NCBI GenBank assembly: GCA_024683495.1
Contig: JAIKYF010000071.1
Span: forward strand, 1-58,756
Length of the DNA stretch: 58,756 bases
Origin: Bacilli bacterium
Lineage (GTDB): Bacteria > Bacillota_I > Bacilli_A > RFN20 > CAG-826
Direction: 5' to 3'
In this document: in pieces, positions 1-58,756 of the stretch
How the letters are laid out: every line of letters starts with the position of its first letter
Position numbering within the stretch: position 1 is the first letter of the stretch
The notes under the pieces: generated by a model
The model's input: only the letters and a program-made list of their open reading frames with translations
The model's database searches: none
What the model was told of the DNA's origin: nothing
Translations under genes and position numbers: made by a program

Positions 1-427
1 GATCGAGAGGTTTGGTGGTCGCGGTCAAGGTCGTGGTGATCTCAATCATCAAGGCTAAGCGGAGGATGACTCTTCCAGCCTCTAAGAATGAATCCCACCA
101 AATCGCATAGTTACCGATATAGAAAGCGATGCCGACGGTTGGATTGGCTCTTGGGGTGATGACGAAGATGATTAAGAGGAATATCACCATGATCCATAGA
201 GATTTAAGATTCGAAAGGATCTGGGTGATCTTCATATGGGAAGAGATGAGAATGGTTGAGAAGACCACGAGGGCGATGCCTTCCATCGTGAAGGTCATGG
301 CCCAGTTTTTCATCGGCATGAAAATCGCGACGATGAACGCCACGAGGGCCAAGATCTTGCACCTTGGGTCCATCCGATGGACCAAGGAATCATAGGGGAT
401 ATAGCGTCCAAGACTCAAAGTGTTCAT
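1..427 (-). CDS. ecfT: ECF transporter transmembrane (T) component. The N-terminal part is present and the C-terminus runs off the window edge.
   Basis: The minus-strand translation from ATG 427-425 reads MNTLSLGRYIPYDSLVHRMDPRCKILALVAFIVAIF...LRLALMIEITTTLTATTKPLD, which is typical of EcfT. The start overlaps the ecfA2 stop (ATGA). It lies downstream of ecfA1-ecfA2. It is not in the ORF track because it is truncated. Confidence 0.8.
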   Translation of the reverse strand, partial: MNTLSLGRYIPYDSLVHRMDPRCKILALVAFIVAIFMPMKNWAMTFTMEGIALVVFSTILISSHMKITQILSNLKSLWIMVIFLLIIFVITPRANPTVGIAFYIGNYAIWWDSFLEAGRVILRLALMIEITTTLTATTKPLD

Positions 428-1275
428 TTCTTGGACTCCTTAATCGCTTTAGCGAGGCTATTAACGTCATTTAAGCCATCTAATTTTAAATCGATCCCCT
501 TCTCTTTCATCATGAGGGCGAAACGATAAATATCGGGGTTTTGCAAGGAATATTTGCTTAAATCCTCACCAAAGAGTTCTTCTGGGGAGCATTGTTTGGC
601 GACTTCTCCTTCATCCATGACCACCACTTCTTCGGCATATTCCAAAACGAGGTTCATATCATGGGTGACGAAGATGATCCCAACCCCGGATTTATTGATT
701 TCCTTAAATAGTTCCATCGTATCTTCGGCAGCTTTTGGATCAAGTCCGGCGGTTGGTTCGTCAAGAATCAAGACATCGGGATGGATGGCTAAGATGCCGG
801 CGATGGCGACCTTTCTTTTCTCCCCTCCCGATAAATCGAAGGGGGAACGGGTGAAGAAAGATTCATCAAGCCCAATCTGAAGAAGGGCTTCATGAGCCTG
901 CTTAATGGCCTCTTCTTGGGGGATACCGAAATTCCTCGGCCCGAAAGCGACGTCTTTTTCGACCGTTTCCTCGAATAATTGATATTCGGGGAATTGGAAG
1001 ACGAGGCCGATTCTCTTCCGAAGATCTTTGACGTTTTTGGTTCTCTCTTTCTTATTGGAGGAGTTGACGTAATCAAAGGCCAAAACCTTGCCTTCGGTAG
1101 GATGAAGAAGACCATTGATGTGGTTGATGAGGGTGGATTTCCCCGAGCCGGTTTTGCCGACTAAGGCCGTGAATTTCTTCTCATCGAGGTCGAGATTGAT
1201 GTTTTTGAGGGCATCAAAACGCATCGGCGTTTTCGGAGAATAGATATGAGAGACGTTGATAAACTTTATCGGCAT
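424..1275 (-). CDS. ecfA2: ECF transporter ATPase component 2
   Basis: Walker A GKTGSGKST, ABC signature LSGGEKRKVAIAG and Walker B LILDEPTAGLD. It sits in the classic ecfA1-ecfA2-ecfT arrangement. Confidence 0.9.
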   Translation of the reverse strand: MPIKFINVSHIYSPKTPMRFDALKNINLDLDEKKFTALVGKTGSGKSTLINHINGLLHPTEGKVLAFDYVNSSNKKERTKNVKDLRKRIGLVFQFPEYQLFEETVEKDVAFGPRNFGIPQEEAIKQAHEALLQIGLDESFFTRSPFDLSGGEKRKVAIAGILAIHPDVLILDEPTAGLDPKAAEDTMELFKEINKSGVGIIFVTHDMNLVLEYAEEVVVMDEGEVAKQCSPEELFGEDLSKYSLQNPDIYRFALMMKEKGIDLKLDGLNDVNSLAKAIKESKK

Positions 1276-2084
1276 AGGAAATCCCTCAATTCTTCTTCGG
1301 TTTTTATAGAGGTGGGCACTTCAATCCCCTGCTCTAGTAAGGCGTTGATAAGCGATCTAAGGAAAGGGACGCCTAAACGAATCTTCTTTAGCTCCTCTTC
1401 ATGGGAGAAGACTTCATCTGGGGTGCCTTCTAGATAGAGAGCCCCATCATTGAGGACTAAGACTTTATCGGCCCCGGCGGCCTCTTCGACATCGTGGGTG
1501 ATGCTTAAAACGGTTAGGGTCGGATTCTCTTTCCTGATTTCCTTGATGAGGTCCAAGATCCCTTTTTTGCCTTTTGGATCAAGCATCGAAGTTGCTTCAT
1601 CCAAAATGAGGATCTTGGGGTTCATGGCTAAGATGCCGGCGATGGCGACTCTTTGCTTTTGTCCGCCAGAAAGATTCTCGGGGGCGGAGTCAAGGAACTT
1701 CTCCATTCCGACTTTGGTGCTGTATTCAAGGATGATGTCATCCATTTTCGCTGGCAAAACCTGCCTATTTTCTAATCCAAAGGCAATATCATCGCGGATG
1801 GTGGAGCCGACGAATTGATTATCGGGGTTTTGGAAGACGAGACCAATATCGGCGCGGATTTTCCTTAGGGTGCTTTTCTCTAAGAGAGTTTCAAGGATCT
1901 TGATCTCCCCTTTATAGCCGGATAATAAGCCGGCGAGAAGCTGGACTAATGTGGATTTGCCTGAGCCATTGTGGCCAATGATCGCGACATATTCCCCTTC
2001 TTCAACCGAAAAAGAGAAATCCCGAAGGACTTCTTTGCTTTCGTCATAGGAATAGGTGAGATTTTTTACTTCAATGGCCTTCAT
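1266..2084 (-). CDS. ecfA1: ECF transporter ATPase component 1
   Basis: Walker A GHNGSGKST, signature LSGGQKQRVAIAG and Walker B LILDEATSMLD. It overlaps ecfA2 by 10 nt. Confidence 0.9.
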   Translation of the reverse strand: MKAIEVKNLTYSYDESKEVLRDFSFSVEEGEYVAIIGHNGSGKSTLVQLLAGLLSGYKGEIKILETLLEKSTLRKIRADIGLVFQNPDNQFVGSTIRDDIAFGLENRQVLPAKMDDIILEYSTKVGMEKFLDSAPENLSGGQKQRVAIAGILAMNPKILILDEATSMLDPKGKKGILDLIKEIRKENPTLTVLSITHDVEEAAGADKVLVLNDGALYLEGTPDEVFSHEEELKKIRLGVPFLRSLINALLEQGIEVPTSIKTEEELRDFLCR

Positions 2085-2280
2085 TGTCTTTTTTCTTTTT
2101 CCTCTTCCAAAGGATTTCGTTGATGACTATCGTCATGATGAATAAGAAAATGACGATGCCTAGAACAAGCCACTTGACCCATTCGGGGTTAAAGCTAAAG
2201 GAGACCCCGACTAAGGTGCCGCCTACTAATAGATAGGCAAGAAAGATGACGATGAAACGATATAAGAAACCCTTTTTCAT
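2071..2280 (-). CDS. Small two-TM membrane protein of unknown function
   Basis: 69-aa ORF with two hydrophobic helices and a KRKKKK tail. It is wedged between comEB and ecfA1 with overlapping stop and start codons. Confidence 0.45.
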   Translation of the reverse strand: MKKGFLYRFIVIFLAYLLVGGTLVGVSFSFNPEWVKWLVLGIVIFLFIMTIVINEILWKRKKKKDNEGH

Positions 2281-2762
2281 TATTGGACCTTGATTAAGAT
2301 GTCTTTCCCCTCGTAGTGGCGGACTTTGACTCCGGCCATCTCGAAGATTTTTCTAGATGCTTGGTAGATTACTTGGTCCCCATGGAAGTCTTCCATATAG
2401 ACCACTTCTTTTATTCCGACCTGAACGATGGCTTTGGCGCATTCGTTGCAGGGGAATAAAGTCACATAGAGGGTGCAGCCATTGAGGCGAGAGCCATCTC
2501 TAGTGTTGAGGATCGCATTGAATTCGGCATGGCAAACATAGAGATATTTGCTGAGCAACCCCTCTCCATGTCCCCAGGGGACTTTCTCATCATCGACCCC
2601 GCGGGGCATGCCGTTATAGCCGATGGAGACGACTTTATGCTCGGTGTCGACGATGCAGGAACCGACCTGAGTCGAGGGATCTTTGGAACGGAGTGAGGAG
2701 AGTTTGGCCATCCCCATGAAGTATTCGTCCCACTTAAGATAATCTTTGCGATGCTCTTCCAT
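2280..2762 (-). CDS. comEB: dCMP deaminase (ComEB family)
   Basis: Zinc-binding cytidine/deoxycytidylate deaminase motifs HAEFNAI and PCNECAKAI. The 160-aa size is typical. Confidence 0.85.
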   Translation of the reverse strand: MEEHRKDYLKWDEYFMGMAKLSSLRSKDPSTQVGSCIVDTEHKVVSIGYNGMPRGVDDEKVPWGHGEGLLSKYLYVCHAEFNAILNTRDGSRLNGCTLYVTLFPCNECAKAIVQVGIKEVVYMEDFHGDQVIYQASRKIFEMAGVKVRHYEGKDILIKVQ

Positions 2763-2865
2763 AGATAATCCTCCAAAACTCTAATATATTACTATCTTTG
2801 CTCCTAAATTAAACTAAAAGAAAAATCATAGATTTTCTTTAAAGGCGAATTTATGAGCAAAATAG

Positions 2866-2893
2866 GCAAAAAAGAAAACCCTCGAGCGAGGGC
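2866..2893 (-). terminator. Rho-independent terminator after the wHTH regulator gene
   Basis: On the minus strand, a GCCCTCG ctc GAGGG hairpin is followed by TTTTCTTTTTT. Confidence 0.6.
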
Positions 2894-2911
2894 TTTGCTT
2901 TTGCTAGATTA

Positions 2912-3235
2912 CTAGAATCTTGAGAGCATCACTAATCTATAGCCGGTGCCATAGACGCTGTCGACGCGGGCTCCTTTGATGTAGGCCAATTTCTTACGGA
3001 TTGAAGAAATGTGGACATCAATCGTTCTTGTCGGAGAGATCGACTTATCCCCCCAGATCAGTTTGATAAGGTCAGCACGTGCAACAACATTGGGACGACG
3101 GGCATAGAGTTCTTTGAGAATTTTCCATTCTAAAGGGGTGAATTTGACATGGTACCTGTAGTAGCTCAAGGTTCTTTTCTCAACATCGCATTTGACAATA
3201 GAACCATCGAGACGTTGGATCTCAATTTCTGGCAT
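2912..3235 (-). CDS. Stand-alone OmpR/PhoB-type winged-helix DNA-binding protein with no receiver domain
   Basis: 107 aa. The pattern LTPLEWKILKELYARRPNVV...DLIKLIWGD...TRTIDVHISSIRKKL...VYGTGYRL matches the Trans_reg_C effector-domain consensus. No CheY-like N-terminus is present. Confidence 0.75.
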   Translation of the reverse strand: MPEIEIQRLDGSIVKCDVEKRTLSYYRYHVKFTPLEWKILKELYARRPNVVARADLIKLIWGDKSISPTRTIDVHISSIRKKLAYIKGARVDSVYGTGYRLVMLSRF

Positions 3236-3513
3236 GCAACCTAACCTCCATTCTTTGCTTACCTCAAGTATTTCTTGAGGGTGTGAATATTTTTATACAA
3301 ACGATAGAAATATCAAGAACTATCGCAAAACTCTCGAACATTTATACAACTTTATCTAAAATTGTCGTTTTATTTATTAAATACGGACAAATTCGGAGAG
3401 TTTCCACTTATATTCTTCCTATTTTTTAAAAAATGTCAACGGTAATCGAATAAATGTTAGTCTAAACTACTCGTTTTTCTACCATTATTCGAAATATTTT
3501 AATTTATCAGTTC

Positions 3514-3699
3514 CTAAATTTTTTGAAGAATTTTAATGGCAACGAAAAGTCCGATCGCGATGAGAACGAGGGCACTGAAAAAAACTATCCATTTCATTCT
3601 GGCTCTTTTCTCTCTTCTGATGTCTTCCTCGCTTTGCTCTTCGATCAAAGCTTCGACATCTTGCTCTACTTTTTCTTTCTTTTCTTCATTATCCATCAA
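3514..3699 (-). CDS. Small single-pass membrane protein with an acidic N-terminus
   Basis: 61-aa ORF with an E/K-rich N-terminus followed by one TM helix (WIVFFSALVLIAIGLFVAI). It overlaps the stop of the upstream gene by 11 nt. Confidence 0.4.
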   Translation of the reverse strand: MMDNEEKKEKVEQDVEALIEEQSEEDIRREKRARMKWIVFFSALVLIAIGLFVAIKILQKI

Positions 3700-4495
3700 C
3701 GATCGCTCCTCTTTTATGATATATCGACTCGAAGTAGCGGAATAACCAACTATTCAAGAAGGACATTAATAAGATATTGACGGGGCTTCCGATCAATAAC
3801 ATCACAAGGAAATATAAAAATCCCATCGGCCACCGGGAACTGGCCAAGAAATTATACCAGGTGTAGAAAGCCAAGGACTTAAAGAAGACCATTAATAGGA
3901 GCTCGCAGACGCTGGAGATGAGACCGATCTGATAAGGAGAAAGATAACTTCCGCTTCCTCTATCTTTTTTCTTATAGACCCTATTGACGAAATAAAGGCC
4001 GACTCCCGTCGTGAGGAAGACGACAAACATCAGCCCGATTAATAAGGGTTTGAAGAAAGATGGGTATTTAGAGAAATTCTCATCTAGGGAATGGTCAAAG
4101 GCCAAGAATATAGTGAGGCCGACGAAAGTCACTAAGAAGAGAGAATAAAGGATGATCATCGAGAGTCTTTCGGAGTGAATTTTCCGGACCAAAATTTGCA
4201 AAATCCACGGCAAAACCCCCATAAAACCATAAACGATGGTGATAAGGAAGTTGAATTCTCCGGTTGGAAAAGTCAAAGCCGGAATCAAATCGCTGAAGGC
4301 GCCGACAATCATTCCATAGAATGGTCCAAGGACCATGGAGGAAAACAGAATGATTGTCGGAGTCAAAGAGAAGCGGATGAAAGTGAAATTGGGAACGGTG
4401 AAAAGCTTAGCGACATAGGTCGAGGCTAAGGCTAAGGCCAGCATCAAGGCGGCTAAAGTGATTTTCTGAACGGGTTTTAAGCCAAATCTGTTCAT
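3689..4495 (-). CDS. Putative ECF transporter S-component (folate-family-like) with a C-terminal extension
   Basis: Polytopic membrane protein. Its N-terminal region, KITLAALMLALALAS...IRFSLTPTIILFSSMVLGPFYGMIVGAFSDLI, resembles ECF S-components. It is translationally coupled to folC. Confidence 0.55.
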   Translation of the reverse strand: MNRFGLKPVQKITLAALMLALALASTYVAKLFTVPNFTFIRFSLTPTIILFSSMVLGPFYGMIVGAFSDLIPALTFPTGEFNFLITIVYGFMGVLPWILQILVRKIHSERLSMIILYSLFLVTFVGLTIFLAFDHSLDENFSKYPSFFKPLLIGLMFVVFLTTGVGLYFVNRVYKKKDRGSGSYLSPYQIGLISSVCELLLMVFFKSLAFYTWYNFLASSRWPMGFLYFLVMLLIGSPVNILLMSFLNSWLFRYFESIYHKRGAIVDG

Positions 4496-5730
4496 AGCTT
4501 CAGTTCCTCGGTGACGTAAGTACGCGCCAAGGAAGCGAAAGCTAAGCTACCAGTGATCAAAACGATGTCATCGGGATACTTGCTAACACAATCGGATATG
4601 GCGGCTCTATAATCCTCTTCATAGGGGTATTCGAAAGCGAATAGCCCGAAGTCTTCTTGTTTCCTAGCCCGAGGATGAGGGAAGCTAGTCAAGGTGATAT
4701 CGGCTCCGTTGGTACCGAGCACCGGGAGCTCATTCATGATGTTTTTATCGGTGAAACTGCCAAAGATAACGTGTAATTGCTTGCCATTTCTCATTAAAGC
4801 TTCGCTTTTGCAGAGGGCTTTGATGGCTTCAGGGTTATGGGCCCCGTCGATATAGACGTTATGGTGACGTTCAAGGCGGCCTTCCAAGGGTTTGGCGAGA
4901 AGGCCCTTACGGATGGAGTTTTCATCAACTGGGAGAGCTTCGTTGAGCATCAAAGATGCTTGAACGGCGATTGAGGCATCGATGATCATGTAGTACGCCA
5001 TCGAGAGAATCTCAAGTTTGGTATAGGGGCTATAGTCGAAACGGAAATATGGGGCGTCATATTGCTCATGATAATAATAGCCAAGACGGACGATTTTGGC
5101 GTTTTTCTTCCGGCAATCGGCCGCGATGACGTCAAAGACCTCATCGTTGACCTCTCCGACAAGGGCTAAGCCATTGGTTTTGATGATGCCGGCTTTGTTA
5201 TAGGCGATTTCTGAATAGGTCGTGCCTAAGAATTCGGTGTGCTCCAAAGCGACGGTCGTGATGATGCTTAAGAGGGGCTTATCGTTATAAAGAGTCGTGG
5301 CATCGGTGATTCCACCCATGCCGGTCTCGATGATGGCGACGTCAGGCTTAACTTCATTAAAATAAGTATAGGCGATATAGACCATGATCTCGAAAGTCGA
5401 GAGTTCATATTTGGCGATTTCTTTTTCTTTTTCGTTAAAAATCCTTAACAAATCCCCTTCGGAAATCATTTTGTCATCGATTTTGATCATCTCTTTGATG
5501 TCATAAAGATATGGGGAGGTGAAGGTCGCGACTTTATAGCCTTTGGCTTTATAGATCTCTTTTAGATAATGGACGGTGGAGCCTTTTCCGTTAGTTCCGG
5601 TCACGTGGATGAAAGGAACCCCTAAGGAGAGCTTAGTCTTACTAACGAAAGCATCCCAGCCTTCCCTATCGTATCTAAGCATCGTCAAATCCTTTTGCTT
5701 AAGGTATTCGAGCAGTTCTTGATAGTTCAT
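4492..5730 (-). CDS. folC: Folylpolyglutamate synthase / dihydrofolate synthase family
   Basis: Mur-ligase P-loop HVTGTNGKGST, typical length of 412 aa and overall FolC-like sequence. Confidence 0.85.
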   Translation of the reverse strand: MNYQELLEYLKQKDLTMLRYDREGWDAFVSKTKLSLGVPFIHVTGTNGKGSTVHYLKEIYKAKGYKVATFTSPYLYDIKEMIKIDDKMISEGDLLRIFNEKEKEIAKYELSTFEIMVYIAYTYFNEVKPDVAIIETGMGGITDATTLYNDKPLLSIITTVALEHTEFLGTTYSEIAYNKAGIIKTNGLALVGEVNDEVFDVIAADCRKKNAKIVRLGYYYHEQYDAPYFRFDYSPYTKLEILSMAYYMIIDASIAVQASLMLNEALPVDENSIRKGLLAKPLEGRLERHHNVYIDGAHNPEAIKALCKSEALMRNGKQLHVIFGSFTDKNIMNELPVLGTNGADITLTSFPHPRARKQEDFGLFAFEYPYEEDYRAAISDCVSKYPDDIVLITGSLAFASLARTYVTEELKL

Positions 5731-5731
5731 C

Positions 5732-6205
5732 TTAATCCTCGCTTTCTCCGGAGTGGCGGACTTTGTTTAATTTGCGTTCCACATCCCTTTCTTTGATGGA
5801 TTCGCGTTTATCGTGGAGCTGCTTGCCTTTGGCAAGGGCGATTTCGAGTTTGGCATAGCCATGGGACAAGAAACACTTGGTGGGGACGCAGGTAAAGCCT
5901 TTAAGGCGAAGGGCCTCATCGATTTTCTTGATTTCCCTCTTATTCAAAAGAAGCTTTCTATCGCGGAGATGATCGACGTTATAGATGGTCCCTTCTTTAT
6001 AGGGGGCGATGTGCATGTTGGCAATGAAGGCTTCGCCGTTTTTGACATAGACATAGGCTTCATTGATGCCGGCGTTACGACCTCTGAGGGATTTGATTTC
6101 GGTCCCGGTTAAAACGAGTCCCGCGACCATGAAGTCACTGAGAAAATAGAGGAAATGGGCTTTCCTATTCTCTAATAATGTGGCGGAATCTTTCTTTCTG
6201 GACAT
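5732..6205 (-). CDS. smpB: SsrA-binding protein
   Basis: 157 aa with SmpB-like segments ENRKAHFLY...GLVLTGTEIKSLR...HIAPY...RDRKLLL. Confidence 0.92.
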   Translation of the reverse strand: MSRKKDSATLLENRKAHFLYFLSDFMVAGLVLTGTEIKSLRGRNAGINEAYVYVKNGEAFIANMHIAPYKEGTIYNVDHLRDRKLLLNKREIKKIDEALRLKGFTCVPTKCFLSHGYAKLEIALAKGKQLHDKRESIKERDVERKLNKVRHSGESED

Positions 6206-6238
6206 AAATCTCCTTTGAGGGGTAATTATACGCTTTGC

Positions 6239-7891
6239 TTAATCTCTTTCTATAGTCAAAGAGCATTTGTAGCCGTTTTCTGTCTGTTTTATGCCGTTTA
6301 TTTTAATGGCATAACCGAATTCTTTGCCGTTATTGAAGAGGGCTTTGCCCTTCTCATCATGTTCGACGAAGAAATCTTTGAATTTCTCCATGTTGAAGAG
6401 ATAGCGGTCTTCCTCGGCTTGGAAGAGGGTCCCATTATTGGCGTAGAACATCTTCTGGTAATAAGGGGATTCCTCATTAGCGTAGTTCTCATTCCGGAAG
6501 GTGAATTTGCCATTCGCTTCCATCAGATGGATGAGATTGGCCCCGGGCTTATAGGTCTCAGGATATAGAGAGCTTCTAGAAGTATTGGAGGCAGCGATGC
6601 GGAAAAAGGAATTCTGCCCGGTGGATAATTTTAGGAATTCCTTATTGGTGACATCGACCCCGAATTCGTAATTGGCGGAGGAAGTATAATGGGCCATCCT
6701 GGAGTCGACATGGGAGATTTTGACTCCGGGGATATAGTATCCTCTCGGATAAGAAAGATAGTGAGAGGAGGAAGAATCGACCGCGTTTAAGCCAGAGGGA
6801 GAATAGAGTTCCACCATCATGAACTCATCAAAGGCGGTCCCGTTAGGCTCATCATAATAGGAAGGGATGATGAGTAAATCCCCTTCATTGGCCGAGTTGA
6901 TCTCAACGTCTAGAGGGAAGCTCATGTCCTTAGTGATGAGGTATGGCTCAACCCAACCTAAGGCGTATTTGCTCCACATATTGTGGTCGAGGATATTGCA
7001 ATCCATCATATCGAGCCCACCGACTGGATCGGTGAATTTATAGTTGTTGTCGGTGTAGGATTTATTGTCGCGGGAATAATTATAATAATCGGCCAAACCG
7101 AAGAGATGGCCGGTTTCATGGATGAAGGTGTGGCTATCGACCCCTTCTCCTTTTTTGACTCCCTTATACATGAAATCTTTGGAAGCCCAGACGAAGGAGC
7201 AGGCGTTGGGGGAATTCTTGTTGGCCCCGATGGTGTTGTCCCAAGAGACAAAGGCCCAAAGGATGGATTTTGCCTCATCGCTTAAGGAGTATTTGCTGAA
7301 TTCCTCTGAGAGATAATCGGGGGCGGCATAGACTAGATACACCGCGTCGATTAAGCCATTCTCATCTTGGTCGAAGGGCTTGAAGTCCACTTCCGCCTCT
7401 TTGTATTTCGTGATCGCGGTTCTAAGCAATCTCGTGCCGATCTGATTTCTTGAGGTCGTCGAATTGACGAATTCATAAACCGTCTGATTGGTCTCGTAAG
7501 GATCAAGAATGGTCGCATTGAAACTGACGTTTCCAAAAGACGACTTCTCATAGAATGAAGTGAGAGATTCATAATATTTCGGCTTTTTGGAATTGAAGGC
7601 CGCATCTAAATCCATTAATGACGAATCATCGAATTTGTAATCGTTGAAATTGACAGGGATGACGACGACATTGAAGTCTCCTTTAGAGGGGAGAGAGTCC
7701 ATCCGATGGCCCTGGCTTTGATAGAAGAAATCATGATAGACGAGGCTTGAAGCGGCGGATTTTTCTAAATCCACGCCGGGTTTGTAGGTAAAAACGATGT
7801 TTGAGCCCTTTTGGGCGCATGAAGAAAGAAAGGCTACGCTGAGTAAGAGAATCGATTTAGAGAAAAAGCCATTCTTGTTCATGGCTTTCAT
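6239..7891 (-). CDS. Lipoprotein zinc metalloprotease, M6 (immune inhibitor A)-like
   Basis: Signal peptide with lipobox LSVAFLSSC. HExxH zinc motif HETGHLFGLADYY. N-terminal VVIPVNFND-type segment as in M6 family domains. Confidence 0.7.
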   Translation of the reverse strand: MKAMNKNGFFSKSILLLSVAFLSSCAQKGSNIVFTYKPGVDLEKSAASSLVYHDFFYQSQGHRMDSLPSKGDFNVVVIPVNFNDYKFDDSSLMDLDAAFNSKKPKYYESLTSFYEKSSFGNVSFNATILDPYETNQTVYEFVNSTTSRNQIGTRLLRTAITKYKEAEVDFKPFDQDENGLIDAVYLVYAAPDYLSEEFSKYSLSDEAKSILWAFVSWDNTIGANKNSPNACSFVWASKDFMYKGVKKGEGVDSHTFIHETGHLFGLADYYNYSRDNKSYTDNNYKFTDPVGGLDMMDCNILDHNMWSKYALGWVEPYLITKDMSFPLDVEINSANEGDLLIIPSYYDEPNGTAFDEFMMVELYSPSGLNAVDSSSSHYLSYPRGYYIPGVKISHVDSRMAHYTSSANYEFGVDVTNKEFLKLSTGQNSFFRIAASNTSRSSLYPETYKPGANLIHLMEANGKFTFRNENYANEESPYYQKMFYANNGTLFQAEEDRYLFNMEKFKDFFVEHDEKGKALFNNGKEFGYAIKINGIKQTENGYKCSLTIERD

Positions 7892-7920
7892 TATACTAGA
7901 GGATTTTTAAATCTCTACCT

Positions 7921-8592
7921 TTAAGGTAGTACATAGAAGTAAATCGAGACGAACATCAAGCCCATTCCGAGGATGACGAAGAAATGGAAAACGGTGTGCC
8001 ACCAGGGGGATTTTTTCTTGCCGATCGCATATAAAACCGCCCCGATTGTGTAGGCCACCCCTCCCATTAGCAGGAGGAAGACGGCAGGATAGAAGCCGAT
8101 GGCTTTGATTAGAGGAACCATCGAGATGACCACTAGCCAACCCATGCAGATATAGTTGATCATCGAGAATTTGGCGAATTTCTTGATGTCGCAGGAATTT
8201 AAGACGATGCCGAGGATCCCAAGGGCCACGCAGACTCCATACGTCGCCCAACCCCAGGCGGGGGAATAGCTTCTTAAGCCAATGAGGCAATAGGGAGCAT
8301 AGGTCCCCATGATCATGATGTAGATCATGTTGTGGTCCATGACCCGGAGAACCCTTTTGCCATTGTTTTTGGCTAAGCCATGATATAGGCAAGAGAAAAG
8401 GAACATCAAAAGCATCCCGAACATAAAGATGGAGACGGCGACGATGTTGATCGCCTCCCCCGTCTTCGCCGCCTTGATGATAATGAAAGGGGCCATGATG
8501 ATGGCAAACAAGGCGCCTAGACCATGTGAGATGGAGTTCCAGAGCTCTTGGGCAAGATTGTAGTTGGGTATCTCAATTTCCTTAACTGACAT
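7921..8592 (-). CDS. Hemolysin III / PAQR family membrane protein
   Basis: Seven-TM protein of 223 aa with PAQR-like motifs (NSISHGLGA..., MDHNMIYIMIMGTYAPY, WHTVFHFFVILG). Confidence 0.85.
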   Translation of the reverse strand: MSVKEIEIPNYNLAQELWNSISHGLGALFAIIMAPFIIIKAAKTGEAINIVAVSIFMFGMLLMFLFSCLYHGLAKNNGKRVLRVMDHNMIYIMIMGTYAPYCLIGLRSYSPAWGWATYGVCVALGILGIVLNSCDIKKFAKFSMINYICMGWLVVISMVPLIKAIGFYPAVFLLLMGGVAYTIGAVLYAIGKKKSPWWHTVFHFFVILGMGLMFVSIYFYVLP

Positions 8593-8671
8593 GGCTATAT
8601 CATAATAAGAAACTAAACAAAAGACAAGATAATCTTGTTTTGAAAACTAGATGATTTAAATTTAATCGATA

Positions 8672-9658
8672 TTATCTAGGGATTTTGTAATATTTTTTCT
8701 TACAATTTATAGTGATTTGTAAGGGAATTGCCTCGTTAATGGCCTTGATATATCGTTCGGAAGTTTTTCTAGAGATATAAAGAGCATTGGCATAAGAATC
8801 CAAATCGATTCCTCTAGAGGAGAAGGCGGAGGCAGAGATTAATTCCTCTAAGCCGGGGAGAGCCTCTACTTCTTCTAACCTATTTAGATAATCTCGTTTA
8901 ACTGAATTGCGGTTATAGATCTTAAGGAGGAGACCGCTATAGATAGAGGAGACTTTGGTTAAGAAATCATAGACATAAGGAGAGAGGTCGCCATGGTTAT
9001 TGGGATTGATGACAAGCTTATATTTATCGTTTAGATCCATTCCTAAGAGCTGATTCGCCAATAGGGATCCTCCTAGGGAAGTGATGTAAAAGCAGTTCGC
9101 AAAATTCTCTAAAATTTGAAATTGCGAAATGAAAGGATGTGCATGATGAAGGAAAAAGGCAAAGATGGCAGACTTAACTAGGGGGTCCAAGCCATAGATG
9201 TCTTTAACCGTCGAAGCGTATTTTAAATAAGTATCTCCAATTTCAGGATTGCCTTTTGAAGTATCATTCATCTCTTTCTTAAATAGATAAGGCCCACACA
9301 TGAGTGAATAGAATTTATTGAAGGAGGAGACATCTTCAAAAGGAAAAGAGAAACCACTTCTAAGAAGAGAGGCCCCATGCCCAATCATCTCATCATCAAA
9401 GTCATCGTCATATTGAAGGAATAATTCCTTTTCTAGCCGGGTTAGGCGGTTGAATAAACAATAGAATTCCGACTCTTTCGTCTCAATATCCGACAATAAA
9501 TATTTGATGGGGAGAGACTCATAATAGAAGAAATCTCCAAAAGTCTTGGTAGCATCGTTATTTTTAAGTCCTTCTAGATAACGAGCAAAAGACGCCTTCG
9601 AAAGAGACTTCTTCTTATCCGCTACTGAAAAATACTTGTAAATTGACGCGTATTTCAT
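8672..9658 (-). CDS. Hypothetical protein. It may be a degenerate Fic-fold protein with a C-terminal HTH.
   Basis: 328-aa ORF in an AT-rich setting. FFLHHAHPFISQFQILENF sits where a Fic core motif HPFx(D/E)GNGR would be, but it lacks GNGR. The C-terminal ISRKTSERYIKAINE is HTH-like. Confidence 0.55.
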   Translation of the reverse strand: MKYASIYKYFSVADKKKSLSKASFARYLEGLKNNDATKTFGDFFYYESLPIKYLLSDIETKESEFYCLFNRLTRLEKELFLQYDDDFDDEMIGHGASLLRSGFSFPFEDVSSFNKFYSLMCGPYLFKKEMNDTSKGNPEIGDTYLKYASTVKDIYGLDPLVKSAIFAFFLHHAHPFISQFQILENFANCFYITSLGGSLLANQLLGMDLNDKYKLVINPNNHGDLSPYVYDFLTKVSSIYSGLLLKIYNRNSVKRDYLNRLEEVEALPGLEELISASAFSSRGIDLDSYANALYISRKTSERYIKAINEAIPLQITINCKKKYYKIPR

Positions 9659-9830
9659 ATCTATAGTTTAACATTGATTTATTTATTTTTAAATAAACTA
9701 GGACAAATATTAAATATTTAGAAAAAAGCAAGTAATTATCGATAGATTAAAAATATTATAAAATCATTTAAGCATGTCACTACCTAAAGTCCTCAAAAAA
9801 TGGTAAATTATTGTTACGAGGTAAATAACA

Positions 9831-10187
9831 ATGAAAGAATTCGAATTCTACCATGACGTTAATGGAAACGTCGTCGCCTTACTTGCTGAAGGCAAAGCCC
9901 CTCTTGGCATGACCAAGATCGAACCAAAGGCTGCTGATGTCGGACAAGAAAAGCACATCCCAGTCGTCAAACACGAAGGCGGCGTCTTGAAGACCATCTG
10001 TGGTGAAGTCCCCCACCCCATGACCCCAGAACACCACATCTCCTGGTTTGCCGTCGCTAGCGAAGACAAGATCAGCTTCGTCTATATCCCAACCGATGGA
10101 CCAGCCGAAGCCTGCTTCCCAGAAGTCGAGCACGGAGTTGCCTATAGCTATTGCAACCTCCATGGTCTCTGGAAGAAAGAATTCTAG
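9831..10187 (+). CDS. Superoxide reductase (1Fe neelaredoxin/desulfoferrodoxin ferrous-iron domain)
   Basis: Iron-ligand motifs EKHIPVV, HPMTPEHHISW and YCNLHGLW are in the canonical order. The protein is 118 aa. Confidence 0.85.
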   Translation: MKEFEFYHDVNGNVVALLAEGKAPLGMTKIEPKAADVGQEKHIPVVKHEGGVLKTICGEVPHPMTPEHHISWFAVASEDKISFVYIPTDGPAEACFPEVEHGVAYSYCNLHGLWKKEF

Positions 10188-10209
10188 TTTTATAAAAAGA
10201 AGAAAAATT

Positions 10210-10238
10210 GTCTCTGTTTTACGACGGGGACTTTTTTT
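10210..10238 (+). terminator. Possible weak terminator after the superoxide reductase gene
   Basis: A GTCTC ... GGGAC stem (one G-U pair) is followed by TTTTTTT. Confidence 0.35.
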
Positions 10239-10266
10239 AACTTTGTTATCTTCCTAAAATAAAAGT

Positions 10267-11523
10267 ATGAAAGCATTGGTACTTTGCGGCGGAGGATCAT
10301 TAGGCATTTATGAGATAGGTGCTTGGAAATACCTCGAAGAAAGAGGAGAGCATTTCGATATCATCACCGGCTCCTCCATCGGTGCCCTCAATGGAGCCTT
10401 GCTTCTTTCGTCTAACTTAGAAGAAGCCATTGATTTATGGAACAAGATCACGGCCGAGGAAGTCATGGTCGATGGCTTCAATATGTATAAAGGGATGTTC
10501 GCCGACATCAAGAATGGCTCTTTGAAGAAAGCCCCGCAATTCATGAAGATCTATCTTAAGAATAGAGGGGCCGACATCACTCCATTCAAAAACCTCCTTA
10601 AGAAGTACATCAAACCCAAAATCATCGTCAAAAACCCCATAAAATTAGGAATCGTCACCACTTTATACAAGGGGCAAAAAGAAGTTAGAGTCCTTCTTAA
10701 TGAAGAGCCAGAAAAGAGAATCATCGATTGGCTTCTTGCCTCCAGCGCCTGCTTCCCGATTTTCCCCATGTATAAAATCGGCAAGGAAACCTATGTCGAT
10801 GGAGGATATAGCAATAACCTCCCCATCGACTACGCGATCGAGCTGGGAGCCGATGAAATCGTCGCCATCCCTCTGCCCGCCTTCCCGAAAGTCCCACAGC
10901 ATTCTGAAAGAATGAAACTTCCTTTCGTTAAGGCGATTAGGCCATCTCATCCAATGGGATTTTTGATGAACTTTGATAGAAAGACCCTCGATCAGAACTA
11001 TTTGATGGGTTATTTAGATGCAAGAAGAGCCTATGGTGAGACCTATGGGAATATCTTCTATTTCAAGAAAGACCCTAAACTAGATTCTTTAGCAGAGAAG
11101 TTCGTCTATGCAATCGCAAAAACTGATATAAATAACTATCAAAGAATCTCCGATTTCCTCGTTTTCAATGGCAAAAAGCCTATATCTTCCATGGATATGT
11201 TCATTCGAACCCTCGAGGAATTAGGCTCTTGGATTGATATCGATTTCTTAAAAGAATATGAACTCCAAGACTTCTTGACCGCCTGCCACGAGAAGATTCT
11301 GAAACTAAAGAAAGATAAATATTATCAGACTTTTGCTAAACGTCTGCCTCCCGCGAGAATCGTTTATCCTAAAGACCGGTTGGCCGCTTTAGATTATTGC
11401 TACAACCATTATAAGGATGAAAAAATCTCCAAAAGGCATCTTCAAATCAGAAGAGCCTCTCCGGAATCGGAAGCCGTCTACTTCCTCTTCCGGGTCCTGA
11501 GCCAAGAAGGCTACACGGTATAA
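10267..11523 (+). CDS. Patatin-like phospholipase
   Basis: Oxyanion GGGSLG, nucleophile elbow GSSIG (GxSxG) and catalytic DGG (VDGGYSNNLP). Confidence 0.85.
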   Translation: MKALVLCGGGSLGIYEIGAWKYLEERGEHFDIITGSSIGALNGALLLSSNLEEAIDLWNKITAEEVMVDGFNMYKGMFADIKNGSLKKAPQFMKIYLKNRGADITPFKNLLKKYIKPKIIVKNPIKLGIVTTLYKGQKEVRVLLNEEPEKRIIDWLLASSACFPIFPMYKIGKETYVDGGYSNNLPIDYAIELGADEIVAIPLPAFPKVPQHSERMKLPFVKAIRPSHPMGFLMNFDRKTLDQNYLMGYLDARRAYGETYGNIFYFKKDPKLDSLAEKFVYAIAKTDINNYQRISDFLVFNGKKPISSMDMFIRTLEELGSWIDIDFLKEYELQDFLTACHEKILKLKKDKYYQTFAKRLPPARIVYPKDRLAALDYCYNHYKDEKISKRHLQIRRASPESEAVYFLFRVLSQEGYTV

Positions 11524-11524
11524 A

Positions 11525-11555
11525 AAAGGCGCATATCACTGCAATATGCGCCTTT
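11525..11555. terminator. Bidirectional terminator between the patatin gene and gpmA
   Basis: 12-bp stem AAAGGCGCATAT / ATATGCGCCTTT flanked by A/T runs, between convergent genes. Confidence 0.7.
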
Positions 11556-11572
11556 AGTTTAGAGTTTAGCGA

Positions 11573-12283
11573 TTAAAGGTAGTATTTATTGAGGACCTTT
11601 AAGCCGTTCTTTTCGTCTAATTCATAGACGAGTGGTTTGCCAGTTGGGATTTCAACGGCGACGATTTCTTCTGGAGTGAGGTGCTCAAGTTCCATGACGA
11701 GGGCTCTGAGGCTGTTGCCATGAGCGGCGATGAGTACTTTTCTGCCAGCCTTGATGGCGGGAGCGATCTTCTCGTCGAAATAGGGCTTAACACGTTTGGC
11801 GGTGTCGATAAGGCATTCGGTTAAGGGGAGATCGGCCTCGGTCATTTCGCCATTCTTGATCAATTCCTGATATTTTTCCTGATTGCCAGGGAAACGAGGA
11901 TCGGTTTTTTCGAGGGCGAGAGGTGGAACATCGGCAGAACGTCTCCAAAGATGGACTTGTTCATCGCCCCATTTGACGGCGGATTCGGCTTTGTTTAAGC
12001 CTTGGAGAGCACCGTAATGTCTTTCGTTAAGTCTCCAAGTATAATGCTTCTCGATGTCGCTTTCGCCAAGTTCGGCAAGGGCGAAATCCATCGTTTTGTT
12101 GGCTCTCTTTAAGACGCTGGAGAAAGCTAAATCGAAGGTGTAGCCTTTCTCTTTGAGAAGCTTGCCGGCGGCATGAGCTTCCTTAACGCCGTTCTCGGAG
12201 AGATCAACGTCGGTCCAACCGGTGAAGAGGTTCGAAAGATTCCATTCCGATTGGCCATGTCTAATCAACACTAATTTAACCAT
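11573..12283 (-). CDS. gpmA: 2,3-bisphosphoglycerate-dependent phosphoglycerate mutase
   Basis: Start chosen at MVKLVLIRHGQSEWN, the RHG catalytic motif at the canonical N-terminal position, with an AGGAAA RBS. The ORF-track start at 12325 adds 14 unlikely residues. Confidence 0.9.
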   Translation of the reverse strand: MVKLVLIRHGQSEWNLSNLFTGWTDVDLSENGVKEAHAAGKLLKEKGYTFDLAFSSVLKRANKTMDFALAELGESDIEKHYTWRLNERHYGALQGLNKAESAVKWGDEQVHLWRRSADVPPLALEKTDPRFPGNQEKYQELIKNGEMTEADLPLTECLIDTAKRVKPYFDEKIAPAIKAGRKVLIAAHGNSLRALVMELEHLTPEEIVAVEIPTGKPLVYELDEKNGLKVLNKYYL

Positions 12284-12412
12284 GATTAATTTCCTTTCAA
12301 TGTTGTCCCCTCTATTATAAATCAAGGAATGAAATTAAAAAGCCAAACAAGAAAGAATTTTTCTTGTCTTATCCTTGATAAAAGTTCTAGGCGAGGCGAA
12401 AATACAAGGGCT

Positions 12413-12826
12413 ATGAAAAAACTTTATATTGATTCCACCGCTAGAGACCTCTTAGTCGCTAGGCAATTAAAAGAGGTCCTCACCAAGATTGATATCGATG
12501 CCGAAGTCAATTCTTTGGAAGACCAATTCTCGGGAGTGATCCTTCTTTTATTCACTAAAGACACGGTTAAAGAAGAGATGTTCAGGGAATTCAGTTGGCT
12601 GACTAGCGAATTCGATTTCTCTAAGGTTAAGAATCTTCGGGTCTTATGTTTCCTTGCTTATCATTCAAAAGAAAGAAAGGCCGAAGACCTCTTTGAGGAA
12701 GTCGTTTCCCCTGTCTATGAGGATTATTTCTCGGAAGAATTCAAACCTTACGCCTTTGATTTCGATAACGAGGAGCCGTCCTTGGAAGAATTGCAAGAGA
12801 TCCTCTTTGAAGGCTACTCCCTCTAG
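12413..12826 (+). CDS. Small cytoplasmic protein of unknown function with an alternating beta/alpha (flavodoxin/TIR-like) pattern
   Basis: 137 aa from MKKLYIDST. The segments GVILLLFTKDTVKEEMFREFSWLTSEF and RVLCFLAYH resemble TIR beta-C/alpha-C and beta-D regions. The start is uncertain: the ORF-track ATG at 12329 lies only 46 nt from the gpmA start. Confidence 0.5.
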   Translation: MKKLYIDSTARDLLVARQLKEVLTKIDIDAEVNSLEDQFSGVILLLFTKDTVKEEMFREFSWLTSEFDFSKVKNLRVLCFLAYHSKERKAEDLFEEVVSPVYEDYFSEEFKPYAFDFDNEEPSLEELQEILFEGYSL

Positions 12827-12847
12827 GCATCTATATATTTCAAAATT

Positions 12848-12877
12848 GCGTGCAAATCCCGCACGCTTTTTATTTTT
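12848..12877 (+). terminator. Rho-independent terminator after the small 12413-12826 gene
   Basis: GCGTGC aaatccc GCACGC followed by TTTTTATTTTT. It contains the recurring GTGCAAATCCCGC motif. Confidence 0.7.
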
Positions 12878-12952
12878 AGGCCACTTACAAACTTTTCTTA
12901 CTTTGTCTTTTTCAACATCAGATAAATTTACTCTACCAAAAGGTAGAAAAAA

Positions 12953-13897
12953 TTGTTATTATTACATATACGAGGAAAAATCATACTCACAAGCATTCCA
13001 AAAGATAGGCTAAAAGCCGTACTCTATCTAAAAGATTTGTTAGTTGAGAAGAGAATCTATGACCTTCCAGGACCCATAGATTTATCTTTCGAGGGAACAA
13101 GCCCTTTCGTGATGAATCTATTAGAAGAGCTCCCAGCCTCTATCTATGTTGGTAAAACTCTCTCCATCTATCTTGAAGATGAAAGCGAGGTCCTCTGGGA
13201 TAAGGCCAAGTCGATGGAATATCTAGAAACGTTGGGTCTGGTCCGCTTCGAAAAACTCTCGAAGATGGGAATGGCTGAACCGAAAGGGACTGTGATCAAG
13301 GTTAATGACGAACTGGGAAAAAGCCTTGAATATAGTGATGAAGAGTATGAGAACTTCTACCGGGAAATCCTCCATTTCTCCAACATCTTCAACGCCTTCG
13401 ACAATCTCGATGTCGTTGAGGGATATAAGCCTCTAAAAGATCTGGTGGCAGAGAAAAATGATCCAGGTTGCTTCACTTGGAAATATTATCTCCCCTATCT
13501 CTCCATCTATGCGAAAGCCAAATATATCGGCTTGGAACTCGATGGCTCGACCTTAAGCAAGATAGTAATAAACCCGACAATCCGTTCCTTCGTTGGGCTC
13601 GATACTAATCCCATTAGACATGAGGATTTCTATCTCGCCTTAAAGGGCTTATATAAAATGAAGGGGGATTTGCTTACAAAAACGGCCTCGCTTGAACATG
13701 ATATGTGGATCATCCGATCCATCTCCAAGCTCGGCTATCTAGAGAGCAAGAAGCATCTATATGTCCCGTTTGAGGAATTACCGCTAAGCGAAGATCCATC
13801 ATTGGCGGTAACCTACAATAACGACATCATCAAATACGATTATTTTGGGGTCTTGTGCCTCAACTTATATGCCACCAAAGGGGGTCAAAATGAATAA
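12953..13897 (+). CDS. Hypothetical protein, first gene of the candidate system operon
   Basis: 314-aa ORF with a TTG start in the track. The first in-frame ATG is about 45 codons in. I recognised no motif. Its stop overlaps the next gene's start by 8 nt. Confidence 0.55.
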   Translation: MLLLHIRGKIILTSIPKDRLKAVLYLKDLLVEKRIYDLPGPIDLSFEGTSPFVMNLLEELPASIYVGKTLSIYLEDESEVLWDKAKSMEYLETLGLVRFEKLSKMGMAEPKGTVIKVNDELGKSLEYSDEEYENFYREILHFSNIFNAFDNLDVVEGYKPLKDLVAEKNDPGCFTWKYYLPYLSIYAKAKYIGLELDGSTLSKIVINPTIRSFVGLDTNPIRHEDFYLALKGLYKMKGDLLTKTASLEHDMWIIRSISKLGYLESKKHLYVPFEELPLSEDPSLAVTYNNDIIKYDYFGVLCLNLYATKGGQNE

Positions 13898-14795
13898 AAA
13901 ATTAGAAGAATTCGAAATCTATAAAACCGCATCTTCTCTCGTCGATGACGGTTTGAAGAAATTACTCGAAAAATGGCAGATCATTTCCGAGAGACGGGCA
14001 ACTAGCGAAGGCGTTCCTCTTTTGCCAAACATCTTCTTGGAGTGCTCCAATGCCTTTGAGATTCAAGAATTTGTGACCAATTTGGGAGTCTTCCTCTCTG
14101 AGCAGAGAATCATGGACTTCGATGGGAAAGCTTTATCCTATTACTACGTCCTCGATTATTCGCGTTCCTCTAAAGAGAATTCCAAAGACATCGAAACTAT
14201 GGAAAGCCTCACTTTCCCGGGCTTCACCCATTTCTACACCGTCATCAAAGAGCAACTGACGAGATTCGGTAAGCCATATAGAGGCGTCTTAGCCATCGAT
14301 ATCACCGATTGGATCGAGGGAAGGCATTATGACGAAATAAAATTCCACGATTTCTTGGCTTTCATGCACGATAACGATGAATGCACGTTGGCGGTTTTCA
14401 TCTCCAAGTGCCGCGATGCCTCGAAGAACAGCGACGCCTTCAAGGAAATCGCCGCGACTTCGAGATTGATTCGCATCAAAGCCGATCATGCCGATGTCTC
14501 CTTGTTCCTCAATCAATTCAAGGAGCTCATCCACGAAAAGGGACTTGAGCTCGATAAAGAGAGCGAGAAAGTCATCACCGAGACAATCGTGGCCGTCAGC
14601 GAGAACAAATACGTGGACATCCACCACTTCCTCAGTGAATTATCGGTCGATTTAGCCTATAACAAATTCATCGATTCCGCCGATGACAAAGTCATCCATG
14701 GCGATGAGGTCGACTACTATAAGAAAGATGGGGAATTCGTCTCCGCTTACTTATCTAGCGGCAATTACGGCTACGGATTTAAGGGGGCCAGATAA
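13890..14795 (+). CDS. Degenerate AAA+ (SpoVK/CbbX/EccA-like) protein lacking canonical Walker motifs
   Basis: Start at MNKKLEEF with a GGGGG RBS. The layout resembles SpoVK-type AAA+ proteins: LPNIFLECSNAFE sits where GxxGxGKT is expected, GVLAIDITDW where GVLFIDEA is expected, and TLAVFIS and SRLIRIKADHADVSLF where sensor regions are expected. Confidence 0.4.
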   Translation: MNKKLEEFEIYKTASSLVDDGLKKLLEKWQIISERRATSEGVPLLPNIFLECSNAFEIQEFVTNLGVFLSEQRIMDFDGKALSYYYVLDYSRSSKENSKDIETMESLTFPGFTHFYTVIKEQLTRFGKPYRGVLAIDITDWIEGRHYDEIKFHDFLAFMHDNDECTLAVFISKCRDASKNSDAFKEIAATSRLIRIKADHADVSLFLNQFKELIHEKGLELDKESEKVITETIVAVSENKYVDIHHFLSELSVDLAYNKFIDSADDKVIHGDEVDYYKKDGEFVSAYLSSGNYGYGFKGAR

Positions 14796-14797
14796 CT

Positions 14798-16516
14798 ATG
14801 AACTCAAGCAGATACAAAAGATATATCGGCGAGCACGCCTTCGACAATGACTATCTCAGCGAAGCCGAAATCAAAAGCGTCCTCAGCGAATTCAATACAC
14901 TCAATCCTAAGCCCGGTGTCTTAGCGGGTTTGCCACTCTTATCCGATGGGAAGACGATGTATTTGGATAATGCCGACTACCATACCTTGATTTTGGGCGC
15001 CACCGGTTCCATGAAGACCCGTCTATTCGTCATGCCTGGCGTCCATGCCTTAGGGCAGGCGGGAGAGAACATGGTCATCACCGATCCTAAGGGTGAGATT
15101 TATGAGAGGACTTCCGGCTTCTTGAAATCCCAAGGATACGACATCAAAGTCCTCAATTTCCGTGACACCGACCACACTGATTACTGGAATCCTCTATATG
15201 AGGCGGCCAAATATTATCGGGAAGGCAATAGCCAAGATAAGGATTTTGCCATCGGAATGGTCTCTGATTTAGTCCAGATATTAGCCGCCCCGTTCAAGGG
15301 CCCCAAGGGCGATCCCTATTGGATGGAAATGGCCACCAATTACACGATGGCCTGCATCCTTATGGAATTCGTCTTATGCAAAGACATCAACAAGATCTCT
15401 CTTCGCAGCGTCGATAGTTTCATCAACGCCGCGGCGGAAGATGAAAGCTATGATGATGACGATGAGATAGATATCAAACGTCTATTCTCCATCATCCCCC
15501 CGACTCACGTCATCTCCTCCAAGGGACGCGCGACCGTCAATACGGCCAGAGTCACAAAGCAAGGCATCGTCGTCACCGCCAAGAGCTTGACCAACATGTT
15601 CACCAACTCAATCGGCATCTCAAGAATGACGACTCTTAACACGATCAATATCCACGACTTCTCATCCAAAGATAAAAAGACCGCTTTATTCGTCATCGTT
15701 CCCGATGAGAAGACCTCCACCCACTCTTTGGCGGCCTTATTCGTCAAGCAAGTCTACGAAACCTTGGTCAGAGACGCTCAGAAATTAGAAGGCTTCCGCC
15801 TCCCAAGAAGACTCAACTTCATCTTGGACGAATTCGCGAATATGCCAGAGATCGCCGATATGGGCTCTATGATTTCCGCGGCTCGTTCCCGTAACATCCG
15901 TTTCAATATTGTCATTCAGAATAACTCCCAATTGGTCTCCAACTATGGCTTAGAGAAAGCCGAGACCATCAAGAGCAACTGCTTGAACTGGGTTTATCTT
16001 TCCACCAAAGAGAACGCTCTTCTCGAGCAACTCCAGAAGATGGGTGGCAATAAAGTCACAAGCCGGGGCGAAAAGCCAGTCCTCAATATGGAAGACCTCA
16101 ATGGCTTAAAGAAAGGTTGGGGATACGCCGAAGCCTTACTATTATTAGCAAGAGCCAAACCTCACGTCACCAAAATCACCGACATCGATTCCTATCCCGC
16201 TTATAAGAAGTTAGATGCGGTGCCATTCCCCAAACTCAAAAAGAAATTCGACTTCTACACCTATAGCGACATCTTGAAAGAACACTCCATGAGAGAGCTT
16301 AAGTATCTCTTCGAAAGAGACGTGGCCCTCACCTTGGCAGACCCCGATGATGAAAGCGAGAAGGCAGGGAATAAAACAGAAGAAGTGACCGGGGCCCCAA
16401 ATGATAGACCCGGCGCGAACATCGACGTCAATAAAGATACCGCCTCATCTCCGCTTAAGCCACCATTCGGAGATAATAAGGACGACGATGACGACGACGG
16501 TGGCTTCGATTGGTAA
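14798..16516 (+). CDS. VirD4/TraG/TraD-family (type IV coupling protein-like) ATPase. It is soluble, with no TM anchor and an acidic C-terminal tail.
   Basis: HTLILGATGSMKTRLFVMP...VITDPKGEIYERT (P-loop region), Walker B RLNFILDEFANMPEI and RSRNIRFNIVIQNNSQLVSNYG (TraG-D_C-like). There is no hydrophobic N-terminus. The protein ends in NKDDDDDDGGFDW. Confidence 0.8.
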   Translation: MNSSRYKRYIGEHAFDNDYLSEAEIKSVLSEFNTLNPKPGVLAGLPLLSDGKTMYLDNADYHTLILGATGSMKTRLFVMPGVHALGQAGENMVITDPKGEIYERTSGFLKSQGYDIKVLNFRDTDHTDYWNPLYEAAKYYREGNSQDKDFAIGMVSDLVQILAAPFKGPKGDPYWMEMATNYTMACILMEFVLCKDINKISLRSVDSFINAAAEDESYDDDDEIDIKRLFSIIPPTHVISSKGRATVNTARVTKQGIVVTAKSLTNMFTNSIGISRMTTLNTINIHDFSSKDKKTALFVIVPDEKTSTHSLAALFVKQVYETLVRDAQKLEGFRLPRRLNFILDEFANMPEIADMGSMISAARSRNIRFNIVIQNNSQLVSNYGLEKAETIKSNCLNWVYLSTKENALLEQLQKMGGNKVTSRGEKPVLNMEDLNGLKKGWGYAEALLLLARAKPHVTKITDIDSYPAYKKLDAVPFPKLKKKFDFYTYSDILKEHSMRELKYLFERDVALTLADPDDESEKAGNKTEEVTGAPNDRPGANIDVNKDTASSPLKPPFGDNKDDDDDDGGFDW

Positions 16517-16535
16517 TCAAATAAGGAGAATAACC

Positions 16536-17138
16536 ATGGCTGAAGAAAAAGAAGAAAAGAAAGAACTCAAGATTGACGAAAAGTCCCTTGAACTCTTCCA
16601 AAAAGACAGAAACATCCTCATTCTCGGGGAAATCAACGAGAAAATGGCAATCAATATCCTTCTCAGGCTCCTCTATCTCGATTATGAGAACCCCGATAAG
16701 GAAATCACCATCTACATCCACTCCCCTGGCGGATCGGTTTCGGCCGGCTTAATCATCGTCGATGCGATGCAAAACGTGAGAGCCCCGATTAGAACCGTCG
16801 ATATCGGCATGGCCGCCTCAATGGCCTCGGTCATCTTGGCCTCCGGCTCCAAAGGCAGAAGACAGATCTTCGAGCACGCCAAAGTTTTGATCCATCAGCC
16901 GATGATCGTCATGGGCGGGGAGACTGCCACCAACACGACCCAGGCGAGAAAACTCTATGAGGATATGGCCCATGAGCAAGAAATCCTCGAATCCATCTAT
17001 GCCCTCCACTCCTGTGGAAAATACACTCGCGAAGATTATATGAAGCTCACCGACAAAGGCGACTACACGATGGAAGCCGATGAGGCCATGAAGATGGCCC
17101 TTGTCGATAGCATCATCAAACCTAGAGACATCAAATAA
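16536..17138 (+). CDS. Divergent ClpP-family (S14) serine protease
   Basis: Start at MAEEKEEKK, 7 nt after AAGGAG. Conserved YIHSPGGSVSAG, GMAASMAS (Ser95), LIHQP (His120) and TDKGDYTMEADEA (Asp173/176). The N-terminus is E/K-rich rather than the usual ClpP axial-loop sequence. Confidence 0.85.
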   Translation: MAEEKEEKKELKIDEKSLELFQKDRNILILGEINEKMAINILLRLLYLDYENPDKEITIYIHSPGGSVSAGLIIVDAMQNVRAPIRTVDIGMAASMASVILASGSKGRRQIFEHAKVLIHQPMIVMGGETATNTTQARKLYEDMAHEQEILESIYALHSCGKYTREDYMKLTDKGDYTMEADEAMKMALVDSIIKPRDIK

Positions 17139-17178
17139 CCATTCGTTAAACTGACTATTGTGAAAAGGAGGTTTTCAT

Positions 17179-20124
17179 ATGCCCTCTGACGGAAACTTTC
17201 TTGCCTCCACTCCCGAACTAATACGATTCTATCTATGTTTAATCATCGGACTGATCGTTTATTTCGGCGTGCTCGTCGGGGTTATCTACCAAAGAATCAA
17301 AAGGAAAACCTCCCTTTCTCCCTTTATCATCATTTCTTTGTTCTTTATCGGACATCTAATCATTTTGATCCCGGTTTATACCTTCCTTTATGACCATCAG
17401 CAACTGATGGGCAATTCTTTAATCCAGAATGGAATCCAGACCGGGACCATCCCTTATAATAACGTTCCTTCGTATTGGCCAGCCTTCAAGATTATCTCCG
17501 GCGCCTTCACGTCCTTCGTCTTCCAGATCGATTTCGATGCGATGGAATATCTTTCCGAATGCGGGGATTGGATCATCCGTAACTACTTCATCTTCATCGC
17601 CATCACGGCCGTCGCCGACACTATCGCCACTTCCTACGCCTTGATTAGACTCTTCTTAAGAGCCTTGAAGGCAAATGGAAAAACCATGTTTAGGTGGTTG
17701 GTGAGAGAAGACATTTATTACATCTTCACCGATTTGGAATTCGACGAGATCAAAAGCTTCATCATCGAACTTGAATCCGGAAAGTCCCGTCCAGGAAGAA
17801 AACCCCCTTCAGTCCGCGTCATCTTGTCTAGATCATCTCAATATACCGACCCCGGACGTGAGCTCCATGACCAATTAGTCAACGCAAGAATCGCCGTCTT
17901 CGCCGAAGACCTTTCAAAGCCTCTTCTTATAAAATTCATGCGCAAACACCGCATATTTTATAAAAAGAACGAGAAAGTGAACTTCTATTCTCTCTACTAT
18001 AAAGATGAGAAAAACTACGAGTTCGCCAGAATCGCCTGCGAGATTTTCGAAGATTGCGCGAAGAAGAAAGATACTGAGCATTACAACAAAAGATTCAACA
18101 CCTACATCAAATACAACCACTTCTACATCTCTTATCAAAACGCCGAATTATTCTTAGAGAACAATAATGACTTCGCCAAAAAGTCCCGCGGGGCCATCAG
18201 CTTGTTTAACGAATATACTTCCAACGCCGAAGATTTCGTTTTCAATATGCCTTTGACCGAATTCATCCTCAAAAGAAAGGGTGAAGATAAAGATGTCAAA
18301 GTCAAATTCACCGCCTTCTCCACATGCAATCCTCGTTTGAAGGATGGCTTAGGGTTTGGATTCTTAGGAGGGGATGTCACTAATCAAAACATCTATTCGC
18401 TTATTCCTTCCGTCGATATCAACTTCTTCGGATTCGGGCGAATCAACCAGACCTTGCTCACCAAGATGAGCTATACATATCAGATTCCCGGTTGCAACAA
18501 AGAGACTATGGGGAATATCGATCCAAACGATCCTAATTCCTATAAACTCAACTTCTTCGTTTATTCCAATGATGACAATTCCGAATTCGTCGATGCCCAT
18601 TTTAGAGGGGTATCCAAGGAAAACGATGCGGAATTGACGAGGAATTTTGGATATTTCACCGATATATTCAATTTCGAAAACGAAATTAGGCTGCAGAATT
18701 CCTTAGAGAGAATCGTCGATCGGGCCTCCTACCATAACATCAATAAAGATGGGGAAGACATCGATGTCGAAAAACAACCCTCTAGAGAAGTCATCATCAT
18801 CGCGACGGGCGATCCTCATAACAATTTCGCCCTCGCCGTCAAGACTCAGCACATCATCCGCCAAATCATCGCGAAAAGAAAAGCCTTGGGCGAAAGATTC
18901 AAATCCATCCCCATCTTCGTCCATATCAACCGCGAGAAGATCTATAACTCCAGCTTCATCGGCGATGATATCTTCGAGATGAGGCAGATTAGCCCAGTCA
19001 TCAATAGGGATAATAACTTCCCAGGCGAAAACGGAACCTCAAGCGAAAGAGAGATTTATCTATCTACCGCCGTTCCAATCGTTATCTTCGGCCGCGATAA
19101 GCGTTTCCGTTCCGATGATAGCGCCTCTTCGCTTAAGCCATTCGCCGTCAGGAGCAAATATGTCTATGACTATGATTATGATTTGGTGTTGAGCAAAGAT
19201 GGCTATAGCTTCAGTTTGAAGAGAAACTCCAAGCCAACGATCGATGCCAAGGCCGAGAACAAATTCGACATCGATGATGTCCGTAACTGCGAATCCAACT
19301 ATGCGACCGCGGCTCATTTGCCAACGAAGTTAGGCTTAATGGGTCTATGCCCCGCTTTCGTCGCCGAGAAGGAAAACGCCGCTCAAAGACATGAAGCCAT
19401 CAAAGATAAGCTCGGTGCCCTCAATAACGTCTTCGATCTCAATGAAGTGGATTCAGGAGCTTTGACCGCCTCGATGAAGGAACTACAAAAATTGGTCGCT
19501 GAATATCTTGAGCACCGGAAATCCATCAAGGCTGATTCGAAGACCACAAATATCACTTTAGCCCAAAAACAAAAATATAAGAAAATCGTCAAATATTTAC
19601 AAAATAATACGGTTTTGCTCGAGAAATATTATGAAGTCTTCACTCTCGGCTTCGTGAACAGAATAAAGCCGGGACTAAGAATCCTCGCCGAGACCGAACA
19701 CAATCGCTGGCTTTATTATTGCTTGTCTAGAGGAGATGTCCCGATGAGCAGAGAGCACTTCTTCTCCAAGAACATCGAATATTATTCCACCAAAGGCACT
19801 AGAAGGGGCAATTTCTCCAAAGATGCCGGAGGAACCGTTCACTTCAACCTCATCGATTTCTCGAATAGAAAGCAAGCCATCCTCGACCAGGCTGTAGTGA
19901 GTCTATTAACCATCGCTGACGATAGTCCGAAAACCATTTATGAAGATATGAAGAAAATCTTCGAATCCTACTACTTCAACGATGCTAAACTCTATATCTT
20001 CTCGGATTTCTTCTTAGAAGGGACCGAATACGATTTAGTCGAAGAGGATAACTTCTTCGAAGTCTGCGAAGAGGATGTCGATTATAGCGGTTCGACAATC
20101 TCCACCGCCACGAAAAATCAATAA
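17179..20124 (+). CDS. Large polytopic membrane protein with cytoplasmic TrkA-N/Rossmann-like and C-terminal RyR-like regions
   Basis: 981 aa with an AAGGAGG RBS. About four N-terminal TM helices lie in the first ~170 aa. INFFGFGRINQTLL (aa ~414) and VIIIATGDPHNNFALAVKT (aa ~538) resemble KTN/TrkA-N segments. LAETEHNRWLYYCLSRGD...VHFNLIDFSNRKQAILD (aa ~835-900) resembles a RyR domain. Confidence 0.6.
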   Translation: MPSDGNFLASTPELIRFYLCLIIGLIVYFGVLVGVIYQRIKRKTSLSPFIIISLFFIGHLIILIPVYTFLYDHQQLMGNSLIQNGIQTGTIPYNNVPSYWPAFKIISGAFTSFVFQIDFDAMEYLSECGDWIIRNYFIFIAITAVADTIATSYALIRLFLRALKANGKTMFRWLVREDIYYIFTDLEFDEIKSFIIELESGKSRPGRKPPSVRVILSRSSQYTDPGRELHDQLVNARIAVFAEDLSKPLLIKFMRKHRIFYKKNEKVNFYSLYYKDEKNYEFARIACEIFEDCAKKKDTEHYNKRFNTYIKYNHFYISYQNAELFLENNNDFAKKSRGAISLFNEYTSNAEDFVFNMPLTEFILKRKGEDKDVKVKFTAFSTCNPRLKDGLGFGFLGGDVTNQNIYSLIPSVDINFFGFGRINQTLLTKMSYTYQIPGCNKETMGNIDPNDPNSYKLNFFVYSNDDNSEFVDAHFRGVSKENDAELTRNFGYFTDIFNFENEIRLQNSLERIVDRASYHNINKDGEDIDVEKQPSREVIIIATGDPHNNFALAVKTQHIIRQIIAKRKALGERFKSIPIFVHINREKIYNSSFIGDDIFEMRQISPVINRDNNFPGENGTSSEREIYLSTAVPIVIFGRDKRFRSDDSASSLKPFAVRSKYVYDYDYDLVLSKDGYSFSLKRNSKPTIDAKAENKFDIDDVRNCESNYATAAHLPTKLGLMGLCPAFVAEKENAAQRHEAIKDKLGALNNVFDLNEVDSGALTASMKELQKLVAEYLEHRKSIKADSKTTNITLAQKQKYKKIVKYLQNNTVLLEKYYEVFTLGFVNRIKPGLRILAETEHNRWLYYCLSRGDVPMSREHFFSKNIEYYSTKGTRRGNFSKDAGGTVHFNLIDFSNRKQAILDQAVVSLLTIADDSPKTIYEDMKKIFESYYFNDAKLYIFSDFFLEGTEYDLVEEDNFFEVCEEDVDYSGSTISTATKNQ

Positions 20125-20126
20125 TG

Positions 20127-20162
20127 AAAAACGAGTTCAGATGACGTTCTGAACTCGTTTTA
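20127..20162. terminator. Bidirectional terminator closing the candidate operon
   Basis: ACGAGTTCAGA / TCTGAACTCGT stem flanked by A and T runs, between convergent genes. It overlaps the stop codon of the phosphatase gene. Confidence 0.75.
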
Positions 20163-20978
20163 TTCTAAATATTTGCCTTTTATCTTGGCGATTTCCTCAT
20201 CGGTGAGGTTGATTTTATTTTTTAGATAATTGAGGAAGCTTCCATATTTATCGTCTAGATGGTCAAGCGCTCTATCGAGAACTTTCAAATCGACGCAGCA
20301 CACTCTTCTGAAGCCATCGCTATGGGCAAGTTCATAATCGTACTTTTCAGCCCTTTCTAACATGAGTTCATAATAATCCTGGGCAAAATAGTTGGTGAGG
20401 AGGAAATCATCCTCAATGAGCTCTTTAGAGGCTCCTAAAACCGAAAGAATGGCCGCGGAGGTTAATCCTGTCCGATCTTTACCAGCCGAGCAATGGAATA
20501 AAACGGCTCCTTCGGCCTTAAGAAGGATATCGAAGGTCTTTCTCAGGGAAATATGGAAATCGTCGTCTTCTAGTAATTTGATATATAAATCCTCAGTGAA
20601 GGTTGGGGAAATGGAAAGATAGAATTCCTCGAGACTCCGATTATCGGGATGGGGAAGACCGACGGCGATGGCGTCTGCCCCACTTCTATTGGCATTCTCA
20701 ACGCGGAAGGCGGGGTTGAAGATAATGGTCGCGCCTGGGACTTCTAAGTCTGGAGTAGCCGCGACCTCCAAGGAGTTGCGCAAATCCAAAATATACTGCA
20801 AATGATAGGTATGTTTAAGAATTTGGCGATCTTCTTCGTCAATGTTATGAAGATGTCCGGTCCGCAATAAAAGATTCTTTTTGATAAAGCGAGAATCCGT
20901 CATTTGATAACCGCCTAGTTGGCGGGCATTCCGGATATTCTTAGTATCGATTATGAAATCTATTGGGTTAAGGTTCAT
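20160..20978 (-). CDS. Protein-tyrosine phosphatase family protein (Y_phosphatase3-like)
   Basis: CX5R active-site loop HCSAGKDRTG. The protein is 272 aa. Confidence 0.8.
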   Translation of the reverse strand: MNLNPIDFIIDTKNIRNARQLGGYQMTDSRFIKKNLLLRTGHLHNIDEEDRQILKHTYHLQYILDLRNSLEVAATPDLEVPGATIIFNPAFRVENANRSGADAIAVGLPHPDNRSLEEFYLSISPTFTEDLYIKLLEDDDFHISLRKTFDILLKAEGAVLFHCSAGKDRTGLTSAAILSVLGASKELIEDDFLLTNYFAQDYYELMLERAEKYDYELAHSDGFRRVCCVDLKVLDRALDHLDDKYGSFLNYLKNKINLTDEEIAKIKGKYLE

Positions 20979-21514
20979 TAGAAACGAATGTTGGTTTTCT
21001 TAGCAGGTTTGCCTTCGATGATCGTATAAGCATAGAAGGAAGTGAAGACTTCGCTATTCTCTTTGACATAGCATCCTTCGGCGAGATTGACGCCTAAATG
21101 GATGATTGAGGAATGTCCGACGAAGACATCATTCCCAAGAACGATGGGTTTGCTAGTAAGCTTCATCGCATTATTTTTGATATCTCTTTTGGTGGGATTA
21201 TTTTCATGGTCGACAATCATGACATTGGGGCCGATGACACAGTCATCACCGATGGTGATACCCCCATTTTCTGAGACATATATGACGGCGTTTTCTTGAA
21301 CGATCGAATTTTCACCGATGGTGATTTGGCCCTTGCCAAAGATTCTCACTCCAGGAGCGATGTAGGATCCTTTGCCTAAATTAACTTTGACTAAGGAAGA
21401 AATTGAGGCCTCCTTATCGATGCCCCTCTTATTCCCAAAAACCGCGTTACGATCAGTAGGCTCAGTTTCGGCAACTTCTTCTTTTTTGAAAAATTTCTTA
21501 AATGATTCGAACAT
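20978..21514 (-). CDS. Left-handed beta-helix (hexapeptide-repeat) acyl/acetyltransferase
   Basis: Repeated [LIV]-G-x-x-x-x hexapeptides (IGENSIV, IGDDCVIGPNVMI, LGNDVFVGHSSII). Confidence 0.75.
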   Translation of the reverse strand: MFESFKKFFKKEEVAETEPTDRNAVFGNKRGIDKEASISSLVKVNLGKGSYIAPGVRIFGKGQITIGENSIVQENAVIYVSENGGITIGDDCVIGPNVMIVDHENNPTKRDIKNNAMKLTSKPIVLGNDVFVGHSSIIHLGVNLAEGCYVKENSEVFTSFYAYTIIEGKPAKKTNIRF

Positions 21515-21666
21515 AACTGCCCCCTAGAATTAGACTAACAAATAATAATTTGTTTTCACTCCAAATCATAGTGAATAATCATAACTATTCAACAAAAACG
21601 CCTTCATGGTGGCGATTATCGAAGATTTTCACCACCTTCTTTTTTCTCTAGGATATAATATTTCAC

Positions 21667-22428
21667 ATGAAGAAATCTGAAAGCGGAACAAAAGTGCGCC
21701 CCTTCGAAACCGAAGAAGGAATTGATGAAGCCGTCGCTACATCGATTTTGAATCTGGTCAAAAGAAAGCCAAATGCTTTAATATCCCTGACCCCCGGTCA
21801 TTCTTTGGATGGAGTTCTAGATAAGCTCGTCGACCTTGCCAAAGCCAAAAATGTGTCTTTCAAGAAAGTCAAAATCTACTTCGCTGAAGACTTCCTCGAT
21901 GTGCTTGAGGGAACCGCGACCATCAAAAGCCACTACTACGAGAAGTGGTTAAAGCAATTAAAGATTCCTGAAACCAATGTCCATTCTCCGACTTTGGCCA
22001 ATTATCGCTCCTATGACCAGCTCATTTCCGATGATGGAAAGATTGACCTTTGCTTGCTCACAATCGGAAACCGTGGCCGAATTGCCGGGAATAATTACCC
22101 TTCCAATAGGCATAGCAAAACCCATATCGCCAAAATTCCAAGAGAAAGATGGCTCAGCTATCTATCTTATTTCGGAGGGAATCCCGACATCGCACCAACC
22201 TATGAAATGACAATGGGCGAAGAGACCATCTTCAAAGCCAGGAAGATCTATATCATCGCCAAAAACTTGAAACATCTGGAGGGTTTGAGATCGTTAGCCT
22301 ATGGCTTAATCGGACAAAGGATGCCAATCGGCAACCTAAAATACCATAAAGATGTCTCGGTATATCTGACAACTAAACTAAACTCCTATCTGGAGTGGCG
22401 AGACAACTACTACGACCCTGAACTCTAA
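21667..22428 (+). CDS. NagB/6-phosphogluconolactonase-fold protein with degenerate catalytic motifs
   Basis: The scaffold resembles glucosamine-6-P deaminase. However, YFAEDF replaces FNLDEY and LLTIGNRGRIAGNNYP replaces LLGIGxDGHIAFNEP. Confidence 0.5.
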   Translation: MKKSESGTKVRPFETEEGIDEAVATSILNLVKRKPNALISLTPGHSLDGVLDKLVDLAKAKNVSFKKVKIYFAEDFLDVLEGTATIKSHYYEKWLKQLKIPETNVHSPTLANYRSYDQLISDDGKIDLCLLTIGNRGRIAGNNYPSNRHSKTHIAKIPRERWLSYLSYFGGNPDIAPTYEMTMGEETIFKARKIYIIAKNLKHLEGLRSLAYGLIGQRMPIGNLKYHKDVSVYLTTKLNSYLEWRDNYYDPEL

Positions 22429-23984
22429 GCAGGGTCTTTTCTTTGCTTTCCTCTTCCTAGGAAATAGGCTCCAAGGAATAAAGCGTTGATAAATACAAAA
22501 GTTCCTCCGGTGATAATCATCTGGAGCCATTCGGCTAAAGATGAGATATCAACGGAATGATGATAGATGAAATAAACCGCGAGATAGGCGATAAGAGACA
22601 TCGAAGCGAAGATGAGCAAATTCCGATAATAAAGATGAATCTTTAAGCCAATCTTCTTCTGATAATAGATAGAAGAGATGATGATATACCCCACTAGAAC
22701 TAATCCGCCTATAGAAATAAGCGGTCCCATCATTTTCCATCCATCAGGAAGCAAATAGATGAATAAGGGGGTTAATCCCGCCGAAAGAACCGCTAAAGCG
22801 AAGAGGACAACCGCCATGAATTTATGTTGGTTTTTGGCTCTTTGAATCTCGATTCCTAATTGTTGGCTAAGAGGGATGACCCACATCGTTAGGAAGATGG
22901 CGGAGAGGAGATAAATCTTATTTAAGCCGTCGGCAGTGATATCAGATTTCCCTAGCCAAACGCGGATAAAATGCTCACCACAGGCAGCGAATCCACCAGC
23001 TATAATCGAGAGGACGATAATCTGGATTCTACTGACTTTAAGGAAGAGGGAATTAATCTCTTCGTCTTGTTTTTCGATGGCCAATGAATTGACTCTAGGC
23101 GCAAAAGCGGAGGTTATGGCGTTGGAAATCTGAGCCTCATAAGTATAGAACTGGAGACCATAAGAGAAGATTGTGACGGCCGCCATACCGACCATATGTC
23201 CAAGGGTGACCTTGCCGAGGTTATTGATGACCATCGAGACGATGACCAATAAGAAGATATAGATGCTGAAGATAGCAACTTCCTTAAGCATCTTCTTATA
23301 AGCCCCTTTCTCTTTGAAGAGAGGGGCAAGGCCCATCTTTAGCTTGGATTTAGCATAGACTAGGCTCAATAAATCGAAGAAGATCATCACCGCCCCGTTG
23401 ATTATGGCGACGATTATGACATTCGCCCCAATGGCTAAGAAGATGAAGGATAAGCCAATCGAGATGACATGGACCAAAAGATAGAGAAGCTCTTCAAGGA
23501 TGAACTTCCTCCTAAAATACATGAACCAGGTGTATAAGGATAAGGCGAAATCTAAGCCCACCGAGAGAGAAAATACCAAGATCAAATAGAAGAGGGTTTC
23601 TAGATTAGCAGTTGTCGCATTCTCATAGGTGAAAATCCCATATTTATATAAAAATCCCAGGCAAATCCCAACTAAAATTACTAATGTCCCGATAATCGCA
23701 AAAGTAAATTGATAGAAGGAATTAACTTTCTTCAACCCTTCCTCTCCTTCTTCTTTTTCGTATTTAGTCGCGAATTTAATGTAGGAATTCTCCATCCCGA
23801 AAGAAAGCAAAAGCAACAAAGACACTAAAGATGAGGCGAAGAAATAAAGGCCATTATCGATGGATCCGACTTTCGAAAGCAAAAACGGCGGATAGAAAAT
23901 ACCCAAGACCACATAGACAATCAATCTAATATAGGTCAGGGAGATTCCGCCTTTAATGTTTCTTTTTTCTTTCTGCTCGAGCAT
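22425..23984 (-). CDS. Polysaccharide flippase (Wzx/MOP superfamily)-like membrane protein
   Basis: About 14 predicted TM helices. Start chosen at MLEQKEKRNIK with an AGGAAAT RBS. It sits next to a Wzy-like gene. Confidence 0.6.
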   Translation of the reverse strand: MLEQKEKRNIKGGISLTYIRLIVYVVLGIFYPPFLLSKVGSIDNGLYFFASSLVSLLLLLSFGMENSYIKFATKYEKEEGEEGLKKVNSFYQFTFAIIGTLVILVGICLGFLYKYGIFTYENATTANLETLFYLILVFSLSVGLDFALSLYTWFMYFRRKFILEELLYLLVHVISIGLSFIFLAIGANVIIVAIINGAVMIFFDLLSLVYAKSKLKMGLAPLFKEKGAYKKMLKEVAIFSIYIFLLVIVSMVINNLGKVTLGHMVGMAAVTIFSYGLQFYTYEAQISNAITSAFAPRVNSLAIEKQDEEINSLFLKVSRIQIIVLSIIAGGFAACGEHFIRVWLGKSDITADGLNKIYLLSAIFLTMWVIPLSQQLGIEIQRAKNQHKFMAVVLFALAVLSAGLTPLFIYLLPDGWKMMGPLISIGGLVLVGYIIISSIYYQKKIGLKIHLYYRNLLIFASMSLIAYLAVYFIYHHSVDISSLAEWLQMIITGGTFVFINALFLGAYFLGRGKQRKDPA

Positions 23985-26106
23985 ATTTCCTAAAAGCCCG
24001 TGAATGGGCATTCCGCAGCAAATTCTCAAAACTCCGATATGACTTCAGACGATAATCATAAATCGACCATGCCTTATGGATTTCTATTTCCATTATATCA
24101 CGGTCAAATTCCTCGTCTGATCCATATAGAGGCTTCATTTTCCACACATAGAGGACATAAATCGCAATGGTCTCGGCCAAGACCAAAGATAAATAAGAAA
24201 GCTGCCCTCCAAAGTTTGGCAAGAAACGGAAACCAATAATCGCCCCCACTCCAAGGATGAAGGCCACATAAGGTTTAATCATCAAGCGGATATAGGCCCA
24301 GGGCTTTATCGTCTTAAATAAGATTATCGAGGCGAAGACAATCGCGATAACTAGATAGCCAATACAAACTAAAGCCATAACGAATGGCTTAGAGAAATAC
24401 GGCACCAAAACTAAGGCCATCGCCCCTAAAACTCCGGATATCGTTAAGGGAGCCGCTAATGGAGAATGTTTCTTAAATCCCGCCCTAATCCCAGCGATGA
24501 TGAAGGGAATGGCCAAATAAGCCACACCTAATGGCAAGAGGAAATGCTTAATAGAGATGAAGGTATATGGATTAATGCTATTGATATAGAAAGAAACGAA
24601 CACTAAACCGATAAATAATGGGGTAATGAAACGATAAGCCCTTCCGAATATCGAAACGGTCCCATCGATCTCCGTATCAGGGGAGATGACGTATCTCTTT
24701 TCGATTTCTTTGATGTCTTCTCTCTTGGAGAGATAGATATCGTTCATCAAAGGAATCGGTAAGAGAAGCAAACATAAGGCGGACTGGAAGGTGAAACCAA
24801 TAAAGGAATAGGTTTCGAAAACTCCTGCCACGTTGATAAGGACCCACATCAATAGATAGTAGAACCATTGACGATTCTTTAAGCGAATGGCCTTGATAAT
24901 CAGATAGAAGAAATAGCCAAGCATCACCACATAAAGAATCGCCCCAGCAATGCCATACTGACCTAATATTGAGAAGTAAGTCGAATCCATCGGGGCGTGA
25001 GGTTCAATTCCAGGACTCATCTTTAATAAGATATACATGACTTTATCGATGCTGCCATGGCCAAAGCCGAGGAAGGCTATCGTGCCGTCGGTGGTTAAAC
25101 CATTCCAAACATTAGTCCAGATCTTGACTCTCGACATGAAGCTACTCCTAATGGAATTGATGACTTTCTCATAGACATTTTGAATAACTGAGCCAAGCCT
25201 CGGGATGTAATCTTTAAAGAAGCCAAATAAGATAGCGAATGCCAAACCCACGATCATAATGACCGCGAAGATGATCGTGATGGTGTTTCTTACCGGGTGA
25301 GCTTTATAGGTCGCGACAATGCGGTAGACGAAGAAGCAAATGCCAAAAATAACCGTCACAAGCATCGCGGTTTTAGAGACGATAAACATTTCAAATAAAG
25401 CGAAAATCAACATCAAAACCCATCTAAATAGCCTAGGACGGTAATTGATGAGATATCCTTCGGCCGCAATGCCGAAGAAAACGAACATTCCAAAGATATT
25501 TCGATTGGTCGTAAAGCTCTGGGGACTTACATAATTGCCGCGAGGGCCAAGGTTTTCAAAGAAGGAAACATATTGCCTAAACTCAGTAACCGCCGAGAAA
25601 ACAATCATGACGATTACCCAAATGACAATCAGCTTCATGATGAGGGCAAAGAGTTTTTCTCCCCGGAATAAGGCCGGGGCTAAGCCGAATGTCAGATAGA
25701 TACTCATCCCCACTCCTAAAGTCGAGCAGATATATCGCAACAAATCCCCTTCCTCGATCGTGTAAACGATGACCCCATCTATTTTTAGTCCAGGGAAGAA
25801 AATCAGAGCGCTTAGTCCAACTAGAGTGAAAATCAGGGTGAAGAAAAAGACGATGAGATTGATTTTGGCATCCATATATCGGTAGCCCAAATAAGTGGTC
25901 GCGCCAAAAAGCAAGGCTGAAACGCCGAAAGAAATGAAGAACTCAGTATTCGTTAGAGCCGTTCTTGAACCGGCATCAAAATAAGCGTGATTTTCAAGGA
26001 AAAAACACAAGACGACTGAGGTCAATATTACAAGAATCGTCATTAAAAAATGACGAGGTCTAATTTTTAGGGCACTTGCTTCGTCCATGTGTATTAGTTT
26101 ATTCAT
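23953..26106 (-). CDS. O-antigen polymerase/ligase (Wzy_C)-family membrane protein with an extended C-terminal TM region
   Basis: 717 aa and highly polytopic. The segment HAPMDSTYFSILGQYGIAGAILYVVMLGYF matches the O-antigen ligase family signature region. Confidence 0.55.
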   Translation of the reverse strand: MNKLIHMDEASALKIRPRHFLMTILVILTSVVLCFFLENHAYFDAGSRTALTNTEFFISFGVSALLFGATTYLGYRYMDAKINLIVFFFTLIFTLVGLSALIFFPGLKIDGVIVYTIEEGDLLRYICSTLGVGMSIYLTFGLAPALFRGEKLFALIMKLIVIWVIVMIVFSAVTEFRQYVSFFENLGPRGNYVSPQSFTTNRNIFGMFVFFGIAAEGYLINYRPRLFRWVLMLIFALFEMFIVSKTAMLVTVIFGICFFVYRIVATYKAHPVRNTITIIFAVIMIVGLAFAILFGFFKDYIPRLGSVIQNVYEKVINSIRSSFMSRVKIWTNVWNGLTTDGTIAFLGFGHGSIDKVMYILLKMSPGIEPHAPMDSTYFSILGQYGIAGAILYVVMLGYFFYLIIKAIRLKNRQWFYYLLMWVLINVAGVFETYSFIGFTFQSALCLLLLPIPLMNDIYLSKREDIKEIEKRYVISPDTEIDGTVSIFGRAYRFITPLFIGLVFVSFYINSINPYTFISIKHFLLPLGVAYLAIPFIIAGIRAGFKKHSPLAAPLTISGVLGAMALVLVPYFSKPFVMALVCIGYLVIAIVFASIILFKTIKPWAYIRLMIKPYVAFILGVGAIIGFRFLPNFGGQLSYLSLVLAETIAIYVLYVWKMKPLYGSDEEFDRDIMEIEIHKAWSIYDYRLKSYRSFENLLRNAHSRAFRKYARAERKKKH

Positions 26107-26133
26107 TTTTGCCCAAAGGGCAACGAAACAATG

Positions 26134-26165
26134 AAAAAAATTATGGCATCAAACCATAATTTTTT
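26134..26165. terminator. Bidirectional hairpin between two minus-strand membrane-protein genes
   Basis: AAAAAAATTATGG catcaaa CCATAATTTTTT. Confidence 0.6.
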
Positions 26166-26195
26166 CATTTTTCCGTGCAAATCCCGCTTAAATTA
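26160..26195 (+). repeat. Copy of the ~36-nt intergenic element TTTTTTCATTTT(T)CCGTGCAAATC(C/T)CGCTTAAA
   Basis: Near-identical to the reverse complement of 49765-49801. The core 13-mer is also at 12850-12862. Confidence 0.6.
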
Positions 26196-27105
26196 CGGTT
26201 TCACGTTCCGTTTTATATTTAAGAATAATCGCGAATATGAGGGTCGAGAAGACAGTATAGATGAGGAATAAGGCTAACCAGCCACCCATGCCTAAGTATG
26301 GGAATGCGGACTTCAAAGCGAAGCCGAAGAGGAGATAGAAGAGGATCAATATCGCTTCGCTCACGGCATAGAAGAAGACAATCGCATTGAATTCTTTTCT
26401 AGTGAGGATTCTCTTTCTTCCGGCATAGAGGAGATAAACCAATCCTGCCACTGCTGCGACTAGAAGGATGATGGCTAAGACATCAACGGCCACCAAGGAT
26501 TTGCTGACTCCTAAATAGAGGAAGAATAAGCCAAGGAAGGCGACGATGTTTGGAACGATTGGTAAGAGATACACTTTCGCCTGTTCCTTATCGTGAGGAA
26601 GGCGGGCGCTGAACCATTTGCCGATTCGAGAAGTAACTTCTCCATAATAAGCCTTATATTTAACGAAGGCTGGGAAACTGACACGCATCGCTAAGAGGTC
26701 GGTATAGAACTTGCCTTTATCAGGTCCAGAGGTATTGATGATCGCCAAGATGGGTTTATAGGATTTGAAGAAGGTTAAGACCCCTTCTAATTTCCTCTCA
26801 ACTTGGCCGGCTGGTATCCGATTCTTTAATTCGGATATCGGGCGGAGCTTTTCTTTGTTCTCGAAGCCATAGCGCTTAAGCATGCCTTCATCATAGAAAA
26901 GGGAGACTTTGATTTTATCTTCAATATTAATAGAGATGACTTTGAGGTCTTTGGCTTCCGATTTATCGGACTTAGTTAAAACGAAATCCTCTTTCTCGTC
27001 GGCGTTGACGAAATCGCTGACGAGTTTCTCGTCAGTCAAATCGTAAACCTTATCCTCGTAGGATGACGGCTCTTTCGCAGTTTTATTTTTTAAATAAAAA
27101 CTCAT
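26188..27105 (-). CDS. Membrane protein of unknown function (soluble N-terminal half, C-terminal TM bundle)
   Basis: 305-aa ORF. The C-terminal ~130 aa form four hydrophobic helices. It lies within the glycan-assembly neighbourhood. Confidence 0.55.
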   Translation of the reverse strand: MSFYLKNKTAKEPSSYEDKVYDLTDEKLVSDFVNADEKEDFVLTKSDKSEAKDLKVISINIEDKIKVSLFYDEGMLKRYGFENKEKLRPISELKNRIPAGQVERKLEGVLTFFKSYKPILAIINTSGPDKGKFYTDLLAMRVSFPAFVKYKAYYGEVTSRIGKWFSARLPHDKEQAKVYLLPIVPNIVAFLGLFFLYLGVSKSLVAVDVLAIILLVAAVAGLVYLLYAGRKRILTRKEFNAIVFFYAVSEAILILFYLLFGFALKSAFPYLGMGGWLALFLIYTVFSTLIFAIILKYKTERETVI

Positions 27106-27149
27106 AAATATACTTTATAACACAGTCCTCAAAAATCAAGAAATCGATA

Positions 27150-28661
27150 CTATTTGACGTGGTAGAAGGAGAATTCTGCTAAAGGTTGGCCAATTGAGAC
27201 GAGGTTGTAATTGGCTAAGACCACTTCTCCATAACGCTTCATGGTCTCTTCCCGGTTATTCATCAAAACCCAGGTTGGCTTATTTTCGCTAGAGAGATAA
27301 TTTGTCACTTCTTGGACAATCTCAGGCTTATCGGGAGCCCACCAGCTTTGATTGATTGGATAGATGAAATTCGGATTCATCGAACCATATTGATAGACGA
27401 CGGCATCGCAGTCAATCGCTAAGACCGAACCCGCTTTCTTTCTATCAGCTTCTGGAATCACATTGACGATGGCGTCTCTGATCGTGACGTTTTTCTGATA
27501 TGAGAAACCATATAGGCCAGGACCATAATAAGACAAAGAAATCACAAACGTATAGATGATTTCTGCCGTGATAAGTGCCATAACCGCAATCTTATTAATC
27601 CACTTAGTGAAGTCATAGGCTCTACTTAAACAATAGAGATAATAAGTCAAAGTCAAAGCGAAGAAGGAGAGACCTGCCCAATAGTAATTGGTGCTGTGGG
27701 CAACGATCAGATAGAAGACTCCGGCGGTTAAAGAAGTAACTAAGAAATAGAGGGCCAAATCCTTATTTTCTTTTCTTTGGATGAAATAGAGGTAGACCTC
27801 CACCGCCATAACCACGGCGATGATGATGCTATGAACGCCTCTTTCTAATAGATAATCATTTCTAATGATGTAATGCATTCCGTGTGGGAAGACGGCATCC
27901 ATCATCTGGACGAAATATCCTTGGCTAGCGGCGATGGGCCAAATGATCGCGCAAGGGATCAAGCATGCTCCAAGAGCGACCCCTCCATTTAGGAGCAGTC
28001 TCTTGAAATTCTTTTCCTTGATGCAAAGGACGAGCATATAAATCGCCCCAGTCACACCCCAAATCGCATCGAGGGGGCGTGAATTAATGGAAAGCCCCAC
28101 TTCTAATCCCATAAAGAAGGAACCGATGAGGAAGGATTTATCTTCATCGTGCCCTAGTATCGCTTTTGTGTAGTGATAGATGAAGATGGTGACAAACGGC
28201 AGCATCCATTCACCTTCAAGATTTCCAGAACCGATGATTGAGGTAATTCCAGAGACAAGGACAATCGCGAATGCCCGGTGGATGAATTTGCTTCCTTCAA
28301 ATAAGCGAACGGTTTTTAGAAGGAAGAGATTCGAGATGAAGGCATGAACGATTTCAAGAATCCAAATGCCTGTCCGACCTCCAATGATAATTCCGAGGCA
28401 ATCAATGTAGAGGTGATAGAGACCTTTGTGATCATAGAAGTTCAAATAAGGTTTAGCGCCACCCAACATCTGAGTCGCCTCGAAATAGAAATAGTTGGAG
28501 TCAAGATTGATATAGTCATAACTCGACATCCCATATAGAGGCGAGTTGGCGGTCGAGGCGAAAAAGCAAGTGAAGAAAGCGAAAAACGCAGATAGCAAAA
28601 TGTCCATCACAAATGGATGGGCAGAACGAAATGATTTTATGCTATTCCAGATTTTGTTCAT
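27150..28661 (-). CDS. Polytopic membrane protein, possibly a GT-C fold (ArnT/PMT-like) glycosyltransferase
   Basis: About 12 TM helices followed by a ~110-aa soluble C-terminal domain. Start chosen at MNKIWNSIK (the track start is 28691). The function is inferred from topology and context only. Confidence 0.4.
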   Translation of the reverse strand: MNKIWNSIKSFRSAHPFVMDILLSAFFAFFTCFFASTANSPLYGMSSYDYINLDSNYFYFEATQMLGGAKPYLNFYDHKGLYHLYIDCLGIIIGGRTGIWILEIVHAFISNLFLLKTVRLFEGSKFIHRAFAIVLVSGITSIIGSGNLEGEWMLPFVTIFIYHYTKAILGHDEDKSFLIGSFFMGLEVGLSINSRPLDAIWGVTGAIYMLVLCIKEKNFKRLLLNGGVALGACLIPCAIIWPIAASQGYFVQMMDAVFPHGMHYIIRNDYLLERGVHSIIIAVVMAVEVYLYFIQRKENKDLALYFLVTSLTAGVFYLIVAHSTNYYWAGLSFFALTLTYYLYCLSRAYDFTKWINKIAVMALITAEIIYTFVISLSYYGPGLYGFSYQKNVTIRDAIVNVIPEADRKKAGSVLAIDCDAVVYQYGSMNPNFIYPINQSWWAPDKPEIVQEVTNYLSSENKPTWVLMNNREETMKRYGEVVLANYNLVSIGQPLAEFSFYHVK

Positions 28662-28764
28662 TTTGGTCGACGCACGTGTGAGCGCGTGCATAGCGTGACT
28701 AATGCCAGCAAATATGCTGGCAAACGCTGCTTTTAGGCCTTCCTCTCGCGAGAAAGTCTTTTGT

Positions 28765-28793
28765 ATTATATCAACGTCAATTCTCTTTTACAA
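28765..28793 (-). promoter_or_regulatory. Sigma-70-type promoter for the 27150-28661 gene
   Basis: On the minus strand: TTGTAA, 17-nt spacer, then an extended -10 TGATATAAT. Confidence 0.5.
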
Positions 28794-28938
28794 AGTAAAG
28801 AGAAAAACTCATCCTTACAAATCGACACTTTCTTCCTTGCTTTTGACTAAATAGCCCAATCCCGAAAATATTAAATTAATTTTCTAAGCTCTAGTTTTCC
28901 TAACTCTCATCAGATGGCGATTTGCGGTGAGACCCCTA

Positions 28939-28965
28939 CCCCTCCATAAGAAAAGAGGGGTTTTT
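28939..28965 (+). terminator. Orphan rho-independent terminator with no upstream plus-strand gene
   Basis: CCCCTC cataagaaaa GAGGGG followed by TTTTT. Confidence 0.5.
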
Positions 28966-29019
28966 GATTAACCCTATTAAGTTCAAAAAACAAGAATTTT
29001 CGAAATTTTAGCCTCCATT

Positions 29020-29049
29020 TTGCAAACTGAATGATTTTTCAATTACAAT
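29020..29049 (+). promoter_or_regulatory. Possible promoter of the antitoxin-like gene
   Basis: TTGCAA, 18-nt spacer, TACAAT, about 55 nt upstream of the ATG. Confidence 0.35.
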
Positions 29050-29102
29050 GTATAGCAAAATGATGTATATTTTATTCATAGATAATTAGTTGAGGTCGAA
29101 TT

Positions 29103-29315
29103 ATGGATAAAGAAACAATCACCGTTAGGTTAGATCATGCCACCAAAAGAGAGGCTGAGGTCCTCTTTGCTGAGCTTGGGATGAGTATGTCAGCGGCTAT
29201 CACAATCTTCCTTAAGCAAGCGGTTAGGGAAGGCAAAATACCCTTTGAAATTAAGCGTGAAAAACCTTCTAACACCAACGCAGGTAGAAAGGTTAAACCT
29301 CTTCATAAGAAGTAA
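29103..29315 (+). CDS. RelB/DinJ-family antitoxin-like protein (orphan)
   Basis: The 70-aa sequence ITVRLDHATKREAEVLFAELGMSMSAAITIFLKQAVREGKIPFEI matches the DinJ/RelB ribbon-helix-helix consensus. GAGG RBS. Confidence 0.75.
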   Translation: MDKETITVRLDHATKREAEVLFAELGMSMSAAITIFLKQAVREGKIPFEIKREKPSNTNAGRKVKPLHKK

Positions 29316-29345
29316 AAAGTTCGATAATCACTTATTTTTCAAATA

Positions 29346-29376
29346 AAAAAGTCATCTCAGAAAACGAGATGACTTT
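29346..29376. terminator. Bidirectional terminator between the antitoxin gene and galE
   Basis: AAAAGTCATCTC agaaaac GAGATGACTTTT. Confidence 0.7.
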
Positions 29377-29396
29377 TACATTAAGGTGATTATCGA

Positions 29397-30413
29397 CTAC
29401 TTGATGCCGTCAGGATTCTTCTTCTGGAAATTGAAGGCATCGCGGCAAGCATCGACAACATTGTATTTAGCCTTCCAGCCGAGCTCTTCGGAGGCTTTGT
29501 CGCAGTTAGCGTAGTTTTCGGCGACGTCTCCTGCTCTAGGAGGATAGATCTTATAAGGAACTTTGACACCAGTGGCTTCTTCGAAGGCGTGAACCATCTC
29601 TAAGACGGAGGTTCCTTTGCCTGTGCCGAGGTTATAAATGACTAAACCTGGGTTCTTATCGAGCTTTTTAAGGGTGGCGACGTGTCCTTCGGCTAAATCG
29701 ACGACATGGATATAATCACGGATTCCGGTGCCGTCAGGAGTTGGATAGGTATCTCCCCAGATACGGAGGTGGTCACGTTTTCCGATCGCGACTTGGGAGA
29801 TGTAAGGCATGAGGTTATTGGGGATGCCGTTAGGATCTTCGCCAAGTAATCCCGATGGATGAGCGCCGATGGGGTTGAAGTAACGAAGCAAGGCAACGTT
29901 TAATTCTTTCCAAGCGGCTTGGGTATCCATTAGGATATGCTCGATCATGACTTTGGTTTCGCCATAAGGATTGGTGGCGTGGGTGACGGGGTCGGATTCA
30001 GTGAGAGGGACTCTTTCAGGAACACCATAGACTGTCGCGGAGGAGGAGAAGACGATGTTTCTAACATCGAATTCCTTCATAACCTTTAATAAGGTTAAGC
30101 TGGACATGAGATTGTTTTGATAATAGAGAAGGGGCTTTTCAACGGATTCTCCAACTGCTTTTAATCCAGCAAAATGGATGACGGCATCGATTTTATATTG
30201 GGCGAAGACCTTTCTGAGAGGCTCTTCATCGCAAACATCTAATTTGATGAATGGGACTCTTTTGCCCGTGATGGTTTCGATGCGGTCGAGAACCGCCTCT
30301 TTGGAATTCGACAGATTGTCGACGATGACTGGTTCATAGCCATTGTTGATGAGGGCGATGACAGTCTCGGAACCGATGAAACCTAATCCACCGGTAACTA
30401 AAATGGTGTGCAT
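29397..30413 (-). CDS. galE: UDP-glucose 4-epimerase
   Basis: NAD-binding VTGGLGFIGS, catalytic YGETK (YxxxK), 338 aa and GalE-like throughout. Confidence 0.9.
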   Translation of the reverse strand: MHTILVTGGLGFIGSETVIALINNGYEPVIVDNLSNSKEAVLDRIETITGKRVPFIKLDVCDEEPLRKVFAQYKIDAVIHFAGLKAVGESVEKPLLYYQNNLMSSLTLLKVMKEFDVRNIVFSSSATVYGVPERVPLTESDPVTHATNPYGETKVMIEHILMDTQAAWKELNVALLRYFNPIGAHPSGLLGEDPNGIPNNLMPYISQVAIGKRDHLRIWGDTYPTPDGTGIRDYIHVVDLAEGHVATLKKLDKNPGLVIYNLGTGKGTSVLEMVHAFEEATGVKVPYKIYPPRAGDVAENYANCDKASEELGWKAKYNVVDACRDAFNFQKKNPDGIK

Positions 30414-30422
30414 AAGTACTCC

Positions 30423-31169
30423 TTATTCTTCTTCTTTTTTATCTTTCTTAGCAGGTTTCTGCTTAGAGACTTTTTTCTTCTTCCTGGCCTTATGGATTCT
30501 TTCGGCTTCGGCGGAATCGTTTTCTTCTTCGCGGCGTTTTTCTCTTTCGCCCCGATTCTTCAATTCATGGAAGGCTTCGCCGTTTTTCTCTTCGCCAATC
30601 TTGGTCAGGATGGTTTTGGCGAGCATTTGGTAAACCCCAGCTTGGATGGACATTCTAAGGGCAATCAAGCCTAAGGAGTCCCGGAGATTATCTTCGCAGT
30701 GCTCGTCGTTTTTGGCGACGTCGTTATCGTATTTCTGAAGATAAACTTCGAGTTTTTTCCTGAGATTTATCGCATAGTTTTGGAGGATATCGATTCTCAT
30801 CCCGCGGAAGAAGCGATACAAAATCGATTTATCCGGGGAGACATCTCCATCCATCTCAATGAGAAGGGCGATATCGGAGATCGATAAGGTGCTCTTCAAA
30901 GAGGTGATCGCGATGAGATAGCCAAGATGGTCCACCCCATATTTCTTATTGACTGGGGCATCGATGATCCCGGCTTTGACGTAGTTATTGACCATGAAAG
31001 AGGTCAACTTGTCTTTATCGGAAGTCGAAAGATCTTTGAAGATATCGTTGAGATATTCGATGACTTGTTCCATGTATAAAGGAACTCGCGGCAACTGGTC
31101 GTAAGTAGGAAGATCGTAATTTTCGATGGCTTTGAGCCAACTGAGAATCTCATCCGCTTCTTTTTTCAT
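30423..31169 (-). CDS. DUF1836-like protein with a Lys/Glu-rich C-terminal tail
   Basis: LTSFMVNNYVKAGIIDAPVNKKYGVDHLGYLIAITSLKSTLSISDI resembles the DUF1836 family. The C-terminus reads REKRREEE...KKKKVSKQKPAKKDKKEEE. Confidence 0.45.
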   Translation of the reverse strand: MKKEADEILSWLKAIENYDLPTYDQLPRVPLYMEQVIEYLNDIFKDLSTSDKDKLTSFMVNNYVKAGIIDAPVNKKYGVDHLGYLIAITSLKSTLSISDIALLIEMDGDVSPDKSILYRFFRGMRIDILQNYAINLRKKLEVYLQKYDNDVAKNDEHCEDNLRDSLGLIALRMSIQAGVYQMLAKTILTKIGEEKNGEAFHELKNRGEREKRREEENDSAEAERIHKARKKKKVSKQKPAKKDKKEEE

Positions 31170-31171
31170 GG

Positions 31172-32602
31172 CTATCGTTTCAATAACTCCTCTTTTAATA
31201 AGCGAGAGGCTTCGGCTGGGTTAACCTTGCCTTTCGATAATTTCATGATTTGGCCAACGAGGAAGCCTAAGGCTCTGTCTTTGCCGGCTTTGAAGTCGGC
31301 GATGGATTGAGGATTGGCATCCAAAACCTGAGTTACGAAGCCCATAATCGCCCCGGTATCGGAGACCTGGGCCACGATGTTGAGGGCTTTTTGAGCGTCT
31401 TTAGGGGAGAGGGTTGGTTCTTCAAGGACTTTGAAGAGGATATCCGCGCATTGCTTATGGGATAAGCCACCTTCTTCTTGAAGAAGAACGATCTCGGCAA
31501 GAGTCTCAGGCTTGAGGCTCAAATCAGTGATTTTCAAAACGTTCTTATTGAGATAGGCATTGATTTCGACGATCAAGAAGTTCGCTAAATCCTTAGGGTT
31601 CTTGACTTTGTCCATCGCCTTCTCAAAGTAAGAGGCCATATCGATATTGGAGAGAATGATCTCAACATCGGACAAGGCGAGTCCGGCTTTAAGATATCTC
31701 TCTTTCTTGGAATCATATAATTCAGGGCAGGTTCTGATCGCGTTTTCGACGAACTCATCGGAGAGATGAATCGGGGTGATGTTCGGCTCACAGAAATATT
31801 TATAGTCGACCGCGTCGGTCTTGACTCTCATCAAAACGGTTTTGCCCGAGGCCTCATCCCATCTTCTAGTCTCCTGACGGACTTTTTCTCCAGAGAGCAA
31901 AAGCTGCGATTGACGCTTGATCTCATAATCGATCGCCGCTTCGATGCTCTTGAAGGAGTTGATGTTTTTGACTTCGACCTTGGTGCCGAATTCCTTCTGG
32001 CCGATTGGCCTAATGGAGACGTTGGTGTCGCATCTAAGCGAGCCTTCTTCCATCTTGCCATCGCTTGTCCCGCTATAAAGGACGATATTCCTGATGGTTT
32101 CGACATATTTCATGGCTTCGGTGCCGTTAGACATCTCAGGGAGAGAGACGATTTCCACTAAAGGAACGCCAGCCCGGTTATAGTCAAGCAAGGTGTAATC
32201 CATGAAGTGAAGCTGCTTGCAGGTATCTTCTTCCATGTGGATTCTTTCGATGCCGATTTTCTTTTTCACTCCATCGATTTCGACTTCAAGATAGCCGTTT
32301 TTGCCGATGGGTCGGGCTTGTTGAGTGATCTGGAAGCCCTTTGGAAGATCGGAATAGAAATAATTCTTCCGGTCGAAATATAAGGTATGGTCAATTTCCA
32401 TATGAAGGGCGTTGGCAACGCGGATGGCGTTGATGACGGCTTGCTTATTGACCACTGGCATCGTGCCAGGGAAGGCCATATCTAATGGGGCGACTTGGGT
32501 GTTGGGTTCTCTAGAGAAACCAACCGGGGCCGAGGAAAACATTTTCGATTTAGTCTTCATCTCGACGTGGATCTCTAATCCGATGACCGCTTCGAAATTC
32601 AT
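31172..32602 (-). CDS. gatB: Asp/Glu-tRNA amidotransferase subunit B
   Basis: N-terminus FEAVIGLEIHVEM, 476 aa, in gatCAB order. Confidence 0.92.
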   Translation of the reverse strand: MNFEAVIGLEIHVEMKTKSKMFSSAPVGFSREPNTQVAPLDMAFPGTMPVVNKQAVINAIRVANALHMEIDHTLYFDRKNYFYSDLPKGFQITQQARPIGKNGYLEVEIDGVKKKIGIERIHMEEDTCKQLHFMDYTLLDYNRAGVPLVEIVSLPEMSNGTEAMKYVETIRNIVLYSGTSDGKMEEGSLRCDTNVSIRPIGQKEFGTKVEVKNINSFKSIEAAIDYEIKRQSQLLLSGEKVRQETRRWDEASGKTVLMRVKTDAVDYKYFCEPNITPIHLSDEFVENAIRTCPELYDSKKERYLKAGLALSDVEIILSNIDMASYFEKAMDKVKNPKDLANFLIVEINAYLNKNVLKITDLSLKPETLAEIVLLQEEGGLSHKQCADILFKVLEEPTLSPKDAQKALNIVAQVSDTGAIMGFVTQVLDANPQSIADFKAGKDRALGFLVGQIMKLSKGKVNPAEASRLLKEELLKR

Positions 32603-34068
32603 AGATTTCCCTCCTTCTTGTTGAGCGCACTGAGATCGGCTAGGCCTGAGATATCCTCGAAGGTCTTAGCGATATTGAAGAGCTTTCTTTCTTCGAAAGC
32701 CTTGCCCATGAAGTTGACCCCTAAGGGCAAGCCATCTTCAAAGCCCAAAGGCAAAGTAATCGATGGGAGGCCAGCGAAATTGCCAAGGCAAAGATGGTTG
32801 TCGGCGATTAAGTATTCATCAGAGAGCTTATCGCTGGCCCCATCGAATAATCCGGCGACGCCTGGGGCGGCGGGGGCATAGATGAAGTCGGCATTATCTA
32901 AGATCTCATTGATTTTGGCGACGATTTTCGCGCGGTTACGCTGCGCGCGGAGGAAGAGTTCTTCTTGGTTCTCTCTCATTAAGCAATAAGAACCGATGAC
33001 GAAACGTCTTTTGATGAGTTCGGAGAAGCCTTTGGTTCTGGCATTGAACATGACTTCTTGATAGGTGTTGCCACCTTCATAGGGGCCGAACTTGATGCCA
33101 TCTAAGTTGGCATCGTTAGAGGTCGCTTCGGCGCATGAAATGACGATATAGGTCGCATATAAAGACTCAAGAAGCTCTTTGCCGAATTCCACTTCGTGGA
33201 TTTCGACGCCTTTCTTTTTGAGTTCTTCAAGGGATTTATTGAATTTCTTAAGAAGGACTTTGTTAGTGATGGAATCAACGATGTCTTTAAGGACGGCGAC
33301 TCTCATTCCCTTAACATCTTTATGGAGGTCAGCGGCATAGTCTTCGACTGGTCTAGTAGAGCTGGTCGAATCGTTTTCGTCGCGGCCCGATAAAGCATTA
33401 AGGGCATAGGCGCTTAAGGAGACGTCTCTAGTGAAATAAGCGACATGGTCTAAAGATGGGGCGAAGGGGAATAAGCCATAGCGGGAGATTCTTCCCCAAG
33501 TTGGCTTCATACCCACTAAACCAGCATAAGAAGCGGGTTTTCTCACGGAATCGCCGGTGTCGCTGCCAAGAGCAAAGGGGACTAAGCCCGCGGCCACTGA
33601 GGCAGCCGATCCACAAGAAGAGCCACCGACCATATGGAGGTGCTTTTCATCATAGGGGTTATAGGTTTTGCCTAAGTGCCCGGTAGTGCCGGTCCCACCC
33701 ATGGCGAGTTCATCGAGGGTGGTTTTGCCAATCATGACCATCTTGGCGTCTTTGAGTTTTTTGACGACGGTCGCATCATAAATGGGGACATAGCCATTGA
33801 GGATATTGGAAGAGGCAGTTGTCTCCACTCCTTTGGTGGAGAAATTGTCTTTCGCGAAATAAGGGATGCCCCATAATGGGTTATCCACTTCTGGTTCAGT
33901 GAGGGTTTTTGCAAACGCGATGGCGTTTTCCTCATCTAATCTTTCAATCGCGTTGTTATTGTCTTCTTTTGCGCGCTTAAGAGCCTCAAGAGTGAGTTCA
34001 AGAGGGGTGACTTCTTTTTTGACGAGGGCCTCATGGAGGGCATCAATGCTTAAATCTAAATAGTTCAT
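32599..34068 (-). CDS. gatA: Asp/Glu-tRNA amidotransferase subunit A
   Basis: Amidase signature GGSSCGSAASVAAG, 489 aa, overlapping its neighbours. Confidence 0.92.
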   Translation of the reverse strand: MNYLDLSIDALHEALVKKEVTPLELTLEALKRAKEDNNNAIERLDEENAIAFAKTLTEPEVDNPLWGIPYFAKDNFSTKGVETTASSNILNGYVPIYDATVVKKLKDAKMVMIGKTTLDELAMGGTGTTGHLGKTYNPYDEKHLHMVGGSSCGSAASVAAGLVPFALGSDTGDSVRKPASYAGLVGMKPTWGRISRYGLFPFAPSLDHVAYFTRDVSLSAYALNALSGRDENDSTSSTRPVEDYAADLHKDVKGMRVAVLKDIVDSITNKVLLKKFNKSLEELKKKGVEIHEVEFGKELLESLYATYIVISCAEATSNDANLDGIKFGPYEGGNTYQEVMFNARTKGFSELIKRRFVIGSYCLMRENQEELFLRAQRNRAKIVAKINEILDNADFIYAPAAPGVAGLFDGASDKLSDEYLIADNHLCLGNFAGLPSITLPLGFEDGLPLGVNFMGKAFEERKLFNIAKTFEDISGLADLSALNKKEGNL

Positions 34069-34364
34069 TAGAGCACCACCTTTGGCAATTTGATCTCGTT
34101 ATCTTGCACATTTCCGGCGTTTTCGAGGACTTCTTCGCGGGGAAGAGGCTCTTTGGCTTCGTCTTCTCTAAGGAAGTCGGTCGTGCAGTCGAAAGGGAAA
34201 GTCATCGGAGCGAAGTCTTCTAAGCCTTCGATTTTCCCGATGTTGCCCATTTGTTTGGTCAGGATCTGGAATTCGTCATATAGAGTCTGATATTCTTCCT
34301 CAGACATCGTAAATAAAAGACGATTCGCGGCATCCTTTAGAACATCCATTGTAATAGTCTTCAT
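34068..34364 (-). CDS. gatC: Asp/Glu-tRNA amidotransferase subunit C
   Basis: 98 aa from MKTITMDVLKDAANRL. It overlaps the gatA start by 1 nt. The track start at 34394 adds 10 residues. Confidence 0.85.
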   Translation of the reverse strand: MKTITMDVLKDAANRLLFTMSEEEYQTLYDEFQILTKQMGNIGKIEGLEDFAPMTFPFDCTTDFLREDEAKEPLPREEVLENAGNVQDNEIKLPKVVL

Positions 34365-34475
34365 ATCTTTTACCTGCCGAGAAAAGATTACCACTTTTAA
34401 GTGGTATAGAAAACTAGTTAATGCGAAATAGATACTAAGTAAGGCGGTTTTTTCTTCTTTTTTAGTGAAAATGCA

Positions 34476-34500
34476 AAAGAAAAAGGGGCGTAACCCCTTT
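34476..34500 (-). terminator. Terminator after the GT2 gene
   Basis: On the minus strand: AAAGGGG ttacg CCCCTTTTTCTTTT. Confidence 0.6.
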
Positions 34501-34519
34501 AAATCTCAACAAGATTTAA

Positions 34520-35884
34520 TTATTTCTTTTGCTTCTCTCTTTCTTCGGCAACCAAGGCTTCAGGGTCGGCCACGACGTGGTGAGGAATTGGTTTCCAAGA
34601 GATTTTCATGAATAAGCAAGCGATGGAAATCGGTCCGCTGATCATGTCAAACAAAGGCCAGAATAAGGTATAGAAGATGGCTTGGAAGACATTGAAGTGG
34701 ACTCTTCTCCATTCACGGATGATGACGATGGCCCCGATGACGAGTCCTCCGACATATTGGCCGACGAAGAGGTTAATGACGTAAGAGAGGAAATCCCAGG
34801 GGGTATATCCGACGTATCCTGGAGTCAATAAATAAAGAGTCAAGGATAAGACGGCGTGGATGAAAGGCATGAGTAAGCTCATCAAGCCATATGGGAAGAG
34901 TTCCCAATAGGTATCGTATTTGGACCACTTAGGTTTCTTGAAGAAAGACTTAACTAAGTACCAGCCCCAAAGCCACCAAGCATTGATGGAGCCTCTTTGC
35001 CAACGGAGTCTTTGTCTCATAGAAATCTTTAGCGTCGCAGGCTGCTCATCATAATAATAGGCTTCTTCGGTATAGCCGATTCTTCCATCTTCGGCGATGA
35101 TTTTGGCGGTCATCTCGAAGTCTTCGGATAAGCCGGTGGTTTGCCAGCCATTCTTCAATAAATGGCTTCTCATGACAAAGCCAGTCCCGCAGATGCCATC
35201 ATCGGTGCGGAGGATGGAGCGGGGACGATGGGAGAAGACGGTGCCGCGGTACATGTTCATACCGTTAATGGCACTGAGCCAAGATTCGGAAAGGTTCTTG
35301 ACGTTGCGATAGGCGTTCATGACATCGTAGCCATCTTGGAGGGCGTTATTCATTTTCTCAATGAAATCGGGGGCCAAGACGTTATCGGAATCGATGAAGA
35401 ACCAGCCTTCGTATGATTCGATGTCGATGACTTTCTTTAATTCGTTGAAAAGGAACTGAAGGGCATATCCCTTTCTGGCATGGGCCAAATCATGCCTTTC
35501 ATAGACGATGGCCCCATGGGCTCTCGCCACTTCAGCGGTCTTATCGTCGCAGTTATCGGCGACGACATAGATATCGACTAATTCTTTTGGATAGGTTTGG
35601 CTATGGATGGAATCGATGAGGTTGCCGATGACGGCTTCTTCGTTTCTGGCAGATAAAGCGAAGGCGTAGCGCTTATCCATCGGCTTCGCGGTGTATTTTC
35701 TTGGCTTAGCGAATAAGCCGATGATCATATATAAAACACGGAAAGCAGTAAAAACACCGAGCAAAAACGTCACGGATGTAAAGAAGAGGTTTAACCAGCC
35801 CTGAGCCATTTCAGGGTGTTCTCTAATAAGATGAATGCCGAATGAGGTTAAGAACCAATCAACAAGCCAATCCCAGAAGTTCAT
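34520..35884 (-). CDS. Membrane-bound processive family-2 glycosyltransferase
   Basis: DxD-type motifs (VVADNCDD, FIDSDN) and the QxxRW motif (QRLRWQRG), with flanking TM helices. Start chosen at MNFWDWLV. Confidence 0.75.
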   Translation of the reverse strand: MNFWDWLVDWFLTSFGIHLIREHPEMAQGWLNLFFTSVTFLLGVFTAFRVLYMIIGLFAKPRKYTAKPMDKRYAFALSARNEEAVIGNLIDSIHSQTYPKELVDIYVVADNCDDKTAEVARAHGAIVYERHDLAHARKGYALQFLFNELKKVIDIESYEGWFFIDSDNVLAPDFIEKMNNALQDGYDVMNAYRNVKNLSESWLSAINGMNMYRGTVFSHRPRSILRTDDGICGTGFVMRSHLLKNGWQTTGLSEDFEMTAKIIAEDGRIGYTEEAYYYDEQPATLKISMRQRLRWQRGSINAWWLWGWYLVKSFFKKPKWSKYDTYWELFPYGLMSLLMPFIHAVLSLTLYLLTPGYVGYTPWDFLSYVINLFVGQYVGGLVIGAIVIIREWRRVHFNVFQAIFYTLFWPLFDMISGPISIACLFMKISWKPIPHHVVADPEALVAEEREKQKK

Positions 35885-36110
35885 AACAATAATCGTTCCT
35901 TTTATCGACCTTTGGCCCTCGTAGAGGACCGCAGTTAGATAGTATATCAACTATTGACTCATAAATCTATTTATGAATTGGATTTTTGACGATGCTTTGT
36001 GACTCTATCCACTAAAAGCAAAGAAGGCCGGACTTCCTTTTAGAAAGAAGAAGGAAGCCTCCGTTAATGGGCTTCCTTCAAAAATATTGCGTTTTTGCCA
36101 GTGATTTTGA

Positions 36111-40464
<4,354 letters not shown>

Positions 40465-40554
40465 AAAAACCTCAAAAATTATTATACCTTGAAACTATTT
40501 CAAGACTAGTCTTGACAAGGAGGAAAATGCGTTTTTTATCACATTTGTTTCCTC

Positions 40555-41568
40555 TTGACTATGATAGAGAAAACAATGTTCAAAAAACGGTGCATTACCT
40601 ATTTATTTGCTATTCTTTGTCGAGTGGATGCTAAAATATTCCATACAATGGAAATATTTAAGAAGAAGCAGACTCCCATCGAAAATATCACCTTCATCGC
40701 GATGCTCTCTGGAGTAAGCGCGGTTTTGAGCCTGATTTTCGGCTTCTTCCCCTTAAGCGAGATCTTCATCATCCTCTTCATTCCGATGATCCATGCTTTA
40801 GGGGCAAGACTCCTTGAAGATAAATTCATTCCTTTACTAATGGGGGCAAGCTTGATTCTCTCTTTGGGGATGAGTTTCCATAATTTCGGGGCGGGCATCT
40901 TCTATTTGGCCCCGTCGATTATCGTTGGGTGCCTTTATGGCTTCTTGATGAAGAAGAAATGGCCGATTTTCTTATTGGTTATCAGCTGTGCCTTAGTGGA
41001 GCTTTCTTTAAATTATTCTTTACTACCTTTAGCGAATATTATTTCGGGACTAGATATCATCGCGACCACCAAAGCCTTATTTGGCTTAAGCAAATTCGTC
41101 TACATCGATGACATCATCCCCACCTTCTTATTTATGTGGGCTTTATGCGAGGTGGCGATTTCTCACGTCTTGATTACCATAATCTTGCCGAATTTCAGAA
41201 TTGAGCCGCTTGAGATTAATGACCATGGTTTTTTGGCGCCTATACTAGGGATAACTTTCATTTTAGGTGGTTTTTGCACGGGATTTTTAACCGCGCCGGT
41301 TGGATTCCTCTTAATCGCGGTGGGCATTTATTTCTCGATTTTCGCGATTGAGAATTATCTTCGCAAGAACCCGATTTGGATTTATGTCGTCCTTGGGGGA
41401 TTGCTGGTTCTATCGCTTTTCCTTTTCGCGACTTTATATCAATTCATGCCGCGGGATTTAGGTTTTGGCCTCATCGGAATATTTTTTGTTTCTTCCGATT
41501 TAGTTTCTCTCGCTCTTGCTTTATTATTATTAAGCAAGAATAAGGGAAAGGAGGTCAGCCATGGGTAA
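40555..41568 (+). CDS. Polytopic membrane protein of unknown function
   Basis: About 9 TM helices. The start is uncertain, with candidate ATGs at 40576 and 40650. It is the first of three overlapping membrane-protein genes. Confidence 0.5.
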   Translation: MTMIEKTMFKKRCITYLFAILCRVDAKIFHTMEIFKKKQTPIENITFIAMLSGVSAVLSLIFGFFPLSEIFIILFIPMIHALGARLLEDKFIPLLMGASLILSLGMSFHNFGAGIFYLAPSIIVGCLYGFLMKKKWPIFLLVISCALVELSLNYSLLPLANIISGLDIIATTKALFGLSKFVYIDDIIPTFLFMWALCEVAISHVLITIILPNFRIEPLEINDHGFLAPILGITFILGGFCTGFLTAPVGFLLIAVGIYFSIFAIENYLRKNPIWIYVVLGGLLVLSLFLFATLYQFMPRDLGFGLIGIFFVSSDLVSLALALLLLSKNKGKEVSHG

Positions 41569-42196
41569 ATTTCTTAAGAATTTCGGCATTGGTTTAATCT
41601 ATTTCCTTTTGATTCCGGTCTTTTTGTTGATGCTGCTTATCGCGGGGATTTACGGAATTTTCCAACAAATCGTCCTTTTCTTTATCCGCGTCGTCCGCTT
41701 CTTCAGGGGCAAAGACCCCTTCCCTCCATTCGAGGAAGAGATCGCCGTCCAAAAGATTAAAGAGTCAGTTAAGCAGAGAATGAGCGAGAAAATCAATAAC
41801 CCTCCTCAATCTCAGCCTCAGGTTGTCATCCAGCAAGGAAGCCCTCAGCCTCAGCAAGTCTTCGTTCAGCACAACTATTACAACACCGATGGGCCAACTG
41901 CCCCACCGCCTTTTTCTGATATGCAGAAATTAGCCTCCCAAGAGACTCCTACCCCTATCGAGGAACAAAAAGTCGAGGCTATCCCCCAATCTCAGCCGGC
42001 CTTAGAGGAGCCAACACCTGAGCCAATCATCCAAGAAAATAAGACCGAACCCGCGCCTCAAGCTCAGCCACAAGAGACTCCGAAAACGGAACCGACTCCA
42101 AGCTATAATTATCCAAATGATGATCCTTTCGGAGGGAATGACGATCCTTTCAAGGGTTTATTCGATAGCAATAAAGATGGGGAGGGCAATGTATGA
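41561..42196 (+). CDS. Membrane-anchored Pro/Gln-rich protein
   Basis: An N-terminal TM hairpin is followed by low-complexity sequence, PPQSQPQVVIQQGSPQPQQ...PQAQPQETPKTEP. It overlaps both neighbours. Confidence 0.55.
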   Translation: MGKFLKNFGIGLIYFLLIPVFLLMLLIAGIYGIFQQIVLFFIRVVRFFRGKDPFPPFEEEIAVQKIKESVKQRMSEKINNPPQSQPQVVIQQGSPQPQQVFVQHNYYNTDGPTAPPPFSDMQKLASQETPTPIEEQKVEAIPQSQPALEEPTPEPIIQENKTEPAPQAQPQETPKTEPTPSYNYPNDDPFGGNDDPFKGLFDSNKDGEGNV

Positions 42197-42894
42197 TTGA
42201 TATCACTTCCCTCGCTTTTGTCAGCATCGAGATGACGGAGAATGACCGCCGCCTATTAATTTTCTTCATCATTTTGGCCTTGATTGTCTTCCTTTTGATT
42301 GGCCTCATCGGCATGCTCATCTGCAAGCTCAACCGTTATTTCGGCCAGCAGATCGATGAATATCTTAAGGAGCCCGTCTCCTACCGCGTGATACCTGATC
42401 CCGGCCATTTCAAGAAATACGGGCATAAGGTCAATCGTCGGCTTCTCTATAAGCAAGCCCGTATCCCTTTATTAATCTTATTATTAGGACTGGCCTTCTA
42501 TATCATCTATTCCTTGGTGGGCGCCGGAGGATGGGGCAGAAACTATTTTGGAGAATTCTGCGACCTCTTCTTCATCTGGGACTTCGAACATGCGAAAACC
42601 GTCACGGTCTTCGGAATCAATGTCCTCTCGGAATGGCCACCGCTTCTCCATGGTCCGATGGTTGTGGCCGAGCATTGGCCCTCTTACGTCTTGGTTCCGA
42701 TTCTCGTCATAGGAGGAGTTTGGTATCTAGTGGTCATCCAAGCCTTCCTCAGCCGGCACTTCATGATTGGCAAACGAGCCAAAACCGTCTATAAGAAAAC
42801 GCTTGAAGGCTATAACTATTACGACAACATGCCTAAGGATGAATTTGGTAATCCAATCGATATGTCAGTCGATCCTCAAAACGTCAATAAATAA
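42193..42894 (+). CDS. Membrane protein of unknown function
   Basis: 233 aa with 3-4 TM helices. Its ATGA start overlaps the upstream gene. Confidence 0.55.
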   Translation: MIDITSLAFVSIEMTENDRRLLIFFIILALIVFLLIGLIGMLICKLNRYFGQQIDEYLKEPVSYRVIPDPGHFKKYGHKVNRRLLYKQARIPLLILLLGLAFYIIYSLVGAGGWGRNYFGEFCDLFFIWDFEHAKTVTVFGINVLSEWPPLLHGPMVVAEHWPSYVLVPILVIGGVWYLVVIQAFLSRHFMIGKRAKTVYKKTLEGYNYYDNMPKDEFGNPIDMSVDPQNVNK

Positions 42895-43041
42895 TCTTCA
42901 GCCCTATCGTTATGATGGGGCTTTTTTAGTTCTTGCTAAATATAAAACACTTAGTTTATTAAAACTACGACCTCGCTTATTGAATACTGCAGATAGTATC
43001 ATCTTGAGTTTTGCATATACAAAAATGATGGCTCAATGTTG

Positions 43042-43070
43042 TTGACACTTATTAGGAGCGTGACCATAAT
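43042..43070 (+). promoter_or_regulatory. Sigma-70-type promoter for the secreted-protein gene
   Basis: TTGACA (43042-43047), 17-nt spacer, CATAAT (43065-43070). Confidence 0.55.
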
Positions 43071-43115
43071 TATTAGTAGGGTAAGCGCTTACATTAACAA
43101 AAAATGGAGATTAAC

Positions 43116-44759
43116 ATGAAGAAAAAGCAATTGTTTGTCAGTCTGTTAGCGGCATCAGCCGTTGTTGCTGTTTTAGCGGTTGGATTAACCAATATCAAGG
43201 GCGGTATGTTTGGGCCTATGACCATTAACGCCGATGCTGGAAGAGGGGAAACAAACACCATCACCTTGAATGAGGATGCTGGCTCAACGCTCCCAGCCGC
43301 TCTCGGAGATGGTGATTTCACCGTCAATACCCAAAACGGCAATCAAGTCGCATTCCATTATGACAACGCTATGAAACTCTCTGAAGGTTTCATCACATTA
43401 GGAAAAGATAAGACTGGCAATCCAAACGGAAATGAATTCTATGTTGGCAATACCGATCCAATCACCTCCGTCACCGGTATCACCATTAATTTCACTGGCG
43501 CTAGACTAGCGGTCTTTGCCTCCGCCAACGGAACCGACTTCTATAAAGTAGAACTATTAGAATCCTCCTCCACTATCACGACTGCCAATGACTATTTCTA
43601 TTTCAGATTCGTGAATGCCGATCAAGAAGCTTCGTCCATCAGCATTACGAACATCACCATCAGCTATGAATGCAATGCCGCTGACTTCACCGATGAATTG
43701 TCCGATTTAACAAGCGGAGACATCACTTTCGTCGGCGACTCTGCCGAAGGCAACATCGTAAGTGATACCACCAACTTTGTTGATGGTTTCAATTCAAGTA
43801 AGAGTGCGAAGATCATGGCGCCAGTCGCAAGTGGCGAGGCTTATAAATATGGTTTCAGCATCGCCCTTCCACGCGCCTACACCTTAGATGAAATTCAAAA
43901 CATTTCCCTTTCCTTCTCTTATAACACCTTAAATAACACCTACTACGATTCCGGGCATAATTTTGCTCGATTCATTATGTTCCTTTCGCCTAGCGCTTAT
44001 AGTTACAAAGATGGAAATGAGAAATATATAACGCACAGCGTCCAGTTAAATAATGGCCTCGATTGGACCGAAACCACCTTAAACCTTGGCGAATTCACGG
44101 GTTTTGATGTATATGACAGCACCAAAACCATCGCTTATTTATTCGTCAGACCATGCTATATCTCAGGTTATGCAAATTTAGATCAGATGAGATTATCATT
44201 CAATTCTGATTATCCTTACTTCGCTTCTGGTGAATTGTTTAGAAAAGAGAATACCGCCGATGTCAATGCCGGTATCACGATCACCAATGAAGATAGCACG
44301 GAGTATGGTAATGGAATCAAGGCTATGGCCACCGGGGCGATAGCAGGATACACCAGAATCTTCTCTTTGAACTTAGGGGCCACTTATTCCTTCGCCAACA
44401 CTCAAACAAGCGGTGGAGCATTCTCCTTCTATTTCTGCGCCGGAACCGCAACAACCGACACAAATAACTGGAAAAAGTTCGTCGCCATGCAGTTGACCTT
44501 AGGTGGCGTCTCAGATAGAGCGAGCACTGAATTTAGATTTGATAATACTGCCGTCACTGCAGCTCTTGTCGATAGCGTCAATATGTGGATTCATGTCAGC
44601 ATCGATATCAGCAAGTTGACCGCCTATAGCGATGCGCCAGCGACGACTTTCGATCGTATCAATTTCAAATTACAGAACGCTTCTTATTTATCGCTATCAG
44701 CGGAACAATACGTCTACTTCACTGGATTCGAAATGAATAATTTCGCTTTGGCGGCCTAA
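43116..44759 (+). CDS. Secreted or surface protein of unknown function
   Basis: Start at MKKKQLFVSLLAASAVVAVLAV, 6 nt after GGAGA. It has a signal peptide without a lipobox Cys, and the mature part is Thr/Asn/Ser-rich and beta-rich. Confidence 0.7.
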   Translation: MKKKQLFVSLLAASAVVAVLAVGLTNIKGGMFGPMTINADAGRGETNTITLNEDAGSTLPAALGDGDFTVNTQNGNQVAFHYDNAMKLSEGFITLGKDKTGNPNGNEFYVGNTDPITSVTGITINFTGARLAVFASANGTDFYKVELLESSSTITTANDYFYFRFVNADQEASSISITNITISYECNAADFTDELSDLTSGDITFVGDSAEGNIVSDTTNFVDGFNSSKSAKIMAPVASGEAYKYGFSIALPRAYTLDEIQNISLSFSYNTLNNTYYDSGHNFARFIMFLSPSAYSYKDGNEKYITHSVQLNNGLDWTETTLNLGEFTGFDVYDSTKTIAYLFVRPCYISGYANLDQMRLSFNSDYPYFASGELFRKENTADVNAGITITNEDSTEYGNGIKAMATGAIAGYTRIFSLNLGATYSFANTQTSGGAFSFYFCAGTATTDTNNWKKFVAMQLTLGGVSDRASTEFRFDNTAVTAALVDSVNMWIHVSIDISKLTAYSDAPATTFDRINFKLQNASYLSLSAEQYVYFTGFEMNNFALAA

Positions 44760-44770
44760 TCATCATCCTA

Positions 44771-44803
44771 AAAAGCTATCATCCAAAAAGTGATAGCTTT
44801 TTT
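44771..44803 (+). terminator. Terminator of the secreted-protein gene
   Basis: AAAAGCTATCA tccaaaaag TGATAGCTTTTTT. Confidence 0.7.
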
Positions 44804-44806
44804 CAT

Positions 44807-44854
44807 ATAAAAAAGACTGCGACCACTCCTTAAATGAAAGGTGGTTGCAGTCTT
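44807..44854 (-). terminator. Terminator of the asnS / small-ORF transcript
   Basis: 14-bp stem AAGACTGCGACCAC / GTGGTTGCAGTCTT, followed by TTTTTT on the minus strand. Confidence 0.65.
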
Positions 44855-44866
44855 ATTTATTGATGA

Positions 44867-45019
44867 TTATTTAATGAAGATATCGATGACTTCGAAGACC
44901 ACGAAGAAGGCGACTAAAATCGTGGCGATGACAATAGCCCAATAGATGCGGGCATGGGAACGCTCCTTCCGGAGTTCTTCTTCGCTTTTGACGGGAATTT
45001 CAACTGTATTTTCGTCCAT
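44867..45019 (-). CDS. Small (50 aa) single-pass membrane protein, not in the ORF track
   Basis: Reading by eye gives MDENTVEIPVKSEEELRKERSHARIYWAIVIATILVAFFVVFEVIDIFIK. The ATG lies 2 nt after the asnS stop, and the terminator follows directly. Confidence 0.45.
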   Translation of the reverse strand: MDENTVEIPVKSEEELRKERSHARIYWAIVIATILVAFFVVFEVIDIFIK

Positions 45020-45021
45020 GA

Positions 45022-46404
45022 TTAATACCTCAGGTTATTGCTGGTTCTTGGATAAGGTTCGGTATCGCGGATGTTGGTGATGCCGGTGATATACATGAGC
45101 AAGCGGTCGAAGCCGATACCAAATCCAGAATGGATGCAGCCGCCGTACTTACGGAGATTAAGATACCATTCAAGGCCTTTGGTGTTGCCAATCTTATCCA
45201 TCTTGGCTTTTAAGATCTCGTAACGTTCTTCTCTTTGGGAGCCGCCGACGATTTCTCCTTCGCCCGGAACAAGCAAGTCACAGGCGGCGACGGTTTTGCC
45301 ATCGTCATTCTCTCTCATATAGAAGGCTTTGATCTCTTTGGGGTAATTGATGAGGAACATCGGGCCTTTGACGACTTCTTCGGTCAGATATCTCTCATGC
45401 TCGGACTGGAGGTCCATCCCCCACTCAATCTTGGAATTCTCGAATTTATGGCCGTTTTTGACGGCTTCTTGGAGAATCTCGATGCCTTTGGTGTATTCCA
45501 TCTTATAGAAGGGGGAGGACGCGACTTTCTTGAGCTTTTCAAGAACGGTCTTATCGACCCATTGATTGAAGAAATTCATCTCATCGGGACACTTCTCAAG
45601 GATGTAGTTGATGCAGAATTTGATGCAATCTTCGATGCAGGCCATATCATCATCTAAATCCGCGAAGGCGAGTTCTGGCTCAATCATCCAGAATTCCGAG
45701 GCGTGACGGGGAGTGTTGCTCTTTTCGGCCCGGAAAGTCGGCCCGAAGGTATAGACATTCTTGAAGGCCAAAGCGAAGGCTTCGACGTGAAGTTGGCCAG
45801 AGACGGTCAAGGAAGCGCGCTTCCCATAGAATCCATTGATTGGATCTTCCCCATCGGTGATGACGGTGAAGACGGAACCCGCCCCCTCGGCATCGTTAGC
45901 GGTGATTTCGGGCGTATGGACATAGACGAATTCCCTCTCTTGGAAGAAAGTGTGGATGGCCATGGCGAGAACGCTTCTGACGCGATAAAGGGCATCGAAG
46001 GTGTTGGTGCGAGGACGTAAGTAGGCCTCTTCTCTAAGGAATTCGAAGGAGGCTCTTTTCTTTTGGAGAGGATAATCTTCGGCGACATCCCCTAATAAAG
46101 TGAAGTCTGAGGAATGAATCTCGAAGGGCTGATTCATGTTAGGGGTCAAAACGAGTTTGCCTCTCACGCATAAAGCGGCCCCTAAGGGGTAATGGGAAAC
46201 GACGTTGAAATCAACCTTTTCCGCTTCATAGACAACCTGAACGTTCTTAAAGGCAGTTCCATCATGGATGGCGATAAAACCGATCTTGCCGTTATTACGG
46301 TTAGTTCTAAGCCAACCCATCAAGACGATGTCTTGGCCATCTTTGAGCTGTCCTTTTTCGTAAGCCTCATAAAGCTTACGGACTGAGATACTTTTTTCTT
46401 GCAT
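45022..46404 (-). CDS. asnS: Asparagine--tRNA ligase
   Basis: Class IIb aaRS motifs (FRAEKSNTPRHASEFWMIEPE, GGSQRE, GFGIGFDRL). 460 aa. Confidence 0.92.
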   Translation of the reverse strand: MQEKSISVRKLYEAYEKGQLKDGQDIVLMGWLRTNRNNGKIGFIAIHDGTAFKNVQVVYEAEKVDFNVVSHYPLGAALCVRGKLVLTPNMNQPFEIHSSDFTLLGDVAEDYPLQKKRASFEFLREEAYLRPRTNTFDALYRVRSVLAMAIHTFFQEREFVYVHTPEITANDAEGAGSVFTVITDGEDPINGFYGKRASLTVSGQLHVEAFALAFKNVYTFGPTFRAEKSNTPRHASEFWMIEPELAFADLDDDMACIEDCIKFCINYILEKCPDEMNFFNQWVDKTVLEKLKKVASSPFYKMEYTKGIEILQEAVKNGHKFENSKIEWGMDLQSEHERYLTEEVVKGPMFLINYPKEIKAFYMRENDDGKTVAACDLLVPGEGEIVGGSQREERYEILKAKMDKIGNTKGLEWYLNLRKYGGCIHSGFGIGFDRLLMYITGITNIRDTEPYPRTSNNLRY

Positions 46405-46477
46405 ATATATTCCTCGCGCTTTAGTAGCATATCACAAGTGAATGCGAATTTTGATTATTAAATCAAAGAGTTTTCGA

Positions 46478-47494
46478 TTAGTCGAATTTCCGGAAATCGG
46501 AGATCTTCCAGTTAGGGTCGGCCCCTAAGGTAAGAGGAGCGAAAACCTTCTCCTCATATAGTCTTTCCGCGACTTTGGCGATCATTGCCCCGTTATCGGT
46601 CGTGCACCAAAGAGGTGGAATGATTAAATCGATGCCGGTATTCGCTAGACGTTTCTGCATCTGCTCCCTTAAGTAGGAATTCGCGGAGACCCCACCTGCC
46701 AAGACGACTTGCTTGACGTCATATTCTTCGGCGGCTTTGGTGGCCTTATCAAGAATCATCCCGATCGCCACATCCTGGAAGGAACGGGCCATGTCATTGA
46801 TTCTGATCTCCTCGCCCTTCATCTTGAGGGTGTTGACAAGATTGATGACCGAGGTCTTCAATCCCGAATAGGAGAAATCATAGGAATCCTTATGGGCCCA
46901 GGGAGTGGGTAAATCATAGGTGTGCTCGCCTAATTTGGCGGCTCGATCGATTGGCAATCCACCAGGATAGGGCATTCCTAAAACCCTAGCGACTTTGTCG
47001 TAGCATTCCCCGACCGCATCATCTTTAGTCTCTCCGATGATCTCAAAATCCAGGTGGTCTTTCATCAAGACCAGCTCGGTATTTCCACCGGAAACAACGA
47101 CGCATAAAAGAGGGAACCTGAACTCCCCAGCATATTCATTGGCGTAGATGTGACCCGCCAAATGATGGACGGGGATGAGAGGTTTATGGTAAATCATCGC
47201 CAAAGTCTTGGCGGCTTGTAAGCCAACGTGGAGGCAACCGATGAGACCGGGTCCTCTAGTGACGGCGATGGCATCTAAATCCTCATATTTGACGTTGGCT
47301 TGGCTGAGAGCCTCTTCTAGACAGACGGCGATATTCTCGCAATGGAGCCTTGAGGCGATCTCTGGCATGACGCCTCCGTATTTTTCATGGACGGGGACTT
47401 GGGAGGAGACGACGTTAGCTAAAAGCTTCCCGTCATCGGTGATGGCGACGGCAGTTTCATCGCAGCTGGATTCAATCGCGAGAATTTTGCTCAT
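46478..47494 (-). CDS. tsaD: tRNA N6-adenosine threonylcarbamoyltransferase
   Basis: ILAIESSCDETAVAI N-terminus, HHLAGHI metal motif. 338 aa. Confidence 0.92.
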   Translation of the reverse strand: MSKILAIESSCDETAVAITDDGKLLANVVSSQVPVHEKYGGVMPEIASRLHCENIAVCLEEALSQANVKYEDLDAIAVTRGPGLIGCLHVGLQAAKTLAMIYHKPLIPVHHLAGHIYANEYAGEFRFPLLCVVVSGGNTELVLMKDHLDFEIIGETKDDAVGECYDKVARVLGMPYPGGLPIDRAAKLGEHTYDLPTPWAHKDSYDFSYSGLKTSVINLVNTLKMKGEEIRINDMARSFQDVAIGMILDKATKAAEEYDVKQVVLAGGVSANSYLREQMQKRLANTGIDLIIPPLWCTTDNGAMIAKVAERLYEEKVFAPLTLGADPNWKISDFRKFD

Positions 47495-47952
47495 TCATTC
47501 ACTCCTCTCATCATATAGATGGCGTCTTCGCCATTTTCGTAATAGGCCTTTTTCACCGTGACTTTCTCAAAGCCTAGCTTTTCATATAGTTTAATCGCGG
47601 CTAAGTTAGACACCCTAACTTCTAGAGTGAGGAAGAGGACTTCCTCAGGCTGGTTTCTTAAGACTTCCAGCATCTTCTCCATTAGTTTCGAGGCGATGCC
47701 TTGCTGACGGTGATTTTTCTTCACGGCCACCCTGGCGATAGTCGCTGAATCGAAGGTGATATAGAAGTCAATATATCCAACGATTTCTTTTTTCTCATCG
47801 AGATAGACGTAGATATTGGCGACCGGATTAGCGAGAAATTCGTAGGTCATCTGCTCCTCATTGAAGGGGAGCGAGAAGGCTTCTTTCTCTAATTCCAAGA
47901 TCCCTTCAAGATCGTTTAAGGTGGCTTTTCTAATTAAGCATCCTTCCTTCAT
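47491..47952 (-). CDS. rimI: Ribosomal-protein-alanine N-acetyltransferase (GNAT)
   Basis: GNAT acetyl-CoA motif RQQGIASKLM. It lies between tsaB and tsaD with 4-nt overlaps. Confidence 0.8.
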   Translation of the reverse strand: MKEGCLIRKATLNDLEGILELEKEAFSLPFNEEQMTYEFLANPVANIYVYLDEKKEIVGYIDFYITFDSATIARVAVKKNHRQQGIASKLMEKMLEVLRNQPEEVLFLTLEVRVSNLAAIKLYEKLGFEKVTVKKAYYENGEDAIYMMRGVNE

Positions 47953-48545
47953 ATCGGATAAACGTCCTTTAGATAAACTGGCTTCGCGGCCCTAGGATCG
48001 GGGCAGAGATTTCTCTCGACGTCTGATTCATTAAGGACTTTCAAGACATCGAAGGGCTTAGAATCTAAGCCAAGATAGCCGACATCCCCACAGACGCGAT
48101 AAGTCGGATGCTCCTTAATGTATGTAAGGACTTCCGTATTCTCCAAAATCGCATCTTCTTTCAAGGTCTTATCCCCTTCATAAACCCCGATATAGCTTCT
48201 TTTGCTTCTGGCGTTCATAAGGCAGATCGAAGGGTTAGTTGAATCCTTCAAGGCTTCTAAGGAAGAGACTAGATAAAGGGGAACTTTAATCGCGCAGGCT
48301 AAGACTTTCGCGACGCTTAAAGCGATGCGGACCCCGGTATATGAGCCAGGACCTTTGGAACAGACCACGCAAGAAATATCCACTTTTTGCACGGAATTTT
48401 CATTTAAGAGACGGTCTAATTCAGAAACGAGAAGCTCGCTTTGTCTTTGCCAAGCCTCATAAGCGACCTCGGCGATAATCTCTCCATCTTTGGATAAGCC
48501 AACCGCGAGCATCGTGTTGGAAGAATCGATAAGAACCTTAATCAT
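47949..48545 (-). CDS. tsaB: t6A biosynthesis protein TsaB
   Basis: Start at MIKVLIDSSNTMLAVGL (ATGATTAA overlap with the tsaE stop). GPGSYTGVRI motif. Confidence 0.85.
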   Translation of the reverse strand: MIKVLIDSSNTMLAVGLSKDGEIIAEVAYEAWQRQSELLVSELDRLLNENSVQKVDISCVVCSKGPGSYTGVRIALSVAKVLACAIKVPLYLVSSLEALKDSTNPSICLMNARSKRSYIGVYEGDKTLKEDAILENTEVLTYIKEHPTYRVCGDVGYLGLDSKPFDVLKVLNESDVERNLCPDPRAAKPVYLKDVYPI

Positions 48546-49005
48546 GGAAAACCTCCTTGACCTCGCCGATGAGCTTCTCAAATCTTTTTCCTTCGCCTTT
48601 GATGGTGATCTCTCGATGATCGCCACCGACATTATGCAAAGAAACCTCTAATCTTTCGTCAGGAATGAGAGGCATGATGAACTGAGGCCACTCAATGAAA
48701 CAGACCCCATCTCCTTCGATATATTCATCGAGTCCCAGCTCAATATTCTGATTCTCTAAGCGATAAGCGTCGATATGATAAAGGGGGATTGTTCCCTTGA
48801 AATAGCATTTCATGATGTTGAAGGTTGGGGAAATGACGTCTTCGTGAACTTTCAAGGCTTTGGCGACGCCGCCGACCAAAGTGGTTTTGCCCGCGCCCAA
48901 ATCACCTTCGAGGAGAACGACATCTCCTCGAACTAGCCTTAAGGCTAGAAAAGAGCCAAAGGCCATTGTTTGGTCGCGATTATTCGTAGTGAAAGTGTAT
49001 TCCAT
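48538..49005 (-). CDS. tsaE: t6A biosynthesis ATPase TsaE
   Basis: Start at MEYTFTT. P-loop GDLGAGKTT and the SPTFNI and HIDAYRL motifs. Confidence 0.85.
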   Translation of the reverse strand: MEYTFTTNNRDQTMAFGSFLALRLVRGDVVLLEGDLGAGKTTLVGGVAKALKVHEDVISPTFNIMKCYFKGTIPLYHIDAYRLENQNIELGLDEYIEGDGVCFIEWPQFIMPLIPDERLEVSLHNVGGDHREITIKGEGKRFEKLIGEVKEVFHD

Positions 49006-49033
49006 AATTAGTTGATGCCTCGAATAGAAATAA

Positions 49034-49594
49034 TTATTTCCGACGGGGAATCGGGCGATTTTCCTGCTCAAATTTCTCGTATAATTTTCTGACTTCTTCG
49101 CCAGTATAGGGGAAGACCCTATCGCTCATCTCCTGCTTCACTTTGCTAAAGCAATCATAGATGCATTTGATTAACTCAGGGGAATAGCCATATTTCTCCC
49201 CATGTCTTTCGAATTCCTGGAAATCCAAGCCTTGGATGTCCCCATTCGGATAAAGCTTCACGTCAAGGTCATAGTCGATGTATTTTAGGCATCCCTTATC
49301 TAGCAAAGTCGGGGAAGCGATATTGACGTAATAGCAGATGCCATCGTCTTTTGACATGCAGATGATATTCTTCCATTCATTCTTGAAAAGGATGAAGATC
49401 GCATGTTCTTTGGTGACCCATTTCCTTCCATCGAATTCCGTGACCAAAGAGGCCCTAGAGGCTAGGGCGTAATAGTCGTCAGTCTCTTCGACTAGATAGG
49501 CAGGGGACCATTCGCGGTGGAGGGAGCCATCATGTTTATAGGCTTGGACATGGATCCATTTGGAAAAACGATTTTCGGTATTATTCTCATTCAT
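49034..49594 (-). CDS. DUF402 (UPF0374) family protein, putative nucleoside tri/diphosphatase
   Basis: The pattern VQAYKHDGSLHREW...YYVNIASP...IDYDLDVKLYPNG is typical of the DUF402/Ntdp family. Confidence 0.6.
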   Translation of the reverse strand: MNENNTENRFSKWIHVQAYKHDGSLHREWSPAYLVEETDDYYALASRASLVTEFDGRKWVTKEHAIFILFKNEWKNIICMSKDDGICYYVNIASPTLLDKGCLKYIDYDLDVKLYPNGDIQGLDFQEFERHGEKYGYSPELIKCIYDCFSKVKQEMSDRVFPYTGEEVRKLYEKFEQENRPIPRRK

Positions 49595-49764
49595 AAGCGG
49601 TCAGGCCGGACTTCGGCTTCGGGATTATTATAGAACAAAAATAGTGAAAATCACTATTTAATAGGCCAGTCCGGCGATTTTAAAGGGAAGAGATAGACTT
49701 AGTCTATTCCCTTTGGAATGCCTCTTCCCTTTAAAACGAGGCCGAGAAAAACCAGATGAAATTC

Positions 49765-49801
49765 TAATTTTAAGCGAGATTTGCACGGGAAAATGAAAAA
49801 A
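49765..49801 (-). repeat. Second copy of the ~36-nt intergenic element (core GTGCAAATCTCGC on the minus strand)
   Basis: The reverse complement reads TTTTTTCATTTTCCCGTGCAAATCTCGCTTAAAATTA, which matches 26160-26195 with 2-3 differences. Confidence 0.6.
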
Positions 49802-49820
49802 GCGAGCCAGTGGCCCGCTT
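49794..49820 (-). terminator. Terminator of the 49835-51055 gene
   Basis: On the minus strand: AAGCGGGCCA ctGGCTCGCTT followed by TTTTTT. Confidence 0.65.
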
Positions 49821-49834
49821 AGAATTAGAAGAGT

Positions 49835-51055
49835 CTATTCTTCTGGTTTTTCTTCGGTTTCCTCTTTTTCCTTTTTGCCTTTGGCGTTGAGGAGATCGAC
49901 GATTTCGAAGACATTATCGATGACTTCCTTCTCCTTGATGGTTGGAGTTGGGTTGTAGGCGGAGTTGGTGGGCATGACCATAAGGTCATCGTTGAAGCCC
50001 ATGGCATAGTAGGTGACGCCTTCTTGGATGGAGATGGCTAAATCAGTGAAGGTGTTATCGGTGGTGAAGTTTTTGAGGGCCTTACGTAAGGCTGGAGTGA
50101 TGACGCGCCTAGCGGTCTTCTCGCCGAATATGGCCATGTTCTTATCGTTTTCGACGACGTTCATGGTCTTGACGACGGTTGGAGGGAGAGCGGCTTTGCC
50201 ACCTTTGATGTAGATGATGACCTGGCTGCCTTTGTAGGTATTGGGGGTGACGAGGAGCTTGCCAACGAAGACGGTCTTGAGGTATTTGCCATCTCTAACC
50301 TGTCCAGCGCAGTCGGAGACAAGATACCCTTCTTCTCCTTTATAGGAGAAATAAAGGGTTTCGCGAGAACCGACTTTGGCGATGTCGTTATAGAGGTTGG
50401 CATCGATGAGGACTTGGCTCTTGAGCTTGGAATCAGGATCGCCGGCGACGTTTTCTAATTTATCGCCGAAGACGAAGGCGTTGGTGTATTCATAGTAATC
50501 TCTAAAATACTGACCCACCGTGGCTTCGGTCTTCTTCTTGAAGATATGGGAGAAGACGAAGAGCGCGACCAAGGCGACACCCATGACGATGAGGGTGATA
50601 TAGAAGGACATGTTATTGGGCAGGCTCTTGATGGCAGGGATGGAATTGGGGATGATCCAGCCAGCAAGGATCACGAGAATGACCGCGCCAGTCATGATCC
50701 ACTTGATGCGATTGGCCTTGGTGTAGAATTTGGAGAAGATTTTTCTCGATTCTTCTACTTTGGCCAGATTCTCATCGGAATAAGAATAAGAAACTGGCTC
50801 TTTCTTCTTGATCTTTTCGGTGGGATCAGCGGGGGCAGAATCTTCTTTTTTCTCTTCTTCGCGATATAAATCGACGCCGTTTTCGACTTTTTCTTCTTCG
50901 GGCTTTGGTTCTTCTTTGGCGGGTTCGGGTTCTTCTTCTTTTACCGGCTCAGGACGCTTAACTTCATCGGCGAAGTCGCTTTCCTCTTCTTCTTCGGCCG
51001 GGGCTTCAGTGACTTCCGCCTCTTTTTCTTCGACGACTTTCTTTTCTTCTTCCAT
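49835..51055 (-). CDS. Membrane protein with an acidic/Lys/Pro-rich N-terminal region and a C-terminal globular domain
   Basis: 406 aa. The N-terminal ~110 aa are low-complexity EEEKK/PEP repeats. Two TM helices follow (aa ~125-175), then an unassigned ~230-aa domain. Confidence 0.65.
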   Translation of the reverse strand: MEEEKKVVEEKEAEVTEAPAEEEEESDFADEVKRPEPVKEEEPEPAKEEPKPEEEKVENGVDLYREEEKKEDSAPADPTEKIKKKEPVSYSYSDENLAKVEESRKIFSKFYTKANRIKWIMTGAVILVILAGWIIPNSIPAIKSLPNNMSFYITLIVMGVALVALFVFSHIFKKKTEATVGQYFRDYYEYTNAFVFGDKLENVAGDPDSKLKSQVLIDANLYNDIAKVGSRETLYFSYKGEEGYLVSDCAGQVRDGKYLKTVFVGKLLVTPNTYKGSQVIIYIKGGKAALPPTVVKTMNVVENDKNMAIFGEKTARRVITPALRKALKNFTTDNTFTDLAISIQEGVTYYAMGFNDDLMVMPTNSAYNPTPTIKEKEVIDNVFEIVDLLNAKGKKEKEETEEKPEE

Positions 51056-51199
51056 GGTGTTGCCTCCTTTGGATTACGAAGTCCACTTAATATAACACAC
51101 TATAGAGATATTTTGAAAAGTTATCTTTGATAAAGGATGGGCTAAAGAGGGATTTTACAACAAATTCTTCCTAAGATGTTCGGCCTAGTATAGAATAAT

Positions 51200-51340
51200 G
51201 CCGTCCGACGGGGAGCTTTTGAATGAAGCTGAGAGGCCAGAGTATTACTGGCGACCCGCGACCTGAACTAGATAATGCTAGCGGAGGGATCGGTTATCTC
51301 TTTTTAACCAATTTCCGCTGCAAATCCAGCGGATTTTTTA
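51200..51340 (+). promoter_or_regulatory. TPP (THI-box) riboswitch with a terminator expression platform
   Basis: The aptamer contains CCGACGGGGAGC...GCTGAGA...ACCC...ACCTGA.CTAGATAATGCTAGCGGAGGGATCGG. The terminator TCCGCTG caaatc CAGCGGA TTTTTT lies at 51314-51340, just before the RBS. Confidence 0.85.
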
Positions 51341-51354
51341 TTGGAGGTACCGTA

Positions 51355-52032
51355 ATGGACAAGAGAAAAAACTTCATCAAGATCATGTGTGAAGTCGCGA
51401 TCATGGCTGCCCTCGGGTTCGTGATTGACGGATTGCAATCGGCAATCTTTAGAGGGGTTTTCACAGCCGGAGGCTCAATCGGATTCGCCTTAGTGGCCGT
51501 CTGGATAATGAGCTACCGCAGAGGCTTTGTGGCAGGCTTGTGCACAGGCGCAATCATGGCCTTGCTTGATGTGGCGACCGGGGCGAGCATGATCGCTTCT
51601 TCCATCGACAAAGTCATCTTGCAAGTCACACTCGACTATCTTCTCGCCTATCCTTTGGCTTCTTTGGCCGGATTGTTCCATCATTCTTTCGTGAACGCCA
51701 AAGAAAAGAAGATGCAATATGTTTGGATCATCGTCGGATGCTTAGTCGGCGGACTTGCTAAGTATGCTTCCCACTTCTTAAGTGGTATACTTTTCTATGC
51801 AGATCCCACTTATTTTGTCTGGCCCATTCGAAATGCGTGGCTTTATTCATTGCTTTATAACGGGGCTTACACCATTCCCTGCGTCGTCTTATCCGGGGCG
51901 ATCATGGTCGTGGTTTTCTGGAAGGCTCCCCGCCTATTCTTAGAGCCAAACCGCATCTATCAATCGGCGGTCAAAACCGAAGAACCGGCTAAAGTAGAAG
52001 AAAAGCCAAACGAAGAAAAGGAGGGTGAATAA
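51355..52032 (+). CDS. thiT: Thiamine ECF S-component (ThiT/YuaJ-like)
   Basis: Start at MDKRKNF after GGAGG. It is a six-TM protein with a GGSIGFALVAVWIMSYRRGFVAG segment and sits directly behind the TPP riboswitch. Confidence 0.7.
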   Translation: MDKRKNFIKIMCEVAIMAALGFVIDGLQSAIFRGVFTAGGSIGFALVAVWIMSYRRGFVAGLCTGAIMALLDVATGASMIASSIDKVILQVTLDYLLAYPLASLAGLFHHSFVNAKEKKMQYVWIIVGCLVGGLAKYASHFLSGILFYADPTYFVWPIRNAWLYSLLYNGAYTIPCVVLSGAIMVVVFWKAPRLFLEPNRIYQSAVKTEEPAKVEEKPNEEKEGE

Positions 52033-52033
52033 T

Positions 52034-52459
52034 ATGTTAGTTATCTCGATCATCGTCACTGCCCTTGGCCTATTTGGCTTTGGCTTCTCGCTTCAAAGAT
52101 ACATCAACTCCTATTACTATTATTCCGATGAATGGGGAAGCGGATATGAATTCGATAAGGACTGGCTTATCGTTGTGATCATCTCCTTCTTCATCCTCTT
52201 GGCCGGGGGCATTTCCATCTATATGGCCATCAAAAAGAAAAGCGACCGGAGAATCTATCCCCTGGCCCTTAATCTAACGAGCTTAATCACCACCTTCTAT
52301 CCCTTATCGGTCATTCTTAAGGCCTTAGCCAAGGGCAAGAACTACGATCCCTATTATTGGATCTGGTTCGGAGTTGGTCTAGCAGCCTTAATCGGCAGCA
52401 TCGTTTGGATTGTGTTCCTTCGCCTTAAAACAAAGAAAGCGAATTCTTCCAATCAATAG
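52034..52459 (+). CDS. Four-TM membrane protein of unknown function
   Basis: ATG at 52034, 9 nt after GGAGG. 141 aa. The 3' end overlaps ung convergently. Confidence 0.55.
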   Translation: MLVISIIVTALGLFGFGFSLQRYINSYYYYSDEWGSGYEFDKDWLIVVIISFFILLAGGISIYMAIKKKSDRRIYPLALNLTSLITTFYPLSVILKALAKGKNYDPYYWIWFGVGLAALIGSIVWIVFLRLKTKKANSSNQ

Positions 52460-53102
52460 CGTCGACCCCGTTTTCAGTTAAAAATTCATTGCATTTGCTG
52501 AATAAATGCATATTAAACCAACCACCGCGATTCGCCGAAAGGGGCGAAGGGTGGTTGGCTTTTAATATGAGGTGATTGGGATTGGTGACCTTGCTTTCAA
52601 ACTTTTTGGCGGGGCCTCCCCACAGCATAAAAACGATCGGCTGATTTAACCTATCCAGATATTCCATCAAATCGTCCATGAAAAGACGATATTCCTTGAT
52701 TTGGTGAGAGAAGGATTTACCAGCCTCGACGGTTAAGGCCGCGTTGATCAATAAGGCTCCTTGCTCCGCTAGATAAGTAAGGTCCCCACATTCATAATCC
52801 ATCGTGATATCGAGATCTTTTTCGATTTCCATATAGATATTTTTAAGGGAAGGAGGGAGCTTTAGGCCCACTGGGACCGAGAAAGCTAAACCCATGGCCT
52901 GACCTGGGTTGATATAAGGATCTTGCCCGATGATGACGACCTTAAGTTTTGAAGGAGAAGTCAATTTGAAGGCTTGGAAAATCATATCCTCAGGAGGATA
53001 GATGACCTTGCTCTCATATTCCTTTTTCCAAAAAGCCCGGAGGCTTTTCATATAATCTTTCCCCTCAATGGAGGAGAAAAATTCATCCCAGTCTTTCAGC
53101 AT
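52425..53102 (-). CDS. ung: Uracil-DNA glycosylase
   Basis: Family-1 UDG motifs GQDPY and HPSPLSA. 225 aa. Confidence 0.9.
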   Translation of the reverse strand: MLKDWDEFFSSIEGKDYMKSLRAFWKKEYESKVIYPPEDMIFQAFKLTSPSKLKVVIIGQDPYINPGQAMGLAFSVPVGLKLPPSLKNIYMEIEKDLDITMDYECGDLTYLAEQGALLINAALTVEAGKSFSHQIKEYRLFMDDLMEYLDRLNQPIVFMLWGGPAKKFESKVTNPNHLILKANHPSPLSANRGGWFNMHLFSKCNEFLTENGVDAIDWKNSLSLF

Positions 53103-53162
53103 ACAAAGATTTTATATCTTTCGGGTGGAGTTAGGAAGATTTGAAAGTTATACTAATACAGC

Positions 53163-54257
53163 ATGAAAATCTATTGGCTCTTCAATCATCCCGCACCATA
53201 TAAAGTTGATTTCTTCAACGAACTAGGCAAACACGTGGACCTTATGGTCCATTTTGAGCGTGACTCCGAAGGTGACCGGGGAGAGCAGTTCTATTATGAG
53301 AAGCCTTTGAATTTCAAGTCCGAGATCCTTCATAGCCTAAAGCTTGGGGGCATCAATAATTATTCAAGAAAACCTATCGCCTTACTTAAGAAAGAGAAGT
53401 TTGATCTAATCGTCATCAATGGGTGGTCGACCCTCACTGAGATAATGACCATCCGCTATCTTCAAAAACACAGAATCCCCTACATTTTCGCGATAAACGG
53501 GGGTATAGCCAAAGAGAATCAGACCGGTTATAAAGAGAATGCCAAGCGGAAATATCTCCCTGGCGCCGCCTCATATTTGGCCCCGGATGAGAACTCCGCT
53601 AGATACCTCACCTACTATGGCGTCGATAAAGAGAAGATCGTCATCTACCCCTATGGCACGGTCTTTGAGAACGAATTACTCAAAACTCCCTTATCCAAAG
53701 AGGAAAAAGTCGCCTTACGTGAATCCTTAGGCCTACCGAAAGAGAATCTCTACGTCTCCGTCGGGGCTTTCATCAAAAGAAAGAACGTTGATCAACTCCT
53801 TCGCATCTGGACCAAAGTAGATAAGAAAAAGAATCTTCTTCTCGTGGGAGATGGTCCATTGAAGCAAGAGGCGGAGAAATTCATCTTAGAAAATCATCTT
53901 AATAATGTTAAAATCGTCAATTTCTCGGAGCATAAGAAAGTCCTTGAAACTTTTAGGGCTGCGGATTTATCGATTTTCCTTACTAGAGAAGACATCTATG
54001 GGCATGTCGTCAATGAGTCTTTCTCCCAGGGGACTCCGGTCCTTAGCAGCGTCCATACCAACGCTGGCTTAAAACTCATCATAGATGGGGAGAATGGCTA
54101 TTTGGTGAAACTATCCGAAGAGGAAAGAATCATCTCTCTTATCAACCGGGATGATTATTCCTCGATGGGAGAGAAATGCTTAGAAGTCGCTAAAGAGAAT
54201 ACGGTCGAGAAAATGTGCGAATTCCATCTCGACTATTTCAAAAGGGATCTCCACTAA
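53163..54257 (+). CDS. Family-4 (GT-B) glycosyltransferase
   Basis: C-terminal EX7E-type motif REDIYGHVVNESFSQGTPVLSS. 364 aa. Confidence 0.8.
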   Translation: MKIYWLFNHPAPYKVDFFNELGKHVDLMVHFERDSEGDRGEQFYYEKPLNFKSEILHSLKLGGINNYSRKPIALLKKEKFDLIVINGWSTLTEIMTIRYLQKHRIPYIFAINGGIAKENQTGYKENAKRKYLPGAASYLAPDENSARYLTYYGVDKEKIVIYPYGTVFENELLKTPLSKEEKVALRESLGLPKENLYVSVGAFIKRKNVDQLLRIWTKVDKKKNLLLVGDGPLKQEAEKFILENHLNNVKIVNFSEHKKVLETFRAADLSIFLTREDIYGHVVNESFSQGTPVLSSVHTNAGLKLIIDGENGYLVKLSEEERIISLINRDDYSSMGEKCLEVAKENTVEKMCEFHLDYFKRDLH

Positions 54258-55390
54258 TGCACATCTTATATCTCACCAATTCCATTAGAGAGGAAGATTA
54301 CAATCTTTGGGCCGCACATACCAAAGAACTCCCTAATCCCTCCAACCAGAATTTCCATAATCGCTTGATCAACTGCCTAATGCGAGCCGGTAAGGTCGAT
54401 GTTTTGTCTTTGATTTCCCATTATTCTGGGGAAAAAGAAATTTTCGTCGATGATGATGATTATCATCACATCAACTACCGCGGAAGAAAAAGCGACATCT
54501 TTGGTAGAAGAGTCATAGAAGCTTCTCGCATTGGAGCATCGTTAGTGAGAAGAGACACGATCATCCTTTTCGACCCTCTCAGTGTCAAGCTCGGGAAAAT
54601 CGCTTATCGGATTAAAAAAGAAAAGCACTGCAAAGTCATCGCTATCTTGACCGATAATCCAAAAAACCTATCCAAAGCCTCTCCTTTTTACTCTAGATAC
54701 GTTTTTTCTCATGTCAGAAAAGCGGATGGAGTTCTCTCTTTGACCCATGGTTTATTAAAGGCTTATGGGGTCGAAAAGAAACCTAATTTCATCTTCGAAG
54801 GGATTATCGAGGAATCCTTAGTAGGGAAGTGCCCCCTTCCAAAACAATCCTTCATCTATTTCGGCGGAAGCTTGCTTCCTAGATATGGCATTGACGATTT
54901 GCTTAATGCCTATATGGCCACCGCCCCAAAATATTTCCTCATCATCGCCGGGAAGATCATCGATAAAGACGTGGTCGAGAAATATTCCAAAATCAGCAAT
55001 GGCCATATCCGTTTCTTAGGGCAAGTCTCTAAATCCTTGAATTATACCTTGGAAAGCAATGCCGTCTTACTTGTGAACCCTCGTCCCTATGATAAGAAAC
55101 TCGATGAGGAATCGATTCCTTCCAAGATGCTCGAATACGTTTCGACCACCACTCCGATCGTTTCCTACAATAACGATAGATTGAAACTATTATTCCCAGA
55201 CGATATCAACTGGATTGGCAAAAACGAAAACCTCACCCAATGGTTCAAGAGTCATCTTGATAACGAGAGGAAATTCATTAACTTAGTCCCTAACGGGGCG
55301 AAAGAAAAAGCCATATCAAGATATGGCTACGAAGTCTTAAGCAAGAAGATTCAGTTCTTCTTAGATACGATGAATTCTTTCTCGAGTTGA
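54257..55390 (+). CDS. GT-B fold glycosyltransferase-like protein
   Basis: Start MHILYLTN overlaps the upstream stop (TAATG). The C-terminal PSKMLEYVSTTTPIVS resembles the GT1/GT4 nucleotide-sugar binding region. Confidence 0.6.
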   Translation: MHILYLTNSIREEDYNLWAAHTKELPNPSNQNFHNRLINCLMRAGKVDVLSLISHYSGEKEIFVDDDDYHHINYRGRKSDIFGRRVIEASRIGASLVRRDTIILFDPLSVKLGKIAYRIKKEKHCKVIAILTDNPKNLSKASPFYSRYVFSHVRKADGVLSLTHGLLKAYGVEKKPNFIFEGIIEESLVGKCPLPKQSFIYFGGSLLPRYGIDDLLNAYMATAPKYFLIIAGKIIDKDVVEKYSKISNGHIRFLGQVSKSLNYTLESNAVLLVNPRPYDKKLDEESIPSKMLEYVSTTTPIVSYNNDRLKLLFPDDINWIGKNENLTQWFKSHLDNERKFINLVPNGAKEKAISRYGYEVLSKKIQFFLDTMNSFSS

Positions 55391-56547
55391 TCCATCACTG
55401 CTTCAAACTCGAAATGTTTCAAGAAATAGGCGTGGTTATTCTCGCCCATTTCTTTTAATTTTTCTTCAGGGAGAGAGATGACTTCCTCGATCATTCTAGC
55501 GATATCTTCAGGCTCTTCGCCCGAGAATAAGGAACCATTAGCCTCTTCAAGGATCTTTCTACCGTCCCCGCCGATCGTGGCGATGATGGGTTTTGAGTAA
55601 GATAAAGAGGAGATTAGCTTATTTGGGATAGTCAAGGAGACTGGGGAATCGCCATTTTTAAGTGGAACCACTAAGGCCGTCGCGGCATTTAAGTATTTGC
55701 CCAATTTCTCATTAGGGACGACTCCATGGTACTCGACGATATTCTCTAGGCCTTTCTCTTTGATAATGTCATAGACTGAATCCAAACGAACTCCTTTACC
55801 GAAAATATGGAAGGTGAAATCATCGCGATCTTTGAATTTAGCCAAGGATTGCGCGTAATTTTCCATTAATTGAAGGGTTCCGAGGTTCCCGGCATAAACG
55901 ATGTTGTATTTCTTCTTGAAACGGAAGGATGGGTCATCAATCGGGTTGAATAAAGGAGGCTGGGGGACCATCTTGATTTTCATATCCGTGATCTTGAGGA
56001 CTTTTTCAAAATAATCGCCAAAGGACGGGGAGGAGATAAGAATCTCATCCGCGGAAAGATAGATCCTTCTGCTCCATTTATATAGATACTTATAAATTAA
56101 AGAACCTTTTTTAACGTGGCCAGTGAAGACAACGCTTTCGGGCCATAGGTCGAGGCAATGGATGAAGAATGGGACATTATGCTTTTTGGCGTAGACTCCT
56201 CCGCCTTCGACCGCCATCAAAGGAGACATCTCCATTGAATAGACGAGGTCATATTCATCTTCTAGATGAGAAAGATATCTTTTGGCATTTCTCCAAAAGG
56301 AAAGATAGTTCCTGATTAAAGAGAGTTTGGAAGTGGTTCTAGGAACCAAATTCAAACGATGAACTTTTACTCCATTGATAACTTCATCGGTGATCTTCTC
56401 GTATCCCTCAAGAATCCTTCCGAAGTCATAATTGGGCTTACCAGTGATAACTTGTACATCATGTCCGCGTCTCACCAAAGACTCACACATGGGGCTGATG
56501 GCAACGTTTTCTGGATAGTAATATTGACACACTACCAAAATTTTCAT
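55351..56547 (-). CDS. Family-4 glycosyltransferase (WbuB/WcaI-like)
   Basis: Start MKILVVCQYYYPENV, which is characteristic of this family. C-terminal PNKLISSLSYSKPIIAT. Confidence 0.8.
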   Translation of the reverse strand: MKILVVCQYYYPENVAISPMCESLVRRGHDVQVITGKPNYDFGRILEGYEKITDEVINGVKVHRLNLVPRTTSKLSLIRNYLSFWRNAKRYLSHLEDEYDLVYSMEMSPLMAVEGGGVYAKKHNVPFFIHCLDLWPESVVFTGHVKKGSLIYKYLYKWSRRIYLSADEILISSPSFGDYFEKVLKITDMKIKMVPQPPLFNPIDDPSFRFKKKYNIVYAGNLGTLQLMENYAQSLAKFKDRDDFTFHIFGKGVRLDSVYDIIKEKGLENIVEYHGVVPNEKLGKYLNAATALVVPLKNGDSPVSLTIPNKLISSLSYSKPIIATIGGDGRKILEEANGSLFSGEEPEDIARMIEEVISLPEEKLKEMGENNHAYFLKHFEFEAVMDQLEKEFIVSKKN

Positions 56548-56588
56548 GAAATGATTATCGCACAACTTCGAAACTTTTTCGCCTAGAA

Positions 56589-57521
56589 GTGTATAATGTT
56601 TCTATGCTCGCGCCCAGATTACACGAAAATAAATTCAAAAGAGCCCTTGTTTCACCCTTTAGAAACATCGTCAAAGCCATCAGCCCAACGTGGTATGTGA
56701 AGTATCAATATAAATACATCACCCATCACAAACTGAACTTGAAAAATCCTGTTAGATATACCGAAAAGCTCCAGTATCTCCGCCTTTTTGTCTATCCTAA
56801 AGATAAAGAAGTCATTAGATGCGCGGGACGAGTCGGAGTCAGAGATTATCTTAAGGAAATCGGGCTTGAGGATCTTCTTATCCCTATCTATGGAGTTTAC
56901 GATAGATTTGAGGATATCGATTTTGAAAAACTGCCGGACTCCTTCGTCATGAAGTGCTCCCACGCCTCAGGGTTCGACCTCATCGTCAAAGATAAGAAAG
57001 AACTAAATCTCGAAGAAACCAAAAAGACCTTCAATAAATGGCTCAAAACCGATTATGGCAAGATGACCTGGGAACGTCATTATTCCCCCATTAAACCCCA
57101 GATCATCATCGAGAAGTATATCGGTGAGAAAGATGCTCTTCCAACCGAATACAAACTTCATGTCTTTAATGGAGTCGCAAGAAACCTCTATGTCGTCACC
57201 GGACGGGGCCACGACATTCGTTACACTCAGAAATTCGTCGATTGGAGCGATTTCGATGGAAGCCAGTTCAATGGGTGGCTAAAATCTGAAAAAACCCTGC
57301 AAAAACCATCTAACTTTGAAGAAATGGTTAAAATTTCCGAGAAGTTGGCCGCGCCATTCCCGTTTGTTCGCGTTGATTTATATGATGTGGATGGCAAAAT
57401 CTATTTCTCCGAAATGACCTTCACCCCGGCCAAAGGAACATTGATCTTCGACAATGATGAGGCGGACTTCATCCAAGGGGAATGGTTGGATATCTCCCCT
57501 TATCTAAATAAGAAAAAATAA
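56589..57521 (+). CDS. TupA-like ATP-grasp family protein
   Basis: YKYITHHKLNLKNPVRYTEKLQYLRLF...FVMKCSHASG...EYKLHVFNG...RVDLYDVDGKIYFSEMTFTP resembles the PF14305 family. The start is uncertain (GTG 56589 or ATG 56604). A TATAAT box at 56592-56597 would favour a near-leaderless ATG at 56604. Confidence 0.6.
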   Translation: MYNVSMLAPRLHENKFKRALVSPFRNIVKAISPTWYVKYQYKYITHHKLNLKNPVRYTEKLQYLRLFVYPKDKEVIRCAGRVGVRDYLKEIGLEDLLIPIYGVYDRFEDIDFEKLPDSFVMKCSHASGFDLIVKDKKELNLEETKKTFNKWLKTDYGKMTWERHYSPIKPQIIIEKYIGEKDALPTEYKLHVFNGVARNLYVVTGRGHDIRYTQKFVDWSDFDGSQFNGWLKSEKTLQKPSNFEEMVKISEKLAAPFPFVRVDLYDVDGKIYFSEMTFTPAKGTLIFDNDEADFIQGEWLDISPYLNKKK

Positions 57522-57571
57522 AAATCATACCCATGGGCAGTTATCACTGATTACGGGTATGATTTTCTTTT
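57521..57571 (+). terminator. Hairpin terminator between convergent genes
   Basis: ATCATACCC / GGGTATGAT stem with a 22-nt loop, followed by TTTCTTTT. Confidence 0.45.
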
Positions 57572-57577
57572 AAATTA

Positions 57578-58501
57578 TTAGTCGCCCCAGGTCGCGTCTG
57601 GGAACATGACTTCGTAGAGCATGAGGCCGAAATATTTATCGGACTTTTTGGTGGCGTCGGTTTCGATGGTCGGATTGCTAGGATCAATTAGATTAGCGAA
57701 CCTCACTCCATATCCGGTGATTCCTTTAGGATCTAGCCCAGGAATCTTATCGAAGGCGAATCCGACGGCGGAGATTGAGCTACCATGGTTATCGGTAACA
57801 AAGCTCACGGCGGGCATCGTGACTTCATAAGCGGCGTTTTGCTTATATAAAGTGACGATTAAGTCGACTGTGCAGAATCTTCCATCACTGACTTCGCGGC
57901 CATCGACGATCTTAGTCGCATTGCTGCCACCTCTGATGCAAGCGAGGAAATATTTTCCAGACTGCATAGTCTTTGGCATCTTGGTCTCAAAGCCATTTTC
58001 GTCGATTTGGACACGGGCTTGGGCGTAATAGTTCCAGCAACGGAGCTGGCCGTTATAGAGCTTAGAGAGAACTCCATCATTCTTGAAGGAAGAATCGGCC
58101 GTCCCTAAGCACTTAGTCCTTCCAAAGGAAGTTCCTAGATATTGCTCAGTCCCTTCAAATCCGATGACCCAATCGATATCGGTGGTAAGGGTTACGGTTT
58201 TCTTGGCAGAAGCATCATAATATTGGAACATTTCGGGATAACGTTCTTTGACGATGGAGAAGCCTCCACCACCGGTATGCTCATTTTGATATTCGTCTTG
58301 TCCGAAATAATCATCTGAGCTCAAAGTGACGTTTTCCTTGGCAATTCCCGTCTCTTTTGCGTAATCATGGCAATTGAGGAAATAATTCGTCTCGAATAAG
58401 GAAGTGTTGTAGGCATTGTTGGCGTAGGTGTTCGATGTCTTACATGAAGCGAGCATCGTGAGGGACAAAACCGCCCCGAAAAGTAACTTATTCTTTTTCA
58501 T
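57578..58501 (-). CDS. Lipoprotein of unknown function
   Basis: Signal peptide with lipobox LTMLASC. 307 aa. Confidence 0.7.
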   Translation of the reverse strand: MKKNKLLFGAVLSLTMLASCKTSNTYANNAYNTSLFETNYFLNCHDYAKETGIAKENVTLSSDDYFGQDEYQNEHTGGGGFSIVKERYPEMFQYYDASAKKTVTLTTDIDWVIGFEGTEQYLGTSFGRTKCLGTADSSFKNDGVLSKLYNGQLRCWNYYAQARVQIDENGFETKMPKTMQSGKYFLACIRGGSNATKIVDGREVSDGRFCTVDLIVTLYKQNAAYEVTMPAVSFVTDNHGSSISAVGFAFDKIPGLDPKGITGYGVRFANLIDPSNPTIETDATKKSDKYFGLMLYEVMFPDATWGD

Positions 58502-58756
58502 TAGATGTTCCCTCCTTCCACTTGAGCTTCCATAGGTTTCTTTTCTTTCTTCTTGAAGATTGGACTATAGATGGTGCCAACTAAGAAGACGAAGACCATG
58601 AACATCGCGCTTTGGATTTGCGAATGGATATAGGAATCCTTGATGGTCTTTTGCACGACATCGCCATAGAAGGAATTGTAGAGAACAAATCCGAGGATCA
58701 AGCTGACGGCGACAATCTGATGAGGCTCGATCTTCTCGTATTTATGGAAGTAATTT
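58501..58756 (-). CDS. Membrane protein, C-terminal fragment (the 5' end lies beyond the window)
   Basis: The reading frame stays open from 58756 (...NYFHKYEKIEPHQIVAVSLILGFVLYNSF...). The track's TTG start at 58701 is probably internal. The stop overlaps the lipoprotein start. Confidence 0.5.
   Translation of the reverse strand, partial: NYFHKYEKIEPHQIVAVSLILGFVLYNSFYGDVVQKTIKDSYIHSQIQSAMFMVFVFLVGTIYSPIFKKKEKKPMEAQVEGGNI

Follow-up and report, generated by a model that had tools for sequence, protein, structure and literature searches.

The operon g1-g5 described here belongs to a gene module of gut and rumen Firmicutes that is rare and conserved but carries no annotation to date. We found no account of such a module in the literature, and it is apparently undescribed. 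Its composition suggests a new kind of ClpP machine.

Locus and operon organization

The cluster consists of six plus-strand ORFs, g0 to g5 (Table 1), in the 58,756-nucleotide stretch of DNA analysed here (the window). The layout claimed in an earlier note on this DNA (genes, overlap, gaps, Shine-Dalgarno sites and two terminators) was recovered in full in the sequence. The g1 and g2 genes overlap by 8 nt and are followed by gaps of 2, 19 and 40 nt along g2-g5, with a Shine-Dalgarno motif (AAAGG, AAGGGGG, AAGGAG or AAGGAGG) 5' of each start. The g0 terminator hairpin (12848-12866) plus its T-run was calculated at -11.2 kcal/mol, and the closing terminator, which sits between convergent genes, at -20.2 kcal/mol.

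Table 1. Features of the cluster and its flanks (window coordinates).
Feature	Position	Strand	Description	Basis
gpmA-like His_Phos_1	11573-12325	minus	flank of cluster	
g0	12413..12826	+	137 aa, acidic protein with own terminator	ORF
g0 terminator	12848..12876	+	separates g0 from operon	GC-rich 6-bp stem, then TTTTTATTTT
g1	12953..13897	+	314 aa, TTG start, accessory protein	ORF, homologs
g2	13890..14795	+	301 aa, pseudo-AAA+ protein	AF2 model, Foldseek, homologs
g3	14798..16516	+	572 aa, soluble VirD4/TraG-type (T4CP, CD1115 family) P-loop ATPase	NCBIfam, Pfam
g4	16536..17138	+	200 aa, ClpP-family serine protease paralog	CLP_protease 1.5e-44
g5	17179..20124	+	981 aa	TM scan, homologs, conserved motifs
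Closing terminator	20128..20161	.	bidirectional	14-bp stem, A- and T-runs on either side
Y_phosphatase3	20160-20978	minus	flank of cluster	

We scanned 30 further window ORFs against Pfam. Those with matches were all housekeeping genes (GatA/GatB, LigA, UvrD/PcrA, class II aaRS, TsaD, Mur ligase, glycosyltransferases and ABC ATPase). Relaxase, VirB4, integrase, capsid, portal and terminase genes were not found among these 30 ORFs, a negative result that is rigorous for the ORFs with a Pfam match and less so for the ten without one, for some twelve of 120-280 aa and for those below 120 aa; within that scope, the claimed absence of conjugation and phage genes was borne out. No tRNA gene was found in the window, and the cluster region showed no compositional anomaly relative to the rest of the contig.

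The g0 protein is probably not a member of the system, since it had no match in Pfam, NCBIfam, PADLOC, PHROGs or PDB sequences and no homolog in any related locus (phmmer). Nor is it related (hhalign probability 0.2) to the accessory family of 183-215 aa whose members lie upstream of the cluster elsewhere. With no library match and no homolog beside related clusters, its former designation as a TIR/flavodoxin-like gene is unsupported.

Conservation of the module and identity of its proteins

Gene neighbourhoods were inspected in nine lineages (the window, L003-5, L006-8, L009-12, L013, L014, L015/16, L017 and L018/19); the g2 family comprises 294 clusters, roughly 285 of them beyond these. In all nine lineages a g2-like gene lay at most 12 nt upstream of a g3-like gene or overlapped it, and no relaxase, VirB4, integrase or capsid gene was found near the cluster. 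The expectation that the genes co-occur beyond this genome, outside conjugative elements and prophages, was thus supported. A ClpP paralog was present in six lineages, and the other three (L006, L014 and L017) have no nearby ClpP but keep the g2 tail motif described below. Homologs of g5 were found in five lineages and an analogous large protein in three more, that of L018 being a giant protein with TM segments and an EHxRW motif. The giant protein of L014 is soluble, and L009 has none. Some lineages have a strongly diverged or substituted large component, and accessory genes vary. Gene order differs as well (ClpP-giant-g2-T4CP in L015, for example), which argues that the linkage is kept by selection rather than by inherited synteny.

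The g2 family is rare. Its clusters, defined at 50% identity, were drawn from 1.84 billion representatives; most were seen on 1-5 contigs, and the family is mostly known from metagenomes. Pattern scans of 185,579 GTDB species representatives returned nothing, and neither 72,556 plasmids nor 50,697 phage records contained a match to g2.

The AF2 model of g2 (pLDDT 83.5, below 50 in the C-terminal tail at residues 296-301) had CbbX (3syk, E 3e-7) as its best Foldseek match, followed by RFC, RuvB, RuvBL and Sir3, and a viral 'SpoVK' also matched (TM 0.56). We confidently model g2 as an AAA+ fold of the CbbX/SpoVK/clamp-loader-like type. Neither Walker motif is present: 'LLPN' replaces the P-loop and 'DIT.W' replaces hhhhDE, and the GxxxxGK[ST] pattern occurs in just 1 of 118 family members. 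The earlier reading of g2 as a SpoVK/CbbX-like protein with destroyed Walker motifs agrees with these results.

The flexible C-terminal tail of g2, predicted by AF2 to be disordered, ends in Y-G-F, a tripeptide of the IGF class. An x-G-hydrophobic tripeptide lies within the last 16 residues of 111 of the 118 full-length family members; it is exactly IGF in 64, the others including LGF (8), IGL (6), VGF (5) and MGF (3). G[LF] was found within the last 12 residues of 103/118 members versus 10.5% of control windows, with a slight bias towards motif-bearing matches because the profile that collected the family included the tail columns. This IGF-type tail, absent from the earlier reading, is the most informative feature.

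The g3 protein scored 269 bits for NF045973 (CD1115 family; cutoff 250) and matched Pfam T4SS-DNA_transf at 6e-40, and a TM scan found no TM segment; a soluble VirD4/TraG-type ATPase, as first proposed, is the assignment that stands. Both Walker motifs are intact (A, GATGSMKT; B, LDEF), and all 14 homologs compared retain K73, T74, D344 and E345. Identity to g2-linked homologs is 37-51%, compared with 26-33% to plasmid T4CPs. The plasmid proteins carry an extra N-terminal region of ~130 aa without a counterpart in g3, and they adjoin relaxase and T4SS genes. We propose that g3 is a motor or substrate receptor.

Assignment of g4 to the ClpP family, also made previously, rests on its CLP_protease match (Table 1) and on Ser (AASMA), His (IHQP) and Asp residues that align to solved ClpPs. 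Since this triad is intact, g4 is predicted to be an active-type protease. Alignments to solved ClpPs start only at residue 21-22, the N-terminus being divergent and rich in K/E, and an unalignable gate region would fit a non-canonical partner. The protein falls under every NCBIfam ClpP equivalog cutoff (e.g. 130 vs 308.6 for TIGR00493). Paralogs with 34-44% identity occur in L003, L009, L013, L015 and L018.

It is very improbable that the cluster is a decayed ICE or prophage remnant, or that unrelated genes came together here by chance. Although g3 passes a conjugative T4CP family model and g4 resembles phage prohead proteases (PHROG 94, 2e-31), g4 is closer in score to cellular ClpP, and the plasmid T4CPs differ from g3 in the identity and N-terminal region noted above. 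Furthermore, the genes are all intact, tightly spaced or overlapping and each provided with a Shine-Dalgarno motif, and g2 is unmatched among plasmids and phages. Recurrence of the same set in nine lineages, with g3 conserved and conjugation and phage genes absent, largely refutes such an origin.

The g5 protein has 3-4 N-terminal TM helices (TM scan) and ~800 soluble residues. A Rossmann-like alpha/beta region spans about 180-340, the motif FGFGxIN is conserved, and an RyR-like domain with the motif 'ETEHNRW...VP' lies at the C-terminus. Full-length homologs (22-27% identity) occur in L003, L006, L013, L015 and L001/2. The membrane character assigned to g5 earlier was retained, and Pfam RyR matched two of seven isolated g5 segments (best 8.9e-5), in weak agreement with the RyR-like part of that description. 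The TrkA-N-like part was not supported: the AF2 model was poor (pLDDT 47.9), Foldseek returned nothing significant, and the best RCK match had an E of 0.47. We propose that g5 is a membrane anchor, sensor or effector. An RyR-like motif, 'LEHDMW...VPFEELP', is also found at the C-terminus of g1, whose homologs (23-33% identity) lie directly upstream of the g2-like gene only in L003/4/5 and L009-12. A g1 HMM matched the giant protein of L015 in its C-terminal extension (2e-7) as well as a 1270-aa protein of L014 (2e-4), which suggests a domain common to these three proteins.

A possible ClpP machine

Because the g2-g3 linkage is conserved, a ClpP paralog is frequent and the g2 tail is of the IGF type, we read the core of the module as a ClpP machine. 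IGF loops of Clp ATPases dock in the H sites of ClpP (PMC9035409). From its short tail motif and the gene linkage, we infer that g2 is a ClpP-docking adaptor. The invariant core is the pair of g2, which has lost its nucleotide-binding motifs, and g3, a soluble ATPase putatively derived from a T4CP by loss of the membrane anchor and conjugation partners. This pair is usually accompanied by a dedicated ClpP paralog (g4) and by the large, fast-evolving g5 with its RyR-like domains, which g1 may help here. The C-terminal tripeptide of g2 would enter the hydrophobic H sites of a ClpP ring formed by g4 or, in lineages that lack a paralog, by host ClpP; reliance on the housekeeping ClpP must be assumed for L006, L014 and L017. 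Docked g2 would couple a hexameric g3 motor to the protease, giving an ATP-dependent ClpP machine driven by a RecA-fold T4CP instead of an AAA+ unfoldase. The g5 protein may anchor this complex to the membrane and serve as a sensor, regulator, substrate or effector. In inter-genomic conflict, such a machine could defend against phage or conjugative DNA, either by destroying incoming protein or nucleoprotein or by triggering proteolysis of the abortive-infection type. The joint reading, in which a pseudo-AAA+ adaptor and a T4CP-derived motor act on ClpP together with a membrane protein and probably in conflict, has in our judgement an even chance of being correct.

The arrangement resembles ClpXP, ClpAP and ClpCP in having a chambered serine protease of the ClpP family with a Ser-His-Asp triad and an AAA+-fold partner whose flexible (I/L/V/M)-G-(F/L) tripeptide corresponds to the docking element for H sites (PMC9035409). 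It differs in that g2, lacking both Walker motifs, cannot be the motor, that its tripeptide is borne by the very C-terminal tail and not by a loop within the large AAA+ domain, that the sole ATPase of the operon is a RecA-fold T4CP, and that g4 has no canonical N-terminal gate sequence and fails the equivalog cutoffs. Like the type IV coupling proteins VirD4, TraG and TrwB, g3 has nucleotide-binding and all-alpha domains with intact Walker motifs, and it exceeds the NCBIfam cutoff for 'VirD4-like conjugal transfer protein, CD1115 family'; unlike them, it lacks an N-terminal TM region, and relaxase, VirB4, pilin and TrbL genes are absent from its neighbourhood.

Conflict, physiology or transport

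Inter-genomic conflict is the most likely biological role. Defence is plausible on circumstantial grounds, namely the conflict-type neighbours of relatives, the rarity of the g2 family and a shuffled, variable architecture of the kind that typifies conflict systems. A TIR-NB-ARC gene adjoins the cluster in L006-8 and a DUF4011 helicase gene in L003/4, and DO-GTPase operons adjoin it in L003 and L015/16. In L001/2 a DO-GTPase operon ends with a g5 homolog, suggesting an effector or sensor module common to these operons and g5-type clusters. The core of DO-GTPase systems is nevertheless a DO-GTPase/GAP1 pair rather than a pseudo-AAA+/T4CP pair, and no DO-GTPase operon was found in the window (tblastn). 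ClpP, VirD4, TraG and RyR go unmentioned in the paper on DO-GTPase systems (Kaur et al. 2020, PMC7159879). No PADLOC model covers the system; the sole match was a weak one of g3 to mad8 (7e-9). IetAS and MADS likewise pair an NTPase with a protease, but IetS is a subtilase, not ClpP, and methyltransferase and other MADS genes are absent here.

The defence function proposed in the earlier note draws support from these relatives but not from the cluster neighbours in the window, L017 and L018/19, which are housekeeping genes. There the core neighbours (gpmA-like, SmpB, glycosidases and aaRS), the lack of mobile-element or defence genes nearby and, in the window, a composition matching the rest of the contig would suit a physiological, membrane-associated ClpP machine, specialised for quality control of membrane or secreted proteins or for their regulated turnover. 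In such a machine g5 would serve as membrane adaptor and g3 would extract or translocate substrates, and all of the ClpP-coupling evidence would suit it equally well. We consider this role rather unlikely, given the rarity of the g2 family, the empty scans of GTDB representatives, the differences in gene order, large component and accessory genes between lineages, and the conflict-type operons beside several relatives.

Still less probable is a minimal transport apparatus, likened to the archaeal Ced system or to an ESX combination, in which g3 and g5 would move DNA or protein across the membrane with ClpP as a processing protease. Members of the g3 family are known to pass substrates on to a membrane channel, g3 weakly matches CedB (E 0.0039), and g5 and its analogs carry N-terminal TM helices. 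ESX (type VII) systems combine the CbbX-like AAA+ protein EccA, the FtsK-like ATPase EccC, the subtilisin-type protease MycP and polytopic membrane proteins. The part list here parallels theirs by analogy only, at the level of protein classes (CbbX-like AAA+, FtsK-HerA-superfamily ATPase, serine protease, membrane proteins); no component is homologous beyond superfamily level, the AAA+ protein is predicted to be catalytically dead, the protease is ClpP rather than subtilisin, and there are no WXG100-type substrates. Transport is further disfavoured by the few TM helices and long soluble part of g5, by a giant protein that is soluble in L014 and absent in L009, and by neighbourhoods without conserved genes for candidate substrates or secretion signals. 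ClpP, moreover, is a cytoplasmic chambered protease and not a typical secretion-processing enzyme, and the IGF tail of g2 points to a cytoplasmic degradation complex.

Organization and surroundings of the operon

The plus-strand gene set that the earlier note had placed between gpmA and a phosphatase gene was reproduced by our ORF map; the six genes are referred to here as g0 to g5, with g1 to g5 forming the operon proper. The junctions were also as described, with g1 and g2 overlapping by 8 nt and gaps of 2, 19 and 40 nt following, and a purine-rich, Shine-Dalgarno-like motif precedes every start codon. Both proposed terminators were recovered: a hairpin with a T-run marks the boundary between g0 and the operon, and a 14-bp hairpin lies between the operon end and the convergent phosphatase gene. 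Pfam identified the operon's neighbours as a gpmA-type histidine phosphatase on one side and a Y_phosphatase3 protein on the other.

Coordinates of the operon genes and associated features (L numbers denote related loci in other genomes)
Feature	Sequence	Position	Strand	Remark
g0	window	12413-12826	+	ORF map
g1, 314-aa accessory protein	window	12953-13897	+	ORF map
g2, pseudo-AAA+ protein	window	13890-14795	+	ORF map
g3, VirD4/TraG-type ATPase	window	14798-16516	+	ORF map
g4, ClpP paralog	window	16536-17138	+	ORF map
g5, 981-aa giant protein	window	17179-20124	+	ORF map
Hairpin with T-run	window	12848-12876
14-bp hairpin	window	20128-20161
Tail of g3	window	16420-16516		C-terminus
Patatin-like phospholipase	window	10267-11523	+
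TPP riboswitch	window	51199-51306	+	upstream of ORF 51223-52032
Four consecutive ORFs without Pfam match	window	22425-28691	minus
Other ORFs without Pfam match	window	6239-7891, 8672-9658, 40555-41568, 43104-44759, 49835-51055, 57578-58501
Long DO-GTPase operon	L003/L004	15022-21683
Long DO-GTPase operon	L015	12555-21692
Long DO-GTPase operon	L016	7293-16430
L001/L002 operon	L001	1-13111		shares radical-SAM and DO-GTPase2 genes with the long operon
TIR_2 + NB-ARC gene	L006	14217-17900
DUF4011 helicase	L003/4	484-5100	minus
183-215 aa accessory family	L003	7618-8172
183-215 aa accessory family	L006	5507-6076, 8540-9097		two copies
183-215 aa accessory family	L009	3080-3631
~600-aa Sel1-repeat protein	L006	6370-8367
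~600-aa Sel1-repeat protein	L013	15967-17766
Split giant gene	L008	3532-6020
Two T4CP-like genes	L014	1775-3340, 8879-10450

In all, 36 ORFs of the window were scanned. The 30 beyond the cluster gave Pfam matches to GatA/GatB, LigA, a UvrD/PcrA helicase, a class II aminoacyl-tRNA synthetase, TsaD, a Mur ligase, glycosyltransferases and an ABC ATPase, or no match. As claimed previously, no mobile-element or virion function was present among the ORFs scanned with Pfam. No tRNA genes were found in the window, and base composition is uniform along the contig, which belongs to an NCBI metagenome-assembled genome (locus tags K5694_034xx). Ten window ORFs of 305-717 aa had no Pfam match at 1e-3 to 1e-5, including four in succession just past the cluster's downstream neighbours. 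A TPP riboswitch (RF00059, 65.8 bits) was also detected.

The encoded proteins

The assignment of g3 as a VirD4/TraG-type ATPase was upheld. Its product matched NF045973 (CD1115 family) at 269.4 bits against a cutoff of 250 and passed three Pfam models for type IV coupling proteins (T4CPs), including T4SS-DNA_transf (6e-40) and TraG-D_C (6e-20). Walker A (GATGSMKT) and Walker B (LDEF) are intact; the homologs carry G[AS]TGS[MK]KT and LDEF, and K73, T74, D344 and E345 are invariant in the 14 homologs compared. Judged by its sequence, g3 is apparently an active ATPase of the T4CP type. No hydrophobic segment was found in it, hence no N-terminal transmembrane anchor, and no relaxase or T4SS mating-pair genes were found among the 36 window ORFs scanned. 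By sequence and motifs g3 is a T4CP, but it lacks the membrane anchor and the conjugation context of one. The CD1115-family plasmid T4CPs are only 26-33% identical to g3. At the one plasmid locus inspected (pEYLC1.2), the T4CP has ~134 extra N-terminal residues before the part aligned to g3, and its neighbours are genes for a MobP3 relaxase, a pilin, TrbL and a VirB4-like (DUF87) protein. The g3 clade thus represents an exapted, anchorless branch of a T4CP family of Firmicutes. The last ~90 residues of g3 are not conserved. In the window the tail is strongly acidic (DNKDDDDDDGGFDW); homologs have basic, K-rich tails instead.

The product of g4 matched PF00574 at 1.5e-44, in agreement with its earlier designation as a ClpP paralog. 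Its Ser, His and Asp align to those of solved ClpPs (6hwm, 2zl0, 1y7o), and S95, H120 and D176 are invariant within the paralog family. It fell below all ClpP equivalog cutoffs (TIGR00493, 130 against 308.6; PRK00277, 155.7 against 249). Alignments to the solved ClpPs begin at residue 21-22; the first ~20 residues are K/E-rich, variable among paralogs and not alignable to the canonical axial-loop region. The g4 product is a ClpP-family protease distinct from the housekeeping equivalog, of active type and with a non-canonical gate region.

No sequence-level match for g2 was obtained in Pfam, NCBIfam, PADLOC, PHROGs or PDB sequences. An AlphaFold model built on a 7-sequence alignment was confident (pLDDT 83.5). 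Its best PDB structure match by Foldseek was the Rubisco activase CbbX (3syk_A, E 3e-7, TM 0.53); next came AAA+ modules of the clamp loader, RuvB, RuvBL and Sir3. There were 205 PDB matches at E≤1e-3, all AAA+ among the 50 listed. Against a viral structure library the model matched RFC and 'SpoVK' AAA+ proteins (TM up to 0.57). The P-loop position is occupied by LLPN and the hhhhDE position by DIT.W, and a Walker A pattern (GxxxxGK[ST]) occurs in 1 of 118 family members. The description of g2 as a degenerate AAA+ protein, originally made from sequence alone, therefore stands, with an AAA+-fold model and replaced Walker motifs. Since Walker A and Walker B are both absent, g2 is a pseudo-ATPase and not a working AAA+ ATPase.

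An exhaustive profile search of 1.84 billion representatives with the g2 alignment returned 294 clusters (50% identity), nearly all of them stand-alone proteins of ~285 aa. Tail statistics were compiled for the 118 full-length family members listed. An x-Gly-hydrophobic tripeptide lies within the last 16 residues of 111 members and is exactly IGF in 64 (LGF in 8, IGL in 6, VGF in 5, MGF in 3). In 87% of members G[LF] falls within the final 12 residues; control windows of equal size, taken from other parts of these proteins, contain it in 10.5% of cases. The g2 of the window carries Y-G-F four residues from its end, in a low-confidence tail (pLDDT <50), and the tripeptide was present in g2-like proteins of all nine lineages inspected. 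ClpX, ClpA and ClpC use IGF-type loops, which acyldepsipeptides mimic, to engage the hydrophobic H sites of the ClpP ring (PMC9035409). An AAA+-fold protein with a conserved flexible IGF tail, encoded together with a ClpP paralog in six of nine lineages, is most simply read as one that would dock onto ClpP. To our knowledge, every ClpP partner described so far is an active AAA+ unfoldase whose IGF-type docking loop is internal; here, by contrast, the docking tripeptide is on the tail of a catalytically dead AAA+ protein.

The giant protein g5 has 3-4 N-terminal transmembrane helices and ~800 further residues. Its model was poor (pLDDT 47.9), with only a Rossmann-like stretch (~180-340) moderately confident. 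A Foldseek search with this model gave no significant match, only generic Rossmann-type ones (Slo1 RCK at E 0.47). Pfam found no TrkA-N/RCK in g5, and exact-sequence look-ups returned no match. A conserved C-terminal block, 'LAxxEHNRW...VP...HxCLT', is RyR-like. Pfam RyR (PF02026) matched 2 of 7 isolated C-terminal segments (best 8.9e-5) and none of the full-length g5 or g1 proteins; a PDB profile search aligned the LAE.H..W motif to RyR1 (5c30) at a non-significant E of 1.6. These matches weakly suggest an RyR-like domain. The EHxxW helix recurs at the C-terminus of g1, as a second copy in the L015 giant, and in large proteins of L018 and L014 that are otherwise unalignable. By hhalign the L018 giant was linked to g5 solely through the EHxRW helix, and no link was found between the L014 giant and g5, g1 and a 551-aa protein of L013, or g0 and an upstream accessory family. 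PDB sequence searches with g0, g1, g2 and g5 gave nothing significant; for g0, which the earlier note had called TIR/flavodoxin-like, Pfam, NCBIfam, PADLOC and PHROGs gave no match either, and the related loci contained no homolog.

Conservation across nine lineages

The k-mer-prefiltered searches returned only g2 itself and, for g5, two distant matches. True g2 and g5 homologs surfaced only in the neighbourhoods of g3 homologs, where ORFs were compared by BLAST and HMM. Nine lineages, counting the window, were examined in this way, with g3 proteins 37-51% identical to that of the window.

Gene content of the nine lineages
Lineage	g2-g3 pair	ClpP paralog	Large protein	Other
window	yes	yes	g5	g1 upstream of g2
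L003-5	yes	yes	g5 homolog	g1-like upstream of g2-like
L006-8	yes	no	g5 homolog
L009-12	yes	yes	none	g1-like upstream of g2-like
L013	yes	yes	g5 homolog
L014	yes	no	soluble 1270-aa protein, same motif
L015/16	yes	yes	g5 homolog	order ClpP-giant-g2-T4CP
L017	yes	no	502-aa polytopic protein
L018/19	yes	yes, divergently transcribed	non-alignable, TM helices and EHQRW

The g2-like genes matched the family HMM at E 2e-36 to 1e-130, and in every case the T4CP-like gene follows immediately, with a 4-nt overlap or a gap of ≤12 nt. Identity to g4 is 34-44% for the ClpP paralogs, and full-length identity to g5 is 22-27% for the g5 homologs. Co-occurrence across genomes, on which the earlier note had made its reading depend, was thereby established: a g2-like gene always stands beside the coupling-protein-type ATPase gene, a ClpP paralog accompanies the pair in two thirds of the lineages, and none occurs with conjugation genes. 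No relaxase, VirB4, integrase or virion genes were called in the nine lineages' loci, and none of 72,556 plasmids and 50,697 phage records was matched by g2 in tblastn. The g2-g3 linkage is tight and maintained by selection, and a decayed remnant or a chance juxtaposition of genes is essentially excluded. Scans of GTDB representatives with g3 and g2-alignment patterns, and of viral contigs, found none; both used few peptide patterns and are weak evidence. A JGI metagenome scan found one short contig (L012).

Several loci showed individual features. L014, a single 16-kb Bacilli MAG contig, has two paralogous soluble T4CP-like genes (61% identical); a g2-like gene and the gene for the 1270-aa protein lie upstream of the second alone. 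The giant gene of L008 is broken into ORFs of 382 and 447 aa, where the near-identical L006 and L007 have an intact copy (829 aa); a frameshift, pseudogene formation or an assembly error could account for this. Two further accessory families, absent from the window, recur near the clusters: a family of 183-215 aa and a Sel1-repeat protein.

Possible mechanism and role

In the mechanism that we propose, g2, which like other AAA+ modules would probably form a ring, would dock on ClpP and bridge it to a g3 hexamer that would provide ATP-driven substrate engagement. The usual task of T4CPs is to recognise relaxase-DNA and effector proteins and pass them on. The assembly would act at the membrane via g5, which may be an anchor, sensor, regulated substrate or effector, while g1 would contribute an extra RyR-like module in the window's clade. 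Where no linked ClpP is encoded, the housekeeping ClpP would be used. Alternatively, a signal might trigger ADEP-like opening of the ClpP gate by the g2 tails, leading to suicidal proteolysis. Literature searches for VirD4/TraG or coupling proteins with a ClpP-like protease, and for IGF loops in defence, turned up no such system. Known Clp proteases, T4SS and defence systems offer no counterpart to what is apparently a ClpP working with a pseudo-AAA+ adaptor and a RecA-fold coupling-protein ATPase, and the module is undescribed within the libraries searched. If the bridged ClpP-g2-g3 complex is real, it would be a new way to power or gate ClpP, and a conjugation ATPase would have been repurposed outside DNA transfer.

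In L006-8, a gene for a 1227-aa TIR_2 and NB-ARC (STAND-type) protein follows 20 nt past the giant gene on the same strand. A 1538-aa DUF4011/AAA_11/AAA_12/MTES_1575 helicase is encoded upstream of the cluster in L003/4; DUF4011/MTES_1575-type helicase genes are common in defence islands. Directly downstream, a long operon abuts the cluster in L003/4 and L015/16, two lineages with a g3 identity of only 41-42%. Its products are a transglutaminase-like protein, an AAA_2/AAA_5 ATPase (~750 aa), proteins of ~110, ~500 and ~600 aa, a radical-SAM (Fer4_12) protein and a DO-GTPase2 protein. DO-GTPase systems have been described as predicted conflict systems, in a paper that does not mention ClpP, VirD4, TraG or RyR (PMC7159879). 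The distant g5 homologs (1036 or 1055 aa) are the last genes of the L001/L002 operons. Because the only distant homologs found by direct search end DO-GTPase-type operons, the giant protein looks like a module shared between systems. This suggests that the VirD4-like cluster and the DO-GTPase operon are linked or share the giant RyR-like module. With the module, bacterial RyR-like domains gain a defined genetic context. A real complex would probably represent a new family of bacterial conflict systems, with a large RyR-like membrane component common to DO-GTPase systems.

A giant protein that diverges fast or is replaced, shuffled gene order, variable accessories and the rarity of the family fit a conflict role. 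Against defence, the cluster stands in a housekeeping context in the window, L017 and L018/19, no mobile-element hallmarks were seen, and PADLOC-DB v2 matched only g3 (to mad8, at 7e-9) and none of the other five proteins. No described defence system matches the module. A physiological role for the protease is unlikely, and a role in transport less probable still. We give roughly even chances to a ClpP-docked T4CP module that is probably a conflict system. A narrower version, which we consider quite unlikely, is an immune system that turns conjugation machinery on invaders. Here g3 would recognise incoming translocation signals or nucleoprotein ends, and the g2 ring would thread substrates into ClpP. 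The targets would be incoming conjugative relaxases or phage DNA-protein complexes, met at the membrane, where the RyR-like giant protein would position g3; a dedicated ClpP chamber would receive them through the IGF-tailed pseudo-AAA+ ring. Such a system would be unprecedented in two respects: a ClpP protease powered by a motor that is not AAA+ (RecA/FtsK-HerA fold), and a T4CP as the basis of a defence system.

Separately, patatin domains serve as effectors in some defence systems, and a patatin-like phospholipase gene (3e-34), for which the related loci revealed no link to the gene cluster, lies two genes upstream of the operon.

Follow-up and report, generated by a model that had tools for sequence, protein, structure and literature searches.

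Type IV coupling proteins (T4CPs) count as hallmark proteins of conjugative transfer and type IV secretion. In those described, such as TrwB of R388, Cagbeta/VirD4 of H. pylori, TraD and TraG, an all-alpha domain is inserted in the nucleotide-binding domain, Walker B, RSRN and Gln motifs are present, and the C-terminal tail is disordered; these features were shared by the protein analysed here. Unlike the described T4CPs, however, it had no N-terminal transmembrane (TM) helices, the Gly preceding the P-loop lysine was replaced (by Met here, by Lys in other members of the soluble family), and its gene was accompanied, in place of relaxase and type IV secretion system (T4SS) partners, by one for ClpP and by a near-obligate one for an AAA+-like protein. 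The protein also passed the cut-off of NCBIfam NF045973, named "VirD4-like conjugal transfer protein, CD1115 family" and exemplified by pBMB68 of B. thuringiensis. The conjugative members of this family on Bacillus plasmids pBMB68 and p576 differ from it in being 648–761 aa long, with two TM helices and a P-loop of GTTGSGKT or STQSGKT, and in being encoded between the gene for a MobP3 relaxase and those for VirB6, PrgI and VirB4; identity with the plasmid T4CPs was about 31% over the core.

The canonical partners of ClpP are AAA+ unfoldases with an active ATPase site, and in ClpX the docking motif reads IGFG. The tripeptide by which Clp ATPases dock on ClpP has the consensus (L/I/V)-G-(F/L), with IGF as the form in Firmicute ClpX (PMC8745299). 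Like ClpXP, ClpAP and ClpCP, the present locus combines a ClpP whose catalytic triad is intact with a ring-type ATPase, encoded by the adjoining gene, and with an AAA+-fold protein that has such a tripeptide. It differs from them in that the tripeptide lies at the extreme C-terminus instead of in an internal loop, that the AAA+ protein bearing it has no Walker A lysine, and that the sole intact motor in the window (the whole 58.7-kb stretch of DNA analysed) belongs to the T4CPs, a class related to FtsK/HerA, and not to the AAA+ unfoldases. In SIR2-HerA and DUF4297-HerA, as apparently here, a ring ATPase related to FtsK/HerA has been diverted from its original role and is combined with variable effectors; the ATPase of this locus, however, belongs to the T4CP family with its all-alpha domain and has other partners, and its role in defence is putative.

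The T4CP-like ATPase

The gene at nt 14798–16516 (plus strand, as are all coding features given below) encoded a soluble T4CP-like ATPase of 572 aa. The protein matched Pfam T4SS-DNA_transf (6e-40), TraG-D_C (6e-20) and TrwB_AAD_bind (8e-15), and scored 269.4 bits with NF045973, a model of 442 positions spanning the soluble core only, against a curated cut-off of 250. Its AF2 model (pLDDT 85, pTM 0.83) was matched by Foldseek to Cagbeta (8dol, 1e-16) and TrwB (1e-13, TM-score 0.7) and could be aligned to both over about 480 columns; the structural neighbours ranking next after T4CPs were the HerA defence complexes 8wld, 8xaw and 8wiv. Since Pfam, NCBIfam and Foldseek concurred, the product is a genuine T4CP homologue by sequence and fold. 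The all-alpha domain, as delimited by the AF2 helices, the TrwB_AAD_bind match and the alignment with TrwB and Cagbeta, was inserted in the nucleotide-binding domain at about aa 134–290 (nt 15197–15667). Walker B (FILDEF) was located at nt 15818–15835 with D344 and E345 invariant in 32 homologues, the RSRN arginines were invariant in the homologue alignment, and the TraG-D_C-like RSRNIRFNIVIQNNSQL named in the original prediction occupied aa 363–379.

That prediction, of a T4CP homologue starting directly with a soluble sequence, was borne out: no hydrophobic segment of TM level was predicted in the protein, none of the 31 aligned homologues had an N-terminal TM segment, and the P-loop started at about residue 67 versus about 150 in TM-anchored relatives. 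At least 503 relatives were found among GTDB species representatives. The protein is a member of a large clade of T4CP-derived ATPases that are soluble and occur in Firmicutes (Bacilli and Clostridia), mainly in gut and rumen MAGs.

Walker A (GATGSMKT) was at nt 14996–15019, with Met in place of Gly before the catalytic lysine (Lys73), which was itself invariant in the homologue alignment. The Met, initially singled out as a deviation of this protein, is real but not unusual; in a census of 203 relatives the residue preceding the catalytic lysine was Lys in 147, Met in 51 and Gly in 5, and the norm of the soluble family was G-x-T-G-[ST]-[KM]-K-[ST]. The Gly-to-Met substitution is hence a family trait and no peculiarity of a single protein.

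The C-terminal tail (aa 522–572, nt 16361–16513) was disordered, with pLDDT below 50 in the AF2 model. It contained PPF at nt 16460–16468 and DDDDDDGGFDW at nt 16481–16513, ending as ...PPFGDNKDDDDDDGGFDW, so that the acidic stretch with a final GGFDW, like the Walker A and Walker B motifs, was found where first reported. An acidic tail with a terminal aromatic residue serves as the relaxosome-docking element of F-plasmid TraD, which docks TraM, and a disordered tail of this type also forms the C-terminal tip of SSB. The present tail is similar to these in being acidic, disordered and aromatic-ended, but no TraM-like or relaxosome gene was present, and it was not kept in the closest relatives with the same cassette, whose C-termini were basic (e.g. 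...SPFHKKKI). Across the family, an xPF motif recurred in the tail and acidic/aromatic termini were sporadic. The poly-Asp/aromatic tail is thus lineage-specific, and since it is missing from the closest same-cassette relatives it cannot be a conserved docking element. The tail, for which docking onto the protease or the membrane protein had been suggested as speculation, was therefore rejected as the conserved docking peptide. The suspected link with ClpP itself gained support from the tripeptide of the partner protein and from the related loci, as judged from sequence.

The AAA+-like partner, the linked ClpP and the other operon genes

The operon extended from nt 12953 to 20124, with gene junctions that overlapped or were separated by 2–40 nt. 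A terminator-like hairpin (nt 12848–12866) lay between the upstream ORF and the first gene, and a hairpin with a 14-bp stem (nt 20128–20161) was located between the operon end and a convergent tyrosine-phosphatase gene. The first gene (nt 12953–13897), overlapping the next by 8 nt, encoded a 314-aa protein; a homologue was found in L001-3, the closest cassette (7e-8), and nowhere else. Searches of Pfam, PADLOC and NCBIfam with the six cassette proteins returned nothing for the 165-, 314-, 316- and 981-aa proteins, and PDB sequence searches gave chance-level matches only for the 165-, 314- and 981-aa proteins.

No gene accompanied the T4CP-like one more constantly than the second gene of the operon (nt 13890–14795), which the original prediction did not mention. 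It encoded a 301-aa protein with a degenerate AAA+ fold of the CbbX/SpoVK type, and the profile of its family was present in 76 of 82 related loci, nearly always immediately 5' of the T4CP-like gene. No such partner was detected near more distant soluble relatives with a K-type P-loop from termite-gut metagenomes, and universality of the pairing was accordingly rejected. The family profile matched CbbX at 0.036 and neighbouring proteins that are true AAA+ members at between 1e-19 and 1e-23; with the AF2 model, of moderate quality (pLDDT 68, from a 3-sequence alignment), the best Foldseek matches were CbbX 3syl and 3zuh (5e-6). The family consensus (SGxG...) contained no Walker A lysine. By TM prediction the protein was soluble, and a split upstream gene supplying the TM anchor, which would have made the T4CP-like protein an ordinary one, was thereby rejected.

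The AAA+-like protein ended in ...NYGYGFKGAR*, with the ClpP-docking type tripeptide YGF at nt 14772–14780. A tripeptide [ILMVY]-G-[FL] occurred within the last 12 residues of 62 of 70 family members versus 34 of 1047 other ORFs (3.2%), and the result was replicated with members from metagenome loci (18 of 21). The commonest forms were IGF and IGL, with IGFG frequent; the tripeptide was also found in true AAA+ neighbours and in a divergent downstream partner family. Loci whose partner had no such motif were L008 (Izemoplasmatales) and L011 (Mollicutes). On these sequence grounds, the conserved docking peptide of ClpP type is predicted to be the C-terminus of the AAA+-like neighbour rather than the tail of the T4CP-like protein, although so short a motif could instead bind the T4CP-like ring or another partner.

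A divergent ClpP paralogue of 200 aa was encoded at nt 16536–17138, starting, as previously noted, 19 nt 3' of the T4CP-like gene; the gap contained AAGGAG. It matched Pfam CLP_protease (1.5e-44) and ClpP in the PDB (2e-36), yet fell below every NCBIfam ClpP equivalog cut-off. Alignment showed an intact Ser/His/Asp catalytic triad; unlike in canonical ClpP, the H-pocket was changed, the equivalent of Phe82 being Asn, and the canonical N-terminal axial-loop sequence was missing. H-pocket residues were altered in the cassette ClpPs as a group. Divergent ClpP paralogues occurred in 18 of 79 genome loci (about one fifth), mostly directly 3', and accompanied nearly all members of the Met-P-loop clade to which the window belongs (L085, L086 and L088 among these). 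Most related loci had no ClpP gene of their own, and a model of docking on ClpP must therefore assume that the housekeeping ClpP is used there.

The form of the tripeptide varied with the presence of a local ClpP gene: xGL was accompanied by a locus-encoded ClpP in 16 of 18 loci, and xGF occurred without one in 48 of 51 (Fisher p = 7e-11, uncorrected for phylogeny and reflecting few independent events in at least 2 clades). Exceptions in the window's clade were the window itself (YGF with ClpP), L085 (IGF with ClpP) and L087 (YGL without ClpP).

The last gene (nt 17179–20124) encoded a 981-aa membrane protein with at least 3 predicted N-terminal TM helices, a Rossmann-like motif FFGFGRINQ (aa 416–424) and an invariant EHNRW (aa 840–844). 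Only 24 representative relatives were found among 1.84 billion proteins. Relatives were encoded in L001-3, L070, L009 and L085, and shorter forms of about 600 aa in other loci; neighbours of 1192–1270 aa in L004-6 were rejected as relatives, having neither N-terminal TM helices nor EHxRW nor a profile match.

Genomic setting

The remaining content of the window was chromosomal and housekeeping, including ECF ATPases, Mur ligase, gpmA, GatA/B, LigA, PcrA, TsaD and glycosyltransferases. The expectation that the gene would lack relaxosome and T4SS company held in that no relaxase, T4SS or integrase was found in the 58.7 kb; nor were there tRNA genes in the window or any other mobile-element boundary gene among the window ORFs scanned. 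For operonic neighbours in 79 genome loci, the 25 most frequent Pfam families on each side included neither relaxase nor VirB4, and no close relative of the protein was found in 72,556 plasmids. The gene does not encode a conjugative coupling protein, and the "conjugal transfer" name of the NCBIfam model is probably wrong for the soluble clade.

Unlike the operon flanks in the window, neighbours at related loci included defence genes. Operon partners there included CARF-PD(D/E)xK nucleases (up to 6e-47), and among other neighbours were a MADS system, an E1-E2 protein, a TIR+NB-ARC protein, a kinase-VWA-PP2C triad and a DUF4011/AAA_11/AAA_12/MTES_1575 helicase, giving the neighbourhoods across loci a defence-island flavour. 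In PADLOC 2.0 no catalogued system was matched by the cassette; the T4CP-like protein had a weak match to mad8 (7e-9) and the other five proteins had none. The literature search found no description of a system of soluble T4CP-like, AAA+-like and ClpP proteins, and T4SS-DNA_transf was met with in a defence setting only once, as a rare N-terminal fusion in Menshen NsnA. The locus looks to encode an undescribed machine, coupled to a protease and probably defensive.

Proposed function and alternatives

Our main reading, to which we give a probability of roughly 0.5, is that the locus encodes a non-conjugative ATPase module derived from a T4CP, acting with a degenerate AAA+ partner, coupled to ClpP and probably engaged in defence. 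The T4CP-like ATPase and the catalytically degenerate AAA+-like protein would act as a pair; in the window they are co-transcribed with a divergent ClpP dedicated to them and with a multi-domain membrane protein that is rare elsewhere. The T4CP-like hexamer would be the ATP-driven motor and substrate receptor, and its AAA+-like partner an adaptor ring whose C-terminal [ILMY]-G-[FL] tails enter the hydrophobic pockets of ClpP. A bound protein or protein-DNA substrate would then be delivered to ClpP or, alternatively, ClpP would be switched on, and the membrane protein would give in trans the attachment or sensing that canonical T4CPs obtain from their own TM helices. We infer that the tails physically dock on ClpP, what kind of substrate is handled, and that the module serves in defence; its patchy occurrence, its changing partner genes and its gene neighbourhoods suggest a part in conflicts with phages or with mobile DNA entering the cell.

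A fuller version is put forward only tentatively, with the odds against it. It holds that the module is a new class of ATP-dependent protease and immune machine, in which a T4CP-derived non-AAA+ hexamer is stacked on a pseudo-AAA+ adaptor ring docked on ClpP by IGF-type tails. In the recipient, the ancestral capacity of the T4CP to recognise relaxase-DNA or other translocated substrates would find a new use, so that proteins of incoming conjugative elements or phages are caught at the membrane via the 981-aa protein and fed to ClpP, the housekeeping ClpP being hijacked where no dedicated one is encoded.

In an unlikely alternative, the T4CP-like ring and its AAA+-like partner load on foreign DNA in the manner of HerA in SIR2-HerA and DUF4297-HerA and allosterically activate the effector of the locus (ClpP, CARF nuclease or membrane protein), with no threading into ClpP and with the xG[FL] tail binding ring or effectors generically. 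The structural neighbourhood with HerA complexes is consistent with this, as are the effector-like partners that differ by locus (ClpP, CARF-PD(D/E)xK, TPR, AAA+ and membrane proteins) and the occurrence of the tripeptide with or without a ClpP gene. However, the tripeptide fits the ClpP-docking consensus specifically, its Leu/Phe form tracks a dedicated ClpP, and the 19-nt spacing points to close translational coupling of ClpP to the T4CP-like gene.

Placement of the window operon amid housekeeping and envelope genes (gpmA, a tyrosine phosphatase, a flippase-like membrane protein and glycosyltransferases) would also suit a cellular, non-defensive role, as a specialised ATP-dependent protease or a membrane-associated quality-control or export module beside which defence-like genes lie by coincidence; the lack of integrase, other boundary genes and tRNA genes among the window features scanned, and of a PADLOC match, agrees with it. 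This we consider improbable, in that the distribution is patchy, genomic positions vary, species differ strongly in gene content, genuine immune genes turn up repeatedly beside or within the operons, and the membrane component is extremely rare.

An ordinary coupling protein, either one orphaned or left behind by an ICE or that of a mobilisable element using a helper T4SS with membrane attachment from another protein, is largely refuted and very improbable: the NCBIfam name, the true conjugative members of NF045973 and the TraD-like tail recall one, but the window has no relaxase, T4SS, integrase or tRNA target, conjugation genes are not among the commonest operonic neighbours in the 79 other loci, the anchor, P-loop and partner gene all differ from those of plasmid T4CPs, which are distant in sequence, and the conservation of catalytic residues across hundreds of species argues against a decaying remnant.

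If the IGF-type peptide does dock, this would be the first ClpP partner made up of a dead AAA+ adaptor and a non-AAA+ motor, with a bearing on the regulation of ClpP and on the biology of ADEP-type drugs. With its exchangeable effectors, namely ClpP, CARF nucleases and membrane proteins, the module is a candidate for the core of a defence system not yet catalogued. For annotation, the naming of such genes as "conjugal transfer protein" can lead to plasmids, ICEs or mobilisable elements being called wrongly in Firmicute MAGs, and for the family as a whole, a large clade of soluble T4CPs without a T4SS would show this ATPase to have been taken over for a different task.

The T4CP-like ATPase

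The ORF at 14798–16516 (+) encoded a 572-aa ATPase similar to type IV coupling proteins (T4CPs), matching Pfam T4SS-DNA_transf (6e-40), TraG-D_C (6e-20) and TrwB_AAD_bind (8e-15) as well as NCBIfam NF045973, "VirD4-like conjugal transfer protein, CD1115 family" (269 bits versus a cut-off of 250); its homology to T4CPs is far above chance. The translation contained Walker A GATGSMKT (14996–15019, +), Walker B FILDEF (15818–15835, +), the RSRNIRFNIVIQNNSQL region (aa 363–379) and the C-terminus ...PPFGDNKDDDDDDGGFDW, with both Walker motifs and the tail lying where originally predicted. An AlphaFold2 model from 32 homologues (pLDDT 85, pTM 0.83) showed a helical insert at aa 134–290 and a disordered tail at aa 522–572, and its top PDB matches were the T4CPs Cagbeta (8dol, 1e-16) and TrwB (1e-13, TM ~0.7). 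No N-terminal hydrophobic segment of transmembrane (TM) level was detected in this protein or in 31 homologues checked. Profiles, fold, structural matches and the TM check agree with the original prediction of a T4CP homologue lacking a membrane anchor.

In a P-loop census of 203 relatives, the catalytic Lys was preceded by Lys (147), Met (51) or Gly (5); the Met-for-Gly replacement described as deviant is present but not unusual within the family, a deviant P-loop being a family trait. Lys73, Asp344/Glu345, the RSRN arginines and Gln374 were invariant in aligned homologues, so the nucleotide site looks selected rather than decayed. The acidic/aromatic tail, proposed as a docking peptide, is likewise present in the window protein, but its closest relatives (47–51% identity, same cassette) have basic ends, e.g. 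...SPFHKKKI. Tails varied in both length and sequence across the family, acidic/aromatic ends (FDW, GWD, DWD, DFF, DFL) being sporadic and a short xPF motif more widespread.

The AAA+-like partner and ClpP

The gene directly upstream (13890–14795, +) encoded a 301-aa degenerate AAA+ protein. Its profile matched CbbX weakly (0.036) and 660–740-aa true AAA+ neighbours (Pfam AAA plus AAA_lid_6) at 1e-19 to 1e-23; its model (pLDDT 68) best matched CbbX (5e-6), followed by RFC and RuvB, and the Walker A lysine was absent from the family consensus. A scan of GTDB species representatives gave at least 503 relatives of the T4CP-like protein, and 82 loci were analysed, namely the best 79 of at least 503 and three for the closest homologue. 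The partner profile was present in 76 of the 82, nearly always directly upstream of the T4CP-like gene, and gene content beyond this pair was variable.

Termite-gut metagenome contigs (L111–L137) encoded further soluble T4CP-like proteins of the K type, with the P-loop near residue 60; the partner was not detected beside these genes, and the flanks were unrelated 260–300-aa ORFs. The partner-linked clade makes up only part of the soluble family. One Bacilli contig (L006) carried two paralogous soluble T4CP-like genes (L006:1769–3340 and L006:8885–10333) ~6 kb apart, with a 1270-aa soluble protein encoded between them. A soluble Lachnospiraceae subclade (L048, L059, L068, L076) possessed the canonical P-loop GSTGSGKS, 250–350-aa helical C-terminal extensions of the T4CP-like protein and AAA+-like partners ending in AGF/PGF, with a HI0933-like flavoprotein gene adjoining the locus in the latter three.

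In Clp ATPases the tripeptide (L/I/V)-G-(F/L) mediates binding to ClpP at its hydrophobic pockets, and B. subtilis and S. aureus ClpX have it as IGF (PMC8745299). [ILMVY]-G-[FL] was observed within the last 12 residues of 62 of 70 partner proteins (IGF 37, IGL 9, LGF 6, MGL 4, YGL 3, others less often), usually preceded by basic residues and often followed by Gly, against a background of 34 of 1047 other ORFs of the same loci (3.2%), several of these 34 being related AAA+ neighbours or members of a divergent downstream partner family. The window partner ended in ...NYGYGFKGAR, and the tripeptide recurred in 18 of 21 partners from an independent metagenome sample. Partners lacking a C-terminal xG[FL] were found only in L008 (Izemoplasmatales), L011 (Mollicutes) and L017, two of them from Mollicutes-like lineages. 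ClpP is often missing in such lineages. At the GGF of the window's T4CP-like tail (nt ~16499–16507), AIGF, ALGF, PIGN or SGGF were aligned in close relatives (P0002–P0006); thus, this subclade's T4CP-like tail may hold a second ClpP-type tripeptide.

The clpP gene starts 19 nt after the T4CP-like gene, as predicted, with AAGGAG in the gap. Divergent ClpP paralogues occurred in 18 of the 79 genome loci (best 79 of at least 503), mostly directly after the T4CP-like gene. In a neighbour-joining tree the window grouped with L001, L004–7, L009, L015/25/26 and L045/70, a clade with the Met P-loop in all members and ClpP in all but one; further members were L085, L086 and L088, with ClpP, and L087, without. 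The partner tripeptide had Leu as its last residue in 16 of 18 ClpP-linked loci and Phe in 48 of the 51 without linkage (Fisher p = 7e-11, no phylogenetic correction); for two of the three exceptions, the contig stops at the T4CP gene. This pattern was found in at least two clades and was broken within the window's own clade, the window included. Cassette ClpPs retained Ser97, His122 and Asp171 (as Asp or Asn) and had lost the pocket residue Phe82 and, in the window's clade, also the canonical N-terminal axial-loop sequence; kept catalytic residues together with altered pocket and axial loop fit a dedicated partner.

Operon genes and neighbourhoods

The last gene of the operon (12953–20124, +) starts 40 nt after clpP and encoded a 981-aa protein that has TM helices at its N-terminus, a GFGxxN motif of Rossmann-like type and an invariant EHNRW. 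Its family is very rare (24 representatives among 1.84 billion proteins), and no Pfam or PDB relative was found; relatives occurred in L001–3, L070, L009 and L085, and shorter ~600-aa forms in Clostridia loci. A candidate C-terminal RyR-like module is suspected from true RyR-domain proteins among the neighbours. The first operon gene (12953–13897), an orphan, was common to the closest cassette only among the 82 loci. Upstream, a small acidic orphan ORF (12329–12826, +) with no Pfam or PDB match, separated from the operon by a GC-rich terminator-like hairpin with a T-run (12848–12866), seems to be transcribed on its own. One gene (gpmA) away from the cassette, a 418-aa patatin-like phospholipase (10267–11523, +) weakly resembled the models for CBASS and anti-phage lipases, scoring under the cut-offs; it could be a defence effector in its own right.

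At other loci, the operon partners comprised CARF plus PD-(D/E)xK nucleases of Card1/Can2 type (7 loci, up to 6e-47) and TPR, HTH and AAA+ proteins; among the neighbours were a MADS system, an E1-E2 protein, a TIR+NB-ARC protein, a kinase-VWA-PP2C triad and a DUF4011/AAA_11/AAA_12/MTES_1575 helicase. Gene content of this kind fits a candidate conflict system whose effectors can be exchanged. In L014, L022, L027, L029, L030, L033, L034, L038 and L044 the pair was followed by a ~100-aa ORF and a CARF plus PD-(D/E)xK nuclease, often accompanied by a true AAA+ protein with an xGF end and by a membrane protein of ~600 aa containing EHxRW; none of them had an identifiable cyclic-nucleotide synthase.

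Proposed function

The T4CP-like protein is most likely a T4CP-derived, non-conjugative motor paired with a pseudo-AAA+ adaptor. The analysis shows homology, fold, linkage and motif statistics; we infer that the adaptor's C-terminal tails would dock on ClpP, the dedicated paralogue in the window and the housekeeping enzyme elsewhere, with the 981-aa protein supplying the membrane link; the substrate is likewise putative. A HerA-like sensor acting by effector activation only remains as an alternative, HerA rings ranking after T4CPs among the PDB matches of the model. The window's own flanks were housekeeping genes, and a role in cellular proteolysis remains a rival as well.

The whole window was ordinary chromosome, encoding ECF-transporter ATPases, a Mur-ligase-type enzyme, gpmA, GatA/GatB, LigA, PcrA, a class II aaRS, TsaD/TsaB and polysaccharide genes, and no relaxase, VirB4, integrase or tRNA genes were found in it. 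The plasmid NF045973 members examined, from pBMB68 (B. thuringiensis) and p576 (B. pumilus), shared ~26–31% identity with the window protein, and nothing closer was found among 72,556 plasmids. These conjugative T4CPs possess two N-terminal TM helices and canonical P-loops (GTTGSGKT, STQSGKT), whereas the window protein has no such helices and carries GATGSMKT; the pBMB68 gene has a MobP3 relaxase gene on one side and the genes for VirB6, PrgI and VirB4 on the other. A stray conjugative T4CP, for which a relaxase and secretion system on the same element, or grouping with conjugative T4CPs whose TM segment is encoded by a split upstream gene, had been named as signs, is largely refuted, as neither was found.

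The T4CP-derived motor and its adaptor probably act in defence against phages or incoming DNA. A literature search found no description of a soluble T4CP-like/AAA+-like/ClpP system, and the probability that this one represents a new type of ClpP-coupled machine is substantial.

Follow-up and report, generated by a model that had tools for sequence, protein, structure and literature searches.

The gene at positions 16536-17138 of the window (the whole stretch of DNA analysed, 58.7 kb, which is also the whole contig) encodes a ClpP-type protease that is probably active and, judged from its sequence, belongs to a small, undescribed branch of ClpP. Every member of this clade examined is encoded in one operon with a gene for a VirD4-like ATPase, usually 1-24 nt downstream of it. 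These findings suggest a new kind of ATPase-protease partnership within an uncharacterised, probably defensive cassette. With a probability of roughly 0.55, we favour the reading that the peptidase works together with the VirD4-like ATPase and the partner protein encoded upstream of the latter in a sporadically distributed, conflict-type cassette. The features of the region are as follows:

12329-12826, plus strand: 165-aa protein, doubtful cassette member, with a terminator-like hairpin after it (12848-12866)
12953-13897, plus strand: conserved upstream cassette gene (about 314 aa, start position uncertain), recognised by its positional homologues
13890-14795, plus strand: 301-aa partner protein of the VirD4-like ATPase; IGF-like motif Y295-G296-F297 at its C-terminus (nt 14772-14780)
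14798-16516, plus strand: putative soluble ATPase of 572 aa, VirD4/TraG family (T4CP-like, FtsK/HerA superfamily), by Pfam and NCBIfam
16523-16529, plus strand: Shine-Dalgarno-like AAGGAGA of the ClpP-like gene, by direct sequence reading
16536-17138, plus strand: ClpP-like S14 serine peptidase, 200 aa (GenBank MCR4562241.1)
16536-16601, plus strand: non-canonical N-terminal tail, residues 1-22, MAEEKEEKKELKIDEKSLELFQ, replacing the ClpP gating loop
16818-16820, 16893-16895 and 17061-17063, plus strand: codons of the catalytic triad residues Ser95, His120 and Asp176, by alignment to E. coli ClpP
17179-20124, plus strand: 981-aa protein with three predicted N-terminal transmembrane segments and a large soluble part
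20128-20161, unstranded: perfect 14-bp hairpin, bidirectional and terminator-like, closing the operon (inverted repeat I16)

The start of the ClpP-like gene at 16536 is supported by the AAGGAGA sequence 7 nt upstream and by the stop codon of the VirD4-like gene, which lies before it at 16516. Alternative starts exist in the form of a 245-aa ORF from 16401 and a public gene call of 216 aa (P0393). The product matches Pfam CLP_protease (PF00574) over residues 18-196 with E=1.5e-44 and 152.5 bits against a cut-off of 20.2, which places the assignment to S14 far above chance. A first-pass annotation of this DNA had already read the gene as a ClpP paralogue with an intact triad. The motifs it quoted were found in the ORF translation at the residues it had given, with YIHSPGGSVSAG at residues 60-71, Ser95 in GMAASMAS, His120 in LIHQP, and TDKGDY. 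In the alignment, S95, H120 and D176 correspond to S97, H122 and D171 of E. coli ClpP; of the two aspartates proposed for the triad, Asp176 holds the catalytic position and Asp173 does not. The oxyanion-hole positions are kept as well (G66 and M96, corresponding to E. coli G68 and M98), and across the VirD4-linked clade the triad Ser, His and Asp are present in 12/12, 12/12 and 11/12 members, respectively. The AF2 model reached a pLDDT of 85.6, and its top 50 PDB matches were all ClpP (Foldseek TM 0.82-0.85, rmsd 1.1-1.6 Å). In public databases the protein is currently labelled 'ATP-dependent Clp protease proteolytic subunit', and the VirD4-like genes are labelled 'conjugative DNA transfer protein'.

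Fold, triad, oxyanion Gly/Met and handle helix E are shared with the housekeeping ClpPs of E. coli, S. aureus and T. thermophilus, but the window protein lacks their N-terminal gating loop. The residues of the canonical gate and of the ClpX/ClpA pocket were taken as defined earlier (bioRxiv 10.1101/820209). None of the gating-loop residues P4, V6, I7, E8, G13, E14, R15, Y17, D18, I19, Y20 and R22 occurs in the window protein, which bears out the proposal that the axial loop has been replaced. All 12 clade members lack these residues, whereas in the 20 canonical ClpPs used for comparison they vary little or not at all. In their place, 13 of the first 22 residues are charged, and all database alignments to ClpPs start only at about residue 21-24. 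The AF2 model shows pLDDT values below 50 at residues 1-12, with helix A beginning at residue 15. When only the first 40 residues were scored, they gave 23.7 bits against a profile HMM of the remaining clade members (window sequence excluded) and no match to the canonical HMM. Within this segment, the window protein carries the clade pattern x(n)-[LAV]-x2-F-x3-R-N. Loop replacement characterises the whole clade, and docking pocket and equatorial sensor have changed along with it, which goes beyond the earlier annotation.

At least nine further distinct metagenomic loci carry the same cassette, made up of a VirD4-like gene, a ClpP-like gene and the gene of about 300 codons that precedes them. 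In eight distinct loci the ClpP-like gene directly follows the VirD4-like gene with gaps of 1-24 nt; this order is found in the window (gap 19 nt) and also in L003, L008/L084, L073, L077, L079, L081 and L082. Besides these direct pairs, there is one permuted operon (L075) and one more distant VirD4-like/ClpP-like pair (L161). The linkage was recovered from both sides. Starting from VirD4, adjacent ClpP-like genes were found in L003/4/5, L008/9 and L073 and a ClpP-like gene in the same operon in L075, the gap measuring 14-24 nt in the window and in the loci found in this way. Starting from ClpP, an exhaustive HMMER search ranked P0244 and P0246 at the top, and all four nearest relatives (P0244, P0246, P0307 and P0386) follow a VirD4-like gene at a distance of 1-5 nt. 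The VirD4-like ATPases of the related loci are 34-46% identical to that of the window and reside in differing chromosomal settings. The divergences of ATPase and peptidase co-vary (Mantel r=0.88, p=2e-4), and the peptidase evolves as fast as its ATPase neighbour, in which it differs from housekeeping ClpP. The suggested link to the adjacent FtsK/HerA-type ATPase is in this respect real, as conserved synteny; taken by itself, such sequence evidence is a sign of co-inheritance of ATPase and peptidase, not of contact. A VirD4-based metagenome scan, from which L084 (an L008-type cassette) and L161 were obtained, returned 80 loci, of which 20 contained the partner gene and only two a ClpP-like gene; in L161 the ClpP-like gene is present and the partner gene was not detected. 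As the wider VirD4-like/partner family mostly occurs without a ClpP-like gene, the ATPase does not require the peptidase.

The first-pass identification of the upstream neighbour as VirD4-like was corroborated by Pfam T4SS-DNA_transf (6e-40), with additional matches to TraG-D_C and TrwB_AAD_bind, and by the NCBIfam CD1115 family (269 against a cut-off of 250). The protein has a Walker A motif GATGSMKT, a Walker B motif FILDEF and a disordered acidic C-tail, and no transmembrane segments were predicted. The Walker A motif lacks the canonical Gly before the Lys. We rejected this as a sign of a dead ATPase, since GxTGS[KM]K[ST] is a family trait, present together with a conserved Walker B in 120 of the 120 closest homologues. 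With conjugative CD1115 T4CPs such as that of pBMB64 from B. thuringiensis, the protein shares the T4SS-DNA_transf, TrwB_AAD_bind and TraG-D_C matches, Walker B and the downstream motifs. In contrast, the pBMB64 protein has the Walker A sequence GTTGSGKT and two N-terminal transmembrane segments, whereas the cassette ATPase has no transmembrane anchor; the relaxase, TrbL, PrgI and VirB4 neighbours of the plasmid gene are missing beside it, and identity does not exceed 31%. An HbYX-like docking function of the C-terminal end (...DDDDDDGGFDW) was considered and dismissed, as homologues have unrelated tails, most of which terminate in runs of Lys. All VirD4-like proteins carry low-complexity tails of 70-150 residues whose sequence is not conserved, and the VirD4-like protein showed no docking element. 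No fused effector domains were found in the longer VirD4-like ORFs.

In every cassette that could be resolved in full, as in the 20 metagenome loci mentioned above, the gene immediately before the VirD4-like gene encodes a homologue of the 301-aa partner. In the partner alignment, Walker A is decayed and has lost its Lys, and a Walker-B-like motif hhhhD/N-I-D/T-D/E-W is discernible; a profile search against the PDB returned CbbX at E=0.06 over the sensor-1/lid region. The earlier designation of this neighbour (13890-14795) as a 'degenerate AAA+' protein agrees with the decayed Walker motifs and with the CbbX match, which supports it weakly, and hhalign against ClpX was insignificant. The partner is probably a P-loop-dead AAA+ protein of the CbbX/SpoVK-like type. 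Its C-terminal [IYVM]-G-[FL] is kept in 17 of 19 sequences. A single-sequence AF2 model of the partner had a pLDDT of 40. The cassette is best explained by an invariant core, consisting of a putative soluble VirD4/TraG-type ring ATPase and this AAA+-like partner of about 300 aa, to which the ClpP-like and three-TM proteins are recurrent additions.

The 981-aa protein encoded downstream of the peptidase had no Pfam or PDB match and only two distant homologues in a set of 5.8 billion proteins. RyR-like or Rossmann domains, suspected from its motifs, received no Pfam support at E<=5 and no PDB match. Full-length homologues (23-28% identity) with the invariant motifs FGFGxINQ and MEHNRW follow the ClpP-like or the VirD4-like gene in L003, L006, L073, L075 and L077. 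This membrane protein had been put forward as the target of the peptidase. A large three-TM protein follows the ClpP-like gene in five of the eight distinct ClpP-bearing cassettes with enough downstream sequence (the sequence of a ninth, L081, stops at the ClpP gene, so that it is outside this count), and in L006 it occurs without ClpP, which rules it out as a general substrate. A narrower proposal is that a ring of the gate-less ClpP-like protein cleaves or matures a specific cassette protein with no unfolding by an ATPase, the target being either the giant three-TM protein or the disordered VirD4-like tail, comparable to phage prohead proteases or to immunity pairs of a protease and a pore-former. 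The two genes are directly adjacent in the window, L003, L073, L075 and L077, and the pair is intact even in the permuted L075 operon. Gate loss would admit unstructured segments without a motor, and such segments are offered by the tails of all VirD4-like proteins. However, L008/L084, L079 and L082 carry ClpP but no large protein, L006 shows the reverse, the tail sequences are not conserved, and the VirD4-like gene is the sole invariant neighbour of the ClpP-like gene. We consider ATPase-independent processing unlikely.

The distance to housekeeping ClpP extends beyond the gate. The IGF/IGL docking pocket was scored at L23, L24, L48, F49, A52, Y60, Y62, F82, I90, M92, F112, L114 and L189, and about one third of the positions are altered in the VirD4-linked clade. 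Positions L24, F49, F82 and F112 are mostly polar or non-aromatic in the clade; in the window protein L24 is replaced by Q, F82 by N and F112 by Q, and F49 is a conservative Y, this position being non-aromatic in the other 11 members. Positions L23, L48, Y62, I90, L114 and L189 are still hydrophobic, as is M92 in the window protein. By its residues, the docking pocket of the clade is remodelled rather than abolished. In addition, the Gly-Gly after HQP is replaced in the clade, with an insert of 2-3 residues. The Arg170 position, an inter-ring and oligomerisation sensor, is E, D, K, I or L in 11 of 12 clade members; the window protein has K and a one-residue insertion. All nine NCBIfam ClpP models scored the window protein under their cut-offs, at 42-63% of the required values (e.g., TIGR00493, 130 vs 308.6; NF001368, 155.7 vs 249). 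Against the HMM of the other clade members it scored 210 bits, compared to 175 bits against the canonical HMM, and canonical ClpP controls showed the reverse with about 195 and 320 bits, respectively. In a core-only NJ tree, all 12 VirD4-linked members group together, with a bootstrap support of only 21%. The window protein is the most divergent of them (mean identity 37% to the clade and 35% to canonical ClpPs). Its nearest proteins among 5.8 billion are canonical ClpPs of at most 44% identity, matched from about residue 22 onward.

These data bear on the possibility that the protein is only the housekeeping ClpP of a fast-evolving, poorly sampled lineage of Bacilli, with ClpX, ClpC or ClpE encoded on other contigs and an incidental VirD4 adjacency. 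The intact triad and the good ClpP fold would fit such a role, as would the ordinary chromosome with uniform GC around the gene and the GenBank annotation as a plain Clp protease subunit. Furthermore, half of the docking-pocket positions (6/12) are hydrophobic, so that docking of a conventional Clp ATPase may still occur. Against this stand the recurrence of the adjacency in at least nine other distinct loci with ATPases only 34-46% identical, the loss of all N-terminal loop residues, the preference for the clade HMM, which canonical ClpPs reverse by more than 100 bits, and the low NCBIfam scores. We regard a housekeeping role as very improbable; clade HMM, cut-off scores and lost gate together support the specialised ClpP-type protease that had been suggested from the letters. 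Specialised ClpP paralogues are known from other lineages: actinobacterial ClpP1/ClpP2, cyanobacterial and plastid ClpR and B. subtilis TepA are lineage-specific duplicates with specialised roles and altered N-termini or docking surfaces; as far as is known, they continue to form complexes with canonical ClpP, with AAA+ Clp ATPases or with both. No NCBIfam model for such paralogues scored the window protein above its cut-off. We know of no paralogue of the ClpP1/ClpP2, ClpR or TepA type described as linked to an ATPase of the FtsK/HerA superfamily. The genomic partner of the peptidase is VirD4-like and not an AAA+ Clp ATPase. That no Clp ATPase is encoded nearby, as noted before, holds for the entire 58.7-kb window, where ORFs with a Walker A motif comprise two ECF-transporter-type ATPases, a PcrA-like and a TsaE-like protein and two chance matches. 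The related cassettes are likewise accompanied by neither a Clp ATPase nor a T4SS gene.

The window flanks consist of housekeeping genes with flat GC content, and neither att-like flanking repeats nor a GC anomaly indicated a recent insertion. Like ClpP-related phage prohead proteases, the window protein combines the S14 fold with the lack of a canonical N-terminal gate and of a dedicated Clp ATPase, and it matches the prohead-type PHROG 94 with E=2e-31. Yet, in agreement with the earlier remark that no capsid gene accompanies it, the prohead alternative is rejected: the head-maturation model NF045542 gave 75 against a cut-off of 120, no capsid, portal or scaffold gene and, in the five neighbours of the ClpP-like gene, no PHROG structural match was present, and structural matches to prohead-type proteins (TM 0.62-0.77, 16-26% identity) were worse than those to cellular ClpPs. 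That the locus is the relic of a mobile element, either a decayed ICE or plasmid T4CP module or a degraded prophage without current joint function, can practically be dismissed, since, although the CD1115 family of Firmicute conjugative T4CPs is clearly the origin of the ATPase, phage ClpP-like proteases are common (566 phage records match) and the VirD4-like gene of L080 is broken, no relaxase, VirB4, TrbL/PrgI, integrase, capsid, portal or terminase gene occurs in the window or related loci, the genes are intact, tightly spaced and kept in order over deep divergence with family-specific motifs under selection, the closest plasmid or phage homologues do not exceed 32% (ATPase) and 41% identity (peptidase, with no phage record above 40%), and the partner gene was not found in IMG/VR viral contigs. 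The cassette as such was likewise not found on the plasmids, phages or viral contigs searched.

Of all cassette proteins searched against PADLOC-DB v2, only the VirD4-like protein matched, weakly (mad8, E=7e-9); the ClpP-like protein, the partner and the large protein gave no match. Several neighbourhoods have a conflict-like character, with a TIR-NB-ARC protein in L006, TIR proteins (by motif only) flanking the pair in L110, a DpdE/ZorD-like SNF2 helicase in L079 and a PDC-M37B/DolB-like AAA protein in L003. The cassette is most likely a conflict module, directed against phages or plasmids and exapted from a conjugative coupling protein, with the peptidase as one of several interchangeable outputs. 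According to the favoured reading, the peptidase would no longer use ClpX, ClpA or ClpC; instead, the VirD4-like hexamer and its partner would deliver substrates to it or switch on its activity. With no gate in its pore, the peptidase would depend on delivery and no longer on the opening of a gate. The basic-[I/Y]-G-[F/L] tail at the C-terminus of the partner is a candidate plug for the remaining ClpP pocket, similar to the IGF/IGL loops of ClpX and ClpA. However, this tail is conserved also where no ClpP-like gene is present and may simply bind the ATPase.

A more far-reaching version, which we put forward as doubtful, is an energy-dependent protease of a new class, with a coupling-protein-type ring motor of the FtsK/HerA superfamily in place of an AAA+ unfoldase. 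A P-loop-dead AAA+ protein would bridge this motor to a gate-less ClpP by inserting its IGF-like tail into the ClpP pocket, and the complex would serve as an immune effector. In cassettes without a peptidase of their own, the same tail might recruit or deregulate the housekeeping ClpP of the host. Such a complex might capture clients of coupling proteins, e.g., incoming relaxase-DNA complexes or phage DNA-bound proteins, and destroy them, or unleashed proteolysis might lead to abortive infection. To our knowledge, all characterised self-compartmentalised proteases (ClpP, HslV, Lon, FtsH and the proteasome) are driven by AAA+ rings, and we know of no T4CP ring that partners with any protease; in the literature searched, no description of a VirD4/TraG/T4CP-ClpP system was found. 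If the partnership is physical, a ClpP lineage that lacks the gate and part of the AAA+ docking surface and is inherited only with a T4CP-type ATPase would extend the rule of the AAA+ motor and would represent a conjugation protein exapted for proteolysis or immunity. The cassette is a candidate for a new defence or conflict system in gut-type Bacillota that is little covered by current defence catalogues, and its genes now bear the labels of an ordinary Clp subunit and of conjugative transfer.

Among GTDB species representatives, peptide patterns derived from the alignment gave no matches. A DNA pattern for AASMASVILA yielded 62 stretches, 41 of which encode a ClpP relative; none is accompanied by a cassette neighbour, and nearly all match only from about residue 23. 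The 165-aa protein at the upstream border had no Pfam, NCBIfam, PADLOC or PHROG match, and apart from an ORF located three genes before the L079 cassette (35% identity over 98 aa) it has no homologue. The following protein of about 314 aa, which had only a sub-threshold match to AbiJ_NTD5 (E=0.02), has homologues at the equivalent place in L003/L005, L008 and L077, and the large protein of L075/L076 ends in a stretch that matches the C-terminal part of this protein.

The ClpP-like protein described in the first-pass annotation is the exact translation of a 200-aa open reading frame in the window, which is the entire public contig, labelled 'MAG: Bacilli bacterium'. This gene and its companions are arranged as follows:

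16536-17138, + strand: ClpP-like S14 peptidase gene, 200-aa ORF (MCR4562241.1)
14798-16516: VirD4/TraG-family ATPase gene, neighbour upstream of the ClpP-like gene
14996-15019: Walker A GATGSMKT, residues 67-74 of the VirD4-like protein, no canonical Gly before Lys
14772-14780: YGF, Y295-G296-F297 of the 301-aa partner
17179-20124: 981-aa protein with three TM segments

The start codon at 16536 is well placed, with AAGGAGA 7 nt upstream and the stop of the VirD4-like gene at 16516, and the ribosome-binding site favours it over longer calls (16401-17138, a mechanical call of 245 aa, and 16488-17138), both of which overlap the 3' end of the VirD4-like gene. A 216-aa version occurs in public data (database protein P0393). 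Pfam CLP_protease matched residues 18-196 (E=1.5e-44) and, as had been read from the sequence alone, the catalytic triad is intact, with Ser95/His120/Asp176 aligning with S97/H122/D171 of E. coli ClpP and the oxyanion-hole Gly/Met positions retained in this alignment. The supposed replacement of the N-terminus was also borne out: residues 1-22 (MAEEKEEKKELKIDEKSLELFQ; 13 of 22 charged) match no ClpP, and all alignments to solved structures, GTDB genomes, phages and plasmids start at residue 21-24. An AF2 model (pLDDT 85.6, residues 1-12 disordered), which is biased towards canonical ClpPs because it was built on an alignment of these, superposed on ClpP structures with a TM of 0.82-0.85 and an rmsd of 1.1-1.6 Å; prohead-type viral proteins were a poorer structural match to it.

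From the VirD4 side, the genomic contexts of the closest ATPase homologues (41-51% identical) revealed a recurring operon. It encodes a ~300-aa protein, a VirD4-like ATPase and a ClpP-like protein of 200-222 aa, frequently joined by a protein of 830-1383 aa that carries three TM segments at its N-terminus; homology was confirmed by BLAST for each component. The operon with the ClpP-like gene is present in loci L003/4/5, L008/9 and L073 and, in permuted order, in L075; the peptidase gene is missing from two relatives, L006/7 and L074. From the ClpP side, 1.84 billion representatives were searched exhaustively by HMMER with the ClpP-like protein as query, and just 8 proteins reached E<=1e-30. 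The best matches, P0244 and P0246, have the same non-canonical N-terminus, and these two as well as P0307 and P0386 are, in four of four cases, encoded directly downstream of a VirD4-like gene, at a distance of 1-5 nt. When JGI metagenomes were scanned using the ATPase alignment, the L008-type locus turned up once more (L084), along with a more distantly related VirD4-like/ClpP-like pair (L161). Through these look-ups from the VirD4 side, the ClpP side and metagenomes, the ClpP-like gene was therefore never observed without the ATPase gene at the loci examined. The ATPase and its ~300-aa partner often occur without the peptidase; among 80 metagenome loci, the partner gene was found in 20 and the ClpP-like gene in only 2, of which L161 has no detectable partner gene. 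Across eight loci, the pairwise identities of the ATPase co-vary with those of the peptidase (Mantel r=0.88, p=2e-4), and since the ATPase of the ClpP-less locus L006 nests among those of ClpP-bearing cassettes, the absence of ClpP there points to a secondary loss. The ClpP-like peptidase and a soluble, T4CP-derived ATPase are inherited together as one unit.

By TM prediction the ATPase is soluble, its Walker A variant GxTGS[K/M]K[S/T] is family-wide (120/120 closest homologues), and Walker B and the downstream motifs are kept. In contrast, a conjugative T4CP of the same NCBIfam family, CD1115, on pBMB64 (locus L164) has two TM segments and GTTGSGKT, and its gene sits between a MobP3 relaxase and TrbL/PrgI/VirB4-like genes; neither a relaxase nor TrbL/PrgI/VirB4-like genes were found in any cassette locus. 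The ~300-aa partner had no match in Pfam, NCBIfam, PADLOC or PHROG. In an alignment of 19 family sequences, Walker A is decayed (e.g. LPNYLWVAKRGGGIST, Lys absent) and a Walker-B-like hhhhD/N-I-D/T-D/E-W is visible, and the family profile matched the AAA+ protein CbbX in the PDB over the sensor-1/arginine/lid region. Because the Walker motifs are decayed and the CbbX match reaches only E=0.06, the earlier label of a degenerate AAA+ protein is probable, yet short of proof. The family also ends in an unexpected conserved motif, basic-[I/Y/V/M]-G-[F/L]-x-G, which lies 2-10 residues before the C-terminal end and occupies the same position in L003, L006, L008, L073-L075, L077, L079, L082 and 12 metagenome loci; its tripeptide is the one with which ClpX docks on ClpP (GSGIGFGAT). 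Where a cassette has no ClpP-like gene the tripeptide mostly reads IGF; in five of the eight that have one it reads YG[LF]. As the motif is conserved in both situations, the tail may equally be a handle for the ATPase as a ClpP dock.

We infer, with a probability of about 0.55, that the ClpP-like peptidase exchanged its Clp AAA+ partners for the VirD4-like ATPase and the pseudo-AAA+ companion, and that it would be one optional output of a conflict-type cassette. The first-pass annotation had noted no Clp ATPase nearby, and indeed no Clp-type ATPase is encoded in the whole contig. A pairing of VirD4/TraG/T4CP with ClpP was not found described in the literature searched (full text), and public annotation of the cassette genes provides generic names only; the partnership, if physical, would be categorically new. 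It is possible, if rather unlikely, that the protein is instead an ATPase-independent processing protease whose target is the large membrane protein or the ATPase tail, an explanation weakened because the large protein is missing from three ClpP-bearing cassettes.

This 981-aa protein has no recognisable domain and only two distant homologues in 5.8 billion proteins (L001, 10001-13111; L002, 1338-4505), which close operons with DO-GTPase2, small radical-SAM and several large unknown proteins. From the invariant family motifs FGFGxINQ and MEHNRW one might expect a nucleotide-binding domain as well as a conserved helical one, which no profile backs. The C-terminal third of a 314-aa upstream protein (12953-13897) is homologous to the C-terminus of large proteins at two other loci, a fusion-type clue hinting that the 314-aa and the large protein may act together:

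L075, 6866-7141: C-terminus of the 1383-aa large protein
L076, 3604-3879: C-terminus of the 1294-aa large protein

A second conserved module, not present in the window, lies just downstream of several cassettes (L003 13022-17683, L075 10555-17692, L076 7293-14430). It encodes a ~345-aa protein with a faint transglutaminase-core match, an AAA_2/AAA_5 ATPase of ~755 aa that PADLOC marks as PDC-M37B/DolB-like, three further proteins (110, 534 and 604 aa) and a radical-SAM protein (Fer4_12).

That the window protein is a divergent housekeeping ClpP is improbable. Its best non-self matches in the 5.8-billion-protein set, at most 44% identical, are canonical ClpPs, whose N-terminus reads VPxVIEQ...GER..DIYSRLL. 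Each of the nine NCBIfam ClpP models scored far below its curated cut-off (e.g. 155.7 vs 249 and 130 vs 308.6), the phage head-maturation model also fell short (75 vs 120), and at the sequence level the protein is not of the housekeeping type. An HMM of the other members of the VirD4-linked clade, built without the window protein, gave it 210 bits vs 175 with a canonical-ClpP HMM, residues 1-40 alone gave 23.7 bits and no match, respectively, and canonical controls were reversed (about 195 vs 320). Both this test and the recurrent synteny speak against a divergent housekeeping ClpP. A neighbour-joining tree of the core region only (residues 23 to end) placed all 12 members in one clade, with bootstrap support of just 21%, and the window protein is the most divergent of them.

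The 12 members were compared with 20 canonical ClpPs at the gate and docking sites defined in a ClpAP cryo-EM study (bioRxiv 10.1101/820209). All gating-loop residues (P4, V6, I7, E8, G13, E14, R15, Y17, D18, I19, Y20, R22) are lost in 12/12 members; pocket positions L24, F49, F82 and F112 are mostly polar or non-aromatic, and L23, L48, Y62, I90, L114 and L189 remain hydrophobic. Following HQP, the Gly-Gly has given way to other residues and a short insert, and at the position of the inter-ring sensor Arg170, 11 of 12 members have E/D/K/I/L. The triad is kept (Ser and His 12/12, Asp 11/12). With its ClpP fold, the window protein is an intact peptidase from a clade that is distinct and evolves fast; its apical surface (gate and docking) and its equatorial surface are remodelled. 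In L161 (4630-7531), where the VirD4-like gene is far more distant (31% identity), the gene directly after it encodes a ClpP-like protein whose N-terminus is non-canonical, and a metallophosphatase-like gene comes next. This ClpP-like protein scores slightly better with the canonical than with the clade HMM (209 vs 177); the pairing of ATPase and ClpP may have an earlier origin or have evolved repeatedly.

A mobile-element relic is highly improbable: the cassette was not found in phage or plasmid collections nor the partner gene in IMG/VR, and even the nearest relatives of the ATPase on plasmids and in phages share no more than 32% identity with it. The window cassette is flanked by housekeeping genes at flat GC content, with ordinary chromosomal genes in the window by eye (gatCAB-, ligA-, pcrA- and tsaBDE-like ORFs) and no att-like repeats, and the operon, of five genes, runs between terminator-like hairpins at 12848-12866 and 20128-20161. 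The chromosomal context differs between loci. With regard to the preferred reading of a conflict-type cassette, conflict-type genes often adjoin it (L006, L110, L079, L003), namely:

L006: TIR-NB-ARC
L079: DpdE/ZorD-like SNF2 helicase with SWIM protein
L003: PDC-M37B/DolB-like AAA protein

At L110, ORFs at 65-1192 and 3700-4206 with N-termini that are TIR-like by motif only (…DVFISYSSKD…, …FDVFISYAHKD…) flank a partner/VirD4-like pair without a ClpP-like gene. Two genes upstream of the window cassette, a patatin-like phospholipase (10267-11523; Pfam 3e-34) with weak PADLOC phospholipase-effector matches (E=5e-10) is probably unrelated to it. The ORF at 51223-52032 is preceded by a TPP riboswitch (51199-51306; Rfam RF00059, 65.8 bits).

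Follow-up and report, generated by a model that had tools for sequence, protein, structure and literature searches.

Channels of the RCK/KTN group (Slo1/BK, Slo2.2, MthK, TrkA/KtrA) carry a membrane module followed by tandem Rossmann-like cytoplasmic domains, Slo1/BK and Slo2.2 being composed of transmembrane (TM) helices plus tandem RCK domains. The type IV coupling proteins (VirD4/TraG/TrwB, CD1115 family) typically possess an N-terminal TM anchor, and acidic-aromatic tails are of a kind used for partner docking, as in TraD-TraM. In Thoeris a TIR producer acts together with a nucleotide-sensing effector, and type II Thoeris includes TM-Macro effectors.

Two further groups are relevant here. 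In RyDEP, a cADPR-binding phage protein, the ligand residues of the RyR R12 domain are H75, W78, H100 and D117, and the catalytic dyad consists of the His of the HxxW motif and the distal Asp; the RyDEP homologues that were tested were mostly binders and not enzymes (PMC13232231). Systems that join an NTPase, a protease and a membrane effector include the bacterial gasdermin operons and the DO-GTPase systems. The latter were described as conflict systems, with TM components in 67% and with proteolytic effector release, and there are no occurrences of ClpP or T4CP-like ATPases among the components reported (Kaur et al. 2020, PMC7159879).

The locus compared here with these systems is a five-gene operon of a Bacilli bacterium, the last gene of which encodes a 981-aa membrane protein; most likely this protein belongs to a phage-defence-type system that has yet to be described.

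Organization of the operon

The window, that is, the whole stretch of 58,756 nucleotides that was analysed, carries the operon on the forward strand in the order: an orphan with a RyR-like motif, protein X, a VirD4-like ATPase, ClpP and the 981-aa protein, which is the only membrane protein of the five. The junctions overlap or measure 2-40 nt, ribosome-binding sites (RBSs) are present and terminators stand at both ends. The island is flanked by housekeeping genes in the chromosome, and neither flanking repeats nor tRNA genes were found at it. The upstream limit is a terminator-like hairpin (GCGTGC...GCACGC followed by a T-run, 12848-12866, forward strand). A small orphan ORF on the same strand (12329-12826; open for 165 aa, although the protein probably starts at ATG 12413 and has 137 aa), which had no match in Pfam, NCBIfam or PADLOC, lies before it as a separate transcription unit and its membership of the system is uncertain.

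The first gene of the operon (12953-13897, forward) encodes an orphan of 314 aa when read from TTG 12953, and is annotated in NCBI as K5694_03440, with 261 aa from ATG 13112. By eye, its C-terminus shows a RyR-like motif, ASLEHDMW...LGY...KKHLYVPFEELP. The RyR searches gave no significant match, the C-terminal HMM of the 981-aa family aligned with residues 242-266 at E 0.7, and a search of 5.8 billion proteins returned no relatives beyond the protein itself.

Protein X (13890-14795, forward; 301 aa from ATG 13890 in an ORF open from 13845) begins within the end of the preceding gene, the start overlapping the upstream stop as ATGAATAA behind the RBS AAGGGGG. It matched nothing in Pfam or the PDB. 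Homologues that are 31-33% identical occupy the same position in two other loci (L005 and L007), and in all the closest cassettes protein X lies directly 5' of the VirD4-like ATPase gene.

The third gene (14798-16516, forward) encodes a soluble VirD4/TraG-like ATPase of 572 aa, T4CP-like and belonging to the FtsK-HerA superfamily. It matched the Pfam family T4SS-DNA_transf (6e-40) and scored 269.4 bits with NF045973 (conju_CD1115), above the cut-off of 250, and its nearest annotated relatives, with about 31% identity, are found on conjugative plasmids of Firmicutes. Like the type IV coupling proteins, to which the HMMs assign it, it has a Walker B motif (LDEF) and the RSRN motif. It ends in an acidic-aromatic tail (DDDDDDGGFDW). 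Unlike them it has GATGSMKT as its Walker A motif and no TM anchor, the maximum of 19-mer hydropathy being 1.25, and stands outside a T4SS or relaxase context. Against PADLOC it matched only mad8, weakly (7e-9).

The fourth gene (16536-17138, forward; true start ATG 16536, RBS AAGGAGA) encodes a divergent ClpP-family serine peptidase of 200 aa (CLP_protease, PF00574, 4.6e-44). As it scores below every ClpP equivalog cut-off, it is considered a paralogue. Its Ser-His-Asp triad, aligned to S111, H136 and D185 of E. coli ClpP, is intact, and an active peptidase is thus predicted. The ATPase and ClpP genes bear out the earlier description of the 981-aa gene as standing at the end of an NTPase/protease operon.

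Neither the 981-aa protein, ClpP, protein X nor the first gene product had a match in PADLOC-DB 2.0, and the window operon contains no TIR gene or other recognisable signal-making enzyme.

The 981-aa protein and its family

The gene at 17179-20124 (forward strand) has a strong RBS (AAGGAGG) 8 nt 5' of its ATG, and its product is identical to the NCBI entry 'MAG: hypothetical protein K5694_03460 [Bacilli bacterium]'. A hairpin with a 14-bp stem and A-/T-runs on both sides (20128-20161) follows; this bidirectional-looking terminator ends both the operon and a convergent phosphatase gene. A profile search of 1.84 billion representatives found 114 cluster representatives at E<=1e-3, and the homologues are colinear along the full length of the protein, which confirms that this is a genuine gene and not a chance ORF. 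The index of 5.8 billion proteins contained three matches, whereas 72,556 plasmids and 50,697 records of phages gave none. The family is very rare, unnamed and membrane-anchored, comes from gut and rumen Bacilli, and is extremely divergent, with about 20% identity even between members of related MAGs and with large variable inserts.

All the peptide strings quoted in the original prediction were found in the translation: those at residues 19-37, 49-71, 103-117 and 136-160, INFFGFGRINQTLL at residues 414-427, the string beginning VIIIATGD at 538-556, that beginning LAETEHNRW at 836-853 and that beginning VHFNL at 887-904. The second Rossmann-like segment, said to follow the first after about 120 aa, is offset from it by 124 aa. 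No match to the protein was obtained in Pfam, NCBIfam or PADLOC, even at E<=10, in agreement with the remark that large parts of it resemble nothing recognisable, and the best 55 of the 114 representatives contained no Pfam domain.

The full-length AlphaFold (AF2) model (pLDDT 77.5, pTM 0.78) is of sufficient confidence for its domains to be recognised: three TM helices are followed by two alpha/beta domains, and the C-terminal domain is helical. A polytopic protein with an N-terminal membrane anchor and a large cytoplasmic part made of alpha/beta domains, as predicted, is therefore supported. The membrane module, delimited by hydropathy, AF2 and loop charges, comprises residues 11-175 (17209-17703, forward; pLDDT mostly 85-94) in the order TM1, TM2, an acidic extracytoplasmic loop and TM3, which continues into a long cytoplasmic helix. 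The prediction of about four TM helices has to be reduced to three, since strong hydrophobicity is confined to three segments (18-36, 46-64 and 132-156). The 19-mer Kyte-Doolittle score of FKIISGAFTSFVFQI does not exceed 1.06, and in the model its region forms a short amphipathic helix (100-114) within the extracytoplasmic loop. This loop, which is about 60 aa long and has two short helices in the model, is conserved in the family as an acidic element. The loop charges of -1, +4, -5 and +4 indicate an N-out/C-in topology with three TM helices. Inspection by eye of residues 1-175 and of the family consensus revealed no TVGYG-like K+ selectivity filter.

Domain A (residues 176-365; 17704-18273, forward), defined by family alignments and AF2, has a beta-alpha-beta pattern in the model and carries the family motifs IFTD, TQxGxE, FYSxxxxDxDN, FYVSYQ and NEY...F.F.NP. 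The only match in its PDB profile search was a designed alpha/beta protein (E 0.018).

Domain B (residues 405-665; 18391-19173, forward) is Rossmann-like, as judged from conservation, AF2 and Foldseek, and shows the same beta-alpha-beta pattern in the model. Its motifs are GFGRIN at residues 418-423 (18430-18447), located at the turn between beta1 and alphaA, YQ (434-435), VIIIATGD (538-545) and PIVIFGR (633-639). The GFGxxN loop is nearly invariant among 92 family representatives (G418 92/92, G420 89/92, N423 83/92), and an Asp at the end of beta2 is found in 79 of the 92, the 981-aa protein itself having a Ser. Among PDB folds, Slo1/BK and Slo2.2 matched the full model best, followed by NAD-Rossmann enzymes; the top one, Slo1 (7yo3_A), was weak (E 2.3e-3, TM 0.21), and nothing was obtained at E<=1e-3. 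The PDB sequence-profile search with domain B was empty, and TrkA_N (PF02254) was matched neither in the protein (E<=10) nor in 55 relatives (E<=1e-3). The GFGxxN loop, the alpha/beta architecture and the Slo1/Slo2 fold ranking are compatible with the proposed TrkA-N Rossmann character, whereas the HMM and the E value do not bear it out. The family resembles the RCK/KTN channels in its membrane module followed by tandem Rossmann-like cytoplasmic domains, in the glycine-rich beta1-alphaA loop and in the conserved acidic residue after beta2. In contrast to them, the 981-aa protein has three TM helices only and no K+ filter visible by eye, contains domain A in addition, ends in a large helical region, and its family is found beside ATPase, protease and TIR genes and not beside ion transport genes.

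The helical C-terminal domain (residues 826-950; 19654-20028, forward), defined by conservation and a fragment model (pLDDT 80.8), contains EHNRW at residues 840-844 (19696-19710) and the further motif residues H888 and D935. Together with the GFGxxN loop, this EH(N)RW...H...D pattern accounts for the most conserved residues of the family: H841 is found in 89/90 sequences, W844 in 89/89, H888 in 79/88 and D935 in 86/88, and the adjoining E840 (89/91) and R843 (90/90) are also nearly invariant. The HxxW...H...D pattern matches H75, W78, H100 and D117 of RyDEP in order, with gaps between the conserved residues that are 20-30 residues longer than in PF02026. We are inclined to consider this domain a candidate divergent RyR/R12-like nucleotide pocket, with a residue pattern like that of the site at which RyR R12 domains bind adenine nucleotides/cADPR. 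Unlike the R12 domain of PF02026 and RyDEP (PMC13232231), it occurs in a single copy and as a fusion with a membrane protein.

The homology searches returned reciprocal, sub-significant signals in the expected register between this domain and RyR profiles. hhalign gave a nominal P of 0.024 with a probability of 2%, and the local RyR HMM matched family members at E>0.2 only. Foldseek with the C-terminal fragment placed RyR3 Repeat12 at ranks 5 and 9 of 11 (E 5-7), and the viral structure library yielded no relevant match. PF02026 was matched neither in the 981-aa protein (E<=10) nor in 55 relatives, and the PDB profile searches with each domain, the C-terminal one included, found neither RyR nor RCK. 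The RyR and RCK assignments thus fail every significance test. The RyR-like C-terminus of the original prediction keeps its ordered and conserved ligand residues and was not significant in the HMM, profile and fold tests. The RyR-likeness is suggested by the HxxW...H...D pattern, by the hhalign value and by linkage to bona fide RyR-domain genes.

Gene contexts of the family

Twenty-two loci with a family member were surveyed. Nine of them contain a VirD4-like ATPase gene, eight of these nine also a ClpP gene, and in 9/9 the ATPase gene is preceded by one for a protein of about 300 aa. This constant pairing with the latter, and usually with ClpP, distinguishes the ATPases from type IV coupling proteins. 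In 9/9, too, the TM anchor is absent and the acidic-aromatic tail present. The tight operon linkage with both genes is found in the window, L005 and L007. The VirD4-like linkage persists despite the members' low identity (about 20-25%) and differing gene order, and the NTPase/protease context is genuine and recurs in distant relatives. Many of the loci are from related rumen Bacilli MAGs, so the conservation of the neighbourhood may partly reflect shared ancestry.

A canonical PF02026 RyR gene lies beside the cassette in 6/22 loci (E 2.8e-36), and L007 encodes a 549-aa protein with a weak RyR match. TIR or TIR-like genes are also present in 6/22 loci (TIR_2 or ThsB-like in L005, L011, L019 and L021), two of them at <=35 nt from the family member on the same strand. 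Other partners are DUF4062-STAND genes (L006, L015, L019), an AAA-AAA-trypsin fusion (L003), a DO-GTPase2 operon (L001), or MNT/HepT and a STAND NTPase (L008). In L014 the member is accompanied by RyR and TerB-like genes, but VirD4 and ClpP are absent.

In L016, L017 and L024 the member has housekeeping genes around it and neither an NTPase nor a protease gene; from our reading of the sequences we take these neighbours to be HAD hydrolases and pseudouridine synthase-like and phosphoglucomutase-like genes. The three contexts fit a self-contained housekeeping function equally well.

The adjoining TIR genes recall Thoeris, as does the combination of putative nucleotide-binding domains with a membrane module, which would suit the logic of a signal-gated effector. 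Unlike Thoeris, the window operon has no TIR gene and no Thoeris component that PADLOC recognises, the 981-aa protein lacks a SIR2, SLOG or Macro domain, and the VirD4-like and ClpP partners are foreign to that system. The systems of NTPase, protease and membrane effector offer another likeness, the NTPase being VirD4-like, AAA, DO-GTPase or STAND and the peptidase, ClpP or trypsin, being encoded with a constant TM protein. By analogy, such a constant TM protein with varied NTPase/protease modules has the effector pattern of conflict systems, and the family would be a shared, swappable end-component of NTPase-centred conflict cassettes, probably anti-phage. The gasdermin fold and the caspase-like protease of gasdermin operons are lacking here, and cleavage of the TM protein is, unlike in the described systems, purely hypothetical.

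Possible function

We are tempted to suggest, with a probability of roughly 0.4, that the 981-aa protein serves a new conflict system as its membrane effector and is gated by a nucleotide or by a partner. Its three TM helices would hold it in the membrane with the N-terminus outside and the C-terminus inside, where it would expose the two alpha/beta domains, one of them Rossmann-like with the invariant GFGxxN loop, and the helical domain with the conserved, R12-like HxxW...H...D pocket. The co-transcribed genes would supply the VirD4-like ATPase as a soluble hexamer, together with an active ClpP, protein X and the orphan with the RyR-like motif. On a trigger, which may be a nucleotide signal (a TIR-derived ADPR species, NAD or ATP) and/or remodelling or cleavage by ATPase and ClpP, the cytoplasmic domains would alter the state of the membrane module; the envelope would become permeable or depolarised and the infected cell would stop growing (abortive infection). 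The membrane-depolarising effector originally proposed is plausible as a hypothesis. The analysis establishes the gene and its operon, the topology, and the family with its conserved motifs and recurrent neighbours; we infer the channel-like killer role, as well as the defence role, the ligand, the gating and the membrane damage.

Some observations speak against this effector reading: the window operon is devoid of a TIR or signal-making enzyme, no known defence model matches it, the RyR and RCK assignments are not significant and no pore motif was seen.

A more ambitious version, which we regard as doubtful, is that of a new class of immune effector. A pore or membrane disruptor gated through R12-like and Rossmann domains would read TIR-derived cADPR/ADPR-type or other adenine nucleotides; the soluble, conjugation-type VirD4-like hexamer and ClpP would form a hitherto undescribed ATP-dependent proteolytic machine; and small host-encoded RyR proteins would serve as signal buffers or partners. 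If true, this would be a new type of defence system and a bacterial counterpart to the way in which nucleotides control a membrane channel through ryanodine-receptor-type domains.

Among the other explanations, the 981-aa protein might be not the killer but a membrane sensor or docking platform that anchors the VirD4-like ATPase and ClpP. Its conserved, outward-facing acidic loop would sense envelope or DNA-entry events, and damage or clearance would fall to the ATPase-protease pair, which might for instance translocate invading DNA or proteins and degrade them. Such an anchor would suit ATPases that lack their own and keep the acidic-aromatic tail, in an operon with a sole membrane protein, and the intact triad means that ClpP could itself be the effector. 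However, members also occur with AAA-trypsin, DO-GTPase or TIR-STAND genes or alone, and in L014 with RyR and TerB-like genes only, which is easier to understand for a self-contained effector, so that we consider the platform rather unlikely. The tethering of an enzyme is less likely again: a RyDEP-like glycosidase or hydrolase acting on NAD-derived nucleotides, or a sponge, could make, trim or terminate a TIR-type signal. The near invariance of the two residues that correspond to the RyDEP dyad (H841 and D935) and of the neighbouring E840 and R843, the Rossmann-like dinucleotide loop and the adjoining TIR genes agree with it. Yet the RyR homology is itself unproven, the tested RyDEP homologues are mostly binders, and the conserved 3-TM module and the ATPase/ClpP partners are left without explanation; we hold this to be very unlikely.

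Returning from enzymes to channels, a nucleotide-regulated, RCK/KTN-like ion channel or transporter regulator with a housekeeping role in small-genome Bacilli, lying beside variable islands, is quite unlikely. The Slo1/Slo2 fold matches, the family's GxGxxN...D Rossmann signature and the three housekeeping loci favour it; the rarity of the family (three in 5.8 billion proteins, 114 clusters in 1.84 billion), the divergence to about 20% identity with large inserts between related MAGs, the unseen selectivity filter, the tight VirD4-like and ClpP linkage and the recurrent TIR, STAND, DO-GTPase and toxin-antitoxin neighbours argue against it. Finally, the ATPase score above the cut-off of the CD1115-family 'VirD4-like conjugal transfer protein' and its relatives on conjugative plasmids could point to a conjugative or secretion machine of which the operon is a remnant or a variant, with the membrane protein as the translocation channel for the ATPase. 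This is highly improbable: the annotated genes of the window and the nine cassettes include neither a relaxase nor VirB4 nor any further T4SS gene, the plasmid and phage records do not contain the family, repeats and tRNA genes do not flank the island, conjugation does not involve partners such as ClpP, RyR and TIR, and the neighbours are housekeeping or defence-type genes.

Operon organization

The 981-aa protein is encoded by the ORF at 17179..20124 (+), which has a strong ribosome-binding site (AAGGAGG) 8 nt 5' of its ATG and a hairpin with a 14-bp stem (20128-20161) after its stop codon. It is identical to the NCBI record 'MAG: hypothetical protein K5694_03460 [Bacilli bacterium]'. Its gene closes a tightly packed set of five, enclosed between a terminator-like hairpin (12848-12866) and the hairpin at 20128-20161. 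The first of these (12953/13112-13897) encodes an orphan protein, of 261 aa according to NCBI, whose only match in a large database is itself. It is followed by the gene for protein X (13890-14795), the start of which overlaps the stop of the preceding gene (ATGAATAA), by a VirD4/TraG-like ATPase (14798-16516; Pfam 6e-40, and 269 bits against a cut-off of 250 for the NCBIfam CD1115 family) and by a ClpP-family peptidase (16536-17138). The peptidase gene has its true start behind the ribosome-binding site AAGGAGA, and its product retains an intact Ser-His-Asp triad and scores below all ClpP equivalog cut-offs. The original prediction had placed the 981-aa gene at the end of an NTPase/protease operon, and the VirD4-like ATPase and ClpP are indeed found directly upstream. 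Housekeeping genes flank the operon (gpmA, a tyrosine phosphatase family gene and a hexapeptide transferase) and are also found further away (gatAB, ligA, pcrA and folC).

Family extent and conservation

A word-indexed homology search retrieved only two relatives, colinear over the full length at 26-27% identity, and its repetition with a 92-sequence profile added one further distant match. When 1.84 billion representatives were searched exhaustively with a profile, 114 clusters reached E<=1e-3, of which 57 also reached E<=1e-10; the family clusters mostly measure 700-1100 aa. The 981-aa protein had no match in Pfam, NCBIfam or PADLOC scans even at E<=10, and a Pfam domain was found in none of the 55 best relatives (0/55). 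Searches of plasmid (72,556) and phage (50,697) records returned no family protein. A genome scan using the short subfamily as query gave 15 loci, all in gut or rumen Bacilli MAGs belonging to Candidatus Enteromonas, 'Bacillales' and Erysipelotrichaceae. The family is extremely divergent and patchily distributed, and even if a defence role should prove wrong it represents a family of more than 100 clusters for which no domain model exists.

Conservation was counted over 92 family representatives. The conserved positions of the Rossmann-like loop are G418 (92/92), F419, G420 (89/92), N423 (83/92) and Q435, and the end of beta2 carries an Asp in 79/92, this residue being Ser in the 981-aa protein. 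G638, Y663 and K717 are conserved in and after domain B, as are E840, H841 (89/90), R843, W844 (89/89), H888 (79/88) and D935 (86/88) in the C-terminal domain.

Membrane topology and predicted structure

All eight peptide strings quoted in the original prediction are present, at residues 19-37, 49-71, 103-117, 136-160, 414-427, 538-556, 836-853 and 887-904. About four transmembrane (TM) helices had been proposed. Three strong segments are supported by hydropathy (18-36, 46-64 and 132-156), but not the fourth, FKIISGAFTSFVFQI, which has a 19-mer hydropathy maximum of only 1.06 and is a short amphipathic helix in the model. Since the loop charges are -1, +4, -5 and +4, the sequence fits a predicted N-out, C-in topology with three TM segments and an acidic loop of ~60 residues facing outward.

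The AlphaFold2 model, built on an alignment of 55 family sequences, has a mean pLDDT of 77.5 and a pTM of 0.78. In it, TM1 and TM2 are separated from TM3 by two short helices, and TM3 runs on as a long helix. Two alpha/beta domains come next, A spanning about residues 176-365 and B about residues 405-665, and GFGRIN occupies the turn between beta1 and alphaA of domain B. Beyond them lie a long stretch of helices and a compact C-terminal domain, also helical. Foldseek found nothing in the PDB at E<=1e-3, the top match being human Slo1/BK (E 2.3e-3, probability 0.99, 669 columns, TM 0.21), followed by further Slo channels and by Rossmann enzymes that bind NAD. Four PDB sequence-profile searches, one with the full length and one each with the C-terminal domain and domains A and B, gave nothing meaningful. 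Of the TrkA-N/Rossmann modules suggested earlier, what stands is a conserved GFGxxN-type loop and the weak Slo fold match, with no Pfam or PDB-profile match. On the model, it is reasonable but weakly supported that the protein would combine a TM module with tandem Rossmann/RCK-like domains.

The C-terminal domain

R12 domains bind or cleave 2'/3'cADPR through H75, W78, H100 and D117, as described for the phage protein RyDEP in a 2026 preprint, and these residues are conserved across PF02026 (PMC13232231). The most conserved C-terminal residues of our family follow the same HxxW...H...D order as in RyDEP R12, with longer loops between them. That ordered set is the part of the proposed RyR resemblance that held. 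PF02026 was matched neither by the 981-aa protein (Pfam, E<=10) nor by its 55 best relatives, and no RyR appeared in the PDB profile search with this domain. A dedicated model of the C-terminal fragment (pLDDT 80.8) gave no significant Foldseek match in the PDB, RyR3 Repeat12 appearing only at E 5-7, and nothing relevant in the viral library BFVD. With hhalign the domain reached a probability of 1% against two RyR3 repeats, and of 2% (P 0.024) against a broader but small RyR alignment, in exactly the expected register. Reciprocal HMM searches between the family C-termini and canonical RyR proteins gave sub-significant matches. Because the hhalign probabilities are 1-2% and the Foldseek matches are not significant, we did not file this domain as RyR; we put the chances that it is a true R12 homologue at roughly even.

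Gene neighbourhoods

The ORFs of 22 mapped loci, each with a family member, were grouped into clusters. A soluble VirD4-like ATPase occurs in 9 of the 22, in every case (9/9) directly preceded by a gene for a ~300-aa protein and in 8 of the 9 followed by ClpP. In the window, L005 and L007 this ~300-aa protein is X; the short-subfamily loci encode an unrelated one at that position. Homology between X (cluster 7) and the latter (~305 aa, cluster 4) was rejected; the hhalign probability is 0.2%, so the two are positional analogues only. The idea that X is a degenerate SpoVK-type AAA+ protein (motif GVLAIDITDW) was also dropped, as neither Pfam (window's X) nor PDB profiles (X alignment) supported it.

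The window ATPase has no TM segment; it carries a Walker A (GATGSMKT), a Walker B (DEF) and the C-terminal end DDDDDDGGFDW. The same Walker A, near residue 68 and with Met in place of the canonical Gly before Lys, is found in L005, and in the short-subfamily cassettes the motif reads GTTGSGKT. An acidic run followed by aromatics, often with a basic tip, forms the C-terminal end of 9/9 anchor-less VirD4-like ATPases (window 16480-16516, L005, L007, L013, L015 and L018-L021) and looks like a partner-docking tail. ClpP docking through a conserved IGF-like tripeptide of the ATPase was rejected, a conserved [ILMV]G[FL] being absent and the acidic-aromatic tail being the only common element. Short-subfamily cassettes encode two tandem ClpP paralogues (L013 13245-14305; L015 13637-14695; L018 10395-11451; L019 11007-12066; L020 14778-15840; L021 13381-14441). 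Each pair consists of one paralogue with the Ser-His-Asp triad and one in which none of the three residues is left, which suggests a heteromeric active/inactive ClpP ring.

A canonical small RyR-domain gene adjoins the cassette in six loci (PF02026, E 2.8e-36), and in L007 a 549-aa protein with weak RyR matches takes the place of the window's first operon gene, to which it shows no similarity. TIR_2 or ThsB-like TIR genes are found in L005, L011, L019 and L021; in L005 a TIR-NB-ARC gene lies 20 nt after the member and in L011 a TIR gene lies 34 nt before it. TIR-methyltransferase fusions and double-TIR proteins were also observed near members (L019 2355-3656 (-), L021 6543-7892 (-), L021 3792-4619 (+) and L019 16892-17698 (-)), the double-TIR proteins (L021 3792-4619 and L019 16892-17698) scoring above the ThsB_TIR cut-off. 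DUF4062-STAND genes occur in L006, L015 and L019. Other partners are a radical-SAM/DO-GTPase2 operon in L001, where a 336-aa protein shows no similarity to window proteins, and MNT/HepT with a STAND NTPase in L008. In L003 a 1406-aa AAA-AAA-trypsin fusion (5776-9996 (+)) ends 4 nt before the member, ATPase and protease thus being fused there and separate genes in the window. Small cassette neighbours gave weak TerB matches (L013 14629-15075 (-), L005 2145-2702 (+)); at E 0.02-0.04, below cut-off, they are kept as 'TerB-like?'. An adjacent protein of 347 aa in L013-L015 has an N-terminus resembling HicB (E 1.5e-7).

Proposed function

One constant membrane protein accompanied by many NTPase/protease modules, the divergence and patchiness of the family, and its TIR, STAND and toxin-antitoxin neighbours indicate that it is a component of a conflict system, probably anti-phage. 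The reading we prefer is that of a membrane effector gated by a signal or a partner (probability about 0.4). We infer for every step that a ligand would bind the conserved pocket, that binding would gate the membrane part and that the membrane would be damaged. By analogy, the protein would work most like RCK-gated channels and nucleotide-sensing TM effectors of the Thoeris or CBASS type; it differs in having no TrkA-N or RyR Pfam match, and the window's operon contains no TIR gene or other recognisable signal synthase.

Ranked second, and clearly less probable, is a role in which the protein would act as a sensor in the membrane or as a platform on which the anchor-less ATPase and ClpP dock. 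Members at L016, L017 and L024 are solitary among housekeeping genes, without such NTPase/protease partners, and a housekeeping regulated channel might be considered; we find this unlikely, and inspection by eye of the TM region and of the family consensus showed no K+ filter-like motif. An enzyme or sponge for nucleotides, tethered to the membrane, seems a slightly poorer candidate still. A secretion or conjugation remnant, to which the VirD4-like ATPase could belong, is very improbable, and around the operon there are no flanking direct repeats, tRNA genes or conjugation genes.

DO-GTPase systems are NTP-dependent conflict systems, often with TM components and proteolytic effector release (PMC7159879); RyR, ClpP, VirD4 and TerB are not mentioned in that paper. 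PADLOC-DB 2.0 contains no cassette in which X, a soluble T4CP-like ATPase, ClpP and the 981-aa protein are combined with RyR-domain partners, and no published description (VirD4 with ClpP, RyR or TerB in defence) was found in the literature. By analogy, the protein would belong to a known kind, the NTPase/protease-linked membrane components of conflict systems, and the cassette would be a new combination of parts. If the favoured gated effector is correct, the cassette would be of a defence type and would unite components that have so far not been found in one system: a large TM protein, RyR-domain proteins, a ClpP paralogue, in many cases as an active/inactive pair, and a T4CP-like ATPase that lacks a membrane anchor. 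According to the 2026 preprint (PMC13232231), Thoeris cADPR signals are bound or cleaved by phage RyR proteins; a membrane effector of the host that bears an R12-like pocket and lies beside TIR genes would then be the matching reader on the host side, and the connection between cADPR and RyR-type domains, a matter of long discussion, would become testable in a simple system. The family could also be a hook for finding more NTPase-centred systems.

Other features of the locus

A patatin-like phospholipase gene (10267-11523 (+), Pfam 3e-34) lies two genes upstream of the operon, past gpmA, and its product has weak matches, below cut-off, to CBASS and anti-phage phospholipase effector models. An orphan 165-aa ORF (12329-12826 (+)), probably of 137 aa, separates gpmA from the operon; it has its own terminator, and no relatives or domains were detected for it. 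Just past the island, four successive ORFs of 534, 717, 305 and 513 aa (22425-28691 (-)), without an NCBIfam match at 1e-10, may be a second function-unknown block. Hexapeptide-transferase and glucosamine-6-P-isomerase-like genes lie 3' of the member both in the window (20978-22428) and in L001 (18448-19853). Despite these common downstream genes the upstream partner genes are entirely different, which suggests a common variable hotspot in related genomes. On the favoured model, the family would mark a variable hotspot in little-studied gut and rumen Bacilli MAGs.
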